From positions 3,846,001-3,910,000 of the forward strand of contig CM075990.1 of the NCBI GenBank assembly GCA_038087875.1: a stretch of 64,000 nt of DNA, written 5' to 3'. Numbering within the stretch: position 1 is the first letter of the stretch; every line of letters starts with the position of its first letter. This document shows, in pieces, positions 1 through 64,000 of this stretch. The position numbers were made by a program, and so were the translations under genes. The notes beneath the pieces are model-generated. The model searched no databases and had not been told where the DNA came from. It saw only the letters and a list, made by a program, of their open reading frames with translations. Source of the DNA: Malacoraja senta (Eukaryota).

Positions 1-2074
1 GATAATAGTCTGCCTTCCCGCTTTTGCCACCAAAGTGGATAACCTCACATTTATCCACATTATACTGCATCTGCCAAACATTTGCCCACTCACCCAGCCT
101 ATCCAAGTCACCTTGCAGTCTCCTAGCATCCTCCTCACAGCTAACACTGTCCCCCAGCTTAGTGTCATCTGCAAACTTGGAGATGTTGCTTTCAATTCCC
201 TCATCCAGTTCATTAATATAAATTGTAAATAGCTGGGGTCCCAGCACTGAGCCTTGCGGTACCCCACTAGTCACTGCCTGCCATTGTGAAAAGGACCCGT
301 TTACTCCTACTCTTTGCTTCCCGTTTGCCAGCCAGTTCTCTATCCACATCAATACTGAACCCCCAATACCGTGTGATTTAAGTTTGTATCCTAATCTCTT
401 ATGTGGTACCTTGTCGAAAGCCTTCTGAAAGTCCAGATACAACACATCCACTGGTTCTCCCCTATCCACTCTACTAGTTACATCCTCGAAAAATTCTATA
501 AGATTCGTCAGACACGATTTACCTTTCGTAAATCCATGCTGACTTTGTCCAATGATTTCACCACTTTCCATATGTGCTGCTATCCCATCTTTAATAACTG
601 ACTCTAGCAGTTTCCCCACTACCGATGTTAGACTAACTGGTCTGTAATTCCCCGTTTTCTCTCTCCCTCCCTTCTTAAAAAGTGGGGTTACGTTTGCTAC
701 CCTCCAATCTTCAGGAACTACTCCAGAATCTAAAGAGTTTTGAAAAATTATCACTAATGCATCCACTATTTCTGGAGCTACTTCCTTAAGTACTCTGGGA
801 TTCAGCCTATCTGGCCCTGGTGATTTATCGGCCTTTAATCCATTCAATTTACCCAACACCACTTCCCGACTAACCTGGATTTCACTCAGTTCCTCCATCT
901 CCTTTGACCCGCGGCCCCCTGCTATTTCCGGCAGATTATTTATGTCTTCCTTAGTGAAGACGGAACCAAAGTAGTTATTCAATTGGTCTGCCATATCCTT
1001 GTTCCCCATGATCAATTCACCTGTTTCTGACTGCAAGGATCCTACATTTGTTTTAACTAATCTCTTTCTCTTCACATATCTATAAAAACTTTTGCAGTCA
1101 GTTTTTATGTTCCCTGCCAGTTTCCTTTCATAATCTATTTTCCCTTTCCTAATTAAGCCCTTTGTCCTCCTCTGCTGGTCTCTGAATTTCCCCCAGTCGT
1201 CTGGTATGCTGCTTTTTCTGGCTAATTTGTACGCATCATCTTTTGCTTTGATACTATCCCTGATTTCCCTTGTTATCCACGGATGCAATACCTTCCCTGA
1301 TTTCTTCTTTTGCCAAACTGGGATGAACAATTTTTGTAGTTCATCCATGCAGTCTTTAAATGCCTTCCATTGCATATCCACCGTCAACCCTTTTAGAAGT
1401 AATTGCCAGTCAATCTTGGCCAATTCACGTCTCATACCCTCAAAGTTACCTTTCTTTAAGTTCAGAACCGTTGTTTCTGAATTAACAATGTCACTCTCCA
1501 TCCTAATGAAGAACTCAACCATATTATGGTCACTCTTGCCCAAGGGGGCACGCACAACAAGACTGCTAACTAACCCTTCCTCATTACTCAATACCCAGTC
1601 TAGAATAGCCTGCTCTCTCGTTGGTTCCTCTACATGTTGGTTTAGATAACTATCCCGCATACATTCCAAGAAATCCTCTTCCTCAGCACCCCAGCCAATT
1701 TGATTCACCCAATCTATATGTAGATTGAAGTCACCCATTATAACTGTTTTGCCTTTGTTGCACGCATTTCTAATTTCCTGTTTGATGCCATCCCCAACTT
1801 CACTACTACTGCTAGGTGGCCTGCACACAACACCCACCAGCGTTTTCTGCCCCTTAGTGTTTCGCAGCTCTACCCATACCGATTCCACATCCTCCAAGCT
1901 AATGTCCTTCCTTTCCACTGCGTTAATCTCCTCTCTAACCAGCAACGCTACCCCACCTCCTTTTCCTTTCTCTCTATCCCTCCTGAATATTGAATATCCC
2001 TGGATGTTCAGCTCCCAGCCTTGGTCACCCTGGAGCCATATCTCCGTGATCCCAACTATATCATAATCATTAAT
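1..2074 (-). mobile_element. CR1-clade LINE, ORF2 (APE endonuclease to RT), downstream part; continues past window start; decayed
   Basis: Near-identical reverse complement of the + strand CR1 at 41127-43770; minus strand encodes NDYDIVGITEIWLQGDQGWELNIQGY (endonuclease N-terminal region) and GVPQGSVLGP...FADD RT motifs. Confidence 0.93.
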
Positions 2075-2300
2075 AGTAAGATTAAACGAGAACTTACCAG
2101 TTTGAAGTTTGATCTTTATTTTATGAGGAGTTACGTTGGTGATTATGTGAAGAACCCCGTCAGGGCGCATGCGCGTCAATCTTCAAAGCAGCGGTATGAA
2201 ATCACAGACAAAACCATAATTGAAGTAACATATTAAGATGATCAACATGAGAACTACCATTATGACCTTTTTTCTATGAGAGAGGGTTGGGCGTGGCGGG

Positions 2301-2404
2301 CACGTAATCACCAACGTAACTCCTCATAAAATAAAGATCAAACTTCAAACTGGTAAGTTCTCGTTTAATCTTACTTCGGAGTCACGTGAGTGACTACGTG
2401 AAGA
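2301..2404. repeat. DIRS internal complementary region (ICR)
   Basis: 2301-2375 is the reverse complement of 2075-2149 (one mismatch) and 2371-2404 is the reverse complement of 6852-6885, i.e. complementary to both element termini. Confidence 0.92.
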
Positions 2405-2613
2405 TTTTAAAGCTCTGTGATTTTTATGTCGCAGATCAAAATCCCGGCTTCTCACTGCATCGATTGACTGAGTATCATCAATAATGCTGTAAACATGACA
2501 TTGCATATCATGCAAAAACAAAACAGTTTTATTTTTGGTCATAAAACAACCAATAAACCCTCTTAATGTAGGGCAACAAACGAAACAGAATGAAACTGTA
2601 TTGAAAACAGACT

Positions 2614-3600
2614 TTAAACAATAGCAACAGCACTCAATATTGAGTTAGCAAACAGCCCTCCATCGGCAATCGGCCGATGGTAGTATTGCTGAAACACAAG
2701 TTCATTTTTCCAACCTGCGGCTTTTAATATATGGTCGATGGGAACGTCCATCGCCCTGGCCGCGGATGTTGCTACTGCGCTAGTGGAATGAGATGTAAAC
2801 ACATAAATGTTAATTCCTGCCTGAACCAACTCTTGCTTTAACCACCTTGAGATAGTCTGAACTGCCACTCTTTTATGTTGGCTTTTTGTAACTGACAAAT
2901 AATCCTGTTTCTTCTTGTCTTAAAGCCCTTGTGGCTTCAATGTAATGTAACAAATGTGTCCTTACACATAAACATGGAGCTGTAGGATATGCTGAGAACA
3001 CAATCTTAAAACCTGTCACACCTGGCCTGCTTTGTTTGAGCAGGTCAGAATATAAAACAGAACATTCTCTGTATTCACTTCCATTCTCTCGAACTGAAGT
3101 TTTTTGGAAAGTCTGCACTGTCTGTACTGACACCAATGCCATTAGCATAGCCAATTTCATGGTTAATTTTAACAAAGTTATAGCCGTGACAGGGACCCAA
3201 TGACGAAGTATGTTACGAACAACGCTTACCTCGCAGATTACCATATACCTAGGCTTAGGCGGTTTGGAATTAGATTCCTTTCATCAACCTAGATATGAGA
3301 GGGTGAGAACCTATACTTTGTGTCCGTGTACCTATTACAAGATATGCCGACCAAGCACTTCTAGCTGTATTGATAGCAGTATAGCTAAGACCTTCATCAT
3401 AATAAAGTGTAGATAAACTCTAACACATTTTCAATAACTACAGTATCATATTGAATATTCTTTTGAACACAATATTGTTCCTTTTTTTTTCTTTTTTTTT
3501 TTTCCATAAGTCATATACTGTTTTTGAGTACTCTTTCTCCAGACTGCAGCGAGTATATACACCGTTGGCCTAGAAAGTCCTCGACCAATGTAAGGCATTC
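2614..3600 (-). pseudogene. DIRS tyrosine recombinase, frameshifted
   Basis: ORFs 2873-3244 (LTMKLAMLMALVS...) and 2614-2898 (SHSTSAVATSAA...AAGWKNELVFQQYYHRPI; HSTR-like box and catalytic Tyr region); upstream boundary approximate. Confidence 0.85.
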
Positions 3601-3779
3601 TTGAAACCTGCAAACTAACAGATCCATACTGTCACATAACGGATGAACTTAATGCGTTACTGGATGCTCCAGCAAATTCCTACTGTTTGGAATCAGCAAA
3701 AAGAGGTTGGATCGCTATCTGTAACATCAAAGGGAACCATGGTTGAATCAGGCAATTTGGTATCACCAAAACCCTTGAA

Positions 3780-3930
3780 GCGGCATCCTGCTTGATTTTC
3801 TCAAACACCGACCTACGAGGCAGAATGGTGGGAAAATGTACACAAACATATCATCCCAATTTAGTGAAAAAGCATCAATTGCCACTGTCCCTGGATCTGG
3901 TGCCTATGAAACATATTTTGGCCTTCCATA
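3780..3930 (-). pseudogene. DIRS methyltransferase-like (MT) domain remnant
   Basis: Manual translation RPKYVS*APDPGTVAIDAFSLNWDDMFVYIFPPF matches the DAF..W...Y.FPP signature of the DIRS MT domain; in-frame stop. Confidence 0.75.
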
Positions 3931-3989
3931 TAGAAGTACTATGTTCTTGAACACATCCTGGTTCCACATCCACTCTGTGTTATGATGGA

Positions 3990-5250
3990 ATTTTCGTGAG
4001 CTGCCATCTGGTACTACATTAAGTTTCCCTGGCAGATAGATAGCTCCAATCCAAATCTCTCTATCCCTACTCCAGGTCCAATTGTATTTGCCAACCTGTC
4101 ACATGATAACAATTTGATTCCACCCATGTGATTCATATCAGCAACTGCTGCAGTGTTGTCTATTTTGCACTGCACATGCAAACTAGTTTAGTTAGTGCCA
4201 TAAGCCTTGAGTCCATAAAATAGTCTTGGTTAATTCCCCATGTTTGCAGAAGCAATGTTCATCTGTCTCCACCGCTGGATCTTGTATCAGTAGCACCCTA
4301 CCCAAGTGCTCTGACATCTGTCTGCAAATCATGGAAGCTTGGTCCAATAACACTTTGGAACTACTAGTGGACACATGCTGAATCCACCATTGTACATCAG
4401 CAACAGCCTCTATTGATAGAAGCATAGGTCTATTATAATGACCCCAATGTATCCTCAATGCTTGTTCCTTTGACCTTTGTAATTGTAGATAATAAAGTGG
4501 CCATATTGAACTGCTGGAAATGCTGCCAGCCATTACCACAGCAGTCTTGTCACCTAGCTAATTGAAGGCTGTGTGTTAGCAATTAACTTGATATAGCTCT
4601 TAATTAGCTCTACCCTTTTTTGCCTGGGCAAGGTCACAATGATGTTGATTAAGTCCATTGTGAACCCAACTAGTCAATTTGTGTCACAGGTATAAATTTA
4701 GATTCCTCAGAATAGTTTATAAAGCCCAATTAAAAAATGGTTTTTACCAACTGCCACTGATGCTTCAGCTGTTTCCTTTGATTGTCCTACAATCAAGATA
4801 TTATCTAGAAAAGCCATGAGCACATGGCCTTGACTTCTCATCATGCCTAGAATAGGTTTTAACAACTTTGTAATCCCTCTAGGAGCTGAAGACAAACCAT
4901 TAGGCAGTGGATTGTATTGGCATAATTCCCCATCCAGCTGAATTTTAAATCTTCTATCCTGGAAATGAACAGACACTGAATCCGCATCTTTAAGATCTCC
5001 TTCACAAACGTTTCCATCTTAAAATGTCTATACCGTACAAAAGGGTTAAGCCTATTCAGGTCTGTATAATTCTGCATCCCCCCATCCTTTTTTGGTCTGG
5101 GAAAGATATTGGACACAAACTGATGGCTTTGGTAAACTGCCTTAGCAATTACACCTTTATTACATCAGCTTGCAAGTTCCAGCTGAACTTCCAATTGTTT
5201 AGTGATACTGAAGTCAAACTCCTTTTTTGGAACATGTTGCATGGGTAAAT
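3990..5250 (-). pseudogene. DIRS reverse transcriptase and RNase H, frameshifted
   Basis: SNIFPRPKKDGG..DLNRLNPFVRYRHFKMET; LPNGLSSAPRGITKLLKP...AFLDNILI (YLDD motif decayed); KIDNTAAVA and IYLPGKLNVVPD RNase H motifs. Confidence 0.88.
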
Positions 5251-5414
5251 CAGAATTTGCATTTAAGCTTTATTTGATGCCCTTGAATAACCTTCAGTAT
5301 AAACATATCTGAGGTAAACATTTAATTGTATCACATTAGATCTGTCTACATGAGAACCAGACCCTCTTACCTCCTTACCACCTGGCATTCTTCCCCGGCC
5401 TCGAGCTGGATATC

Positions 5415-6836
5415 TCACCTCCGTGGCGGTGCTATAGCCGAACGCCAACTGCGCTGCATCGTAGCTGGACTCGTCCCTTGCCCGGACCAGTCTGCTCCCT
5501 TATAGGGATACTTCCGCTTTGGTGAATACGTGGCTGCCGTCTTAGCCTCCTCCTCCAGCTCCTTCACCTGCTGTGCGAAATCCTCGCCAAACAGCTGTGC
5601 CAGTTGCACTGTGCCAGGCTGGCAGAGTGAAGCATATTTAGCATTGATGGTTGGTCTAATCGCATCTTGCGGAGGCAATTGATCTCAAAGTGGGCACTCC
5701 ACAATAGCGCCTTTTGTTGTAATTTGTCATGACCTCTCCATCCACCATCCTGGCAAAGCTCGTTATACCAGATGCCAGCAACTTTAAAAATATGCTGGAG
5801 CTTCACATGCTCCTGGGCTTTCATTAGTATGCCCATCTTACCCCAATTCTTCCTGTTCCCAACAGGAACTTTTAACAGTCCACAGTTGATTGGGGCTTCA
5901 TACTTCGTTACTGTCTCATCCATTGTCAGCTCCTGTAGCTGATGTGAGACTTGGTAATTTATGCTGGTGGCAAGTTCCTCACCCAGAGGCTCACCAGCAT
6001 CCGACGACATGGCAAACCGTGCTGCACACGGTGTCAGCTCTGACAGCTGCCTGCCCTCCCTTTGGAAGTCGTCGGACTCGGGGTCAGAGCATATCTGCCC
6101 TTCTGCACTCACCTCTTGCAAAGAGGGTGCTTTCAAGCAGGCCTCTACTAGGCACTGCCAGCGGAGCCGTCCCCACGGCCTCCCGCCTGCACAACTCCTC
6201 CTGGAGTATGGTTTTATGAAGCAGACCTCTCCTAGGCACTGCCAGCGGAGCCTTCCCTAAGGCTTCCCGCCTGCACTACTCCTCCTGGAGTTGTGGCTTT
6301 ATGAGGCAGACCTCTCCTAGGCACTGCCAGCAGAGCCTTCCCTATGGCTTCCCACCTGCACTACTCCTCCTGGAGCGTCTCTGTGGAGCAGCCCCTGTAT
6401 GAGCTGCTCCTTTTGGATAACCGCTGGGGAACGGTATCCTGTCCCCGACGGGACTCTCGTGGCCCGACTCTGCGGAGTCTATAGCCCTGACAGACTTAAC
6501 TTATGCCGACCGCCCGACTGGCGTTGGCTGTGTACCCGGCTGGGCACTTTGCCAAGTCTGTCGCTGCACCGCTACCAGCTTGCGACTCCCCCGAGGTGAC
6601 AGGCTGCCTTTCAGAGACTGCGTCCCGCAGCTCTCGCTCTCCTTGTCGGCAGCAGCCTGCACCTTTTCCTTGTTCCTGTATGTGCGGGAAAAAACACACA
6701 AAACAATTTCTTTACTTTTTTCTAACTCCTCCAAAGTCTCCCCGACTTTGGTGGAGCTGTATTTACTCACGTTGCAGCAGGAGCTCCGAGCTCCGGCTGC
6801 CGTTGTCGCCAATGCGTCAGACGTAATGACGCGCAT
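5415..6836 (-). pseudogene. DIRS gag-like ORF1, frameshifted
   Basis: Overlapping ORF pieces 6501-6836, 5564-6136, 5415-5678 (LFGEDFAQQVKEL resembles DIRS gag C-terminal region) upstream of RT. Confidence 0.65.
6142..6375. repeat. ~2.8 tandem copies of an 84-85 bp unit inside DIRS gag
   Basis: cctctMctaggcactgccagc... recurs at 6142, 6226 and 6311. Confidence 0.9.
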
Positions 6837-6885
6837 GCGCCCTGACGGGGTTCTTCACGTAGTCACTCACGTGACTCCGAAGTAA

Positions 6886-7271
6886 AATTGCTATCTGCAC
6901 GTTCAACTCATCCACCTTATTATGAATGCTCCTTGCATTGAGACACAAAGCCTTCAGGCTTGTTTTTACAACGCTCTTACCCCTTATACAATTATGTTGA
7001 AAAGTGGCCCTTTTTGATTTTTGCCCTGGATTTGTCTGCCTGCCACTTTTACTTTTCACCTTGCTACCTATTGCTTCCGCCCGCATTTTACACCCCTCTG
7101 TTTCTCTGCTCACCCTTTAAGAACCCCACCACCTCTTATTCTCTGTTTATTATTGTTTTCTTCTTTCCCCCTACATGTTGGGTCTGAGTGCTTTCCTTCT
7201 CTGCCTCCTGCCTCACACACTGTCTAATAGCATTCTCTATTTGAGTCCCTCCCCCCAACCATTCTAGTTTA
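6886..7271 (-). mobile_element. CR1 LINE upstream segment (ORF2 start and spacer), continuation of the 1-2074 element
   Basis: Encodes KTSLKALCLNARSIHNKVDELNVQIAI, which joins in frame to NDYDIVG at 2071 when the DIRS is removed. Confidence 0.9.
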
Positions 7272-7825
7272 TCAATGATCAGGTGATCAATGGTCGGTGT
7301 TGACTCAGTGGGCCGAAGGGCTTGTTTCCCAGTTGTATCTCTAAACTAAACGTTAACATTTAATTATTACTAAATAAATAAATAAATGCATCTCTGGAGA
7401 ACATGGGCAGGTGACGTTTCAGGTCAGGACCTCTCCTCAGACTTGAACCAGACCTGAATTGTTGCCTGTTCTTCAGAGATGCTGTCTGAGTTACTCCAGC
7501 AGTCGAAGTGGTTTTTGCAAACCACTATCTGCAGTTCCTTGTTGTCTATGTTTTAATGAAGAAAATCTGTCATCCGTACCAGTGTTGAGCCTGATGGTTG
7601 ATGGGCAGATGTTCTTGAACCTGGAGGTCACGGTTTTCAGACTCCTATACTTTCAACGTGATGGCAGAAGTGAAATGAGAGCATGGCCAGGGTGGTGTGG
7701 GTCCCTGATGATGCTGGCTGCCTTTTTGAATATTCATACAAGGACACCTGGCCTAGTTCTCGGAACCACCACGTTGAGATATTTTGGCCCTCAAGAACCT
7801 CACAGTGGTAGAGTTGCTGCCTGAT

Positions 7826-8193
7826 AATCTCATTGAAACATATAAGATTGTTCAGGGTTTGGACACGCTAGAGGCAGGAACCATGTTCCCGATGTTGGGC
7901 GAGTCCAGAACCAGGGGCCACAGTTTAAGAATAAGGAGTAAGCCATTAGAATGGAGACGAGGAAACACTTTTTCCTCACAGAGTGTGTAATTCTCTGCCT
8001 CAAAAGGCAGTGGAGGCAGGTTCTCTAGATGCTTTCAAGAGAGAGCTAGATAGGGCTCTTAAAAATAGTGGAGTCAGGGGATATGGGGAGAAGGCAGGAA
8101 CTGGGTACTGATTGGGGATGATCAGCCATGATCACATTGAATGGTGGTGCTGGCTCGAAGGGCCGAATGGCCTACTCCTGCCCCTATTGTCTA
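7826..8193 (+). mobile_element. CR1/HER1-type LINE 3' fragment (similar 3' fragments at ~9083-9415, 12320-12515, 15150-15497, 16250-16465, 18175-18497, 21035-21200, 22080-22370, 36320-36460, 40395-40537, 48742-48890)
   Basis: LIETYKIV...ESRTRGHSLRIR ORF2 C-terminus followed by gggccgaatggcctactcctgc stem-loop and ctattgt tail. Confidence 0.85.
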
Positions 8194-9489
8194 TAACGCC
8201 AGAGACCCGGGATCGATCCTGACTAGCATCCTTCTGTCTGTACGGAGTTCATACGTTCTCCCTGTGACCACCAGGGTTTTCTCAGGGTTCTCCGGTTCCC
8301 TCCCACATTCCAAAGAGGTGCAGGTTTGTAGGTAAATTGGCTTCTATAAATTGTCCCCAGTGTGTGGGATAGAACTAGTGTACGGGTGATCACTGGTCGG
8401 CATCGACTCGCTGGGCCAAAGGTCCTGTTTCCATGCCATGTCTCTAAAAAACCTAAACTAAACTCAAGCTCTTCAGGTTACCATGGTCCAATTCCATGCC
8501 CCCAGTGAGTTGCTTTTGCTCCTGGATGACCGAATCTATGAAGCGTTAATGTTGTCATTCTTGTTTTCAGGTCCACACTCCCACTCTCCATCCCGACCCA
8601 GGCACGAGATTGTAAGGGAACCTCTATCCATCTGAAGAAACAGCCCAATCCGAAACATCACCTGTCCATGTTCGCCAGAGATGCTGCCTGACCCGCTGAG
8701 TTACTCCAGCACTTTGTGTCCTTTTCCTACTCATGTACCTTTTTTTTAAATGTTGTATTCGCCCCTACCCCAACGACCTCCTCTGGCACTTCGCCCCATA
8801 CACCCATCACACTCCGTGTGATTTTCTCCTCAGTTACACATGAAATTTTTCCCCTTTCCCAATTTGTGTCTTTTCCAGTAAGCCAACATCTGCAGTTCCT
8901 GGCGTCTGCATTCTGCTCTTCATGGTTTATTTCCCCATAGCACATTCACTCCACCACTGCTAGCTGTCCCTTGTGCCCTCCCTCTGATCTCCGGACCCGA
9001 ACCTCTCCAGTTCCCCGTCTCCTTGACCAAACTTTTGCTCACTTTGTAATGGTACCTTATGTGGTTCAGGCTTAACGATTGAAACATAGAAAATAGGTGC
9101 AGGAGTAGGCCTTTTGGTCCTTCGAGCCAGCACCGCCATTCAATATGATCATGGCTGATCATCCAAAATCGGTACCCCGTTCCTGCTTTCTCCCCATATC
9201 CCTTCATTCCGTTAGCCCTAGGTGCCAAATCTAACTCTCTCTTGAAAACATCCAGTGAATTGGCCTCCACTGCCTTCTGTGGCAGAGAATTCCACAGATT
9301 CACAACTCTCTGGGTGAAAACGTTTTTACTCATCTCAATCCTAAATGGCCTAACCCTGATTCTTAAACAGTGACCCCTGGTTCTGGACTCCCCCAACATG
9401 GGGAACCTTTTTCCTCGCACACTGATAAACCTCCGTCAAGGCATGAAGGGGGCATCTCGACACCCTCAAGGCTTTGTAAGGTCACAAGT

Positions 9490-11200
9490 TATTATAATAA
9501 TAATAAACTTTATTTCAGACTCAAGGTCCAGACAAGGGGCAACATTACATAAAAATACATTGCATATAAAAAGACCATAAAATACATACAAAATCTTAGT
9601 GTGTCACTTATAAAAGCATCATAAATTATATATTTAAAAAAAACACAATACATGATTTGAAATCCAGAATGCCCTACAACGAGACAGCGATACCAGTGTC
9701 TCTACAACTGGGATTCATAGCGTGTCGTGCTAAACCTTATGTTTGACAAGGCCACGATAATTACATTTTTAGAGTCATTTATCCTGCAAACGAATTTGTA
9801 CATATGATTTCTTAGGATAGCTTCTAAAGTACTGACTCCTGCAGCCACAAACATGTTACCTGCACTACACCATCTAGGTTTCCTCGGCAGGGTTCTCATG
9901 GCATCATTATAGGCCACTTTTAGTCTCTGCACACTTGGCCTTCCGTAGTTCGATCACAGGTACGCAGTGTAGAGTGGTGCAATATGCTCTAAACAGCGAC
10001 ATCTTCATCACATCTGTACATGCACCAAACTTACGCAAGAGAATATTCGCCTGTACATATAGCATACTTTGTTGCCTATAACTATCCTCATCATCTGTCA
10101 TTTGTTCTGTCATAAAATGCCCAAAATATTTTACCTTATTGCAGACACTAAGATTATTGTCAGACAATTTAAAATCAGGACATTTTAGGCATTTATCCTC
10201 TTTGGTTCTACAGATCATAACAGCACTCTTACAAGCATTATATTTAATATCATGTTCCACACCATACACAGAACATATAGTAAGGAGCTGCTGTAGACCA
10301 GCGCTAGATGGACTAAATGTATCATAATATGGTTCACTAAAATATTACCAATCATGCACCCAGTATTACAGGCTTTCAATTGCTTGGACAGATCATCAAT
10401 ATAAAGATTAAAAAGGACTGGGGACAAAATCCCCCCTTGTCTAACACCATTGCTAACCCCAAATGGGGCTGAGACCCTATTGCCCCATTTTATTTGCATA
10501 GTCTGGTGGGCATACCAGTAAGCCAGAATTCTCACAATGTATTTAGGCACCGCTCTTTGACTCATTTTAACAAACAGCTTCCTATGATTAACACGATCAA
10601 AGGCTTTGGAAACATCAATAAAGCAGCGTTTGAAGAGTTTTTGCCTCTATATTTGTTTACAATCTCCTTTAGGGCACATATGCACAAGTCAGTGCCATGT
10701 TTAGCTTTAAAACCCAACTGGTTATCTGTGCAGTTAACAAACTCATTTACTCTATCCAGCAGAACTCTTTCTAGGACTTTTGACAATATGCTGGCTAAAG
10801 CTATGGGCCTGTAATTATTTAGGCTGCCTATTTTACCAGCTTTCTCCTTAATGACCGGCACTAGCAGAACAGACAACATTGAGTCTGGTAACAAGCCATG
10901 AATCATAAAGCCAGTAAAACAAATAGCAAGGAGAGGAGCTATCCTGATACTCGCATACTTAAGATGTTCAGCAGAAATATGATCCAAGCCACTTGCTTTG
11001 TTGTTGGACAGCTTGTTCATGGCATGATATACCTCATGTGACATAATCACCATTGAGTCATTACTCTCAATATTGTCCACCATTTACAAATCACCTTGTA
11101 CACAGTTGAATAAAGTATTATAATGTAGTCGCCATAACTCCGCGATATTAGCTGTTCTGGAGATTCCATCTAACAGTGCATGGTAGAGAAGTTTTGTGAC
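9490..11200 (-). mobile_element. RTE-X-like non-LTR retrotransposon, 5'-truncated, decayed
   Basis: RT pieces NYRPIALASILSKVLE, NQLGFKAKHGTDLC, GVRQGGILSPVLFNLYIDDL; YADD region appears deleted near 10320; 3' end gtctgaaataaag plus (ATT)n tail; clade call tentative. Confidence 0.75.
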
Positions 11201-11927
11201 TGAAATTGATATTTCTATTGTTTATTTTAACATAGCCATCTAACATAGTATTCCCACATCTATGTGCAGACATCTACTCCTCCGTACTTTAAATAAGGCC
11301 CTGATCTGCAAGTATAAAGGATGCATTAAGCCCGCACCAGTCGACACTCTCCTGTGAATTCAATGGGAATTTGGGGTTGAAGACCAGATCTGTACCGAGC
11401 CTCTGTGTGGGGATGAAAGGGTGTGAGGGCTGTTGGCTCTCGGCAAGAGAGCCTCTGTGTTCATTCTGGCAGAGGAGCTCAGCGCTGGAAACGCAATACG
11501 GCCCAACGCGACCCACACCGTTGCCGTGGGAGCTCGCTTGGGACATGGGCCACAGTCAATGCAGTTACCAAGGGGGTGTGCTGAATCAAGCTGAGTTTAG
11601 TTTAGAGATACAGCGCGCAAACAGGCCCTTTGGCCCACCGAGTCCAAGCCGACCAGCGATCGCCCGTACACTACACACTAGAGACAGCTTCCAAGCAACC
11701 AATTAACCTACAAAACCACAAGTCTTTGGAACGTGGGAGGAAACCGGTGCACCAAAAAAAATCCCCAACCAAATCACCCTTCACCAACAACACAAACACT
11801 CCAATCCTGTTAACATCCTAGTGAATCTTTTCTGCATGCGTTCCAGCTTAATGACTTCTTTCCTACGGCTGGAAGAGCAGAACTGTGCGCAATGCTTTCC
11901 TATTTCCAAACTCCAGTCCTCTTGCGA

Positions 11928-12222
11928 CACGGTGGCGCAGCAGTAGAGTTGCCGCCTCACAGTGCCAGAGTCCCAGGTTCAACCCTGACTACTGGTGCTT
12001 GTCTGTACGGAGTCTATACGTTCTCCCCGTGACCTGCGTGGGGTTTCTCTAAGATCTTCGGTTTCCTCCCACTCTTCAAAGACGAATGGGTTTGTAGGTT
12101 AATTGGCTTGGTATAAATATAAATTGTCCCTAGTGTGTGCAGGACAGCGAGTGCGGGGATCACTGGTCGGTGTGGTCTCGGTCGGGCGAAGGGCCTGTTC
12201 CCACGCTGTCTCACTAAATAAA
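11928..12222 (+). mobile_element. tRNA-derived V-SINE (HE1-like)
   Basis: A box (ggtggcgcagcagtag), B box-like (ggttcaaccc), V-domain tgtctgtacggag...ctccccgtgacc, LINE-like tail gggcgaagggcctgt. Confidence 0.85.
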
Positions 12223-12786
12223 CTTAAAATAGATGGCTATTGGCAGTTCCGGTATATGAATCATCCTCCATGGTTGATGTCACTCTTAAATCACTGTTGC
12301 ACCAGTACCAATGACAATAAACAATAGACAATAGGTGCAGGAGTAGGCCATTTCGCCCGTCGAGCCAGCACCGCCATTCAATGTGATCATGGCTGATCAT
12401 CCACAATCACTACCCCGTTCCTGCCTTCTCCCCCCTATCCCCTGTCTTCGCTATTTTTAAGAGCCTTATCTAGCTCTCTCTTGAAAGCATCCAGAGAACC
12501 TGCCTCCACCGCCCTCTCTTGCCCTGTACTGTACTAATGGGTTCTGGTAGAATAAAGGCTGAGTGTATGGGTCAGCAGCCATTGTTCTGGGCCAGTGATC
12601 CAGGAACAGTGGTGAAAATCCACCAAGGCAGCTGGAAATTAGTGCAATTAAATACATTTGCAATTTTTCAAAAATCTGGTTTGGGTCACGTTAACCACGT
12701 TTGATTTTGTTTAAAAAAAAAACACTTGGTTCACTGGCAACCTTTAGTGAAGGGGTAAAAAAAATAATCACAAAGTACAGGAGTAA

Positions 12787-13185
12787 AGGGGCTGTCCCAC
12801 TGCGGCGACCTAATTGGCGAATTTAGGAGAGTTTGAAAAAGTGTCATGATGAAGACCTCCTTCGACTATGTTGAAGACTATCTACAATTACCGTCGACTA
12901 CCCTCGATTACCTACGAATAACATGCCGACCCACTACGATCTACTTCGACTAAACCTACGATCGATTTTTTCCATGGTGACCTTTTTTTACTCGTGGGCA
13001 TTTTTCAGCATGTTGAAAAATACGCCGCGACCTAGCTGAGGCCTCGAGTACGCGGGGACTACTCTCAAGCATGAAAGAGAGTTACAAAGACCTCCTAGGA
13101 CCTCGTGTCGACCATGCTGCGATTATGAGTCGAGGGCAAACTCTACTAAACTCGCCAATTAGGTTGTTACAGTGGTACAGCCCCT
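12787..13185. mobile_element. PIF/Harbinger-like MITE
   Basis: TIR aggggctgtcccactgcggcgacctaattggcga / tcgccaattaggttgttacagtggtacagcccct; flanks TAA / CAA; inserted in a Penelope-like repeat. Confidence 0.75.
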
Positions 13186-13260
13186 CAAGGCAGCATCTCT
13201 GGAGAGCATGGATAGGTGATGTTTCGGGTTGAGAGCCTTCTTTAGACTAGTGTGAACAGG

Positions 13261-14273
13261 TACATAGATACATAGATACATAGAAAATAGGTGCAGGAGT
13301 AGGCCATTCGGCCATTCAATATGATCATGGCTGATCATCCAACTCAGTATCCCGTACCTGCCTTCTCTCCATACCACCTGATCCCCTTAGCCACAAGGGC
13401 CACATCTAACTCCCTCTTAAATATAACCAATGAACTGGCCTCAACTACCCTCTGTGGCAGAGAGTTCCAGAGATTCACCACTATCTGTGTGAAAAGGTTT
13501 TTCCTCATCTCGGTCCTAAAGGATTTCCCCCTTATCCTTAAGCTGTGACCCCTTGTCCTGGACTTCCCCAACATCGGGAACAATCTTCCTGCATCTAGCC
13601 TGTCCAACCCCATAAGAATTTTGTACGTTTCTATAAGATCCCCTCTCAATCTCCTAAATTCTAGCGAGTATAAGCCAAGTCTATCCAGTCTTTCTTCATA
13701 TGAAAGTCCTGACATCCCAGGAATCAGTCTGGTGAACCTTCTCTGCACTCCCTCTATGGCTATAATGTCCTTCCTCAGATTTGGAGACCAAAACTGTACG
13801 CAATACTCCAGGTGTGGTCTCACCAAGACCCTGTACAACTGCAGTAGAACCTCCCTGCTCCTATACTCAAATCCTCTTGCTATGAAGGCCAGCATACCAT
13901 TCACTTTCTTCACTGCCTGCTGCACCTACATGCCTACTTTCAATGACTGGTGTACCATGACACCCAGGTCTCGCTGCATCTCCCCATTTCCTAATCGGCC
14001 ACCATTTAGATAATAGTCTGCCTTCCCGTTTTTGCCACCAAAGTGGATAACCTCACATTTATCCACATTATACTGCATCTGCCAAACATTTGCCCACTCA
14101 CCCAGCCTATCCAAGTCACCTTGCAGTCTCCTAGCATCCTCCTCACAGCTAACACTGTCCCCCAGCTTAGTGTCATCCGCAAACTTGGAGATGTTGCTTT
14201 CAATTCCCTCATCCATTCATTAATATAAATTGTAAATAGCTGGGGTCCCAGCACTGAGCCTTGCGGTACCCCA
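13261..14273 (-). mobile_element. CR1 LINE, 5'-truncated 3' portion, same young family as 41127-43770
   Basis: ORFs 13926-14216 and 13344-13925 near-identical to the C-terminus of the 42115-43677 ORF; (tctatgta)n tail. Confidence 0.93.
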
Positions 14274-14490
14274 CAAGCACCAACAAAGTTACAAAAAGTA
14301 CTCACCTATTACCAACCTTTGTCCTGCCTGTCCTTTCTCCCAGCTTTCCCTCCCACCTCCTCCCCCCACAATCAGTCTGAAGAAGGGTCCTGACCTGAAA
14401 CGTCACCTGTCCATGTTCTCCAGAGATGCTGCCTGACCCGCTGAGTTACTCCAGCACTCTGTGTGTCCTCTCAGCCAATAGAAGCTTGGG

Positions 14491-16046
14491 AGGGCTGCCA
14501 ACATTGGGTAAGAGTTGGTAGTGAGAAATTGCGAGAGACCAAGCCCGAGGGAGCGTAGCGCCCCCCTCCAATTGGTACGGAGCTTTTGCATTTTTCAGCT
14601 TGAAATTGTGCAATCTGGTGCATACTGTAGCGAGTCTTTTAACTTACACTTGAATGCCATATTTATGCTTTAAATTGGATTAGCTATGAATAAGGCTAAT
14701 TTACATTCCTAATAACATTCCACAGTAGAGCCAGGCTCTGATCAACAGGTGCAGCACATGAATGATCTTAGTGTATTCATGTATGGAAATCAGATTATAA
14801 TCAAGCACTTGGCCCATGTTGACCATCCTGGGTCTCACTGCACACCTGGTACTACTCCTGACCCCGACTCCAGTTGTATACCTTCTCTCATTCCTGACCC
14901 TGAGTCCAGCCTTACATCTAGCCCCCTACATCATAGCTGCTTACCTGCTTAGGTTCCCAGTGCTGCATACAGGTTTGGATGGATATGGACCAAAAGCAGG
15001 TAGTGTAGCTAGGACATGTTGGTGGGTATGGGTAGGTTGGGCCGAAGGGCCTGTTTTCACACTGTATCACTCTATGACTACATTATACCTCCACCATGCA
15101 TGAATGCTTCTAAATCAAGTGGTCGAGTTTTATTGCCATATACTCAAGCAGAGAAACATAGCAAATTGGTGCAGGAATAGGCCATTCGGCCCTTCGAGCC
15201 AGCACTGCCATTCAATATGATCATGGCTGTTCATCTAAAATCAGTACCTCTTTCCTGTTTTTTCCCCATATCCCTTGATGTCGTTAGCCCCAAGAGCTAA
15301 ATGTAACTCTTTTGAAAACATCCAGTGAATTGGCCTCCACTGCGCACTGCCTTCTGTGGCAGAGATTTCCACAGATTCACAACTCTCTGGGTGAAGAAAT
15401 GTTATCCTCATCTCAGTCCTAACTGGCCTACCCCTTATTCTTAAGCTGTGTGACCCCTGGTTCTGAACTCCCCCGACATCAGGAACATTTTTCCTGCAGT
15501 TACAGTAAGTGAAAATCTAGCAGGCAAGCAGGATGCTTTCTCCATTTGACGGCCACTATCTTCCACCGTTTCTACCCAGTGCTTGGAACTTACTTCCAGC
15601 AGGCACTGGTTGTCCTCCAGGATGCACCGAGCCGCAGCCTGGTCCATGCCGGTCAACAGGGCAAATTCAGCACAGAGAGTCTCACGACAGCGGCGCAACG
15701 CTTCCAACGCCTCTGACGGCCCGGGATTCTTGCACTGAGGCTGCTCCATGGCCGGAGCTGCAGCGAGCGACTTGCCAGCCCGGCAAACACTTGCCAGCCC
15801 AGCAAACACTCACCAGCCCGGCAAACACTCGCCAGCCCCAGCTCGCCGTCCGCATCTGACCCGGCCGCTGCTTCTGCTTCCATCCCTCCCTCCGCCGCAG
15901 CTCTCCAACACCCGTGGCCCATGCAGTTAATATTAGTTTTGAAATTCTCGTTGAGCGTGACAGAGTGTGAGAAATTCTGTGATCAGTGTGAGAATTGGGC
16001 GAAATGCGTGATTCTCATGCTCAATGCGTGAGAGTTGGCAGCTCTG
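14491..16046. mobile_element. hAT-type non-autonomous DNA transposon carrying a captured gene fragment
   Basis: Termini agggctgccaac (14491) and gttggcagctctg (to 16046); flanking 8-mers agcttggg (14483-14490) and agtttggg (16047-16054), 7/8 identical. Confidence 0.7.
15594..15883 (-). pseudogene. TDP2: TDP2 exon-1-like fragment (N-terminal UBA-like domain) with splice donor; frameshifted by a 19-bp repeat expansion
   Basis: RRCRETLCAEFALLTGMDQAAARCILEDNQCLLE resembles TDP2 KKRRLLCVEFASVASCDAAVAQCFLAENDWEME (human, from memory); followed directly by GAA|GTAAGT; no downstream TDP2 exons recognised. Confidence 0.65.
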
Positions 16047-16989
16047 AGTTTGGGCACATGTTTAATTGGAGAGAATTTGGCATATGATTGTGGGCCTTGG
16101 TACAGTTTTGCATTGCAATATTTATCAATATTTCACCACTCTGAAATCGATACAAGGCAAACAAAAATGCACCACTATACCAATGCGGCACAGTGGCGCA
16201 GGGGTAGAGTTGCTGCCTTACAGCGCCAGAGACCTGGGTTCAACCCTGCCAATAGACAATAGGTGCAGGAGTAGGCCATTTGGCCCTTCGAGCCAGCACG
16301 GCTATTCAATGTGATCATGGCTGATCATCCCCAATCAGTACCCCGTTCCTGCCTTCTCCCCATATCCCCTGACTCCGCTATTTTTAAGAGCCTTATCTAG
16401 CTCTCTCTTGAAAGCATCCAGAGAACCAGCCTCCACCGCCCTCTGAGGCAGAGAATTCCACAGACTTGGGTATTTTTAAAGTGGGGACAGTACACAGAAA
16501 GTCATTGGGTATTTTTAAAGTGGAGATTGATAGGTCCTTGATTAGTGGGTGTCAAAGGTTACAGGGAGAAGGCAGGAGATTGGGGTTGAGAGGAGAAAAT
16601 ACATCAGCCATGATCGAATGGCAGAACTGACTTGAATAGGCTGAATGGCCTAATTCAATTCCCATGTCTTACGATCTAATAGAATATGCCTTGTACTAAG
16701 CAAGGCAACATAAATATACCACATAACTCTCATACTTCCATACCACAACCTGGGTCACTGCCAGCTCTTAAAGCAATCTCATTCTGCCTCTTACTTCCTG
16801 GACTGGTTTTCCTAGAATAGCTGATCATTTATTTATTTATTGTGTATTTATTTGTTGTGTTGTTGCGAGGAAAGCTGCAGCAGGTAAGAATGTTATTGTT
16901 CTGGTCTGGTCCGGGCCACCATGGGCGATCTATCTTTTCCTCTCAACCCCATTCTCCTGGCTTCATCCCATAATCTTTTGACACTCTTA

Positions 16990-17372
16990 AGCCCCTGTCC
17001 CACTTAGGAGACCTAAACAGCAACCTCTGGTGACCTTGCCCGCCACCCAAGGTTTCCATGAGGTTTTGGTCACTCTCCCTAATGGTCGAAAGTGGTTTCC
17101 GCGTGGTCGAGGCTTCATCTAGGTTGCTGCTATTTTTTCATCATGATTAAAACTGGCCTCGACTAAAAATAGTGTTGCCGTTTTCAAAAATCGATCATTT
17201 TTTAGTCGCAGGTCTAGTCGAAGCCGGTTTTCTTCATAGTCGAGGAAGGTTTTCAACATATGCGTGGGAGGTGGTAGGAGGTTGCAGGTCACCTCGACCT
17301 TGATTTTTTTTTGGGTGGCGGGCAAGGTAACCAGAGGTTGCTGTTTAGGTCTCCTAAGTGGGACAGGGGCTT
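16990..17372. mobile_element. PIF/Harbinger-like MITE
   Basis: ~60-bp near-perfect TIRs gcccctgtcccacttaggagacctaaacagcaacctctgg...; TTA on both flanks. Confidence 0.82.
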
Positions 17373-19656
17373 TTACTCATCAAGAATCTATCATTGACAC
17401 CCTTACTAATCAAGAATCTATGCTAGAGTGTGCGGAAATTTGGAAAATTTGTAGTTATTTCACAAGATGCATTTTTAATAACAACAATGATGCTTCGTTG
17501 CATATCACACGCATATACATGTGTGGGAAGGAACTGCAGATGCTGGTTTAAACCGAAGATACACACAAAATGCTGGAGTAACTCAGTGGGACACTGAGTT
17601 ACTCCAGCATTTTGTGTCTCGCACACATACACGTTGGACACAATCTCTAAAATGGGACTCTTTAATTGGATATGATGGGTATACGGGCCCATCAGTGGAG
17701 CAGTGTAAATGAATGGGTGGGAAACGGAGAGATTCCAGATCAAATCTTTGCTTAGGCATGACATGGCTTCCTCCAGCGCCTTGTTTGTGTTCTACGTTGA
17801 GTCTTTAGCCAGGTGTGCCAGGAAGGATGTGGTCCAAGAGCACTATTCCAGTCAATAGATGCACAATAAGGCAATGTCTTCCCAGTACGGGGAAGGTATC
17901 CGTGTGGAAAGGAACTGCAGATGCTGATTTACACTGAAGTTAAGACACAAAGTGCTGGAGTAACTCAGCGGGTCAGGCAGCATCCCTGGAGAAAAAGGAT
18001 GGGTGACATTTTGGGTGGAGACCCTTCTTCAGACTGAAAGTAGAGGGGGAGGGAACTGGAGGTAAGAAAAGACAAGAACAAAGCAGGAACGGCAAATATG
18101 TCGCCATGTTCTACTGGATCCTTGTCAGTCTGCAACCTATAAGTTCATAATTTCTTGGAGAAGAGTCATAGAATCAATAGACAATAGGTGCAGGAGTTGG
18201 CCATTCAATGTGATCATGGCTGATCATCCCCAATCAGTACCCCGTTCCTGCCTTCTCCCCATATCCCCTGACTCCGCTATTTTTAAGAGCCCTATCTAGC
18301 TCTCTCTTGAAAGCATCCAGAGAACCTGCCTCCACAGCCCTCTGAGGCAGAGAATGCCACAGACTCACCACTCTCTGTGAGAAAAAGTGTTTCCTCGTCT
18401 CCGTTCTAAATGGCTTACTCCTTATTCCTAAACTATGGCCCCTAGTTCTGGACTCCCCCAACATCGGGAACATGTTTCCTGCCTCTACCGTGTCCAAACA
18501 CTTAACAATAGGTCATAGAGTAATACAGTGTGGAAACAGGCCCTTCGGCCCAACTCACCCACACCGGCCATCAATGGCCCAGCTACCCTACTTGCCTGTG
18601 CTTGGTCCATATCCCTCCAAACCTGTCCTATCCATGTACCTGTCCAACTGTTTCTTAAACGATGGGATAGTCCCCGCCCCAACTATCTCCTCTGGCTGCT
18701 TGTTCCATACACCCACCACCCTCTGTGTGAAAAAGTTACCCCTTGGATTCCTATTAAATCTTTTCCTCTTAGAATTAGGCCATTGGGCCCATCAAGTCTA
18801 CTTCACCATTCAATCATGGCTAATCTATCATTCCCTCTCAACCCCATTCTCCTGCTTTCTCCCCATAAACACTGACACCCTTTCTTGACCCTGTCTTGAA
18901 CAGCTCCATCTAAAACAGCAAGAAACTGCAGAGAATTGTTGACGCAGCCCAGACCATCACAGAAAACGACCTCCCTTCCATTGACGCCATCCACATATCA
19001 CGCTGCTTCAGCAAGGCCAGCAGCATAATCAAGACCAGGGGTACTGAGGGCCGGAAACACAAGTTAGAGTGCAGCCCTGACCTCTCATCTACTTCACTGG
19101 AGACCTTTGAACTATCTTTGAAGACCTTTGAAGACTCCCATCTCCTTCATTGAAGACCTTTGAACTAAAAGGAAGATTGATCCTGTGCTAAACACAAGCT
19201 GTCGCTGCATCAATGGATGCATGAAACCTGCCAAGACTGACCACATCTGCCTACTCTCTGGCATTGCCCCCGCTGTAGCTAGTAGAGCTGTAGCTAGTCA
19301 AAAAAGAACGCCTCAGACAATCAGAGGATGAAAGACATCCCCGACATGATCACCCTTTGCTACCTCAGCGTTTGAAATCACGCAGAAGTTTCCTCACTTC
19401 TGTCCATCCTCTGGACTGCAGTGCATCGTCCAGGAGGCTCAGACTCTGGGAAGAGAGACTAGAGAAATCTCCGGAAGGCATTCACAGGGCAATCGATCCC
19501 TTCGAGAAACTCCCACCAGGTTCCGACCAACCGTGGATAACCTGGCGCAGTCTCAACAGACAGCGGACAGGCGCGGGGAGGAGCAAATTGAAGATGCTGA
19601 AGTGGGGATATACTGAAGATGCGGCAGATTGTGAGTGCAGACGGGGCCTCCAGGAC

Positions 19657-20324
19657 CGTGTGTGGATGTGGCGCCGAAGGACGAGAAGCTGAAGTAAAGA
19701 AGTCGAAGCCAAATAGCTGAATGGAAACTAAGCTGAAACGTCAACAAACTGAAAGCATACGAAGCCAAAATGCCACCTAACCGAAAGGCTGCGTCGCCTA
19801 CAAGCCAACTAACAGAATGCCGCTCTGCTGAAAAGTCAAATAATGGCTTGTGTGAGAAAATGACCCCCACCCTCCAGTTTCCACCGGTCAGTCATGTGAT
19901 GGACGCGGGGGGGTCTGGAACAATCACTGACAAGTCCCGACCCCCGGCGAAGTCATGTCCGTTATTTGACTTTTCGGCAGAACGGCATTCGGTGAGTTGG
20001 CTTTTAGGCATCCCGCCCTTTCGGTGAGTTGGCTTTTAGGCGTCCCGCCCTTTCGGTGAGTTGGCTTTTAGGCGTCCCGCCCTTTCGGTGAGTTGGCTTT
20101 TAGGCGTCCCGCCCTTTCGGTGAGTTGGCTTTTAGGCGTGCCACCCTTTCGGTGAGTTGGCTTTTAGGCGTGCCGCCCTTTCGGTTAGTTGGCTTTTAGG
20201 CATCCCGCCCTTTCGGTTAGTTGGATTTTAGGCGTCCCGCCCTTTTGGTTATTTGGCATTTCGGCTACGTTTCCATTCGGCTATTTGGCTTCGACTTCTC
20301 ATCCTTCGACGCCACGTCTGGGTA
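19657..20324. mobile_element. Fold-back (Mutator-like) non-autonomous DNA transposon
   Basis: Long inverted arms (gtggcgccgaaggacgagaag...tcgaagccaaatagctgaatggaaac vs gtttccattcggctatttggcttcgacttctcatccttcgacgccac); flanking direct repeats cctccaggac / cctccagaac. Confidence 0.7.
19988..20243. repeat. Minisatellite, 8 x 32 bp
   Basis: Unit ttcggtgagttggcttttaggcgtcccgccct starting at 19988, 20020, ... 20212; no spacers. Confidence 0.95.
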
Positions 20325-21261
20325 CCTCCAGAACAACTCCTGAGCTGTGACATGCTGCATGACACATGCACTGTAAAGGACCTCGCAGAGGCCAAGAGAT
20401 TCAAGATTCAAGAGAGTTTATTGTCATGTGTCCCTGATAGGACAATGAAATTCTTGCTTTGCTTCAGCACAACAGAATATAGTAGGCAACGTGGCACGCT
20501 ATTGGCAAACAGTTGTGTGATGACACAAAATAATATAAATTATCTTCAATCAGATGTTATCTTGCACTAAGTGTTGTGTCCTTTATCTGTACTTTAGACA
20601 GCTTGACAGTAATTATATCGTTATTTCTTTAACAGGATAGCACGCACCAAAATCTTTTCCTGTACCTCAGTAAATATGTCTCTTTCCACTGAGACACAGT
20701 ATGGCCCTTGGCACTGAAATCATAAGATCATAAGACATAGGAAAAGAATCAGGCCCTTCAGCCCATCAAGTCTGCTTTACCATTCGATCAATTTTTCCTT
20801 CTCAACCCCATTCTCCTGCCTTCTCCCAGTAATCGTTGACACCAGTACTAGTGAGGAATCCGGCAATCTCTGCTTTAAAAAATACCCAATAACTTGGCCT
20901 CCACCGCTAATGAATTCCACAGATTCACCACCTTCTGGCTGAAGAAATTCCTCTTCAAAAGGTTGCTTTCAGTAATATTAGAAAATCTTTCCCCTTTGCA
21001 TAAGATCTCACCCAGCAGTATCTCAGTTCCAGTAGTCAATAGACAATAGACAATAGGTGCTGTAGGCCATTCGGCCCTTCGAGCCAGCACTGCCATTCAC
21101 TGTGATCATGGCTGATCATCCACAATCAGTACCCTGTTCCTGCCTGCTCCCCATATCCCTTGACTCCGCTATCTTCAAGAGCTCTATCTAACTCTCTCTT
21201 CAGTGTATTTATTCTCCCATTTGTATCGTCATTCATCTCCCTCAATGTACACCTCGCCCAG

Positions 21262-21560
21262 ATGGCACAGTGGTGCAGCTGGTAGAGCTGCTGCCTCCCA
21301 GTGCCAGAGACCCAGGTTCGATCCTGATCTTGGGTCCTGTCTGTGTGGAGTTTGCACGTTCCCCCTGTGACTGTAGGGGTTTCCTCCGGCTACTCCGGTA
21401 TCCTCCCACATCCCAAAGACATGCGAGCTAGTAAGTCAATTGGCCGTGATAAACTGCCCCCTAGTGTGTAGAAAGTGGCATAACATAGGGCTAGTGTGAA
21501 GAGGTTACAGATGGTCGGCGTGGACTTAGTGGGCCAAAGGGCCTGTATCTATGCTGTATC
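21262..21560 (+). mobile_element. V-SINE (HE1-like)
   Basis: tRNA-like head, V-domain and gggccaaagggcctgt tail. Confidence 0.8.
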
Positions 21561-23310
21561 TTTCAACCAATTGGACAGATCAGCTGCTATTTATAATCCT
21601 TCCGCCACCGTCTTACCAAGAACCACCACCATGCAAGTACTCATCCCCTCTTGCCCTCCGATCTACCACATTCCCTTTTATCTCCCCCAACATGATTCCT
21701 TTCCTGCAACATAACAGCCTGCATAAGGTCAAGAGTGACAGGAGTAGAGTTTGGCCATTCAGCCCATCACGTCTACTCTGCCATTCAATCACGGCTGATC
21801 CATCTTCCCCTCTTAACCCCATTCTACTGCCTTCTCCCCATAACCTCTGACACCTGTACTAATCAAGATAAATGCATGTCCTCTATTTTTACACCCAGTT
21901 CTGATGAAGGGTTATCTACCCGAAACATTACTCAGATTCTGTCCCCGCAGATGTTACCTGACCTCCTGAGTATTTGTGGTATAAAATGAAAGATATAATG
22001 TGCTGGAGCAACTCAACAGGTCAGGCAGCATCTCTGGAGAACAGACATTGGTGTGGACTCTGAGGTATTGACCCTTCTTCAATAGACAATAGACAATAGG
22101 TGCAGGAGTAGGGCATATGGCCCTTCGAGCCAGCACCGCCATTCAATGTGATCATGGCTGATCATCCCCAATCAGTACCCCGTTCCTGCTTTCTCCCCAT
22201 ATCCCCTGACTCCGCTACTTTTAAGAGCCCTATCTAGCTCTCTCTTGACAGCATCCAGAGAACCTGCCTCCACCGCCCTCTGAGGCAGAGAATTCCCCAC
22301 TCCCCACTCTCTGTGATAAAAAGTGTTTCCTCGTCTCCGTTCTAAATGGCTTACCCCTTATTCTTAAATATTCTCCTTATTTTCATTCCTTATACTCCTT
22401 ATTCTTAAAGACTTCTTCCTCAGTCTGAAGGGGAGTCCCAACCCAAAATGTCACCTATCCTCGTTCTCCAGAGTTGCTGCCCGACATGCTGAGTTACTCC
22501 AGCACTTTGTGTCTTTATTTTTTGCAGCCAGCATCTGCAGTTCCCTTGTGTCTGGATATTTATTGTTTTTTTTAATTTAGATTCCCAGCATCTAATTTAG
22601 ATTCCCAGCACCTCCCAGTATATTTGTTGTTGCCCAGAGCCCATGCCTTGAGTGATGTGAGAAGCAGGCACTGTTTGGGCTTCAGATGGGTACAAAGTGC
22701 TGGAGTAACTCAGCGGGTCAGGCAGCATCTCTGGAGGAAAAGGAATAGGTGACGTTTCGGATCGGTAAGCTTCTGGAGAAGTCTGGGCTACCACTGAACC
22801 TGCCTACAGACAATTGGCTTCTTTCTCAGGAACGGGTCAGTTGGCAGAGGTGTGCAAATGGAATGGAAGCATATGAATGCACCACTTTATTTCACAAATA
22901 AAAACTTTTTTTTTGAGAATCACGCTGAACATCTCACCCGAAAAATCAACAAAAAGCACACCAGCTACTCCCCACAACACTATTCGCCACGAAAAGCCTC
23001 ATAACGCCACCAACAGAATCAAGGACTAGTCTCACCCCGGTCACTCCTTCTCCCCTCTCCCGTCAGCCAAGAGGTACAGAAGTGTGAAAATGCACACCTC
23101 CAGATTCAAGGACAGTTTCTTCCCAGCTCTTATCAGGCAAACTGAACCATCCTATCATCAACTAGACAGCAGTCCTGAGCTAACATCTGCCTTATTGGAG
23201 ACCCTTGGACTATCTTAAATCAGACTTTACTGGCATGGTCTTGCACCAAATGTTATTCCCTTTATTCTGTATCATCTGTACACTGTGGATGACTCGATTG
23301 TAATCATGTA

Positions 23311-23651
23311 CAGGCTAACCGCCGATTTTTCCGGCAACTGGTGGTTCGCATCCCTTTTAATCCGGACAAAATTCCCCTCCGGAACTCTCTCCGAAAATGT
23401 GGCACTTAGGTCGGGTGAGGCGGCCAATCTCGACCTCATCGGGACTTCCGCGACCGATCAGCGGGTCGAATTTGCCCCCTACGGGCCGGTGCTCTGGAAC
23501 TCGGGCCCGGCCGGAGCCGGCAGATCCGTTCCCATAGCCGACTTCCGAGGCAGACTGTATCTCGGCTCCCCCAAATCCGTGACCTCGGTTGGTCCGGATA
23601 ATACAGCAAGGATCTGAAACCAAGGGTGCCGGAAAATGGGTGGTGGAACTG
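23311..23651. mobile_element. Tc1/mariner (pogo/Tigger-like) MITE
   Basis: TA on both flanks; imperfect TIRs caggctaaccgccgattttccggca / tgccggaaaatgggtggtggaactg; second copy in opposite orientation at 40728-41107. Confidence 0.78.
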
Positions 23652-24988
23652 TACAGTATTTCACTGAGAGAGACACAAAATGTTGGAGTAACTCAGCGGG
23701 ATAGGCAGCATCTCCGGAGAGAAGGAATGGGTGACCCTTGAGACTTAAAAACATCACCCAATTCCTTCTCTCCAGAGAAGCTGCTGCCTGTCCCGCTGAG
23801 TTACTCCAGCATTTAGTGTCTATCTTCGGTGCAAACCAGCATCTGCAGTTCCTTCCTACACCGTCTTTCCACTGACTGGATAGCATGCGACAAAAAGCCT
23901 TCGGCGCTGCTGCACCTCGGAACAAAACATCCGAGGCAATATTAAACTAAAAAGTGAAGTTGATTTAACAATGAATGAGGCTCAGTGCGAATGGCCATTG
24001 GAGGTTGGAATGGATTTCCATAAACCGGGGTGCGAACACGGCTCAACCAGAAATTGGTTAAAGTTGCAAAAGCTGGTTTACACCGAAGAATTAACTCCAG
24101 CATTTTCCGTCTATTGGTTCGAGTTGCTCTGGTGGCCACTGGCCCCGAATCAAACCAGCTCCCTCCCGACTCAGACGCTGGGAATAGAAACATAGAAAAT
24201 AGGTGCCCTTCGGCCCGTCAAAGCAGCACCGCCATTCAATATGTTTAAGAAGGAACTGTAGATGCTGGAAAATCGAAGGTAGACAAAAATGCTGGAGAAA
24301 CTCAGCGGGTGCAGCAGCATCTATGGGGCGAAGGAAATAGGCAACGTTTCGGGCCGATACCCTTCTTCAGACCCATCATTCAATATGATCAGTACCCCGA
24401 TCCTGCCCCCCCCCCCTTATATCCCTTGATTCCGTTAGCCCTAAGAGCTAAATCCACCTCCAGTTTAAATTCCATTTGGAATATTTTGGCGGATCAGGAA
24501 ACCAAGAAACTCTCTCTTGAAAACTTGAATCTGCCTCCTCGTAATAAACTTTCCACCAGACTCATGTTGGCAACACAGCGAGCTCTCCTGAAGTAACAGG
24601 GAGGCTACTCATCCAGTAGCTAGTCAGAACTTCCAGCCGCGGCTGGTGGAATAATATGGCCTGATCATTGAACACAGATACTGGTCAGAATCCAGGAATT
24701 TCTCGCAACCGAAACAGGATTTGACAACCAATTAACACAAGCCGGCTCCAACTGTAAAAGAGGGAAATCAGGATTTCCATAAAATGAAATCGTGCTTTGA
24801 AACCCAAACTTTGGATCAACGACTTTAAACTACTCTGTGCAGCCGGGACGAAATGCAACTTAAATTAATCACACACACACACAGGGAGTTGATCTAATTC
24901 AGGGACATTTCTGAACAGATTAAGCCCATACAGAAAGGGACTCAGGGGGGAAAAACGGTCCCAAGTCATCAAGCAAGCGTTAAACTCT

Positions 24989-25287
24989 GAGAGGGAAGGA
25001 GGGGAGAGGAGAGGGAGGGGAGGAGAGAGAGAGGGAGGAGAGAGGGAGGGAGAGAGAGAGGGGGGGGAGGAAAGGGAGGGAGCGGGGAGGGAGAGGAGCG
25101 GGGGAGAGGGGGGAAGGAGGGAGAGAGGGAGGAGAGGAGGGTGGGAGGGGAGCGGGGGGAGAGGGGGGAGGGAGGGAGAGAGGGAGGAGGGGAGGGTGGG
25201 AGGGAGAGGGAGGGAGGGGACGGGGGGAGAGAGGGAGGAGAGGGTGGGGAGGGGAGAGGAAGGAGAGAGGGAGGGGGGGGGAGGGAG
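24989..25287. repeat. Polypurine (GA/GGA-rich) low-complexity tract
   Basis: Almost exclusively G and A on + strand for ~300 bp. Confidence 0.95.
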
Positions 25288-26056
25288 TACGAAAGGACTC
25301 GGCGATCAAACGGTTTCTGGTCTGCCTTAAAGGAAAAGTCCACGTAAAACGGATCCTTGCCACATCCAGCAGGTTATCCCAACCCCATGCGCTTTCCATT
25401 TGCAAACCTGCTTCTGGTGCAAATCACTGCAGATCAAACGAATCCGGCCCCGTCCCAGAAATCCAACCGAAGTCAGAAAGAAAGTGATATCTTCACACGA
25501 ACCCCCCCCCCCCCCCCCCCGGCATTATTTAACGCCGACCACCACCCCGGACCATAAAGACAGAGGCGCTGAGTCTGAATCATTCCTGAAATTGCAGCAA
25601 GCTATCTGGAGTGGTCCCAATCTGATTAATAGCCAGCGCACTCCCACCCATCCCCCACCCAAATAAAAGACATCCCTTTGAAAACTTCCAAAACTTTTTA
25701 TTGTGCCCACTGCGCAAACTTTTGTTTCCCCTCCTCTCTGGATCAGCGCAGCACCGACTGGCTTCTCAAATGAAATCCCAGCCACGTTCAATCTCCCTCT
25801 GCAATCTGCCCGCCAGATTGTGAAAATATTGATCTTGTTCAATAAAGAAAGGAACCGCAGAAAGCAAAGACGGATCCCCCAACAACTTTTTTTGTTTGGT
25901 TTTTAAAAAGTTTTTTTTTCCGCAGATAAAGTGCGGTGCAATTTGCAAGTGGAGGCTTAAAGCGAGCGATTGGGAGCCCCGGACAGTGCAGGCTGTTCCC
26001 CCAATTCCGATAGCTGGTGTATATTAAATGCACAGGATTCCAAAAATTAATGGTAC

Positions 26057-26300
26057 CTCGAAGTGCAGGGTGGTGGCAGCCGGGGTTCACATCACCAGGC
26101 GAGGCTTCGGTGCAGAGCTGGGCTGTGAAATGCCTTCTTCCCCGCAGGCATCGTGGCGAATGAGGACACAAGGCTGCCAACTCAACGGGTGATGAATGAA
26201 ACTCGCTCTGTCTGACCACACTCTCAATGGCGCTGCGGTTAAATAGAGCGGCCTCGCACGCCTCGCCCAGCTCCTCTCGGCGCGGCTCAGCTCAGACCAG
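26057..26300 (-). promoter_or_regulatory. Candidate TATA/Inr promoter and first non-coding exon of an unidentified minus-strand transcript
   Basis: Minus-strand TATTTAA at 26245-26239, TCAG initiator-like motif with A at 26213 (32 nt downstream), CpG-rich non-repetitive context, weak donor GAG|GTACCA at 26057. Confidence 0.35.
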
Positions 26301-26350
26301 CTTAGGGAACGGGGGGGCACTTGGAACTGTCCTGGCTTCAGAGAGAAGGA

Positions 26351-26760
26351 CCCTCCTCTCTCCTCCTCTCTCATCATCTCTCCTCCCCCTTCTTCCCCTC
26401 TCCTCCTCTCTCCTCCTCCCTCCTCCTCTCTCCTCCTCTCTCCTCCTCTCCTCCCCTCTCATCCTCTCCCCCCCTCTCCTCCTCTCTCCTCCCATCTCCT
26501 CTCTCCTCCTCTCTCCTCCCCTCTCATCCTCTCTTCTCCCCTCTCCTCCTCTCCTCTCTCCTTCCCTTTCCTCCACTCCTCTCTCCTCCTCTCTTCTCCT
26601 CCTCTCCTCTCCTCCGCCCCTCTCCTCCCCTCTCCTCCTCCCTCCTCCCCTTTCCTCCCCTCTCCTTTTCTCTCCTTGTCCCCTCCCTCCCTCTTCTCTT
26701 TCCTCCTCACCTCCCCCTCCCTCCCACCCCACCCCTCTCCTTCCCTCATTCTCTTCCTCA
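26351..26760. repeat. Polypyrimidine (CT/CCT-rich) low-complexity tract
   Basis: Almost exclusively C and T on + strand for ~410 bp. Confidence 0.95.
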
Positions 26761-27939
26761 TAAGTTTATAGTGATAGGAGCAGAATGAGGCCATTCAGCT
26801 CAAGTCTGCCATTCAATCATGGTGAACACAGGCAAGTTCCTTCTGCAATCAGTCCTGGGTTGATAACGTTTCGGGTCGGGACCTTTCTTCAGACTTCCAA
26901 TTGTCCCGGCCCCAACTCGGCAGTGCCGGGGGTCTTACCTTCTGTGCTCTTGAGGCCGGCTGCGGGGAGGCGCCCCCTTGAAGCATGAAAGGCTGAAGGT
27001 GGCCAGGAGCGGAGAGGGACGAAGGTTCGTGGGACTATTCAGAAGGAGGCGACGGCTGCAACAGGCCTTTGAGGCCAACTACAGCTGGGACTGGACAATG
27101 GTGCCAAAACCTGGTGACTCTTGCATATGGACTCAGTGGGCTGTTTCTATGCATTCTGTACTTAACTGGGGATTGTTTTTATGGCTACAATCTTACTGGG
27201 ATGATTGGCGTTCGGCCAGAGGCCGTAGGTTTAAGGTGAGAGGGAAATGATTTAATAGGAACCCGAGGGGCGACATTTTTACACAAAGGATGGAGGGTGT
27301 ATGGAATGAGCTGCCAGAGGAGGTAGTTGAGGCAGGAACTATCACAACATTTAAGAAACATTTAGTCAGGGTAGTAAATCTGTGGAACTCATTGCCACAG
27401 AGGTCAATGGGGATATTTTTAAGGCAGAGATGGAAAACTTCTTGATTAGAACGGATGCCAAGGATTATGGGGAGAGGGCAGGAAAATGGGATTAGGAGGC
27501 AGAGATCAGCCATGATTGAGTGAGGGCATAGACTTGAGGTCTATGGCCTAATTCTACTCCTATAACGTGAACTTGTGAAGATGCTTACATGGATAGATAT
27601 GATAGGTTTAGAGGGATATGGGCCAAAAGCAGGCAGGTGGGACTAGTGTAGATGGGGCATGTTGGCCTTCGTGGGTAAGTTGGGCTGAAGGGCCTGTTTC
27701 CACACGGTATGACTCTCTGACTCTAACCCCTCCCAGCTTCCTATGTCTGAGGTCTGACTCCAACCTCTTAAATTTTCTTTTAATTGTCATTGATTTCAAT
27801 GTTACCAGGCCTGTTTGATCCCATATCTGGCTGTCTGCTGCCTTGTTGTCAATCGCTCTCATCCCGCCTCTAGGGTTCAGCTCTATGTTTGACCCAGGAC
27901 TGTGATGAAGTCAGGAGATGAAGATTCTCAATGAAAGGG

Positions 27940-28232
27940 ACGGCACAGTGGTGCAGCGGTAGAGTTGCTGCCTCACAGCGCCGGAGACCCGGGTTCGATC
28001 CTGACCACGGGTGCTGTCTGCACGGAGTTTGTACGCTCTCCCCGTGACCTGCGTGGGTTTTCTCCGGGTGCTCCGGTTCCGTACAGTTTTGTAGGTTAAT
28101 TGGCTTCAGTAACGGTAAATTGTCCCCAGTGTGTAGGATAGTGCTGGTGTATAGGCTGTTCGCTGGTCGGCGTGGACTCGGTGGGCCAAAGGGCCCGCTT
28201 CCGCACTGTATTACTAAGGTCTAAAGTCTAAA
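27940..28232 (+). mobile_element. V-SINE (HE1-like), near full length
   Basis: ggcacagtggtgcagcggtag A box, ggttcgatcc B box, V-domain, LINE-derived tail with ctaaagt repeats. Confidence 0.88.
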
Positions 28233-28854
28233 AGTGTAAAGAAAGCCCCACTGGGAAATCAGTGAGCATGTTATTGCTGAGTAAGTCCTACATGATAGCA
28301 CAAAAGCTTCATCGCTTTGCAGATGAAAGCCATGAGACAGACTGAGCAGCAATTAGCTCGGATTGTCTTTGTCCTGGTTTATGTGAACAGGGCATTTGGG
28401 GGCACAGCTACACCTCACGCTAAATGTTATTCCCTTTATCCTGTATCTGTGCATTGTGCACAGCTTGAATGTAATCATGTACTGTCTTTACACTAACTGG
28501 TTAGCAAGCAAAGGAAAACGTGTTTCACTGTGCCTCTACACACATGACACTAAACTAAACTATACTAAACTAAACAGTCACTTATGTTCCTTTAATAAGA
28601 TAAATCTTCTGCTTCTATCTGTCCCGGCTTTTTCCACAACCTTAAAAACGCTCAAAGAAAGAAAGACCTTCCTTTGTCATTAAATTCCTGTCTGGGAGTC
28701 TTAACATTATCGGAAAACTTCCAATTCCTTGCCCGGAAATGATCTCTTTTGTCGTTAAAGGGATCTACAATCTACTGTTTCAATAGGCAGCCGGTATCAT
28801 CAAAGACACACACTACCCTGGCCACGCTCTCACTTCACCACTAGTTTTTTTGTT

Positions 28855-29140
28855 TAGTTTAGAGATACAGCGCGGAAACAGGACATTCGGCCCACCGGGT
28901 CCGCGGCGACCAGCGATCCCGCACATTAACACTATCCTACACACACTAGGGACAATTTTTACATTTACCAAGCCAATTAACCTACAAACCTGTACGTCCT
29001 TGGAGTGTGGGAAAAACCGAAGATCTTAGAGAAAACCCACGGGGGGAACGTACAAACTCCGCACCTGTAGTCGGGATCGAACCCGGGTCTCTGGCGCTGC
29101 ATTCGCTATAAGGCAGCAACTCTACCACTGCGCCACCATG
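28855..29140 (-). mobile_element. V-SINE (HE1-like)
   Basis: Reverse complement of the same SINE consensus (ggatcgaacccgggtctctggcgctg; tttagtttag tail). Confidence 0.85.
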
Positions 29141-29930
29141 ACCGCCCACGCTGTCTACCATCGGGCAGAAGTTACAGGAAAACTGTGACCACCAGGTTCA
29201 AGAACAGCTTCTAACCAACAACCATCAAGATCTTGAACACTGCACAACACTAATCTCACAAAGATAGACACAAAAAGCTGGAGTAACGCAGCGGGTAAAC
29301 CAGCATCTGCAGTTCTTTCCTACACATTTCGTCTGCTCCAGCGCGAAATCTCCTTCAAAGGTGTCTACTTTGAAGAAGTTCTCCTCCTCTCTCCAACAAG
29401 GTTCAGCAACATCCTCTCTAGCTGCTCCCCCCTCTGTGGTTCCTCCTGCTCTCTGCTGCTGGGTTACTCCAGCTTTTTGTGTCTATCTTTGGTTTAAAGC
29501 AGCATCTGCAGTTCCTTCCTACACTAATCTCACAAACTTCCACAGCGTGGCACTTTGGTTGCACCATGGAAACCGTTTTTTTGTATTATGATGGTTACCT
29601 AGTAATATGGTTATTAATTCATTGTAGTTGTGAATCCTATGTGTTATCTGTGTGCTATTGTGTTGACAGACCTGTTAACTTGCAGCAAATCAGGATATTG
29701 AGTAAAGAAGTTAGGATCGGTTCAAGACATTTCTTCAGACAAACCCTCTGTCGGAAGAATAGTCTCGACCCGAAACATCACTTATTTCTTTTCTCCAAAG
29801 ACCTTTCTTCAGGCTTAAAAACATCACATATTCCTTCCCTCCAGAGATGCTGCCTGTCCCACTGAGTTACTCCAGCTTTTTGTGTCTATCTTCGGATTAA
29901 ACCAGCATCAGCAGTTCCTTCCTATACATA

Positions 29931-30357
29931 CTTATTAGGCCCCCTTTGGTCATGGCTGACCATGGGTGTCTCCAGGGTGCTATTCCCTATATGGAGGATG
30001 CCTGTGCATGACTTTGTTTAATGTGGGGAGACTGGTGCACAGACAGCCACCCCACGGGCCTGGACAGATCTGGGTCAGGATCCAGTGGCATGGAGTCCAA
30101 GATGACCGGAGACCCTTTTCTGCTGCAGCCTTCATCCGCCTTCCCAGCCGTCGTGACGCTCCACTAAGGTCAGCCATCATCCTCCGCCTGTTCCACCGTT
30201 GAGGTCTTGGTTGGATTGCTCTTTGTCAGAGACCTCCCCCTCGACCTTACCGCCATGAGTGGCCCTACCAGGAGCATAGCTCCAGACGGCATCGCTCTCA
30301 GGATCTCAGGTCCACACAAGCTTCTCCACCACGACAAGGTGACAATACACGGAGAAG
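29931..30357 (-). mobile_element. Non-autonomous RTE-type short retroelement with 5' HDV-like fold
   Basis: Minus strand starts cttctccgtgtattgtcaccttgtcgtggtggagaag, resembling RTE/Expander 5' ends; ends with cctaataag tail; no coding capacity. Confidence 0.7.
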
Positions 30358-31727
30358 ATCCTACATCTAGAAGTTGGGATATTATGTTACAGCTGTACAA
30401 GGTGCTGATGAGCCACAGTTGGAGTATTGTGTTCAGTTTTGGTCATCCTATTATAGGAAAGGGTGCAGAGAAGATTTATGATGATGTTGCCAGGACTTGA
30501 GGGCCTGAGCTACAGAGAGAGGATGGGCAGTCTAGGACTATATTCCATGGAGCATAGGAGGTGATATTATATAGGTGTGTAAGATCACGAGAGGATTAGA
30601 TTGGGTAGTTGCACAGTTTTTTACCCAGAGTGGGGGAATCAAGAACCAGGGAACAATTTTCAGGTGAGAGGGGAAAGATTTAATGGGAAGCTGAGGGGAA
30701 ACTTTTTCATACAGGGGGGATGGGTATTCAGAATGAGTTACAGGAAGAAGGTAGACAAAAACGCTGGAGAAACTCAGCTGGTACGGCAGCATCTATGGAG
30801 CGAATCTTCGCTCCATAGATGCTGCCGCACCCGCTGAGTTTCTCCAGCATTTTTGTCTACCTTCGATTTTCCGGCATCTGCAGTTCCTTCTTGAACGAGT
30901 TACAGGAGGAGGTGGTTGAGGCAGAAACTATAACAACATTTAAAAGACATTTGGGCAAGGGCAGGTATAGGATAGGTTTAAAGGGATATGTGCCAAACGC
31001 GGGCAGGTGGGACTAGTATAGATGGAGGATCTTGGCTGACAAGGGCAAGTTGGGCCGAAAGTCCTGTTCCCGTGCTGTGTGACTCTATGACTCATCCAAG
31101 TGTTGAATTTCATTGCTGATTGTTGTTGATACATATTAAACACTGACGCTCTCTCTCTTAATCTTCCCATTCAGAGCCTTGGAGTCATTTTCCATTGAGA
31201 TTGTTTTAGAATTATCACTTATACCAAGACACAGTGAATAGTTTTGCTCTTTGAGTGCTATTGAGGCTGATCATTCCATACAAGAAAACGAATGACTAAT
31301 AACCAGATAAAAACAATCTAATGTTACAGATTTGCTGGAGTAACTCGGCAGCACAGGCAACATCTCGGGATGGAAGGAATGGGTGATGTTTCGAGTCGAG
31401 ACCCTTCTTCAGACTGAGCAGCATCTGCTGTCCCTTCCTACACTGTAATTCATACAGCCTGGAGACTGAGTTGTTTTACACATGAGTACAATTATACCAT
31501 CCACGAACACATCAGGCAGTGCAACACAGAAAACAAATACTGCAGAATATAGACGTAGTGATACAGAGAAAGTACACGTAAAAAGAGAAAAGTGAAAGGG
31601 GTAGATTGGAAGATTGGGAAACATCCTTAGTTTATGAGTGGTCTGTTCAGCAGTCTGATAACAACGTGGAAGAAGCCGTTCCTCGATCTGGAGATCGGCG
31701 ATTTCAAGCTTTGTCTTTGCACAAGTG

Positions 31728-32030
31728 GGCGGCACGGTGGTGCAGCAGTAGAGTCGCAGCCTCACAGCCAGCGCCAGCGACCCGGGTTCCATCCTGACCT
31801 CGGGCGCTGTCCGTATGGGGTTTATACGGCCTTCTCCCTGTGACCACGTAGGTTTTCTCCGGATGCTCCGGTTTTCTCCCACATTCCAAAGACGTGCAGG
31901 TTTGTAGGCTAATTATCTTCTGTTAATTGTCCCTAGTGTGAAGGATAGAACTAGTGCATGGGTGATGGCTGGTCAGTGCGGACTTGGTGGGCCGAAGGGC
32001 CTTTTTTACACTGTATCTCTACACTAAACT
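31728..32030 (+). mobile_element. V-SINE (HE1-like)
   Basis: tRNA head, V-domain, gggccgaagggcc tail. Confidence 0.83.
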
Positions 32031-33377
32031 CGAGAGTCAGAGAGTTATGCAGCATGGAAACAGGCCCTTCGACCCAACTCGTCCACACCGACCAAGATGC
32101 CCCATCTACGCTAGTCCCATTTGCCTGCATTTGGCCCATATCCCTCTAAACCTTTCCTATCCATGCACCTGTCCAAGTGCCTTTGAAATGCTGTTATTGT
32201 ATGGGTCTCAACTCCCTTCTCTGGCTGCCCATTCTACATACCCACCACCTTCTGAGTGAAACAGGTTGCCCCTGAGGTTCCTGTTAAATCTTGTCCCTCT
32301 CACTTTGTGGAAGAAATTAATTTAGATGGAAATTAAAGGAAAATGAAAAGCGGAGACTTTGCAGGTTTACTTCAAGAGACTGTATTGCATGATATCATGG
32401 AGAGATGGCGGCAGTTAACTGCTCACCAGTTCCCTGACTTCACAGCAGAATTAGCCGAACATACTTTTTTGTTCATGTCAATCTTATTCAACAACAGATG
32501 GTTAATACAAGTCAAACACAATACAAGGGCATCTTGACATTATGCTATCTCATCTTTTAGGCGGCCCGCGCCACCATCCCCTCTCCGAGCCTATCATAAG
32601 CCCCCCATTTACTGCGACATATCTACGCTACTAGCGGTAGGGGGCGCTGGGTGGTCTACTGTAACACACTGCTGAGAGATACAAACTTACATATCTCCGT
32701 CTACTATTTCATGTTTACATCTACCATCCACCCTTCAACACATTCCGAGACAGTAAGTAATACGTCAAATCTTACTTTGCCGATTCCCACGAACCTCTTC
32801 TACACCTGGTCAATGAGAGATGCCAATTGTCACATCCAAACACCCTTTCGTTACCTTGTTCAATCCCAATCAAAATTAAGTAAGGAAGGATATTCATATT
32901 TTCTTCCGCACACTTTAAACATGTCCTCTTGTTTTGGATTCCCCTACCCGGGTAACAGACTCTGTGCATTCACCCTATCTATTCCCCACTGAGGTTGGTA
33001 TCAAATTGATTTTGTGTGATGGATCCAAATTGTGTGGAAATGTAAATAGTACTTTTTCTTTAAAAAGCACAAAAAACTATTTCCTTCATGATTTTATAAA
33101 CCACTATAAGTTCACCCCTCAGTCTCCTGCGTTCCAAGGAATAAAGTCCGAGCCTGCCCAAACTCTCCCTATAGTTCAGGCCCTTGGGCCTTGGCAACAT
33201 CTTTGTAAATCTTCTCTGCACTCGTTGCAACTAAATGACATCCTTCCTACAGCAGGATGATCAAAATCAGAACAGAAGAGAGAATGATGGGGCTGTGTGT
33301 CGTCCTTGATTCTGTTGGCATTCATCAGTTAATCTCAGATACTCTGAAACCCTTGAACCAAGAGGCAGACAACAGCT

Positions 33378-33920
33378 AGACACAGAGTGCTGGAGTAACT
33401 CAGCGGGTCAGGCAGCATCTCTGGAGAGAATGATTGGGTGACGTTTCAGGTCGAGACCCTTCTTCAGTGGTTAGGGATAAGGGAAACGAGAGATATAGAC
33501 GGTGATGTCGAGAGATAAAGAACAATGAATAAAAGATCTGCAAAAAAGTAATGATGATAAAGGAAACAGGCCAATGTTAGCTGTTTGTAGACAAAAGTGC
33601 TGGAGAAACTCAGCGGGTGCAGCAGCATCTATGGAGCGAAGGAAATAGGCAACGTTTCAGGCCGAAACCAAGCTGTTTGTTGGCTGAAAGCAACAAGCTA
33701 GTGCGACTTGGGTGGGGGAGGGATAGAGAGAGAGAGGGAATGCCGGGGCTACCTGAAGTGAGAGAAATCAATATCCATACCGCAGTGTGGGAATGGGAAG
33801 GGGGGATTCAACTGTTTCGCAAACAAATCGGATAGGCCAAGTTGGACTGAGCGGAGGTGTTCAGCGAAACGATGGCCCAGTCTGCGCTTGGTGGCGCCGA
33901 TATCGGAGCCCATGTGGAGA
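33378..33920 (-). mobile_element. Penelope-like element 3' fragment with GIY-YIG endonuclease remnant and terminal repeat
   Basis: Minus-strand translation IGATKRRLGHRFAEHLRSV (~33845-33901; YIG motif region) and GMDIDFSHFR* contiguous with the gtgctggagtaactcagcgggtcaggcagcatc repeat. Confidence 0.8.
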
Positions 33921-34040
33921 ACAGTTTCTCAGTAAAGCAAGTTACTCCCCTCAATCTCTACATCGGTCAGTTACTGGTTATCAGCTTGTTTAATTCATCC
34001 ATTTTCAGCCTCATCTAGAATAACATCAGAACTAACACCT

Positions 34041-34547
34041 CAAGTCAAGTCAAGAGAGTTTATTGTCATGTGTCCCTGATAGGACAATGAAATTCTTGCT
34101 TTCCTTCAGCACAACAGAACATAGTCGGCATGAATACAGAACAGATCAGTGTGTCCATATACCATTATATAAATATATAAACACATGAATAAAAAAACTG
34201 ATAAAGTGCAAATAACAGATAATGGGCTATTAATGTTCAGAGTTTTGTCCGAGCCAATTTTAATAGCCTGATGGCTGTGGGGAAGTAGCTATTCCTGAAC
34301 CTGGTCGTTGCAGTCTTCAGGCTCCTGTATCTTCTACCTGAAGGTAGCGGGGAGATGAGTGTGTGGCCAGGATGGTGTGGGTCTTTGATGATACTGCCAG
34401 CCTTTTTGAGGCAGCGACTGCGATAGATCCCCTCGATGGAAGGAAGGTCAGAGCCGATGATGGACTGGGCAGTGTTTACTACTTTTTGTAGTCTTTTCCT
34501 CTCCAGGGCGCTCAAGTTGCCGAACCAAGCCACGATGCAACCGGTCA
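34041..34547 (-). mobile_element. Rex1/Babar-type LINE 3' fragment
   Basis: ORF 34237-34575 GCIVAWFGN...LQKVVNTAQSIIG...LPSGRRYRSLKTATTRFRNSYFPTAIRLL; (cttga)n tail. Confidence 0.8.
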
Positions 34548-34975
34548 TCATTAATTTTAATGGTGAGAAATTCATCCCCCTACACCTTGGCTTAGTCCCT
34601 CAAGTGTCCGAATTATGGGACTATCCATTCCCGAAGATAAAGCTTATTTAACATGTGGTGAAAAGTCAAATTCGTTCTGTCGTTTGACTTCCATTGTCTA
34701 TTCCACTCATAATTACAAATCACAACCATTAGATTGAAGACACGGAGTGCTGGAGTAGCTCAGCGAATCAGGAAGCATCTCAGGAGAACATGGATAGATG
34801 ACATTCCCATGGTAGTTGTCCATCCATCTTCTCCAGAGATGCTGCCTGACCCCGCCGAGCTACTCCAGCACTCTGCATCTTCTTTAATAAACCCTGCCGT
34901 TCCTTTTTTCTACAACTATTAGATTGATTGGAAGGCACAACATGGAAACAGGCCCTTCAGCCCTTCAGCCCATTG

Positions 34976-35616
34976 GGAGAGATCATCCCATGCCAAGAAA
35001 CTAGACCCAGCGTTGAATAACACCTGCCGCTCAATCACTGGTTGCTTGAAGCCCACCAACATAAACAACCTGCACCTCCTCGCTGGCATTGCCCCTGCTG
35101 ATGTGAGACGGAAAGTCGCCAGCCGAGTAGAGATGACCAAGGCCACTAATGATGAACGCCACCTCCTCTACGGACGTGTACCCCCGGCCCAACGGCTGAA
35201 GTCCAGGAGAAGCTTTCTCAGCCATGTCCAGCCCCTAATAGCATCATGGGAAGAAACCAGACTCCAACTATGGACAAAAAGGCTTGAGGACGACCCCCCC
35301 TCCTACTGACATGGGTATCCCTCCTTCTGAAGCCCTCCCACCGGGCTGGGTCCAGTGGAAGATGCTCAACCGCCTGAGAACAGGAACAGGGCGATCAAAA
35401 GATGCCATGGCCAGATGGGGCTATGAAACTGGCCAAACCACCTGTGAATGTGGAGAAGAGGACCACACAATGCAGCACTGCCTTGTCCGCCCCCTACTAC
35501 CCAACCAGTGCAGCTCAAAGGATCTTGCAGTGTTCAATAAAAATGCAAAGGACTGTGTAAAGGAATGGGAAACTGTCATATAGCCAACCAGCTTCAAAGA
35601 CACGAAAAGAAGAAGA
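34976..35616 (+). mobile_element. Vingi/Ingi-like LINE, 5'-truncated, with 9-bp TSD
   Basis: LAGIAPADVRR...WKMLNRLRTGTGRS...CECGEEDHTMQHCL; tail gacacgaaaagaagaagaag; TSD agcccattg at 34967-34975 and 35617-35625. Confidence 0.75.
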
Positions 35617-37522
35617 AGCCCATTGAGTCCACGCTGACCAACAATCACCTGTTCACACTAGTTCAGTTTAGTTTAGTTTAGTTTAGAGATACAGTGCGGA
35701 AACAGGCCTTTAACAGGCAAATTAGGCCATTCGGCCCACTCCGCTAACCAATCAAGGCTGATTTATCCCTCCCTCCAAACCCCATTCTCCTGCCTTCTCC
35801 CCATAACCCCCGACACCCATACTAATCAAGAATCTATCAATCTCCACCTTGAAAAATATCCACTGACTTGGCCTCCACAGCCGACTGTGGCAATCATTTC
35901 CACAGATTCACCACCCTCTGACTAAAGAAATTCCTCCTCATCTCCTTTTCAAAAGGTACGTCCTTTTATTCTGAGGCTGTGGCCTCCGGTCCTAGACTCT
36001 CCCACTAATGGAAATATCCAAGCCTTTCACTATTTGGGAAGTTTCAATGAGGTCCCTCCTCATCCTTCTAAGCTGCAGCGAGTACAGGTCCCAGTTCCGT
36101 CAAACGCTTGTCATATGTTAACCCACTCATTCCTGGGATCGTTCTCGTAAACCTCCTCTGGACCCTCTCCAACGCCAGCACATCCTTCCACAGATAGGGG
36201 GCCCAAAACTGCTCATAATATTCCAAAGTCTGACCAGTGCGTTATCGAGCCTGAGCATTACATCCCTGTTTGTATATTCTTGTCCTCTCCAAATAAATGC
36301 TAACATTGCATTCGCCGTCCATGGAGTCAGGGGATATGTGGAGAAGGCAGGAATGGGGTACTGATTGGGGATGATCAGCCATGATCACATTGAATGGCGG
36401 TGCTGGCTCGAAGGGCCGAATGGCCTACTCCTGCACCTATTGTCTATTGTCTATTGTCTACTACGGATCAAGTATCTCACATGATTTAGTTGACGGGAAG
36501 CGGAGATCTACCTCAAAGCAATGACCCCAATGTCCAAAATATGACATCATATGCCACGTCATACAACAAAACATAATTCATATGATACCAGCTCCATGGA
36601 AATATAGTTTGTTTGATGGTGTGACTGCTTCTGTTGTGACAGCAGCCAGCCAATGCAACACATCTCTCTGAACACATCCTGTTCATTCTAGAATGTCAGG
36701 CAAGTAGATAATAACACTCTAAGAGGCAAGTAGATAATAACACAACCCCAAGGAACAATAGTGATAAAAAGTTAAATGGAACGATGAGACTTTGGATCTT
36801 ATTTCATCCTTTCTCTCCCATGTTCAGTGTGCTGCAGACCTGCCCTCAGTTTTCAGAGCTCCTCTACATCAGCTCTCAGATTTCCATTCCCACTCAGTCA
36901 TGTTTACCTTCACTCCAGTTGCCTGTTTCTCTCTGAGCCAAATTCCTCCATATTGCTATTACTGTTATCCCTTCATAGTAGCTGTTTTAAAAAAATCATT
37001 ATTAAGTTACAGCCTGCGTTTTCGGAAACTTACGTATTTTTCATTGCGGACTGAAGGTCAACTCCCCTCTTTATCTTTGCCCTACTTTTACGTCTAAAGT
37101 ATTTTTTGTTTTGTCCTTTCTGGTTTCTCGATTACAGTCCCAGTTAGACCATTTCATGTATTCTTTGTGCCTATATTGTAACAAAGCCTATTTTGTTCGT
37201 GCCTCCACCGACCATTGATCACTTTTCTGGTCTTTCTTTAACGTAACCCAGGCAAACCCAACTATATGTGACAACAAACTACAGCAGATGCTGGTTGATA
37301 CCACAGGTAGACACAGAATGCTGGAGTCACTCGGCGGCTCAGGCAGCATCTCTGAAGAATATGGATAGGCAATGTTTCCAGTTGGGTACCTTCTTCAGAA
37401 TGACCCGAATCGTCAGCTATTAATTTTCTCCAGAGGTGCTGCCTGACCTGCTAAATTACTCCAGCATTTTGTGTCTATCGTAAATCCATTTATACGTTTT
37501 CTGATAGGTTTAAGATGAGAGA

Positions 37523-37836
37523 CCTAGGTGTCCTGGTCACTGAAAGTAAGCATGCAGGTACAGCAGGCAGTGAAGAAAGCTAATGGCATGTTGGCCTTCA
37601 TAGCGAGAGGATTTGAGTATAGGAGCAAAGAGGTCCTACTACAATTGAACAGGGCCCCGGTGAGACTGCACCTGGAGTATTGTGTGCAGTTTTGGTCTCC
37701 TAATTTGAGGGAAAACATTCTTGCTACTCAGGGAGTGCAACTTAGGTTAATTCCCGGGATGGCGGGACTGACATATGATGAAAGAATGGGTCGACTGGGT
37801 TTGTATTCACTGGAATTTAGGATGAGAGGGGACCTT
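37523..37836 (+). mobile_element. Internal CR1 ORF2 fragment flanked by 19-bp direct repeats
   Basis: KVSMQVQQAVKKANGMLAF...LEFRMRGDL; ataggtttaagatgagaga at 37504-37522 and 37837-37855. Confidence 0.8.
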
Positions 37837-37856
37837 ATAGGTTTAAGATGAGAGAG

Positions 37857-37986
37857 AAGATTGCAACCATCACGTGGTCCACCCAGTTTTGACTAATGCA
37901 ATCAACCCGACGTGCACAAACAAATAGATCAAATAGAACAAGTTGTTCTACAACTTGAGGCTGTGCACGCCATACGCAAGGAGAAG
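37857..37986 (+). mobile_element. ~130-bp mini-retroelement (HDV-like head plus Vingi-like tail), copy A, 5' P1 strand missing
   Basis: Homologous to 57577-57716; ends ccatacgcaaggagaag. Confidence 0.75.
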
Positions 37987-39175
37987 TTGCAGCATGTTGG
38001 TTGGGATGTTTCCACTAATGGGAGAATCTGGGACCAGAGGTCATAGCCTCAGAATTAAAGAACGTTCCTTTAAGAAGAATATAAGACAGAATTCCTTTAG
38101 TCAGAGGGTGGTGAATCTGTGGAATTCATTGCCACTAATGGCTGTGGGGGCCAAGTCAATGGATATTTTTAAGGCAGAGATAAATAGATTCTTGATTAGT
38201 ATGGGCGTCAGGGGTTATAGGGAGAAGGCAGGAGAATGGGGTTGAGAGGGAGAGATAGATCAGCCATGATTGAATGGCGGAGTAGACTTGATGGGACGAA
38301 TGGCCTAATTCTGCTCCTATCACTTATGAACTTATGTTATCATGGCCATAGTCGTACATTGAGTCAGAATCTATAGATTAATTTTAAGGCGTGTAAACCC
38401 ACTCATGACCTTATTAGTGTGATTCCTGTGGTTTTGGCTGCGAGTACAAAGCTTGATGCAAAGACATGGTTCCAGCATTGAAGGAGCATCCACCTATTAT
38501 TTTATGGGTCGGTCACAAATATCTCTGCACTAATCTTCCTGTTGGCCCATTCTACCATCACAAGCTCTTTTGAGTCACTTTGTCCTCTTTTCCCTTTTGT
38601 GTCCATTTTTCGGTCAGAATTTCCTGAGCAGCTTTTGTCTCATTGTTCATAATTAAACCACAGCTGCCCATCTTTATTAACTTGCAGCTTGCAAACAAAT
38701 GTTGCCTCTATCATGGTCATCTATTCTCCAGCGGAATTATTTGTAATCCCTTTGTTCTTGCCCCAGTTTCTCTCAGTCTCCATTTCCTCTCCTTTCCTTC
38801 CTGCGTTCTCGGTTACACCGCCGTTCAACATTAATTCAGGCATTATCCAGGATGGGTTTCGAAGTTTGCGTCACTCTCTCAATCTTTCCATCAACCTCAA
38901 TCGTCTTACTGCAATCTCCACGTTTTGCATTTCCCTTTTCCATTTCAGCAGCACTTTCGTCCTGAAAGCTGTCAGTGGCATGTTTTACAATTTATTCCCA
39001 ACATTTTGCACAATAATATAATTGAACGCTCAGAGTCCAGCCATCACGAGTGAATGCAGAGAAAAACTTAGAAAAGGTCTTCTGAGCCCTTTTGCTAAAT
39101 CATCCTATAATGTTAAACATACTTGCCCAAATTCTCTTTCTAGCCACCCTGGCTTGCTGGTCAAGTGCCCTTAGA

Positions 39176-39663
39176 ACATAGACAATAGACAATAGACAAT
39201 AGGTGCAGGAGTAGGCCATTCGGTTCTTCGAGCCAGCACCGCCATTCAATGTGATCATGGCTGATCATCCCCAATCAGTACACTGTTCCTGCCTTCTCCC
39301 CATATCCCCTGACTCCGCTATTTTTAAGAGGCCTATCTAGCTCTCTCTTGAATGCATCCAGAGAACCTGTCACCACCGCCCTCTGAGGCAGAGAATTCCA
39401 CAGACTCACAACTCTCTGTGAGAAAACGTGTTTCCTCGTCTCCGTTCTAAATGGCTTACTCCTTATTCTTAAACTGTGACCCCTGGTTCTGGACTCCCCC
39501 AACATCGGGAACATGTTTCCTGCCTCTAGTGTGTCCAAGCCCTTAACAATCTTATATGTTTCAATGAGATACCCTCTGATCCTTCTAAACTCCAGAGTGT
39601 ACAAGCCCAGCTGCTCAATTCTCTCAGCATATGACAGTCCCGCCATCCCGGGAATTAACCTTG
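39176..39663 (-). mobile_element. CR1/HER1-type LINE 3' fragment
   Basis: ORF 39275-39646 matches CR1 ORF2 C-terminus; (ctattgt)n tail. Confidence 0.88.
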
Positions 39664-40727
39664 TATCATAGAACAGTACAGCACAAGAACAGGCTCTTCA
39701 GCACACAACGTCTGTGCTAAACATGAAGCCAAGACCATCTCTTATCTACCTGTGCATAATCCATGACCCTCAGTTCCCTTCAGTTGCTTGGGCAGCTTGA
39801 CTTCTCTAACTTCAAGTAGCCCTTACTTTCCCTCTCACTCCATCCCCTCCCCTTCCCAGTTCTCCTGCCAGTCTTACTGTCTCCGACTACATTTTATCTG
39901 TACCGCCCACTCCCCTGACATCAGTCTGAAGTAGGGTCTTGACCCGAAAACGTCACCCATTCGTTCTCTCCAGAGATGCTGCCTGTCCCGCTGAGTTACT
40001 CCAGCATTTTTGTGTCTCCCTCAGTTCCCTGCAGGTCCATGTGCCTATGCAAAAGTCTATTCAATGCCACTATCGTATCTGCCTTCACCACCACCCCTGG
40101 CTGCATGTTCCAGGAACTCACTACACTGGCCCCGCAAATCTCCTTTAACCTCGGCTCCCTTCACCTTAAAGCTGTGCCCTTGGGATAAGCTATTTCCTCA
40201 AGTGCAGCTGAAGCGACAATCCTCCTCCAGAAGGGAAACACACATTGCTGGAGTAACTCAGCGGGTCAACAGGATGTTGCCTGACCTACTGAGTTCCTCC
40301 AGCACTTTGCGTTTCACTCAAGATTCCAGCAACTGCAGTTCCTTGTGCCTCCATCTTCCTCCAGGAAGCTTATTTGCAATCAACAGAATTGATTGATCTT
40401 ACGGAATCAAGGGATATGGGGAGAAAGCAGGAACGGGGTACTGATTCTGGATGATCAGCCATGATCATATTGAATGGGGTGCTGGCTCGAAGGGCCGAAT
40501 GGCCTACACCTGCACCTATTTTCTATGTTTCTATGTTTCAAACAGGTATAGGGCGGTTCCCCTCTCAAGAGCAGCAGTGCAGTGACAATTCCTCCAAGGG
40601 TCAGAGATCCGGCTTCTCTCTTAACCTCGGGTGCTGTCTGTGTGGAGTTTGCATGTTCTCCCAATGACCAAATCAGTTGACCTCTGGTACTCCGGTTTCC
40701 TCCCGCATCCCAAAGTGTGGGTTAGTA

Positions 40728-41107
40728 CAGGTCCACCCCCAATTTTACAGCACCCTTGGTTCCAGAGCCTTGCTGGATTATCCGTTTTGCCGGACCAACA
40801 GAGGTCACGGCCTCCGAGAGGAATCTAACGGTACTGGAACGATCAGCCGAGGGGTACGAGATACCGGCCCGCAAAGTCGCCATCGGAAGTCGGCTATGGA
40901 AACGGATCTGCCAGCTCCGGCCGGACCAGAGTTCCAGAGCCCCAGCCACAGGGGGCTAATTCGACTCGCCGATCGGCCGCGGAAGTCCCGATGAGGTCGC
41001 GATCGGCCGCCTCACCCGGCCTACGGGGGATTTCAAGTCTCTTGTAATTTTGTCCGGAGTAAAGGAAGGGCCACACCACCAGTTCCCATCATTCGGAGGT
41101 GGAGCTG
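40728..41107. mobile_element. Tc1/mariner-like MITE, same family as 23311-23651, inserted in a V-SINE
   Basis: ta|caggtccacccccaattttacagcac...ggaggtggagctg; internal sequence is the reverse complement of 23311-23651. Confidence 0.75.
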
Positions 41108-41126
41108 CACCTTAATCGGTTACTGC

Positions 41127-43770
41127 AAACGCTGGTGGGTGTTGTGTACAGGCCACCTAGCAGTAGTAGTGAAGTTGGGGATGGCATCAAACAGGAAATT
41201 AGAAATGCGTGCAACAAAGGCAAAACAGTTATAATGGGTGACTTTAATCTACATATAGATTGGGTGAATCAAATTGGCAGGGGTGCTGAGGAAGAGGATT
41301 TCTTGGAATGTATGCGGGATAGTTATCTAAACCAACATGTAGAGGAACCAACGAGAGAGCAGGCTATTCTAGACTGGGTATTGAGTAATGAGGAAGGGTT
41401 AGTTAGCAGTCTTGTTGTGCGTGCCCCCTTGGGCAAGAGTGACCATAATATGGTTGAGTTCTTCATTAGGATGGAGAGTGACATTGTTAATTCAGAAACA
41501 ACGGTTCTGAACTTAAAGAGAGGTAACTTTGAGGGTATGAGACGTGAATTGGCCAAGATTGACTGGCAATTAGTTCTAAAAGGGTTGACGGTGGATATGC
41601 AATGGAAGGCATTTAAAGACTGCATGGATGAACTACAAAAATTGTTCATCCCAGTTTGGCAAAAGAATAAATCAGGGAAGGTAGTGCATCCGTGGATAAC
41701 AAGGGAAATCAGGGATAGTATCAAAGCAAAAGATGATGCGTACAAATTAGCCAGAAAAAGCAGCATACCAGACGACTGGGGGAAATTCAGAGACCAGCAG
41801 AGGAGGACAAAGGGCTTAATTAGGAAAGGGAAAATAGATTATGAAAGGAAACTGGCAGGGAACATAAAAACTGACTGCAAAAGTTTTTATAGATATGTGA
41901 AGAGAAAGAGATTAGTTAAAACAAATGTAGGTCCCTTGCAGTCAGAAACAGGGGAACAAGGATATGGCGGACCAATTGAATAACTACTTTGGTTCCGTCT
42001 TCACTAAGGAAGACATAAATAATCTGCCGGAAATAGCAGGGGACCGGGGGTCAAATGAGATGGAGGAACTGAGTGAAATCCAGGTTAGCCAGGAAGTGGT
42101 GTTAGGTAAATGAGATGGAGGAACTGAGTGAAATCCAGGTTAGCCAGGAAGTGGTGTTAGGTAAATTGAATGGATTAAAGGCCGATAAATCACCAGGGCC
42201 AGATAGGCTGCATCCCAGAGTACTTAAGGAAGTATCCCCAGAAATAGTGGATGCATTAGTGATAATTTTTCAAAACTCTTTAGATTCTGGAGTAGTTCCA
42301 GAGGATTGGAGGGTAGCAAACATAACCCCACTTTTTAAGAAGGGAGGGAGAGAGAAAACGGGGAATTACAGACCAGTTAGTCTAACATCGGTAGTGGGGG
42401 AACTGCTAGAGTCAGTTATTAAAGATGGGATAGCAGCACATTTGGAAAGTGGTGAAATCATTGGACAAAGTCAGCATGGATTTACGAAAGGTAAATCATG
42501 TCTGACGAATCTTATAGAATTTTTCGAGGATGTAACTAGTAGAGTGGATAGGGGAGAACCAGTGGATGTGTTGTATCTGGACTTTCAGAAGGCTTTCGAC
42601 AAGGTACCACATAAGAGATTAGTATACAAACGTAAAGCACATGGTATTGGGGGTTCAGTATTGATGTGGATAGAGAACTGGCTGGCAAACAGGAAGCAAA
42701 GAGTAGGAGTAAACGGGTCCTTTTCACAATGGCAGGCAGTGACTAGTGGGGTACCGCAAGGCTCAGTGCTGGGACCCCAGCTATTTACAATTTATATTAA
42801 TGAACTGGATGAGGGAATTGAAGGCAACATCTCCAAGTTTGCGGATGACACTAAGCTGGGGGGCAGTGTTAGCTGTGAGGAGGATGCTAGGAGACTGCAA
42901 GGTGACTTGGATAGGCTGGGTGAGTGGGCAAATGTTTGGCAGATGCAGTATAATGTGGATAAATGTGAGGTTATCCACTTTGGTGGCAAAAACAGGAAAG
43001 CAGACTATTATCTAAATGGTGGCCGATTAGGAAAAGGGGAGATGCAGCGAGACCTGGGTGTCATGGTACACCAGTCATTGAAAGTAGGCATGCAGGTGCA
43101 GCAGGCAGTGAAGAAAGCGAATGGTATGTTAGCTTTCATAGCAAAAGGATTTGAGTATAGGAGCAGGGAGGTTCTACTGCAGTTGTACAGGGTCTTGGTG
43201 AGACCACACCTGGAGTATTGCGTACAGTTTTGGTCTCCAAATCTGAGGAAGGACATTATAGCCATAGAGGGAGTGCAGAGAAGGTTCACCAGACTGATTC
43301 CTGGGATGTCAGGACTTTCATATGAAGAAAGACTGGATAGACTTGGCTTATACTCGCTAGAATTTAGGAGATTGAGAGGGGATCTTATAGAAACGTACAA
43401 AATTCTTATGGGGTTGGACAGGCTAGATGCAGGAAGATTGTTCCCGATGTTGGGGAAGTCCAGGACAAGGGGTCACAGCTTAAGGATAAGGGGGAAATCC
43501 TTTAAGACCGAGATGAGGAAAAACTTTTTCACACAGAGAGTGGTGAATCTCTGGAACTCTCTGCCACAGAGGGTAGTTGAGGCCAGTTCATTGGCTATAT
43601 TTAAGAGGGAGTTAGATGTGGTCCTTGTGGCTAAAGGGATCAGGGGGTATGGAGAGAAGGCAGGTACGGGATACTGAGTTGGATGATCAGCCATGATCAT
43701 ATTGAATGGCAGTACAGGCTCGAAGGGCCGAATGGCCTACTCCTGCACCTATTTTCTATGTATCTATGTA
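41127..43770 (+). mobile_element. CR1 LINE, 5'-truncated in the endonuclease domain, young
   Basis: ORF 41099-41983 (VYRPP, MGDFN, SDHN) and ORF 42115-43677 (520 aa RT, FADD); frame broken by a 14-bp deletion near 41950 and a 55-bp duplication at 42056-42165; ttctatgtatctatgta tail. Confidence 0.95.
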
Positions 43771-45657
43771 TGTCCCTAGTAACCAGGTGAGTCGAGTGGT
43801 AGAATCTGGAAAAGGAAGGAGAATAAAAAATGTAATTAAAGTTGGATTCATTTAAATGGGTGAGGTTTGGTCGGCATGGATCTGTGTGGCAAAATGAATT
43901 GCTTCTTTGTTGTATTTCTCTGATTCTGACTCTCTTCCCATGACTCTAGCTGTCTTCAGCAGTCACTCAGGCTTACCTGCAGTTAAGTTGTTTCCTGGCA
44001 TTCATAAGCATTAAAAAATACAGGGAATTCAAAATAGAACGTGTAAGAAAGAACTGCAGATGCTGGTTTAAATCGTAGGTAGACACAACATGCTGGAGTA
44101 ACTCAACGGGTGAGGCAGCATCTCTGGAGAGAAGGAATGGGTGACGTTTCGGGTCGAGAACCTTCTTCGACCCGAAACATCCGAAACCAGATTGGTGGTG
44201 CAGTGGACACTGAAGAAGGTATCTAAGATTACAACTGGATCTCGATCAACTGGGAATGTATTGCCAAGATTAGCTGAATGAATTTGAGTTTAGTTTATTG
44301 TCACATGTACCGAGGTACAGTGAAAAGCTTTTGTTGCGTGCTAACCAGTTGGCGGAAAGACAATACATGATTACAATTGAACCATCCACAATATACAGAT
44401 ACATGAAAAAAGAAAATAACGTGAAGAATGTTTCAGATAAGTGCAACGAGATGCATTTTGTGACGTGGGGGAACCGCCGTGGGGGGAGGGAAGAATGAAC
44501 GAGGACCCGGCGTGGGTGGACCGCCATGGAGGGGGGAGAACAAAGGAGTACTCGGCGTGCGGGAAGGGGAGGGGATGGAGAGAGGGGGCGGAACTAAGGA
44601 GGACCTGGCATGGGATAGTTTGTAACATTGACGCCGCCATTTTTTGTGGCGATCCTTTCAAAAAGACAAAGACTTTCACTATGACTCGCGACAATAATGT
44701 ATTCATTCATTTTGGGAAGTTGAACCAGGGCAGGACATGCACAGTAAATGGCAGAACCCTGGTGAACCTTGTAGAATAGGTAGACCTCAGGGAACAGGTA
44801 CTCTGAAATGATGACAGAGGTAGAGAGGGGGGTGAAGAGGGCATATGGCACACTTGCACTCATCTGTCAAGGCATTGAGTACAATGTTGGGATGTCCTGG
44901 TACAACGAGACAAGGGATTTGTGAGACCGCACCGGGAATATTCTGTGCAGTTTTGTTTGCGTAGCTGTAGAAGTTTCAAGCCGCAGGTGCGGCGCGGACT
45001 TACCATCGTGGAGCCTGTGATCTTTTGCCAAGGATCGCCAGTGTTGGAGCTCTGACCGCGGGGCGTGTGGGCTTTAACACCGTGAAGCAGCGGTCTCTGG
45101 TAAGTAGCGGCCGACACGGGAGCTCCATGCCGCGGAATGTTCCGATCCGTCCCGACGCCGGAGTTTCGATCATCCCGACGAGAGGGCTTGAACAGCGGAC
45201 CGTCGGCAACGGCAAGTGCGGAGGATTCAAGGCCCCGACCAGGGGTGAACAAAGGAAGATGACTGAACTTTATTGCCTTCCATCACAGTGAAGAATGTTG
45301 ATTCCACTGTGGTGGATGTTTATGTTAAACTTTATTTTATGCACTGTGTGTATTTTTGATTTTTTTACTTAGTATTGCTGCATGGTAACTCAAATTTCAC
45401 TGAATCTTGAATCTTGAATCTTGAAAGCATGTGATTAAGCTGGAAAGGGTTCAGAAAAGATTTAGGATTTAGGCTTGGGAGGAGCGCCTGGGTAGGCTGG
45501 GCATCTTTCCCTGGCGTGTAGGAGTCTGAGCGGTGACCTTAGAGGCATAGAATCATGAGGAGCGTAGATAAGAGGAATGGTCACAGTCTTTTCCCCCAGG
45601 ATAAAGAAGTCTAAAACCAGAGGGCATCGTTTTAAGAAGAAAATGCAAAGATTTAAA

Positions 45658-46025
45658 GACAATAGACAATGGACAATAGGTGCAGGAATAGGCCAGTTGG
45701 CCCTTCGAGCCAGCACCACCATTCAATGTGATCATGGCTGATCATCCCCAATCAGTACCCCGTTCCTGCCTTTTCCCCATATCCCCTGACTGCACTATTT
45801 TTAAGAGCCCTATCTAGCTCTCTCTTGAAAGCATCCAGAGAACCTGCCTCCACCGCCCTCTGAGGCAGAGAATTCCACAGACTCACCACTCTCTGTGAGA
45901 AAAAGTGTTTCCTTGTCTCCGTTCTAAATGGCTTACTCCTTATTCTCAAACTGTGGCCCCTGGTTCTGGACTCCCCCAACATAGGGAACATGTTTCCTGC
46001 CTCTAACGTGTCCAAGCCCTTAACA
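45658..46025 (-). mobile_element. CR1/HER1-type LINE 3' fragment
   Basis: ORF 45752-46057 KGLDTLEAGNMFPMLGESRTRGHSLRIR...; tail repeats. Confidence 0.88.
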
Positions 46026-46287
46026 ACAAAAGAGGACCCGATGGACAGGTTTTTCATGAAGGATGATGGAATGAGCTACCAGAAGAGCTGGTAAAGGAGG
46101 GTACAATTACACCAGTACATGGAGTCAAGAGTCAAGTTATTGTCATATATCCCAGATAGAACAATAAAATCCATGCGTGCAGATTGGAAAGTTTTATTGG
46201 GATGTGGGCCAATGCATTTCATTGTACATACCACAATAATGTATCATTAAGTTGAATCAGTTAGGCAACATGGTCAGCTGGGATGAG

Positions 46288-47578
46288 GTGAGATGAGGTG
46301 AGATGTGGTGGGTGCACAGGTGAGATGTGGTGGGGTGGGGTATGGGTACAGGTGAGATGTGCTGGGCTGGGGTGGGTGTACAGGTGAGATGTGGTAGGGT
46401 GGGGTATGTGTACAGGTGAGATGTGGTGGGGTGGGGTATGTGTACAGGTGAGATGTGGTGGGGTGGGGTATGTGTACAGGTGAGATGTGGTTGGGTGGGG
46501 TATGTGTACAGGTGAGATGTGGTGGGTGGGGTATGTGTACAGGTGAGATGTGCTGTGCTGGGCTGGGGTGGATGTACAGGTGAGATGTGCTGGGCTGGGG
46601 TGGGTGTACAGGTGAGATGTGGTGGGGTGGGGTATGTGTACAGGTGAGATGTGCTGGGCTGGGGTGGGTGTACAAGTGAGATGTGGTGGGGTGGGGTACA
46701 TGTACAGGTGAGATGTGCTGGGGTGGGGTGGGTGTACAGGTGAGATGTGGTGGGCTGGGGTGGGTGTACAGGTGAGATGTGCTGTGCTGTGCTGGGCTGG
46801 GGTGGGTGTACAGGTGAGATGTGGTGGGGTGGGGTATGTGTACAGGTGAGATGTGCTGGGCTGGGCTGGGGTGGGTGTACAGGTGAGATGTGGTGGGGTG
46901 GGGTACGTGTACAGGTGAGATGTGCTATGCTGGGCTGGGGTGGGTGTACAGGTGAGATGTGGTGGGGTGGGGTACGTGTACAGGTGAGATGTGCTATGCT
47001 GGGCTGGGGTGGGTGTACAGGTGAGATGTGGTGGGGTGGGGTATGTGTACAGGTGAGATGTGCTATGCTGGGCTGGGGTGGGGTGTACAGGTGAGATGTG
47101 GTGGGGTGGGGTATGTGTACAGGTGAGGTGCTATGCTGGGCTGGGGTGGGTGTACAGGTGAGATGTGGTGGGGTGGGGTATGTGTACAGGTGAGATGTGC
47201 TGTGCTGGGCTGGGGTGGGTGTACAGGTGAGATGTGGTGGGGTGGGGTATGTGTACAGGTGAGGTGCTATGCTGGGCTGGGGTGGGTGTACAGGTGAGAT
47301 GTGGTGGGGTGGGGTATGTGTACAGGTGAGGTGCTATGCTGGGCTGGGGTGGGTGTACAGGTGAGATGTGGTGGGGTGGGGTATGTGTACAGGTGAGATG
47401 TGCTGTGCTGGGCTGGGGTGGGTGTACAGGTGAGATGTGGTGGGGTGGGGTATGTGTACAGGTGAGATGTGCTGTGCTGTGCTGGGCTGGGGTGGGTGTA
47501 CAGGTGAGATGTGGTGGGGTGGGGTGGGTGTACAGGTGAGATGTGCTGTGCTGGGCTGGGGTGGGTGTACAGGTGAGT
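46288..47578. repeat. G-rich minisatellite, ~32-42 bp variant units, ~1.3 kb
   Basis: Core gtacaggtgagatgtg alternating with gtggggtggggtatgt or ctgggctggggtgggt. Confidence 0.95.
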
Positions 47579-47589
47579 TGGTGATACAC

Positions 47590-47735
47590 AACCACGTGGC
47601 CGCGCTCATTATTCAGGCGGGACGATGACGTGCGAGGGCGATGACGTCAACACGCTCGCCAATGAAAACCTGTCCCGTGACCCGCGCCGCCTGCTGGGAG
47701 TTGTAGGCGGTATAGAAGGGGGGCGCATGCGCAGC
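47590..47735 (+). promoter_or_regulatory. GHITM: GHITM CpG-rich promoter
   Basis: CACGTG 47593-47598, TGACGTG 47626-47632, full CRE TGACGTCA 47642-47649, CCAAT 47659-47663, TATAGA 47711-47716, NRF1-type GCGCATGCGCA 47723-47733, directly upstream of a strong donor. Confidence 0.75.
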
Positions 47736-47805
47736 GGCTGCAGATCGGCGAAGGTTCCGGAAGGAGTGAACGGACCGGGAGCCGGGCTGTGTCGCAGTGA
47801 GGGAG
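47736..47805 (+). other. GHITM: GHITM non-coding exon 1 (start approximate)
   Basis: Donor GAG|GTGAGT at 47805/47806; next exon (49060) begins after an acceptor and contains the ATG. Confidence 0.65.
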
Positions 47806-49109
47806 GTGAGTGGAGCCCCCGAACCCCCCCCCCCCAGTCATCATCGGGGTCAGGCCCGGGACCCCCACCCCCAGATCACACCCGAGGAAGAGGGGGTGAG
47901 AGAGCCGGTGTCGATTCCTCTTTAAGACACTTGTATTATTATGATCACCGTGTGGCCCCCACACGTAATGGCTACCTCTGCCTGTGACACAGGGCTGCAT
48001 CACCTGCTGTGTGTGTGTGTGTTCCTTCCTCAGCACCAAGCAAAAGCTGCTCAGTCGGGCAGAGTCGAGGTCACTTCATGTAAATGACCTTGGGGTCTAT
48101 TCTGGAGACACAAGGAACTGCAGATGCTGGAAACTTGGGTAAAACACAAAGTGCTGGAGGAACTCAGCAGGCCAGACCTGGCTGCTGCATCTGTAGAGGA
48201 TATGAAGATAGACACCAAAAGCTGGAGTAACTCAGCTTTTCAGACAGCATCTCTGGAGAAAAGCAATAGGTGATGTTTTGGGTCAAGACCCTTCTCCAGT
48301 TACTCAATTACTGAGTTACAGTAACTCCAGCTTTTTGTTTTAAACTGGTTTAAATCTTCGGTTTAAATCAGCATCTGCAGTTCCTTCCTATACATTTCGT
48401 TTGCAGAGGATCATGTTTTGGATTGGGCTCCTTCGTCAGACCCAGTTTTACTTGGGGTTTATATTCTGTTGAACTAAGGAGAATAAGGGCTGATTCATTG
48501 AAACAAGCAAGACTTCATCCTGTTTAATTTTCTAGAATTTAGATTAGTTTATTGTTATATGTACCGAGGTACAGTGAAACACTTTTTGTTGTGTGTCATC
48601 CAGTCAGTGGAAAGACTATAGATGATTAAAATCGAGCTGCCCACATTGTACGGTTACATGATAAAGGGAATAGCGTTTAGTGCAAGGTAAGGTCCAGTAA
48701 AGTACAATTTAAGATTATCCGAGAGTCTCCAGTGAGGTAGATAATAGACAATAGGTGCAGGAGTATGCCATTTGGCCCTTCGAGCCATTCAATGTGATCA
48801 TGGCTGATCATCCCCAATCAGTACCCCGTTCCGGCCTTCTCCCCATATCCCCTGACTCCGCTATTTTTAAGAGCCCTATCTAGCTCTCTCGAATAGCTCA
48901 GGGACGCTCTAGTTAATGATAGGATGGTTCAGTTGCCTGATAATAGCTGGGAAGAAACTGTCCCTGAATCTGGAGGTGTGTGTTTTCAAACCTGTAGCTC
49001 TCAATTCAGCATTACTTATGTCAATCCATCACTGTACTGTGTTTTTATTCTGTCTGCAGGTCACGTTTCATTACCAGCTACCTACTGAACAAACTTGGGT
49101 GTAGTGACA

Positions 49110-49241
49110 ATGTTGGTGGCAAGGTTTGCCTGCCTGAAGAACCTACCGGCACTGAGCCTGCGCCCTGTTCTCACGCAGCAGAGTCCAGCCTGGAAATGTC
49201 ATAATATAAAGGCCAGACAATGGCTTTTGCTACCCAAACAG
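49110..49241 (+). CDS. GHITM: GHITM coding exon 1 (exon 2; exon starts 49060), mitochondrial presequence
   Basis: MLVARFACLKNLPALSLRPVLTQQSPAWKCHNIKARQWLLLPKQ resembles GHITM MLAARLVCLRTLP...NQWLLTPSR; acceptor tctgcag|g, donor CAG|GTGAGT, phase 0. Confidence 0.92.
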
Positions 49242-49383
49242 GTGAGTCTTTCAGTTTAATTTTAGTTTACAAATACAGGCCCTTCACCCCACCATGACCA
49301 TCGATCATCCACACACTAGCTCCATGTCATCCCACTTTGGCATCTACACACTAGGGAAAATTTACAGAAGCCAATTAACCCAC

Positions 49384-49815
49384 TGTAGGATCACTGAATT
49401 CTCAATGATTTGCCGAGTCCGGCAGTAGTGTTTTAAAACTTTTAATTCAAGCACAACGGTTATACGGCATCGGAGCTAAATATTAAAATATCTGCAGACC
49501 TTAACTAAAAACTGAACACACCTTGACTAATAAAACAAATAAACTATGGAACTGTAACTAAAAAACTGAAGACTGAACATGATGATAGACCCTGGACGAA
49601 CACTTGTACAGAACCGACTACAGAATACACAGCTGAAAAACAAGATTCCTTATCTATATAAAGTGATGGATGTTCTTTAAACGCAGCTATCGCAGGGGTT
49701 AAATTACTGTGCAGCCAGCTGATGCCTTCAAAGAGTCGCAGCTTCTGCAGCCCCCTATCTTATCAGAAACAACAATCCTGGGAACGTCACACTTTGTAAT
49801 GTGCAAGGTCCCTCA
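49384..49815 (-). mobile_element. Solo LTR (432 bp) inserted in a V-SINE
   Basis: TG...CA termini (tgtagga / tccctca), 5-bp TSD CCCAC (49379-49383, 49816-49820); minus-strand TATATA and ATTAAA in LTR order. Confidence 0.72.
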
Positions 49816-49900
49816 CCCACAGACCCGCACATCTTTGGAATCTGGAGCAGCCGGAGAAAACCCGCGCAATTACAGGGAGAATGTACAAACTGCACAGAGG

Positions 49901-50116
49901 CAGGGCAGTCTTAACAGCATTATAGGCCCCCGGGCAAGGCAGTGCACTGGGGCCCCTACACTTCCAGTTTCTTTATGCCGAATCAAATATGCCGTCATGC
50001 ACTTGCGATGTTCTTCTCCGTTTTCATGTTCTACAATACATGGATTAGCGTGGGGCCCCTATGCTCGTGGTGCCCCGGGCAACTGTCCAGCATGCCCATG
50101 CGTTAAGACGGCCCTG
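49901..50116. mobile_element. hAT-type MITE
   Basis: TIR cagggcagtcttaac / gttaagacggccctg; perfect 8-bp TSD cacagagg (49893-49900, 50117-50124). Confidence 0.88.
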
Positions 50117-53100
50117 CACAGAGGTCAGGATCCAACCCAGGTCTTGGGTGCTGTGAGGCAGCAGCTTTACTGCTGCATCACTGTGCCGCTCAAAGTGATT
50201 GCTGAAGTTAGTGCGATTTAATAAAAGTAAATGTTTTTATCGCATCGGCCCTTGTTACAAACTCTGTTCTCGCATCAATGGCGGTAACTTCTCCCTGACC
50301 ATTGTATTAGACTGTAACCTGCACACTGCAATTCCTGATTTGAGCCATCCACAGCAGTCTTGAGCTACTATCTACCTCATCGGGGACCCTCGGACTATCT
50401 TGGATCCGACTTTACCTTGCACTAAAAGTTATTTCCTTATCATGTATCAGTACACTGCGAATGGCTCGATTGGAATTATGTACTGTCTTTCTGCTGGCTG
50501 GTTAGCACGCAACAAAAGCTTTTAGCTGTACCTCGGTGCACGGGACAATAAACAAACTGAACTATACATAAGAGGAATAACATTTAGTGCAAGATAAAGT
50601 ACAGTAAAGTCCGATTAACGATAGTCCGAGGGTCTCCATTGAGGTAGATAGTAGCTCAGGACCACAGTTGTTGATAGGATTGGTTAGTAATGAACCCAAG
50701 CTCTCGATATGTATCAGAAATGGGCTGTTCTGCCAATCAGTCATCCAGCTGCAACATAGGCTCCGCTTTTCCCTCTCCACTTACATGATCTGAAGTGCTT
50801 GTCTCACTCTGCATGTTAACAGCTTTTGCAGCTGTCCTTATCTCACTGTTTTTACGTTTGGTTTACATTATCTCACTCTAACTGCCTCGTTAATCTATCA
50901 ACTAGTTTACTACTTCAACAGCTTTTCATCATGGCAATCCTGATCGTTTCTACCCTTTCTCCAATCTATCATTTTCCTATCCTTGCAATTTAAAACACTC
51001 ATATTCTCCCTTTTCCAATTTTGACCATATCTTCCATCGGGACCGCAACTCTGCTTCTGCTGAATGTTTCCAGCGTTTTTATTTTGCTTTCATACAAGTC
51101 TAGTAAATGTCTGAACTATTAAATTAAAATACTGTACATTGTTTTCCAGATATGATTACATCATTACCCTGTAATGGAATTGTATCCTTCCTGTTTTTAT
51201 ATTCAATTTCCGACACAGATTATAGTATTGTTTGCTTTCCTAATTACTTAATGTGCCGTGCAAATCCTGTACTTGGACACACGGATCTTTTTACATTCTC
51301 TCACTGTTTTGATAATATGCTGCCATATCTTTGCTCACTTTAGCAAATTTAGCAAGCATATTTTCAGTCTGTGCATTCATCTATTTGCCTAAATTGGAAA
51401 TAAAAATTGAGGCCTTGGCACTGAACCATTGCCAAAGATGCACTTTTGCATATTGTTCCCCATTAGTCAGCCATTCCTACCATGCCATTGCGTCCTCTGC
51501 CATGAGCTGTTATTTTCTGCAACGATGTTCTAATATGTTCTTATCAGACTCTGGCAATCTGTATAGCACATCCACGTTGTCTACCTAAGATAGGCACAAA
51601 AAGCTGGAGTAACTCAGCGGGTCAGGCAGCATCTCAGCAGAAAAGGAATAGTTGACATTTCGGGTCGAGGCCCTTCTTCAGACTGAGAGTCAGGGGAAAG
51701 GCAAACGAGAGATATATGTGGTGATGTAGAGATATAGAACAAATGAATGAAAGATGCAAAAACGTCACTTATTCCTTTTCTCCAGAGATGCTGCCTGACC
51801 TGCTGAGTTACTCCAGCATTTTGTGTCTATCTTCAGTGTAAACCAGCATCTGCAGTTCCTTCTTAGTACATCCGCCTGTTCATCTCTATCCTGATTTTTG
51901 CTATTTCTCCAAAGAACTCCAATAAATTAATCAAATGTTTTTTTGGAAAAGGAAATCATCTTGACTTTGTTCACTTACCTTGCTTTTCTTCTCCGAGCGC
52001 TGTTGTAACATCTTTAATAGTCGTGCCTCTTATCTCCATGTTTTGGATATTAAACTCATTAGCCTGGAGCTTTCTGTTTTCTTTCTCCTTTTTTGAATAC
52101 GCTTGCCTTATTTACTGTTTTGTTAAAAAAAAATTGAATGGCTAAATCTAGCGAATTATCTACAATCAAAGCGAACCCTCGATATGGATAAAAACCCACA
52201 ATGAAGTCCAACAGGAACTAGAAACTTAACAGCTCACAGTTTCAGCATTTTGCTTCTTCCACCTTTCTGGCGATTGTAATTCTCCCAAATTCTTCCCCTC
52301 TTCAACTTCCTGATTTAGTGCTAATTTGGGGATATATTACTTATCCTCCATGATAAAGACTGATTAACAGTGATAAAGACTGATTAACAAGCCTGTTAAA
52401 TTTATCAGCTATCTCCTTGTTTACCATTATTACCAGACCTCCTTTCCAAAACACCAGCTCATTCTCTCGTCTTGAATTATCATGAGGATACTCTTATTAT
52501 TTTTGTACATCAGGCTATCTTAACCTTGTACTCTAATTTGTTTTTCTTTTTTAATCTTTTAGTCATTCTTTGAGATTTTATATTTTGTCCAGCCTTCTGA
52601 CCTGACATCTGTCTTTGCTTAGTTTTATGCTTTTACATTGAGTTGATAAAAATACATCTATTGATGCTCCTGAACACACCATCAGTGTTGTAACCTGGGG
52701 TCATTGGGTGTTTCGCATCTTTCAACATCAGACACCCTCACCCAGGCAACCCAGCCGTGGTTGATCACACCATGACTTGTGTTCAGGTGGCATTCGCTCC
52801 CCCCCATGGACCTTCTCTCCAGATCCAGAGCCATCTCGAAGTTTAATACAATTTAAACTTTTCTAGATAACCACAGTGGGTCCTGCCCTTGGAATCTTTC
52901 ATTCTTATTGTGCAATGTCTTTTTATGTATCCTGAAAGATCCCCTCAAATGTCTTGCACTGGACTGACCAATCCCACAACCTAGTTTACCTGTCTGAAGA
53001 AGGCCCCCAACCCAAAATGACACCTGTTCATTCCTTCCCAAGATGCTGCCTGACCCGTTGAGTCACTGCATCATGTTGTGTTTTACTCAAGATTCCCGCT

Positions 53101-53994
53101 TCTGCAGTTCCTTGTGTCTCCACCCAATTTGCCGGTTCATTTTAGATAGCTCTGTATATAAGCCTTTATAATTGTACAAGTCTTGGAATTTTTCTTTTCT
53201 CACTCAAGCCAAATTCAATACAGAATAATGATTGCAGCTACCGTTTGAGTGCCTTTATGATGTCCCTTGCACAATGCCAGGTCTGGAACATGCTGTTCCA
53301 AGAAATTGTCCCCAAAACACTCTGAACTCATTGATTGGGCTATCTATCTGAATTCATCCGTTCTGTATGTGGATTAAAATCTCCCCCCCCCCCCCCATCC
53401 CTCCTCATTGCTGTGCCTTTCTGACAGGTTACCATTGTTTTCCCCACATGCTTTGCCCTGCAACATGGTTGCTGTTGTGTGGGCTACACTCTACAAGTGT
53501 CTTCTTGCCTTTATTTATTTATCAATAGTATAACTGTTTCCATGGCTGGCCTTCTTGCTTGACCCATTCCTATATATTAGGTTTGTACTCTCCTTTATGT
53601 TACATCCTTTCCTCCTGATAACATTATCATGAAAGTTTGTAAATTAGGCGTGTGTGGGTTAAGCCTAGTGGTGGGTCATTGCTGATGTTTTTGAACGGGT
53701 ATTTCTATGGACCCACTCATTTTGCTCCCTTTCAGTAATGATGGAATTAAGGTTAATTAAACAGTTACCTAGAATAATGATTGGAAGCACAGCACAAGTG
53801 ATATTAGTTGTGCACTGCAGTTATAGCAGCTAATAATTAATTACAAATCCACCAGAGATGGCAGCTTAAAATATTGATGTACATAATGGGGTCATATGTT
53901 TGGAAGGAGACTGTTTCCACTTGGTCTTTGACTGTATGTGATGATGTGTTCTATCCTCCTGATTCTCCTGAACCTGCTTTATCATCTTTTCCAG

Positions 53995-54097
53995 AATTAT
54001 GCCACCAAGTCACGCGTTGCCGTGCGCCGAACAAAAACAATGCGAGAAAAGATGACGGAAGCAATGTTCAGCCCTTCATTGGAGACTGCAGCCAAAT
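53995..54097 (+). CDS. GHITM: GHITM coding exon 2
   Basis: NYATKSRVAVRRTKTMREKMTEAMFSPSLETAAK; ttttccag acceptor, T|GTAAGC donor; 103 nt, phase 0 to 1. Confidence 0.93.
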
Positions 54098-54410
54098 GTA
54101 AGCTCCAGATTCACATCCTTCTTTCAAATATTTGTGTACTTGGAAGTGAAGCATTTAAACATTGCCTAACTCCTGGCCATTTCTCCCAAGTTATTCGCCC
54201 TCTCCCTTCCATGAGCTCTTGTTACTGTCCCATTGTTCTGAACCACAAGGAGAACGTATAAACTCTATAGAGACAGGCACCCATAGTCGGGATCGAATAT
54301 GGGTCTCTGGTGCTGTAGGCAGCAACTCTACTGCTGCCCACTGTGCTGCCCTAAAGTAAATAAATTAAAAATGTACTCTTGCGCTGGATTCAAAAACTAT
54401 GTTTCCCTCC

Positions 54411-54715
54411 AATTTAATTTTAATTTAATTCTTTATTTCAAACAGAATAAAAAGCAAGTGTGAAACCGCATACAAAAACAAAAAAACAAAACAAGAATAT
54501 TTGTAAAGTGTCATAAACAATATCTATAAATAAATGAAATCGTATGTGTCCGAAAAGGAGCAGGAAGAAGCCAAAGCTTATTAATTCCCACCCCTTATTC
54601 AACTGCTTATAATTATCTTATACAAATTTAGCAGCTATATGTACACCATATGTACACCAGCAACTATATGTACACCAAATTATTTACATTTATACACCAA
54701 TCAAATATTTACAGC
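54411..54715 (-). mobile_element. L2-group LINE 3' end (tentative)
   Basis: Minus strand ggggtgggaattaataagctttggcttcttcctgctcc stem-loop, gaaataaag and (aatta)n tail. Confidence 0.5.
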
Positions 54716-55189
54716 CATTAAATGTCTTTCCAGTCTTTGTACGTGTAGTCACCTTTATTAATTCTGTACTGCAGTGGCTATATCACCTCTGTACCTTAAG
54801 TTGTGAATTCAGTTCTGCGTAACCTTCCATCCGTCCTTATCACCATACATTTGAAAACTTGATTTCTGCAGCATGAGAAGTTAATTCTTTGTCTATCCTT
54901 CTCAATTCTTATAACGAAAAATGTAAATATCGAGAAAAGCTAGTCTCAGCATGGCATGGATTATATTCAGAATTAAGTTTTGGTTACCGCAGAAGCATTT
55001 TCAGTCAGGTAAGTCAATATTTTACTTGCCACTTGGTGACACTTCGAGTAGGTTTTCCTACTACTTATTATGGACTACTGTGCTAGATAGCAAAGTTAGC
55101 AGTCTAAATTGCCTTATCTGTATTTAATATGTGAAAGTCTATTAACTGTTCACAACTTGCTCTGATAAACGTGCATTGTTGCATTTCAG

Positions 55190-55301
55190 TTGAAAACACT
55201 GGGAGATTGTTCATAGCTGGAGGGGCAGCTCTTGGGCTTGGAGCCCTCTGTTACTATGGATTGGGAATGTCCAATGAGATTGGAGCCATTGAGAAAGCTG
55301 T
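55190..55301 (+). CDS. GHITM: GHITM coding exon 3
   Basis: (F)ENTGRLFIAGGAALGLGALCYYGLGMSNEIGAIEKA(V); tttcag acceptor, GT|GTGAGT donor; 112 nt, phase 1 to 2. Confidence 0.96.
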
Positions 55302-56723
55302 GTGAGTATATCGCTCTCGGCAAGTAGCTATGTGGAGTAACAGCACAATTATTCTGTCAAACATGTAGTATTGCTGAACTTTATCTCTGTGCTGAATGTT
55401 CAGCACCATTTATTCCGAGATTTGTGCTCTTCCCGAAAATGGTTCCCACCCTTCCTGACTTCAATGAATGCAAATTTATTATGCAGATATTCTTGTTGAG
55501 GTTTTGAGTATTTAATCACTAGATGGGCAGAGGAATCCATATCATAGTTGGGGCAACTCTTTGTGCTTGTTTTGGTCTGGCAGTAGCAGTCACTGAACGG
55601 TGATCAGTGGGAATCCTAGCATTTGGAGTGTGGGAGGAATCGTTGGAATGTGGGAAGAAACCGAAGATCTCAGAGAAATCTCATGCCGGAGGACGTACAA
55701 ACTCCGTAGTCAGGATCGAACCCGGGTCCCCGGCCCTCTAAGGCAGTAGCTCTACCGTGCCGCCCAAGATGGTGTAGATGATCAATTGTCATCCCAGCTG
55801 TGAGTTACATGCGGGTCAAACTTGGTACCTTGGCTCAAGTCTGGAATTAATTATCTGGAAAATTAATATAATCTATGGCTCTGTAATATATTCTTAGAAT
55901 GGGATAGATGGATGATAATAGTCTCCTCCAGTCTAGTTCATTACAATGAAACTGTTGTTAAAACTGGGTGGTTTTAAAGAGCAATAGGACATTGCACCAA
56001 ACCAGCGGGATAACTAGGCAGCACATTGGCGCAGCTGGTAGAGCCTCTGCCTCACAGCTCAAAGCCCAAGTTCAGTCCTGATCTCCATTGTTTACTCATT
56101 TTTTAAGAACTGGCATGGATGTGATGGACCAAATGGCTGCCTCTTGAAAAAGCAGCGATATCTCTAATTAAAGTTGCACTTACCTTTTGTGATTTATAAA
56201 AGACCATCTCTCAAAGGTATAAAAATTCAACTCGTTTCTCATGGTCTCTGTGGGCTGAAAAGCGCTGAGCACTTGTCTTCAAGACAACAAACAGTTTTTT
56301 TCAGTTTTTCCCAGTCTTGCTATCTTAGCTATTGAATCGGGTATCGGGAAGCATGCTGAAGGATGCAGGTTAATTAGTCTGAGAACGTGCAGTCATAATC
56401 TTGCTCCAGTACCTGCAAAAACCAACTGGAACCATTTTGCTGCAACATAGGATCTTTCCGTCTGAGAAACCTGTTGCACTGGATCAACATTGAGTTATCA
56501 ATGAGGCTGGTGAAACATGCAAACACAAAGTGCTGGAGTAACTCAGCGAGTCAGGCAGCATCCAAAGATGCTTTCTGACCCGCTGAGTTACTCCAGCATT
56601 TGTATTTTTTTTTTTGTTGCAAACCAGCATCTGCAGTTCCTCGTTTCTACTGGTGAAAACAAAATTTGCATTGAAAATCAAGGCTTGTTTAAAGGCTACT
56701 AACCCTGTTGATCTGTCCAACAG

Positions 56724-56865
56724 CATCTGGCCACAGTACGTAAAGGAGAGGATTCACTCCACATACATGTACTTTTCAGGAAGTGTGGGGCTAACCGCAC
56801 TCTCGGCCCTAGCAATCAGCAGGTCGCCAGCAATCATGAATCTGATGACGAGAAGTTCATTTCTG
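56724..56865 (+). CDS. GHITM: GHITM coding exon 4
   Basis: IWPQYVKERIHSTYMYFSGSVGLTALSALAISRSPAIMNLMTRSSFL; caacag acceptor, CTG|GTAAGT donor; 142 nt, phase 2 to 0. Confidence 0.96.
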
Positions 56866-57576
56866 GTAAGTTGCCGAGAATAGTCCTTGGCTTCTATTTG
56901 CTTATAATAAAGCCTCCATTATGTGGAGCCCTTTGAGTGGTTTGTTACCCTGAGAATTATTTTAAATCTTCCTCAAGGGATTGTCATATTCTATTTGTTT
57001 TCAATATTTTAACTTTGTTAATTCATCACCAACCTAAGTTAGTTTGAGGATGACTTAATGGATGGCAACTCGCAAGTTAAAATTGTGTAATAGCTTCTTG
57101 CCTATCTAAGTAAGGCTTCTTGCCTATTTAATATTTAACAATGTCTGAATAAGACAGAGGTTTGCAGTAGGAAGCCAGGTTAATGGTTCCCAGGTTTGGG
57201 TCTTTGGAAATTTTCCTCAAAGGCTGGTAAAGGACAATTTTTGAATATTTAAGGCTGTGGTTGATAAATTGCTGTTGAACAAGTAAGTGAAAGGTTACTG
57301 GGGGTAAACAAGAATGGAGAATTCAATTGCAGTCCAATATTTCATGATATTAAATGACATAGCAGGCTTCAGGGGTCAAGTAGTCTACTCCCACACAAGG
57401 TGCTGTGGCCTCCCACCAAACTTTGTCACTTCTGCTTTAAATACTTTTGGGGGGGGGAAATCTAACCTTTAGTTGTAAGTAGTTCTGAGAGATTCGTACT
57501 GACCATGGGGGAGGGGGGGGTGCGCAGTGGCCATAGGGCTTTGCAGTGTTGGAGACACGGGTTCGATCATTACTAT

Positions 57577-57716
57577 GGGTGGGAGATTGCAACCTTAATG
57601 TGGTCCACCCTGTTTCGACGAATGCAATCAATCTGGCATGCACAAACAGAAGATCAAACAGAACAAGTTGTCTTACGACTTTAGGCTGTGCACACCATAC
57701 TCAAGAAGAAGAAGAA
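57577..57716 (+). mobile_element. ~140-bp mini-retroelement (HDV-like head plus Vingi-like tail), copy B, with 12-bp TSD, inserted in a V-SINE
   Basis: TSD gatcattactat (57565-57576) / gatcattactgt (57717-57728); ends ccatactcaagaagaagaagaa. Confidence 0.8.
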
Positions 57717-57858
57717 GATCATTACTGTGGGTGCTGTCTGTATGGAGTTTTTATGTTCTCCGCATGGGGTTTTCACTGGGTGTTCCGGTTTCCTCCCACA
57801 CTCCAAAGACGTACAGGTTTGTAGGTTAATTGTCGTCTGTAAATTGTCCCTAGTCCAT

Positions 57859-60800
57859 TGATTATTTTAATTAATTGATTTTTTTTAGTGGATATAAAAT
57901 TAATTCCACATACAATTAATTCATCATACCACACCAGCATTATTTCTGATCATTTTCCGTTGACATTTCTATTAAAATTTGAGGGAATGCCAGGTAAAAA
58001 ATCTTATTGGAGATTTAATACACAAATTTTAAACGACACAAGGTTATAAATATTTAAAACAACAAATGAAACTTTTTTTCGCCTTATTTCGCCTTCTTTA
58101 TTATGGGAAACTTTCAAGGCATTTATTAGAGGAGTTATAATCTCATCAAATTTTCAAAATAAAAAGAATGACAGAACTGATGCTAGAACAAGAAATTAGA
58201 CAATTAGAGTTAGATAATGCCAAAGATCCTACTACAGATAAACATAATAAGATAATACTACTGAAATTTAAACTTAATCGAATTTTATCGGCAAGAGTAA
58301 TAAGATTATTCCAAATTACAAAACAGGAAAATTTCTAATTTGAGGACAAACCACATAAGCTCTTAGCTCGTCAATTGAAAAAACAAGAAAAGGAAAATAC
58401 TATCACTAAAATTAAATCAGAGAAAGGTGAATTACTAATATTACCTAAGGATATTAACAATAGATTTGCTCAATTTTATCAAAATTTATATACATCTAAA
58501 ACTAAAATAGAAGATAGTAAAATTATATATTTTTTAGATAACTAATCTTCCAAAACTTGATCTTTCGGAACAAGAGGAGTTCAGATTACACTTGAAGAAA
58601 TAGGTGAAACAATAAAATCGTTGAAAAATGGTAAGACGCCTGGACCAGATGGTTTTAGTAATGAATTTTATAAAAGATTTCATGAGATAACGACTCCATA
58701 CTTATTTAATTTATATACTCACGCTTTTAAAGAAAATAAACTACCAGAAACATTAGCAGAATCAAGTATTACGCTTATTCCAAAAAAAGATAAAGATTTA
58801 GATGAACCGGGCTCGTATAGAGCTATATCACTAGATCAGAAAATGTTAGCAAAGACTTTAGCAAGAAGATTGAGTAAATATATCAGTAAATTGATAAATC
58901 CTGATCAAACGGGGTTTATACCCAAAAGACACTCATTTAATAATTTGAGACGCCTGTTTAATATAATGTACTCACATAAAACGGAGGAAGAAGATATATC
59001 AATTGTTTCTCTGGATGCAGAGAAAGCATTTGATCAGGTAGAGTGGCAGTATTTATATAAAGTACTGCAAAAATTTAATATGGGAGAGAATTTTATTGCA
59101 TGGGTAAAATTATTATATGTTAAACCGATGGCAAGAATATTAACCAATAATATGTTATCTCCAAAATTTCAATTATCAAGGGGCAATAGGCAGGGATGTG
59201 CATTATCACCCCTGCTATTTGCCCTTATGATAGAGCCCCTGGCTGAAAGTATAAGAATTCATCCGAATATTCAGGGATATAATACTAGGGACTCAAATAA
59301 TAAAATTTCATTATATGCAGACGATATACTTTTATATATTACAAATTCACAAACGAGCATACCAAATTTATTAAATTTAATAGAGGAATTCGGGTCATTT
59401 TCTGGATATAGAATAAACTGGAATAAAAGTGAAATCATGATGTTAAAACCTCAAGAATCTACACACTTATTGAAATTCCCCTTTAAGATTGCAACAGAAA
59501 AATTTAAATATCTGGGTATTCAAATTACTAGAAAATATAAAGCATTATTTAATGCTAATTTTATGCCTTTATTAAATAAACTCAACACGTTGATTACATT
59601 CTGGAAAACACTTCCCTTATCATTAATAGGTAGAATAAACGCTATAAAAATGATCTTTCTACCACAATTATTATACCTATTTCAATCTATACCATTATAT
59701 ATACCAAAACATTTTTTTTTTAAACTAGACTCTAATATTACTAATTTTATTTGGGACTATAGATCACACAGAATTCAAAAAAACACTTATGTAAACCAAA
59801 AGATGTCGGGGGACTTTCACTTCCGAACTTGTTGTATTACTATTGGGCAGTGCATATTAAGAATATAATTTACTGGTTGGACAGTTCTACCCAACAGACA
59901 GAATGGATAAGAATGGAGAAAGAGGATTGTTCTCCTTGTAACATAGGAGCGATCCTCTTCTCCCTGATAAAACTGAACAACACAATATATAAGAATAACC
60001 CAATTATACATGATACAATAAGAATTTGGAAACAAATAAAATTATCTCTAAAATTAAGAAATCTATCATTGTTAATGCCAATAGTGAATAATCCTTCATT
60101 TAAACCATCTCTTATTGATAAAACATATAACCAATGGGAATTAAAAGGATCAGTGATATGTATGAAATGGGAAACCTGTTATCATTCCAACAATTACAAT
60201 TAAAATTTAAACTGAATAAAAGCCAATATTTTAAATATCTTCAGATTTGCGACTTCATGAAGAAATACATACAAAGATATCAAAACATAACTTTTGATCC
60301 ACTGGAAGAAGCAATGAATATTAAGGCTGACTCACAGAAATTAATATCATATTTATATAATAGTATTTTAAATATAGACCTACCATCGACAGAGGCACTT
60401 AGAGAAGAGTGGGAACGAGAATTAATGATAAAAATCACAAAGGAAACATGGGAAAAGTATTTGATATATATACACAAATGTTCGATTAATGTAAGACATA
60501 ATTTAATTCAATTTAAAATTTTACATAGATTATATTATTCAAAAACTAGATTGAATAAATTCTATCCAAATATATCCCCCATTTGTGATAAATGTCTATC
60601 CCAAAACGCAACTATAACACACTCTTTCGTTTCCTGCTTAAAACTTTATAAATTTTGGAGTGATATTTTTGAAATATTTACAAAATTATTCAAGATAAAA
60701 ATGGAACCTAATACTGAAATGATTATATTTGGAGTAATGGAAGACGGGAATAAACTGAACTCATCTCAACATTTATTTTTTAATTATGGTTTAATAATGG

Positions 60801-61296
60801 CAAAAAAACTAATACTTAAATTTTGGGAAAATACACCCATACCAACGCTTAAAATGTGGATTTCAAGCATGTTGGACACCGCACACCTTGAGGAAATGCG
60901 ATTCCTCCTAATAGATAAATCGGACCAATTCTTAACGAGTTGGTCTCCATTTGTCGGCTTTTTGGAATCATACGGTGCAACACAATTGTAGAAGCTAACT
61001 GTTCCAGGACTGGGTGGGGGATGGTCAAGATTATAAATAATGATCTCCATTTTTTTTTTAAACTTTCGACTCTGTTTCTTTCTATCTTCTTTTCTTCACT
61101 TTTTTTCTTTCACCCATTTTTCTTTTTCACACACTATATATCACACGTTTTTCTATCTTTTATTATCTATCTCTTTTTCTTCATTATAAGAAAAAAAATA
61201 AGAAGCTGTACATAAAATGTATTATGTCAATATATATTAGGCACTTTGGTGCCATATGATTGTACTTCTAATAAAATTAAAATATTTTTTTAAAAA
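57859..61296 (+). mobile_element. L1-clade LINE, 5'-truncated in endonuclease, frameshifted ORF2, in a GHITM intron
   Basis: ISDHFP, KTPGPDGF, QGCALSP, LYADDILL, CDKC..THSFVSC cysteine-rich C-terminus; stop at 60991; T-rich 3' UTR, AATAAA 61270-61275; ctagtccat repeated at 57850-57858 and 61300-61308. Confidence 0.93.
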
Positions 61297-61648
61297 GAGC
61301 TAGTCCATGGCTGATCGCTGGTCAGCATGGACTCGTTGGGCCGAAGGGTCTCGACCCGAAAAGTCACCTATTCCTTTTCTCCAGAGATGCCATCTGACTG
61401 GCTGAGTTACTCCAGCCTTTTGTGTCTATCTTTGAGCCGAAGGCCTGTTTCCATTCTGCATCTCTAAATAAAACTATTATAACTAACAAAAAATCTTTAA
61501 GAACTACACACGGTGAGAAACAGTAAATTTCCAGTTGAGGACATTTTGGTGTTAAAGACCTGTCCCCTTGGTTAATATGCATAGTTTTGCACATTTATGC
61601 AAGGCATCAACTCCCTGATACCCATGTCCTTTCTCTCATTGTTAACAG

Positions 61649-61757
61649 GCCATAGGAGCAACATTTGCAGTAATGATCGGAGCGGGTATGCTGGTGAGAT
61701 CTCTCCCATATGAGAAAGGACTGAATGCTAAGCACTTTGCCTGGATGTTACATGCAG
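61649..61757 (+). CDS. GHITM: GHITM coding exon 5 (gene continues beyond window)
   Basis: AIGATFAVMIGAGMLVRSLPYEKGLNAKHFAWMLHA(G); ttaacag acceptor, CAG|GTGAGG donor; 109 nt. Confidence 0.96.
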
Positions 61758-62310
61758 GTGAGGAATGTCTTGAGATTTATTTTCAAGTTAAATAACAAAT
61801 GGCATTAATTTTGGTCAGATGAAATTCATAAAACAATACGCTCGTGATACCCTGCCTACCAACCTAAGTGTTCACTTCTTCCACCACTGGTGCACGATAG
61901 CTAAACTGTGTACCAACTATAAAATGCACTGCAGTTATTTACCTATGCTACACTGACACCTCTACAAACTCTGCAAGCTCTACTACAAATAAGAGTAGCA
62001 GGCACATGGAAGTACCACCACTTGCAGATCTTCCAAGTCAAACTCGAGCTGATTATTGAAAATCAAAACTGCCAATGCGGGAAATCTAAAATGATAACAG
62101 AAAATGCTGGAAATTCTCAGCAGGTCAGGCCACATCTGTGGGAAGAGACATAGTCAACGTTTATGGTTGAAGATCCTTTCAACAGAACTTGGAAAGAGAC
62201 AAAAGTGCAGGTACCTAGTTTCCTTTAAAATGGCATCACAGGTAGATAAGGTAGTCGAGAAGGCTTTCAGTACATTGGTCTTCAGTAAAGGGATTGAATA
62301 TAGAAGACAG

Positions 62311-62565
62311 GCACAACATGCCAGAGTAACTCAGCGGGACAGGCAGCATCTCTGGATGGAAGGAATGGGTGACGTTCCGGGTTGAGATCCTTCTTCAGAC
62401 TGAAGAAGGGTCTCGACCCGAAATATCACTCGGTCTGAAGAAGCGTGTCGACCCGAAATGTCACCCACTCCTTCCCCAGAGATGGTGCTTATCCTGCTGA
62501 GTTACTCCAGCGTTTTGTGTCTTATCTTCAGTCTCAACCAGCATTTGTAGTTCCTTCCTACACAT
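62311..62565. mobile_element. Penelope-derived fold-back repeat with hammerhead-like motifs (related fold-backs at ~17520-17620, 23670-23860, 30745-30895, 48200-48390, 51590-51860, 56520-56640)
   Basis: Inverted arms gagtaactcagcgggacaggcagcatctctgg / ccagagatggtgcttatcctgctgagttactcc around ctgaagaagggtctcgacccgaaa. Confidence 0.8.
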
Positions 62566-63020
62566 ATTGAATATAGAAGTTTGGATGTGTAGGAAAGAAC
62601 TGCAGATGCCGGTTTAAATCGAAGGTGGACACAAAATGCTTGGGATGTGATGTTACAGCTGTACAAGATGTTGACGAGGTTGTATTTGGAGTACTGAGTT
62701 CAGTTTTGATCACTCTGTTATAGGAAGAATGGTGTTACGCCGGAAAGAATGCAGAGATGATTTATGAGGATGTACCAGACTGAGCTCTAAGGAAATATTC
62801 AGCAGGCTAGGACTTTATTCTTTGGAGCACAGGAGAATGTGGGCTCTTAGAGGTTCATACAATCATGAGAGGAATAGATAGGATAGGCACAGTCTTTTAC
62901 TCGGAGCAGGGTAATCAAGAACAAGGGAATCTAGGTTTGTGAGAGGGGAAAGATTTGATAGGAACCAGAGGTGGGTGTATGGAAAATGCTGCCGGAGGTG
63001 GTAATTGAGGTAGGTACCAT

Positions 63021-63418
63021 CAAAGATCCTATAGCGGAGCAAGATAGACCACTCCTGCTAAATGCAATGGGCTGACGTGTAGTACGCAACTGAGCGGAAC
63101 GTGGGCATTTTTTTCATCCATTTCGTAACCCGACCCCACTCGCAGTGTAATCAACGTTGCGGGGGAACAGTTTGTGTTAATAAATTAAAATTCTGAAAAT
63201 GAAGAGAAGATTTTTACCAACTAACTTTTATTTTTATGAGGATGTTTCCGTAACCGGCTTCTGTCTCCGCACTAGTATCTTTGCTCCGCTATGGGATCTT
63301 TGGTGCGGAGACGGAAGCCGGTTACGGAAATGGGGCCTAAAATTACCCATGAATCCGCCCATGACCGTACTACGTATTTTTCGTCGAGTGGTCTGTCTTG
63401 CTTGCTGTAGGACCTTTG
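63021..63418. mobile_element. P- or hAT-like MITE
   Basis: TIR caaagatcctatagcggagcaagatagaccactc / gagtggtctgtcttgcttgctgtaggacctttg; perfect 8-bp TSD ggtaccat (63013-63020, 63419-63426). Confidence 0.82.
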
Positions 63419-64000
63419 GGTACCATAACAGCATTTAAAAGATATTTGGACAGATGCGTGGATAGCACCGGTTTTATTGGGATATGGGCCAAACGCATGC
63501 AGGTGGGACTAGTGTAGATGGGCATCTTGGTCGGCATGTGCAATTTGGGCCAAAGGGCCTGTTTCTGTGCTGTGTAACTCTATGATAAGCTTGTCAAGCT
63601 GTAGGGGTGTGGGCAGTAGAGTATGTCTCAGAGCAAAACAAGGATGTCTGGTCAATGAGAGCAGATAGTGAGTGAGAATGTAGACGTTGCAAAATGCAGA
63701 GCAGAAAGACATACATGGCAGGTCACACTAAGCATGTCCTTAACTTCAGAGAGGGGTGAACAAATGAGCTGAACCAGCTTTTAAGATAACCACTAATACA
63801 GACAGAGATCAAATTACCTGAAGTTGTAGAATTCAATTTTAATTCAATTTTCAATTCTGTAACTTCAGTTAACTTAATATCTGTCTGTATCAGTGACTGT
63901 ATGAGAGACAAAGAGTGGAAGACAATCGTAAGCTCCTTGAGTCAAGACATGGGGACTTTGGCAGTATACCTACGACAGTGGCGTCTAAAGCTGAGCGAAG

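Follow-up and report, generated by a model that had tools for sequence, protein, structure and literature searches.

A GC-rich segment on the minus strand of the window (the whole stretch of 64,000 nucleotides of Malacoraja senta analysed here) resembles the beginning of tdp2, a DNA-repair gene, and lies between inverted termini. The question is how the first exon of a host gene came to sit there, and whether it still serves any purpose. The initial annotation saw a hAT-type transposon with an 8-bp near-duplication that appeared to have captured the exon. The reading that we hold with considerable confidence is that the locus holds a non-coding cut-and-paste transposon of two layers, in a deleted copy: an inner, tdp2-bearing element lies inside an outer one, and the exon is likely an inert passenger.

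The outer-element copy spans 14490-16046 and is a non-autonomous, internally deleted element with terminal inverted repeats (TIRs) that carries exon 1 of tdp2 with its splice donor, followed by some 625 bp of intron 1. On the plus strand, a 7-bp target-site duplication (TSD), AGCTTGG (14483-14489), precedes the left TIR (14490-14502; CAGGGCTGCCAAC in the family, with G as the first base in the window copy), which opens a non-coding left arm (14490-14965) 83% identical to bases 2-515 of a 3.3-kb copy (L048). Roughly 1,730 bp have been deleted internally, with the junction at 14966-14968; the remaining outer left arm, the inner left arm with its TIR and the distal captured intron were thereby lost. 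The captured material follows on the minus strand and comprises intron 1 (14969-15593), its donor GTAAGT (15588-15593; GTAGGT in the parent genes) and an open 52-codon part of exon 1 (15594-15749), which runs from the second ATG (15749) to the donor, encodes only the N-terminal portion of the UBA-like domain, lacks 24 nt relative to the parent genes and has the W of NQW changed to C. Beyond it come 3.6 units of a 19-nt tandem repeat (15770-15838), whose two extra units add 38 nt, an upstream ATG (15881-15883, minus strand) and the rest of the captured 5' region (15884-15913, minus strand). The plus-strand order closes with the last 10 bp of the inner right TIR (15914-15923; GTGGCCCATG in the window, GCGGCCCATG in the family), the outer right arm with GTGAGA-type subterminal repeats (15924-16046; TIR at 16034-16046) and the right TSD, AGTTTGG (16047-16053), with one mismatch to the left one. 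The window copy is a member of a later subfamily, in which the inner right arm is otherwise deleted.

The GC-rich minus-strand segment (GC 0.65 against 0.45 across the window), its peptide and GTAAGT, read from 15593 to 15588, are all present as first described. The ATG at 15883 is also there, and it aligns to an in-frame upstream ATG of one parent gene; the UBA-like frame that had been assigned to it does not start at it, because the 3.6-fold repetition of the 19-nt unit shifts that frame and brings in stops, and the only ATG in frame with the peptide is the one at 15749.

That the segment derives from tdp2 was borne out by several comparisons. The peptide (RRCRETLCAEF...NQCLLE) is 76% identical to TDP2 of both Leucoraja and Rhinoraja (E 6e-15 and 1.5e-14), its match to the human TDP2 UBA chain 6q00_B is weak (E 0.016, residues 3-31 of 45), and its match to Pfam UBA_4 falls below the cut-off (positions 1-26 of 43); the next conserved UBA stretch is encoded in parent exon 2. 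According to sections of PMC5137425, the TDP2 UBA is a helical bundle with a conserved aromatic residue ending helix 3, and with matches that end short of the domain, the captured exon would not yield the full bundle. It encodes the first part of the UBA only, and which helices it lacks can be suggested from the sequence. Matches of the peptide to TAL-repeat and NIP_1, and likewise the protein match P0011, were set aside as chance or compositional.

The genome holds two full tandem tdp2 genes on another contig (C19), both of which possess an exon 1 and an exon 2 of their own; catalytic exons map only there (9 matches from 11 candidates) and no downstream TDP2 exon lies within the window, so that the window is not the authentic locus, in agreement with the initial annotation. 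Positions 14969-15913 are collinear with intron 1, exon 1 and the 5' region of both parents at about 80-84% identity, and within this span the first part of intron 1 in both parents matches 15500-15593 at 78% identity. Even the remnants of older high-copy repeats within the captured intron recur in the parent intron. Retention of the intron supports capture at the DNA level, as had been proposed, over a processed pseudogene. No element arms were found beside either parental exon 1 in the 120 kb fetched, and the outer-family copy nearest to the parent genes lies 24-28 kb upstream in the opposite orientation.

Seen from the window alone, the inverted termini would carry little weight: 14491-14502 and 16034-16045 are complementary at 11 of 12 positions, which is within chance (they are one among 18 inverted pairs within 2 kb; 4 motif matches against 2.4 expected). 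We judge them to be real because they belong to a genome-wide family, the 23-nt outer left end having 1,013 exact matches and its control none. Furthermore, 15500-16060 is a dispersed repeat (2,746 candidates, of which 40 were scored) with a sharp common right end at 16046. The termini noticed at the outset are therefore backed by a family, and they belong to the outer carrier and not to the element that made the capture. A typical outer copy measures 3.3 kb and has 13-bp TIRs. When all fetched outer elements with both ends were tallied (68, of which 67 are distinct), an exact TSD of 5-9 bp was present in 51 of 67, as compared with 0.16 per set of shuffled flanks. By length, 5, 24, 19, 2 and 1 of the exact duplications measured 5, 6, 7, 8 and 9 bp, respectively, such that 43 of 51 are 6-7 bp long, and 11 of the 16 elements without an exact TSD have duplications of 6 or 7 bp that differ at a single position. 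The 8-bp near-duplication first reported for the window (agcttggg/agtttggg) is thus out of keeping with its family. Since the family TIR is 13 bp long and begins with C, we count position 14490 inside it, which leaves a 7-bp duplication with one mismatch as the most likely reading. That this copy alone lost the leading C and has an 8-bp duplication is conceivable, against the 19 exact 7-bp and 2 exact 8-bp duplications found among the 67 elements.

The outer family exists both with and without the exon. In a sample drawn blind to the exon (the first 60 of at least 100 outer left ends, all on contig C1), the exon lay within 5.8 kb at 21 ends, and among the TSD-bounded outer elements it was present in 17 of 37 and absent from 20, the exon-less ones including a subfamily with a different interior that bears a GC-rich insert. 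The initial annotation had held that other copies of the TIR family without the exon, together with independent exon boundaries, would speak against capture; exactly this is what the outer family shows, the exon having boundaries of its own, and the capture survives by moving to the inner element. As for coding capacity, a six-frame reading of the outer left-arm consensus yields short broken frames only, and among the open reading frames listed for full copies there is none of transposase length, bar an inserted LINE-like one. We also considered whether additional captured exons or the relic of a transposase reside in the left arm, and abandoned this because its broken frames are accompanied by fragments that, by eye, we take to be LINE-like.

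An internal terminus-like motif is visible in a full-length outer copy, and the inner element ends in CAGGGGCCGCGGA and TTCCGCGGCCCATG. Solo inner copies, about 1.9 kb long when free of insertions, possess these termini of their own, and in the 11 in which both ends are readable, a 5-bp duplication is exact in 6, has one mismatch in 4 and two mismatches in 1 (those of L172, L209 and L191 being read after a one-base shift of the left boundary). Between a left arm of 700 bp and a right arm of 77 bp lies about 1,160 bp of tdp2, which begins upstream of the ATG, includes exon 1 and extends into intron 1; in one copy (L188) the tdp2 part occupies bases 705-1866 of 1,943. The junction between the right arm and tdp2 falls at the identical base in 30 of 30 right arms fetched (of 55 exact matches) and, because all sampled intact right arms share this one breakpoint, a single capture is indicated. 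None of these 30 represents a progenitor of the inner element without the exon, and the capture step is for that reason reconstructed. The exact inner-end pattern has just 3 matches in the genome because most copies differ there.

To which superfamily these elements belong is less certain than their structure. Their short CAGGG-type TIRs presumably resemble hAT ends, and the genome is rich in hAT domains (1,648 candidates). The canonical 8-bp hAT duplication is not what either element displays, with 2 of 51 exact outer duplications of that length and 5 bp in the inner element, and no autonomous partner with the ends of either element was found at 30 short and 20 10-kb hAT-domain loci (partly overlapping sets; 150 scored of the 1,648 candidates). 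The hAT label as first given is accordingly not established, the 8-bp duplication having failed and the loci scored having yielded no transposase that carries these ends. Nevertheless, as sections of PMC12730594 describe, there are hAT lineages with 5-, 6- and 7-bp TSDs, of which hAT5 and hAT6 fall in an animal lineage together with Blackjack, and the skate elements are like hAT5, hAT6 and hAT7 in their short TIRs and in the size of their TSDs (5 bp in the inner element, 6-7 bp in the outer). Those groups are defined by their transposase (PMC12730594, in part), whereas the skate elements are set beside them by TSD and TIRs, the outer TSD being of mixed length, and under the criterion used in part of PMC4455052, an element is assigned when its terminal 11 bases agree with those of a Repbase family already classified and the TSDs are equally long. 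Membership in hAT, with affinity to hAT5/hAT6, is thus inferred from TSD length and likeness of the termini. The alternative that best survives is one of classification alone, namely that the elements belong to a non-hAT TIR superfamily with short or variable duplications, such as P/Galileo-like elements with 7 bp or IS3EU with 6 bp. A span of 5-9 bp in the outer TSD, where hAT elements usually have a fixed 8 bp, and the lack of a hAT partner among the hAT-domain loci scored would favour it; the existence of the hAT lineages with 5-, 6- and 7-bp TSDs, the hAT-like ends and the many hAT domains in the genome speak the other way, and so do the ends (TAYGG..CCRTA) and the TIRs of more than 30 bp that sections of PMC12730594 give for IS3EU. 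On this evidence we regard a non-hAT origin as a possible but minority reading.

Whether the dispersed exon does anything is a separate matter. Among 39 copies, the short reading frame is open in 28, the combination of ATG, open frame and GT is kept in 25, an upstream ATG is in frame in 7, and the donor GT is kept in 34, which is no higher than a divergence of about 3.8% predicts. Uncorrected pN/pS in these 39 copies is 0.45-0.51; taken as a signal of constraint, this value was rejected as a transition/CpG artefact, for after correction by the mutation spectrum of the non-coding part of the element, used as the neutral control, the nonsynonymous to synonymous ratio rises to 0.89-0.95. Family-wide, the exon copies thus appear to decay neutrally, with no constraint detectable, and weak constraint on a few copies is compatible with these figures, single copies being beyond their resolution. 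No host exon was recognised among the 152 open reading frames of the window (48 and 104), a search from which short exons would escape. In contigs from runs that we guess to be RNA (X15-X18) and from a DNA run (X4), the matches listed include no joint or loose end at the donor, in material of which one run is probably DNA and in which contigs cannot show absence.

Three protein profile searches (5, 3 and 4 matches, the first two scoring about 8,000 candidates each) returned a single fusion, the granzyme K-like RefSeq model XP_032892111.1 of Amblyraja radiata, which begins with an element-type exon that ends at the captured donor position. In this model the exon part is read in a shifted frame, the next segment matches a high-copy repeat, and a candidate signal-peptide exon 1.3 kb upstream of exon 2 is skipped. 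In the genome of the window, two granzyme-like genes at about 347.97 and 348.11 Mb of contig C1 have element copies in sense orientation, at distances of 7 and 16 kb on the upstream side of their second exons, and both copies are without the ATG of XP_032892111.1. Overall, the chimera looks like a prediction artefact.

These observations bear on two further proposals. The bolder one is that a relay of two transposons, the 5-bp-TSD one carried inside the 6-7-bp-TSD one, supplied skate genomes with about 1,000 cassettes of promoter, ATG, exon and donor, some of which now serve as alternative first exons (with the granzyme K-like locus as a candidate) or give rise to small RNAs directed at tdp2; we consider this improbable as a whole, and if true, it would mean that exon shuffling as known from plants occurs at scale in a vertebrate through cut-and-paste elements. 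More doubtful still is that some copies act as working first-exon cassettes, with transcripts in which the captured donor is spliced to host genes, yielding new N-termini or 5' UTRs, which corresponds to the ability to supply first exons claimed in the initial annotation. The 25 copies with ATG, open frame and GT, the granzyme K-like model with its two sense-orientation counterparts, and the finding that at least 30% of profiled Pack-TIRs are transcribed as chimeras (Tan et al., in sections of PMC8277862) would all fit with such a role. They are countered by neutral decay, by a GT retention that divergence predicts, by the failure of three protein searches to return a further fusion, by the 152 unproductive reading frames of the window, and by the defects of the only chimeric model. 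The captured exon copies, including that of the window, are therefore likely inert passengers.

That the inner element is nested in the outer one follows from loci at which the two can be separated. Of 72 loci with an exact match to 36 nt of the exon, 40 were fetched; outer arms flank the exon at 26 of them and 14 are solo inner copies (locus L174, which the script had added to make 15 solo copies, is counted among the former, its outer arm being evident). Locus L184 preserves the join: an outer left arm is followed by the inner element, flanked on both sides by TGAAC, and then by the sequence that is seen after the inner element in long nested copies. The uninterrupted TGAAC target was found at 8 places, which lie in another repeat and are not complete empty outer elements. 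L184 and these empty targets together indicate that the inner element inserted into sequence carried by the outer one. A capture in a single step by the outer element alone, as one hAT with 8-bp duplications, would suffice for the copy in the window and for those 3.3-kb copies that are commonest, whose only boundaries are outer TIRs with TSDs, and for the 26 loci with outer arms; it has no place for 14 loci that lack outer arms and have their own termini and 5-bp duplications, for the insertion recorded at L184, or for the rarity of 8 bp among exact outer TSDs, and we hold it to be very unlikely. That the copies are segmental duplications of tdp2 or its processed pseudogenes, with termini that arose by chance, might be suggested by the shared flanks of a few copies (L005/L006, L083/L084 and L123/L124) and by a tandem array on one contig, but this deserves practically no credence given the retained intron, the absence of exons 2 onward, the sharp common ends and the distinct TSDs at 51 of 67 sites.

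The two-layer account can be put as a sequence of events. First, the inner element picked up the 5' end of tdp2, evidently once and at the DNA level, presumably by template switching or gap repair; the FoSTeST model (as set out in part of PMC8277862) fits, exon 1 of both parents being free of adjacent element arms. Second, the inner element moved alone, leaving the 5-bp duplications of the solo copies. Third, one inner copy inserted into sequence carried by the outer element, duplicating TGAAC. Fourth, the outer element, with duplications mostly of 6-7 bp, spread the composite, giving rise to deletion derivatives such as the window copy. Fifth, the exon copies have changed at a neutral rate. 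Both elements would be mobilised in trans, most likely by hAT relatives of the hAT5/hAT6 kind that make 5-bp and 6-7-bp duplications, and the captured donor would be silent.

By every feature tested the family is a multicopy Pack-TIR: it has enclosing TIRs, distinct TSDs, a host fragment with an element-free parent, no transposase, and a retained intron. Among other elements that capture gene fragments, Helitrons are rolling-circle elements without TIRs or TSDs, and MULEs have long TIRs and 9-11-bp TSDs; unlike plant Pack-MULEs, the skate family resides in an animal host and has 13-bp TIRs and 5-7-bp TSDs. With plant Pack-MULE and Pack-TYPE elements it has in common the DNA-level capture of GC-rich gene fragments and their repeated transposition (PMC8903248 and PMC8277862, both in part). 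In the sections of the survey cited here, Tan et al. (2021) report four multicopy Pack-TIRs (1.4%) in 100 animal genomes, most Pack-TIRs having arisen without transposition, with a median insert of 224 bp and a count of 0 for the elephant shark, the only shark row (PMC8277862). Multicopy animal examples given there are Ssk-FB4 and Pack-hAT-N8_XT, which carries the CAPSL 5' UTR, with an example in three copies (PMC8277862). Like these, as far as those sections go, the skate family is a non-autonomous TIR element with an internal GC-rich 5' gene fragment, distinct TSDs and a distant element-free parent; it is unlike them in its roughly 1,000 copies, in the 1.16 kb of its insert, which includes an ATG, a coding exon and a donor, and in being a two-layer relay between elements of different TSD length (PMC8277862). 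Older high-copy families may have been missed in that survey because its pipeline, by the account in the same sections, targeted young cases. A parallel in scale is offered by bat Helitrons (Helibat), in which captured promoters and captured first exons and introns number 4,690-5,505 per class of region; these, too, are vertebrate DNA transposons that multiply captured gene 5' ends. Some Helibat fragments show transcripts, and also purifying selection (Thomas et al. 2014, in sections of PMC4224331), which is not detectable in the skate exon copies.

We found no published description of a skate element family that captures TDP2, and Repbase or Dfam may list the family with no capture noted. What is new is the scale and the two-layer history of an animal Pack-TIR, the structure of which is well supported. 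Cut-and-paste elements can, by this example, spread gene pieces in a vertebrate at the scale reported for bat Helitrons, and although the copies look neutral at present, a scale of about 1,000 copies is unusual for animal cut-and-paste elements. The family offers a test set for asking how frequently a first exon becomes co-opted once it has been dispersed. On the practical side, the mapping of tdp2 reads and the prediction of genes in skates will suffer from it, and one RefSeq model already seems affected.

The copy number rests on a CpG-free 24-mer of the exon, which has 463 exact matches in the genome (control 0), two of them the parent genes by sequence, leaving at least 461 exon copies and confirming that the exon is mobile and multicopy, as the initial annotation had supposed. 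Among copies sampled, 12 of 25 and 13 of 28 retain the 24-mer without change, which puts the total at an estimated 960-1,000, the samples being biased to window-like variants and contig C1 and the counts open to inflation by uncollapsed haplotypes. Exon copies differ from their consensus by 4.9%, or 3.8% without CpG sites (39 copies). Non-CpG divergence from the respective consensus is 3.9% for solo and 3.2-3.4% for nested copies, a slight difference that agrees, if weakly, with the proposed order. As a separate observation, the consensus differs from the two parent genes by 11.3% and 13.6%, and this distance of 11-14%, set beside the roughly 5% between copies and consensus, amounts to a lag that we counted against the two-layer account.

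Finally, the family is likely common to skates. A fraction of 0.32-0.39 of its words was found in 14 public sequencing runs under seven organism labels, 1,809 contigs of the DNA run X4 match 216 bp of the exon, and the Amblyraja radiata protein bears the element-type deletion. The element shares some residues with TDP2 of Leucoraja and Rhinoraja rather than with the host tdp2 genes; horizontal transfer from another skate was considered for this reason, and the sharing is equally explained by an older capture followed by later change in the host tdp2 genes.

The parents of the captured exon are two copies of tdp2 that arose by tandem duplication and lie at 4.60-4.71 Mb on contig C19 of the Malacoraja senta assembly (loci L031-L039 and L060-L071). 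When the two copies are compared, the coding parts of exon 1 are 98% identical and four later exon regions 88-97% identical; the higher identity of exon 1 may reflect gene conversion. One copy is without the upstream ATG and is similar to the Amblyraja radiata 'TDP2-like' protein P0007.

The element-type exon, i.e. the tdp2 exon 1 variant borne by transposon copies, also forms the start of an A. radiata RefSeq model annotated as 'granzyme K-like' (XP_032892111.1, P0006), a start that is likely a gene-model artefact. Truncated element copies matching this exon are found on M. senta contig C1 at ~347.966 Mb (L240) and ~348.123 Mb (L242), each upstream of one of two granzyme-like paralogs. Since such copies precede both paralogs, the insertion looks older than the duplication of these genes and appears to be common to M. 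senta and A. radiata.

In a subfamily of the outer element that lacks the exon (L109, L091, L104, L125, L133, L115 and L092), the interior holds different GC-rich inserts, which may be additional captured gene 5' ends, together with as many as three internal right ends; this subfamily looks as though it had grown by addition of segments. Four composite copies (L105, L126, L128 and L131) contain the segment on the exon side once more, as a partial copy, and also have two right ends, with a CT-rich simple repeat as separator. At least four close element copies, two of them ~3 kb apart, form a tandem array at 65-95 kb of contig C2755 (L002-L004, L017).

The uninterrupted target of the inner element (L213-L220) is located within another GC-rich repeat, and in L213 it occurs in a fold-back arrangement. 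Two loci fetched around hAT dimerisation-domain matches hold TIR pairs, one with an 8-bp duplication (L261:3270-5888) and the other with a 7-bp duplication (L258:6543-8919), whose termini are unlike those of either the inner or the outer element.

No host gene domain was recognised among the 152 ORFs scanned in the window. LINE-type endonuclease and reverse-transcriptase frames occupy 41063-43677 and 58561-60991 on the plus strand and 10215-11083 on the minus strand, and tandem arrays lie at 46286-47577 (periods 32/69), 19988-20265 (period 32) and 6135-6375 (period 85).

What the first reader, a model, noticed from the sequence alone, without database searches (positions are those of the whole stretch)
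33378..33920. The abundant fold-back repeat is Penelope-derived and carries a minimal hammerhead motif
Seen: here the repeat is contiguous with a GIY-YIG remnant (IGATKRRLGHRFAEHLRSV). Its core on the minus strand (33467-33437) reads CTGAAGA A GGGT CTCG ACCT GAAA CGTC ACC, i.e. CUGANGA, stem II, GAAA, a palindromic ACGU in place of stem III and a GUC site. The same motif recurs at 14377-14404 (+), 24342-24372 (-), 31383-31412 (-), 39926-39954 (+), 51652-51681 (-) and in decayed form elsewhere. Known: Penelope-like elements encode minimal type I hammerheads that are thought to work as dimers. Caveats: one extra A after the CUGANGA box and a short stem I.
Basis: partly seen in the sequence, partly recalled or inferred. 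Interest (0 to 1): 0.7.

Follow-up and report, generated by a model that had tools for sequence, protein, structure and literature searches.

The report
Decayed Penelope retroelement ends with hammerhead
This repeat is the broken-off end of a Penelope-like jumping gene, carrying the small self-cutting RNA motif already known from that family; it is real and abundant but ordinary, and the copy flagged here is too damaged to fold properly.

Summary
The motif is real: a relaxed minimal-hammerhead descriptor finds 8 sites against 0.1 in shuffles, inside a ~135-nt unit present as 45-48 pieces. It matches the published consensus of Penelope-like element (PLE) minimal hammerheads; the 'extra A' is a conserved feature of that class, not a caveat. 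PLE origin rests on the ORF-end/pLTR/hammerhead/tail order in two subfamilies, 8-14-bp target duplications, head-to-head arms with a ~38-nt tail on one arm only (all published PLE traits), and a weakly supported GIY-YIG remnant. Corrections: the flagged copy is one arm, not a fold-back; a younger copy with a 10-bp duplication splits it; it has no stem I. Only 1 of 27 copies is strictly intact. Cleavage untested. The scan noted the same thing three times on other DNA. New member of a known kind; low interest.

The parts
33749..33916 (-). Decayed C-terminal end of a PLE ORF: second half of the GIY-YIG motif and RFxEH motif (33901-33848), internally deleted and frameshifted, ending at a TAG (33751-33749)
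   Evidence: Translation; top window hit of a profile from 108 RT-linked endonuclease domains, 6.3 bits vs max 4.2 in 10 shuffles, iE 0.18; ESM Atlas GIY-YIG cluster at 0.88, lead only; no Pfam hit; repeat-level depth over 33828-33899
33681..33748 (-). Pyrimidine-rich pLTR, upstream part
   Evidence: 78% identical over 63 nt to 39797-39858; high depth
33671..33680 (.). Target-site duplication of the nested copy (second copy at 33579-33588)
   Evidence: Exact 10-bp repeat
33589..33670 (-). Nested, 5'-truncated copy of subfamily B (stem II to short end; no CUGA box)
   Evidence: 77 of 81 identical to the 24370 copy, 68 of 83 to the flanking copy; contigs joining 33587 to 33695 in all four runs (2, 6, 3, 1 contigs; letters between not known)
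33468..33578 (-). Pyrimidine-rich pLTR, downstream part; the family's usual UCAGU flank is damaged here
   Evidence: 80% identical to the pLTR of the 51681 copy; loose-end consensus in four runs
33440..33467 (-). Minimal hammerhead core C3 to C17 (putative cut 33440/33439); stem II 4 bp with terminal G.U, ACGU palindrome, no stem I in this copy
33378..33439 (-). pLTR segment after the hammerhead, ending at the short 3' end (no tail)
   Evidence: loose ends at 33377-33386
24244..24376 (-). Only strictly intact hammerhead copy (subfamily B, core 24370-24343), with long tail, 6-7-bp stem I, 11-bp duplication at 24233-24243/24377-24387
   Evidence: (hammerhead fold is the MFE, -12.7 kcal/mol)
39780..40017 (+). 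Second ORF-end/pLTR/hammerhead insertion (another pLTR subfamily) bounded by a 13-bp duplication (39767-39779/40018-40030); core has A9 changed
   Evidence: ends in DFSNFK-stop, like the DFSHFR-stop of the flagged copy
14377..14464 (+). Single-arm copy, near-intact core, with pyrimidine-rich pLTR upstream
51582..51872 (.). Head-to-head pair: left arm with pLTR and short end, right arm with long tail
62299..62571 (.). Head-to-head pair joined at the palindromic UCAG-U-CUGA flank, with a partial tandem core; 14-bp duplication (62293/62566)
30747..30904 (.). Head-to-head subfamily B pair without hammerhead, long tail on one arm, 11-bp duplication
34737..34921 (.). Head-to-head pair, long tail on one arm, 10-bp duplication

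Best explanation
The repeat is the 3' end (pLTR, minimal hammerhead, optional tail) of several subfamilies of endonuclease-bearing Penelope-like retrotransposons, left as heavily 5'-truncated dead copies. Shown here: order ORF end, pyrimidine-rich pLTR, hammerhead core, short end, ~38-nt tail; two 3' ends; single arms and head-to-head pairs with the tail on one arm; target duplications; CpG-type decay. Inferred from published work: the element's GIY-YIG nuclease cuts the target, its RT starts inside the RNA at two nearby sites (giving the two ends), stops early and, when both target strands are extended or the cDNA folds back, leaves the head-to-head pair. Inferred, untested: in the full-length master RNA two cores pair through the ACGU palindrome to form helix III and cut after GUC/GUU, slowly and probably only with help from the element's protein. 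The genomic copies, the flagged one included, are almost all inactive.
For: Consensus fits the published CUGANGAH / G..C / GAAAN-palindrome-NUH pattern and the four traits listed by Cervera and De la Pena. ORF end joined to the core in two subfamilies, 189 nt (insert removed) and 106 nt apart, the second inside a 13-bp duplication. 3' ends bimodal: 17 of 41 at model positions 75-93, 22 of 41 at 117-132, 2 between. In 11 of 11 head-to-head pairs exactly one arm reaches the long end (one duplicate pairing of 12 dropped), as described for PLEs and explained by two RT start sites in the anole element. Shared flank words of 8-14 bp in 5 of 11 pairs (42 of 300 random windows reach 8). Summed contig depth falls from the 3' end towards the nuclease remnant in all four runs and is 4-6 orders above the unique flank in X19 (not a copy number). 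At CpG columns 24 of 29 changes are C>T or G>A.
Against: The nuclease remnant is weakly supported by tools: no Pfam hit, no word-index homologues, 2 of 3 phmmer hits spurious, profile iE 0.18, Atlas 0.88. No PLE RT remnant found in the window. Core is not significantly more conserved than the tail once the pyrimidine tract and 5'-end bias are removed (130/140 vs 455/504, Fisher p=0.41; permutation p=0.16), although the uncorrected test gave p=0.006. No covariation above shuffles (188 of 500 as high). The majority form has only a 2-bp stem I and does not fold as a hammerhead by MFE. No Rfam hammerhead hit. No outer duplication found for the flagged copy.
Confidence: 0.88

Rival explanations
1. 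Most copies come from a non-autonomous mini-element (SINE- or retrozyme-like unit starting at the hammerhead), mobilised in trans by PLE proteins, rather than from truncation of full-length RNA.
For: 21 of 45 pieces start at model position 1-2, at the CUGA box; similarity upstream was seen in 5 of the 6 copies tested and a BLAST of the flagged pLTR found only two other pLTR matches; depth drops 3- to 43-fold just upstream of the core. Retrozymes are proposed to be PLE derivatives.
Against: Other pieces start anywhere from position 4 to 63; several pLTR subfamilies and the local damage of the flagged copy can explain the depth drop; no head-to-tail arrays, only short partial tandems; the palindromic UCAG-U-CUGA flank is a plausible stop and fold-back site. 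15 of the 21 were compared upstream by eye only.
Confidence: 0.15
2. The motif is a vestige or a protein-binding/structural signal: even the master element's RNA does not self-cleave.
For: 2-bp stem I in the majority form and a flank that can pair with the catalytic box; no significant selection signal; in the anole element cleavage was dispensable for insertion in vitro and no RNA-seq ends were found at the site.
Against: Subfamilies A and B differ at 14 of 88 positions but at none of the 11 core bases, and keep stem II and a cleavable triplet (one B copy only); A-U replaces G-C at one stem II pair in two copies; related motifs cleave weakly as multimers or with protein.
Confidence: 0.2
3. 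Splice-gated hammerhead: the pyrimidine tract and CAG just before the core are a 3' splice site; splicing swaps the 5' strand of stem I, extending it from 2 to about 6 bp and switching the ribozyme on.
For: 68-85% pyrimidine in the 40 nt before six cores, CAG in five of them; the 24370 copy has a different 5' flank inside its duplication that gives a 6-7-bp stem I, and 48439 has a similar flank, while contigs laid on the nested B copy mostly continue with the usual flank. An intron ending at helix I is published for Drosophila virilis Penelope.
Against: One clear copy; no matching donor seen by eye in the pLTR; branch-like words lie only 6-8 nt from the AG; the whole pLTR is pyrimidine-rich (75% also 200 nt upstream); the CAG is equally explained as half of a palindrome; the 24370 flank may be a subfamily trait or chance.
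Confidence: 0.08
4. A MITE or fold-back DNA transposon whose arms resemble a hammerhead by chance.
For: Many insertions are inverted repeats with target duplications.
Against: Arms are unequal and of variable length, many copies are single arms, duplications vary from 8 to 14 bp, the unit is attached to an ORF end in two subfamilies, and the motif matches a published consensus.
Confidence: 0.02

Closest known systems
Minimal hammerheads (min-HHR) of metazoan Penelope-like elements, Cervera and De la Pena 2014 (PMC4209133)
   Same: CUGANGA plus one unpaired base, G10.1-C11.1, GAAA, palindromic 15.2-16.2, UH triplet, short helix I (2-6 bp in their Fig. S3), place in the pLTR, most copies solitary, some opposite-strand pairs; CUGAAGAA and GAAA-CGUC occur in their fugu, cichlid, Xenopus and snake examples.
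   Different: Stem II is 4 bp with a tetraloop, at the short end of their range; their Fig. S3 list has no cartilaginous fish, the group I infer for this window from recalled repeat content; majority stem I is only 2 bp.
Endonuclease-positive PLE insertions (Penelope/Poseidon, Neptune, Nematis): Arkhipova 2013 (PMC3846280), Craig 2021 (PMC8557442)
   Same: 5' truncation, adjacent inverted truncated copy head-to-head, 30-40-bp tail on one end, 8-10-bp duplications, palindrome at the inverted junction, insertion into earlier copies.
   Different: Copies here are extremely short and dense (about 4.2 kb of 64 kb); clade could not be assigned because the RT and linker are absent.
PAc (Poseidon of Anolis carolinensis), Frangieh 2024 (PMC11167929)
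   Same: Hammerhead followed, about 90-135 nt on, by two alternative ends that define the tail.
   Different: No ORF start in stem II was established here; no biochemical or RNA data here.
Non-LTR retrozymes (Li, Clavereau, Pollet 2026, 10.64898/2026.07.22.740005)
   Same: Type I hammerhead of PLE pLTR origin; reported in one chondrichthyan.
   Different: Retrozymes are tandem arrays with a complete hammerhead per unit; these copies are dispersed single arms or inverted pairs.

Membership tests
PLE minimal hammerhead (min-HHR) | CUGANGA box plus one unpaired base before stem II | tested here: met
   Majority letters in 21- and 27-copy alignments; flagged copy has it
PLE minimal hammerhead (min-HHR) | Stem II closed by G10.1-C11.1 | tested here: met
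   G-C in 14 of 21 copies; the flagged copy has G.U; C is 40-76% of depth at that place in four runs
PLE minimal hammerhead (min-HHR) | GAAA, palindromic 15.2-16.2, U16.1-H17 | tested here: met
   Majority ACGU-C; C-G kept in only 7 of 21 copies, mostly lost by CpG-type changes
PLE minimal hammerhead (min-HHR) | Helix I (2 bp or more) | tested here: inconclusive
   2 bp in the majority form, 6-7 bp in 24370, 0 bp in the flagged copy, which therefore fails on its own
PLE minimal hammerhead (min-HHR) | Covariation and core conservation across subfamilies | tested here: inconclusive
   p=0.41 core vs tail; 188 of 500 shuffles as high; small sample of neutrally decayed copies
PLE minimal hammerhead (min-HHR) | Self-cleavage as dimer or with protein | not testable with these tools
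   Needs biochemistry; runs found are contigs only
Rfam hammerhead families | Covariance-model match | tested here: not met
   No hammerhead among 14 matches at E<=1; not filed under an Rfam family
Endonuclease-positive Penelope-like elements | C-terminal GIY-YIG endonuclease just upstream of the pLTR | tested here: inconclusive
   Best window hit of a PLE-type endonuclease profile falls exactly here but is weak; Atlas lead; no Pfam hit
Endonuclease-positive Penelope-like elements | Telomerase-like RT in the same ORF | not testable with these tools
   No RT remnant of this kind in the window; no genome held
Endonuclease-positive Penelope-like elements | Head-to-head inverted truncated pLTR with a 30-40-bp tail on one end | tested here: met
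   11 of 11 pairs have exactly one long arm; two end classes about 38 nt apart
Endonuclease-positive Penelope-like elements | Target-site duplications of variable length | tested here: met
   10, 11, 13 bp; 8-14 bp in 5 of 11 pairs; none found for four single arms including the flagged one
Neptune versus Poseidon clade | Cys-rich linker between RT and endonuclease; RT phylogeny | not testable with these tools
   These parts are missing from the remnant
Non-LTR retrozymes | Head-to-tail tandem array with a complete hammerhead in each unit | tested here: not met
   Only short partial tandems among neighbouring pieces

The most novel reading that the evidence does not exclude
The element's hammerhead is switched on by splicing: in unspliced RNA the UCAG flank gives a 2-bp stem I and can pair with the catalytic CUGA box, whereas removal of a pLTR intron supplies a new 5' strand and a 6-bp stem I, and the 24370 copy is a retrotransposed spliced form. 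This would tie PLE intron retention to ribozyme control, with unspliced (uncut) RNA as the preferred insertion template.
Probability: 0.08. Interest if true: 0.6.

Novelty: new member of a known kind. Interest (0 to 1): 0.17.

Why it matters
As it stands it adds one more, very abundant vertebrate family to a class described in 2014, and explains a common fold-back repeat that could be mistaken for a MITE or microRNA hairpin (Rfam gave such sub-threshold matches). The density of copies would make this genome a good statistical resource for PLE insertion mechanics (tail asymmetry, 5'-end clustering). It would matter more only if splicing controls the ribozyme, which would address why PLEs keep both introns and weak hammerheads.

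Tried and rejected
Rfam scan: no hammerhead. Own genome: none held. Pfam on the remnant: 0 families. Word-index homologue searches, longer and near lengths: none. phmmer over cluster representatives: 3 hits, two spurious repeat proteins (P0001, P0002), one repeat of a PLE-type YIG motif (P0003). Metagenome scans: 0 hits, then 1 hit (L001) that matches over 20 nt only in 63% GC DNA and was rejected as chance; viral contigs 0. RNA evidence: no RNA holder listed; the four runs laid are contigs, two of them only guessed to be RNA, so cleavage ends and expression could not be examined. The first core-conservation test (p=0.006) was set aside as biased by 5'-end ascertainment and the variable pyrimidine tract. 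A conserved tail hairpin: fold z-scores from 0.03 to -2.25 in six copies, not consistent. Lunse et al. (PMC5785218) not held; only its title was seen. Sequence look-up in earlier scan notes: nothing. MITE reading rejected.

Full report
Observation. The quoted core is at 33467-33437 on the minus strand and the quoted peptide is in frame upstream of it. A loose pattern gave 13 matches against 2.8 expected; a descriptor that also demands stem II pairing and the NUH triplet gave 8 against a mean of 0.1 and a maximum of 1 in 100 shuffles. Iterative profile searches found 45 pieces of an 88-nt unit and 48 pieces (4,184 nt) of a 135-nt unit with tail. Rfam has no hammerhead match; that its models expect a helix III is my recollection, not a result.

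Anatomy of the flagged stretch. Read on the minus strand: a decayed ORF end with stop at 33751-33749, a pyrimidine-rich pLTR, a nested copy of a second subfamily (33589-33670) flanked by an exact 10-bp duplication, the rest of the pLTR, the core (33467-33440) and 62 nt to the short end. It is a single arm; no outer duplication was found. The flagged core has lost its stem I and has G.U at 10.1-11.1; its MFE fold is not a hammerhead. A second insertion, 39780-40017, bounded by a 13-bp duplication, also runs from an ORF end with a similar last peptide through a different pLTR into the core, so the link between ORF end and hammerhead is seen twice.

The nuclease remnant. Support is modest. Pfam found nothing, nor did two word-index searches. 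phmmer gave three hits, of which only P0003 is meaningful. Its relatives are 115 proteins, most with a precomputed RT domain; a profile of the endonuclease region of 108 of them scores best in the whole window at 33901-33848 (6.3 bits, iE 0.18; 10 shuffles reach at most 4.2). The Atlas lists a GIY-YIG cluster at 0.88, a lead only. Calling those 115 proteins PLE proteins rests on their RT plus Cys/YIG motif layout as described by Craig et al., not on a database name. No RT remnant of this type is in the window.

Family behaviour. Of 41 pieces that cover the middle of the unit, 17 end at model positions 75-93, 22 at 117-132 and 2 between. Of 12 head-to-head pairings, one reuses an arm across an intervening copy and was dropped; in the other 11 exactly one arm reaches the long end (8 with a clearly short partner, 2 intermediate, 1 cut early). 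Five of the 11 have shared flank words of 8-14 bp; 42 of 300 random windows reach 8 and 15 reach 10. In four public runs laid as contigs, summed depth is highest over the 3' end, lower over the pLTR and lowest over the remnant, all far above the unique flank (the tool warns this is no copy number, and many rows were cut). These are the traits published for PLE insertions: inverted truncated copy, tail on one end, duplications, palindromes at the junction (passages of PMC3846280 and PMC8557442); the two ends match two internal RT start sites in the anole element (PMC11167929, parts 1-2 of 4 read).

The hammerhead. Of 27 copies reaching the core, 3 pass a relaxed test and 1 (24370) a strict one (labels come from an alignment and may slip in copies with indels; the 7440 copy has A-U, not G.U as the script printed). 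Decay is CpG-driven (24 of 29 changes at CpG columns) and hits G12 and the palindrome. Named pairs beat slid controls (79% against at most 44%), which is expected for a structure read from the consensus, but not the shuffle control (21 copies given). Subfamily B differs at 14 of 88 positions and at no core base (one copy).

How it most likely works. Shown: truncation, two ends, inverted pairs, duplications, decay. Inferred: endonuclease cut, internal RT initiation at two sites, early stop, second arm from the other target strand or from fold-back at the UCAG-U-CUGA palindrome, which is the junction of the 62398/62400 pair. Inferred and untested: dimer cleavage through the ACGU palindrome in master RNA; published activity of such motifs is low and in the anole element protein-dependent and dispensable for insertion in vitro. 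No RNA evidence could be obtained.

Rivals. A mini-element starting at the core (0.15), a non-cleaving vestige (0.2, compatible with PLE origin), a splice-gated stem I (0.08) and a MITE (0.02) are set out above. The splice idea rests on pyrimidine tracts with CAG, one copy with a long stem I and the Drosophila virilis intron that ends at helix I (PMC2377424 abstract and passages).

Novelty. The host is probably a cartilaginous fish; this is my inference from recalled repeat content, not a tool result. The 2014 alignment has no such species, but a 2026 preprint (parts 1-2 of 5 and passages read) reports hammerhead retrozymes in one chondrichthyan; its supplements, and Lunse et al. (not held; title only; review passages PMC6765202), may already list this family, as may Repbase or Dfam, which I could not search. 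Searches for a description of this family: (one hit, PMC6155905, where 'shark' refers to the ribozyme's shape); none showed one in listings. Three earlier notes of this scan on other genomes reach the same reading, after I had formed mine; they are not independent evidence. Verdict: real, correctly identified, new member of a known kind, interest 0.17.

Noticed in passing
window 33390 and tail of long copies, e.g. 44033-44162 (-), 51757-51872 (+): Both alternative 3' ends lie 12-20 nt after a repeated CCAGCAT word that is complementary to an upstream ATGCTG; possibly the RT start signal. Fold z-scores were not consistent. The 29259-29331 pair switches arms at this complementarity.
   Followed up: partly
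window 24244-24376 (-): Only strictly intact hammerhead; its six 5' bases inside the duplication differ from the usual flank and complete a 6-7-bp stem I.
   Followed up: partly
window 8632 (+) and 48439 (-): Two decayed cores share A-U in place of G-C at the third pair of stem II, suggesting a further subfamily; 48439 was missed by the profile.
   Followed up: partly
window 14377, 18032, 22425, 39926, 51681: Pyrimidine tract and CAG directly before the core, like a 3' splice site, and also half of a palindrome with the CUGA box.
   Followed up: partly
window 41063-43677 (+), 13344-13925 (-), 1134-2066: Long ORFs that look like CR1-group LINE endonuclease and RT; label recalled, not scanned.
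   Followed up: no
window 58561-60991 (+): Three overlapping ORFs of an L1/Tx1-like RT in an AT-rich stretch; label recalled, not scanned.
   Followed up: no
window 9907-11083 (-/+): Frameshifted RT of another LINE family.
   Followed up: no
window 46257-47646: Tandem array with strong strand skew, open in three frames.
   Followed up: no
window 15441-15809 (-): ORF whose middle looks like a possible host-gene exon (helical, ends at a GT donor-like site).
   Followed up: no
window 21993-22426: Two oppositely oriented copies enclose a 344-nt stretch whose halves are inverted LINE 3'-end sequence.
   Followed up: no

Follow-up and report, generated by a model that had tools for sequence, protein, structure and literature searches.

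The window analysed here is a 64,000-nt stretch of Malacoraja senta contig CM075990.1. Its plus strand carries three exons (55189-55302, 56722-56865, and 61646-61760) of a gene that we take to be GHITM, after the human protein; the Pfam Bax1-I model gave a weak signal on one of the three (E value, 0.0056, below the cut-off). In sense orientation, in an intron between these exons, lies an element of ~140 bp (57577-57716, plus strand), which is one decayed copy of a short family (S1) derived from a Vingi-like LINE, called K. The element is inserted within another dispersed repeat, whose 3' part occurs five times in the window. Every motif listed by a sequence-only reading of the locus, namely, P1, P2, P3/L3, J4/2, a (GAA)n run reaching 57716, and a target-site duplication (TSD), was recovered where that reading had placed it. 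The features are as follows; further letters denote other Vingi-like LINE families.

19170-20395, plus strand: interrupted Vingi-like LINE fragment of family D; not the parent; its C-terminal peptide equals that of family D.
34974-35619, plus strand: 5'-truncated Vingi-like LINE of family A; not the parent; full-length A carries a CPEB3-like head.
37858-37986, plus strand: second, older copy of the S1 family; 5' P1 strand lost; 94.5% identical to a K head over 73 nt.
57565-57576, plus strand: 5' TSD; its last base, T, occupies the place of the family's G1.
57577-57629, plus strand: predicted HDV-like ribozyme of the minimal, P4-less kind, covering positions 2-54 of the family fold of 54 nt; contributed by the 5' end of LINE K and decayed in the window copy.
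57577-57582, plus strand: P1 5' strand; partner, 57605-57610; the next base, 57611, is the U left over from the lost G1.U pair.
57585-57591, plus strand: P2 5' strand; partner, 57623-57629; between families, both partners differ in 6/7 P2 pairs.
57592-57604, plus strand: P3 (57592-57594 with 57602-57604) and L3 (57595-57601).
57619-57622, plus strand: J4/2; C57619 is the predicted catalytic cytosine.
57634-57644, plus strand: 5' arm of the predicted end-to-end helix, from the K 5'UTR; 9/11 pairs remain in the window copy.
57645-57667, plus strand: A-rich linker, made up of what is left of the K 5'UTR piece and a short duplicated stretch where the deletion was joined (joint read by eye).
57668-57684, plus strand: what remains of the end of the K ORF, its final codons and stop (..DLQL-stop in K).
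57687-57697, plus strand: 3' arm of the predicted end-to-end helix, from the K 3'UTR.
57698-57716, plus strand: terminal motif and (GAA)n tail, common to K.
57717-57728, plus strand: 3' TSD, 11/12 identical to 57565-57576.

Other repeats are present in the window. In the GHITM-like intron lying upstream, an inverted repeat of 80 nt (56524-56603), nearly perfect, scored far below the cut-offs of the miRNA models and is probably a short repeat element. At 19985-20290, in the insertion that interrupts the family D fragment, a 30-nt unit is repeated about eight times in tandem, and decayed reading frames on the minus strand (2617-6256) resemble what we take to be a tyrosine-recombinase (DIRS-type) retroelement.

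S1 numbers thousands of copies. Its 21-nt core is matched exactly at 4,274 places in the 1.94-Gb genome, versus none for the reversed control, and a DNA search returned 2,712 candidates, the best 40 of the 2,712 scoring 94 to 100%. Since the exact core is present in only four of eight distinct copies met by chance in 598 kb of unrelated loci, the family likely totals 8,000 to 25,000 copies. Forty core matches taken without bias comprised 38 short elements and two inverted K heads. TSDs are 8 to 16 bp long, with a mode of 11-12 (24 unbiased copies); together with the duplication around the window copy, they bear out the proposal that the element retrotransposed as a unit. In sequencing runs of eight organisms, two of which are possibly the source, 60 to 100% of the element's words were present, and contigs from four other organisms showed identical variants and an unchanged 5' boundary (counts there include repeat flanks). 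The 130-nt and the 136- to 138-nt subfamilies keep different parts of K at the deletion joint, suggesting that more than one deletion event lies behind the short family. A tandem array with a period of ~3.1 kb holds one copy of the 130-nt subfamily per unit (L142-L144, G000:C20:6.84-6.86 Mb; L numbers designate loci).

The family fold spans 54 nt and consists of a 7-bp P1 that opens with a G.U pair, a 2-nt J1/2, a 7-bp P2, a 3-bp P3, a 7-nt L3, a single P1.1 pair, five bases in the place of P4, and a J4/2 that begins with a cytosine. The 6-bp P1 previously drawn from position 57577 is correct in its pairing but not in its start, which lies one base earlier in the family, and the vestigial P4 once suggested is in fact absent, 5 nt separating J1/4 from the catalytic C. 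The sequence-only reading likened this ACC-N7-GGT P3/L3 to that of L1Tc. G1 is present in 49/59 near-full copies and in 29 of the 33 readable starts among the 38 unbiased copies, so that, at the family level, the 5' end of the element coincides with the predicted cut. An HDV-like descriptor run over 590 kb of fetched loci found 69 matches, whereas the reversed and the shuffled controls each yielded 0. Copies collected by DNA search, as had been advised, retain P1, P2, P3, and the J4/2 cytosine as a family, and the common subfamily changes in the head all preserve the fold and avoid the core; 19/38 unbiased copies, all picked for an intact core, are fully paired. A head derived from a small RNA (tRNA, 5S, 7SL, or snRNA) with a Pol III promoter, as in strict-sense SINEs, was sought and not found (ARAGORN, 0; Rfam, none), in agreement with the initial statement that there is no tRNA head; the head comes from a LINE.

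Comparison across families supports the HDV-like assignment. In an alignment of 16 distinct heads from seven families, whose rows are related and one of which (H_095) is shifted by a base, 94.1% of cells are paired, versus 73.3 ± 1.7% after shuffling and 37 to 48% after sliding; 64 cells are changed on both sides, versus 18.7 when shuffled, and the covariation score is 0.604, versus 0.204. Two further measures were not significant: pairs with a double change (11/18 versus 9.0 ± 1.1; 30/500 shuffles) and the number of pair types (281/500 shuffles). Within the short family, we found one-sided changes only and no compensatory pair. The cytosine at the first J4/2 position, which is the catalytic one in minimal HDV-like ribozymes (PMC10879173), is kept in 16/17 rows; the U and G of L3 are present at the family level, and this cytosine and the following AA persist across families with wholly different helices. 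The heads of S1, K, and J, like the window copy, gave no match to Rfam RF00622 at its cut-off of 35 bits. The family head is predicted to be a minimal, P4-less HDV-like ribozyme.

The short element consists of the fused 5' and 3' ends of K, a decayed Vingi-like LINE, joined by internal deletion. The window copy is 91.7% identical to the K head over its first 72 nt, and its tail matches K at 30/33 positions, with a score of 51 versus at most 15 for the tails of A, B, C, D, E, F, I, and J. All 20 K 3' loci share the ORF end, 19 of them terminating in the element's tail, and 17/23 K 5' loci (two duplicate pairs among the 17) carry the same head, followed by the 5'UTR, the ATG, and the start of the APE domain. 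Head and tail are collinear ~3 kb apart in L320, L317, and L313, the first with a TSD. K has at least 150 scored 3' ends versus 23 matches for the 5'UTR and ORF start; all K copies seen are frameshifted and 88 to 92% alike, no intact ORF occurs among the 150 scored (longest open frame, 406 aa), and 7/18 copies with a tail have exact TSD matches of 9 to 12 bp. K is collinear with A over residues 8 to 986 and contains RVT_1, and its 120 closest long relatives are mostly APE-RT proteins of ~1000 aa, none listing an RNase H family. Vingi elements are described as having a single ORF of ~1000 aa with APE and RT, no RNase H, and a length of ~3 kb (PMC13708176, available text), and this architecture would place K in the Vingi clade. 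An Anolis RT protein is 54% identical to A and 29 to 50% identical to pieces of K.

K came to light through three tail-only matches with a common upstream reading frame in the 400 kb around the 40 unbiased core matches, two of these loci being 5'-inverted LINE copies that bear the element's head; two protein searches, each with 50 of 150 places inspected, had shown eight families, K not among them. Other candidates were rejected. A search for a parent with a longer P4 gave one match, a local duplication in a short copy, and one based on a Trp four codons before the stop, as in 94/120 relatives, gave 41 matches, of which all those inspected proved to be short copies or fragments. In K, the Trp lies eight codons before the stop, and the TGG of the 130-nt subfamily comes from the K 5'UTR. 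Family J was discarded as parent since, although its tail shares 11 nt with P2, its head differs. This stretch is the J 3' arm (in the tail of L189), matching the P2 5' strand of S1 (window, 57583-57593), possibly by chance; the J end helix and S1 P2 thus have nearly the same sequence.

Non-CpG divergence is 3.1% among 24 unbiased copies of the main subfamily, b (the window copy's own subfamily had two usable copies), and 2.2% among K heads (n = 15, eight of the 23 loci having been dropped, two as duplicates and six without a head). It is 2.9% for K 3' ends (n = 20) and 0.7% for family A (n = 29), two sets of best matches that are biased low. Identity among the best BLAST matches was excluded from dating, as the top matches of thousands are biased. 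Because the divergence of the short element fits K and not A, the element and its parent appear to be of one age.

In every family for which both ends were paired, an arm of the 5'UTR just behind the ribozyme is complementary to the 3' end. In the short element and in A, this arm lies 4 to 5 nt behind P2, and its complement directly precedes the terminal motif. In an all-against-all table with one chosen copy per family, a family's own arms form the most stable duplex in 7/8 rows. Shuffles as good as the own arms number 0 to 5 in 2000 for 8/9 pairs and 61/2000 for D, whose arm is weak, two foreign tails binding it better. The heads of B, D, and E came into view only after their tails had been examined and arm complementarity had been set as the test, although the arm itself helped to link the E head with the E tail, which makes this case partly circular. 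Moreover, an A.C mismatch in the K arm is repaired in the dominant derived subfamily, and an unrelated metagenomic full-length Vingi-like element (L333) has an arm in the same register, with 11/12 pairs counted by eye and 77/2000 shuffles as good.

We consider it likely that this two-ended derivative of K spread by predicted ribozyme self-excision and with the help of K's enzyme. A transcript, arising from the host or by read-through, or from an internal promoter as in L1Tc, would run through a copy; the 54-nt pseudoknot would then cut 5' of G1 by means of the J4/2 cytosine, leaving a 5'-OH end that is both defined and protected. The arm that follows the ribozyme at a distance of 4 nt would pair with the arm before the terminal motif, closing the RNA end to end and exposing the (GAA)n, and the endonuclease/reverse transcriptase of K, acting in trans, would copy this RNA by target-primed reverse transcription. 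An RNA of ~135 nt would nearly always be copied whole, ribozyme included, whereas the 3-kb parent would mostly end up 5' truncated or inverted; this difference may account for the ~19:1 excess of the short form over K heads. Among these steps, we infer cleavage, helix formation, and protein recognition. Many Vingi-like copies are inverted at the 5' end and retain a ribozyme head at the inversion, and many K heads end just 3' of the P1 5' strand (loci showing one or the other: L089, L092, L093, L102, L252, L268, L315, L316, L318, L322, and L327).

An unlikely alternative shares the origin from K but regards the fold as an inherited relic or a stability cap, transcription starting at the first base from an internal promoter and the G deriving from the cap. 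The L1Tc head is indeed both promoter and ribozyme according to the available parts of PMC3185411 and PMC4035085. The G lies outside the TSD in 12/23 copies, as a cap-derived base would, and is inside or ambiguous in the other 11; yet it faces an invariant U in all families, with G.U in 11/16 rows (absent in the window copy and in the copies of a second short element, S2, which start without the extra G). The lack of P4 in the family head would also suit a relic, but P4-less HDV-like ribozymes are active (PMC10879173, in part). Some trypanosomatid short elements with a good fold are inactive in vitro (PMC4035085, in part); in the families studied here, however, the catalytic C and AA are conserved despite wholly different helices, and subfamily changes spare the ribozyme core.

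The sequence-only reading had proposed a SINE-like composite of a ribozyme head and a LINE tail, mobilized by the Vingi-like LINEs of the window (19170-20395 and 34976-35616). The Vingi-like tail and mobilization by a Vingi-like LINE hold, but the head is LINE derived too, and so is the whole element; the partners named do not fit, the tail scoring 14 with D and 11 with A and giving no alignment to the window's A and D tails. Family A does have a (GAA)n tail in common with the element and is young, with open frames, and no intact K is present among the copies seen, which would permit late cross-mobilization by A or J. Nevertheless, since both halves match K and no other family and the divergence fits K, a composite origin moved by A and D is largely refuted, and we judge it very improbable. 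The element is instead an internal-deletion derivative, of the LINE-derived two-ended class (NARTc/RIME and R2 SIDE type) that is already known.

The window copy is probably inactive as a ribozyme, because it lacks both G1 and the P1.1 cytosine. Relative to the family L3, TTCACGT, it carries A for C at 57597 and T for C at 57599, confirming the earlier remark that its L3 is mutated, and the former change breaks the sole P1.1 pair (with G57612), making this copy the only exception to the C-G P1.1 found in 15/16 distinct rows. Its predicted fold has an alternative hairpin replacing P3, whereas an intact head folds P1 and P3. Folding energy, computed with a program blind to the pseudoknot, was not significantly better than that of shuffles, with z values of +0.9 for the window copy and -1.5 to +0.5 for three others. 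A regulatory cleavage of the GHITM pre-mRNA in the manner of the CPEB3 intronic ribozyme, as had been envisaged from the sense orientation of the copy and its intact catalytic C, P1 positions 2-7, P2, and P3 pairing strands, is highly implausible given these losses.

Sister families carry related heads. Family A is young, with open frames of 1008 to 1014 aa that encode APE and RT and no RNase H, and its heads score 40.7 to 63.8 bits on the Rfam CPEB3 model (RF00622; cut-off, 35). A genome search with this model placed 39 of the 51 listed matches above the cut-off; the top 30 are heads of A, B, D, E, and H (the last without family assignment) and six S2 copies, and heads of A, B, D, E, and S2 pass the cut-off. 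Family J, also young, has a head with the same P3 as the short element and a long P4; the heads of C, I, and F were sought and not found. Later help in mobilization from A or J is possible. Two full-length A copies (L061:3516-3720 and L062:3569-3720) begin with three to five tandem repeats of the 28-nt P1-to-P3 part, apparently produced by template jumps at a 4-nt repeat within P1. S2 is ~165 nt long, with TSDs and the 54-nt P4-less geometry (L101, L103, and L107-L110). It derives from F, whose ORF end it contains and to which it is 82 to 88% identical over the last 76 to 90 nt (L195-L197 and L201); a back-translated pattern had given no match for its parent, and F was then found by protein search. 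A ~250-nt internal-deletion derivative of family D with a TSD is present at L094:1250-1568.

The sister LINE heads share with the CPEB3 ribozyme the L3, the single C-G P1.1, and J4/2, at up to 64 bits. Heads of family D (L092, L094, L096, and L105) align with the Rfam CPEB3 consensus without gaps but for one loop base and share the letters of the P4 stem, a part free of sequence constraint, and a metagenomic head (L332-L334) differs from this consensus at two of the first 37 positions, as read from the printed alignment. The CPEB3 ribozyme is a single-copy, conserved, intronic sequence, whereas the K/S1 head differs in P1, P2, and P3, has no P4, and is unscored by the model. In the metagenome, three of 20 loci pass Rfam, all of one family, and a relaxed descriptor recovers the same three among 19 loci (one chance match in 95 shuffles), many others being decayed or without a 5' end; the generality of ribozyme heads outside this genome is thus thinly shown. 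Another metagenomic Vingi-like family (L350, L369, and L401) has a decayed head with the P3 5' strand and L3 of K. Solo and inverted heads are frequent in the present genome, the human genome retains a Vingi relic (PMC5753468, in part), and a general proposal exists that intronic ribozymes were domesticated from mobile elements (PMC7761336, in part). We regard descent of the CPEB3 ribozyme from a Vingi 5' end as a likely hypothesis.

We lean, by a modest degree, toward a wider reading, that Vingi LINEs as a group carry an HDV-like ribozyme at their start and join the ends of their RNA through a 5'UTR-3'UTR helix, and that the mammalian CPEB3 ribozyme arose by domestication of a Vingi 5' end. 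Ribozyme, helix, and tail would be enough for spread, and the clade would therefore yield parasites of 130 to 170 nt.

Several known systems are reminiscent of S1. NARTc, RIME, and SIDER, derived from L1Tc-ingi elements in trypanosomatids (PMC4035085 and PMC3185411, here and below in the available parts), likewise arose by internal deletion that keeps the 5' HDV-like ribozyme and the 3' end of a LINE, from a closely related clade and with a single-pair P1.1. S1 differs in its animal host, its parent without RNase H, its length (about half), its thousands of dispersed copies, and its lack of the P4 present in L1TcRz; the end-to-end helix is a feature of S1, and the accessible parts of these two articles show none for the trypanosomatid elements. 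The R2 SIDEs and R2/R1 hybrids of Drosophila (PMC3414825, in part) also combine a 5' ribozyme with a LINE 3' end and use target-primed reverse transcription in trans, but those elements are rare, specific to rDNA, and served by a restriction-like endonuclease, whereas S1 is dispersed, abundant, and dependent on an APE-type LINE. Bipartite nonautonomous Vingi derivatives, such as that of Vingi-1_EE (PMC5786205, in part), belong to the same clade by architecture and also arose by internal deletion keeping both ends. Minimal P4-less HDV-like and theta ribozymes match the S1 head in the absence of P4, in the catalytic C first in J4/2, and in a size of ~54 nt; nearly 99% occur in Caudoviricetes phages, often behind tRNAs, and the portion of that report at hand mentions none from the eukaryotic genomes searched (PMC10879173), whereas S1 heads are borne by animal retroposons. 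Some metazoan LINEs and SINEs use HDV-like ribozymes (PMC6765202, in part).

Our literature searches, with Repbase, Dfam, patents, and supplements outside their scope, returned no report of a Vingi ribozyme, a P4-less ribozyme in an animal, an end-to-end helix, or descent of the CPEB3 ribozyme from Vingi. A term search of PMC8233481 gave no occurrence of "origin" or "transpos", and the available parts of PMC10919898 and of a 2026 AbRiDGed preprint contain nothing on such an origin. A 2026 review of RNA-only gene-writing platforms names ribozymes for R2 only and states that the Vingi driver "unusually retains" its 5'UTR.

If the wider reading is true, all four LINE clades known for two-ended short derivatives carry a 5' ribozyme, which would explain this bias and fill a gap in PMC5786205. 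P4-less HDV-like ribozymes would gain a first animal home and a job, in thousands of copies, some of them intronic. At ~135 nt, the element would be a natural minimal template for Vingi enzymes, which serve RNA-only gene writing, and the question of where the CPEB3 ribozyme, which is linked to memory in mice, came from would become directly testable. The copy in the window is probably a dead relic; the importance of the finding rests with the family and its parent clade.
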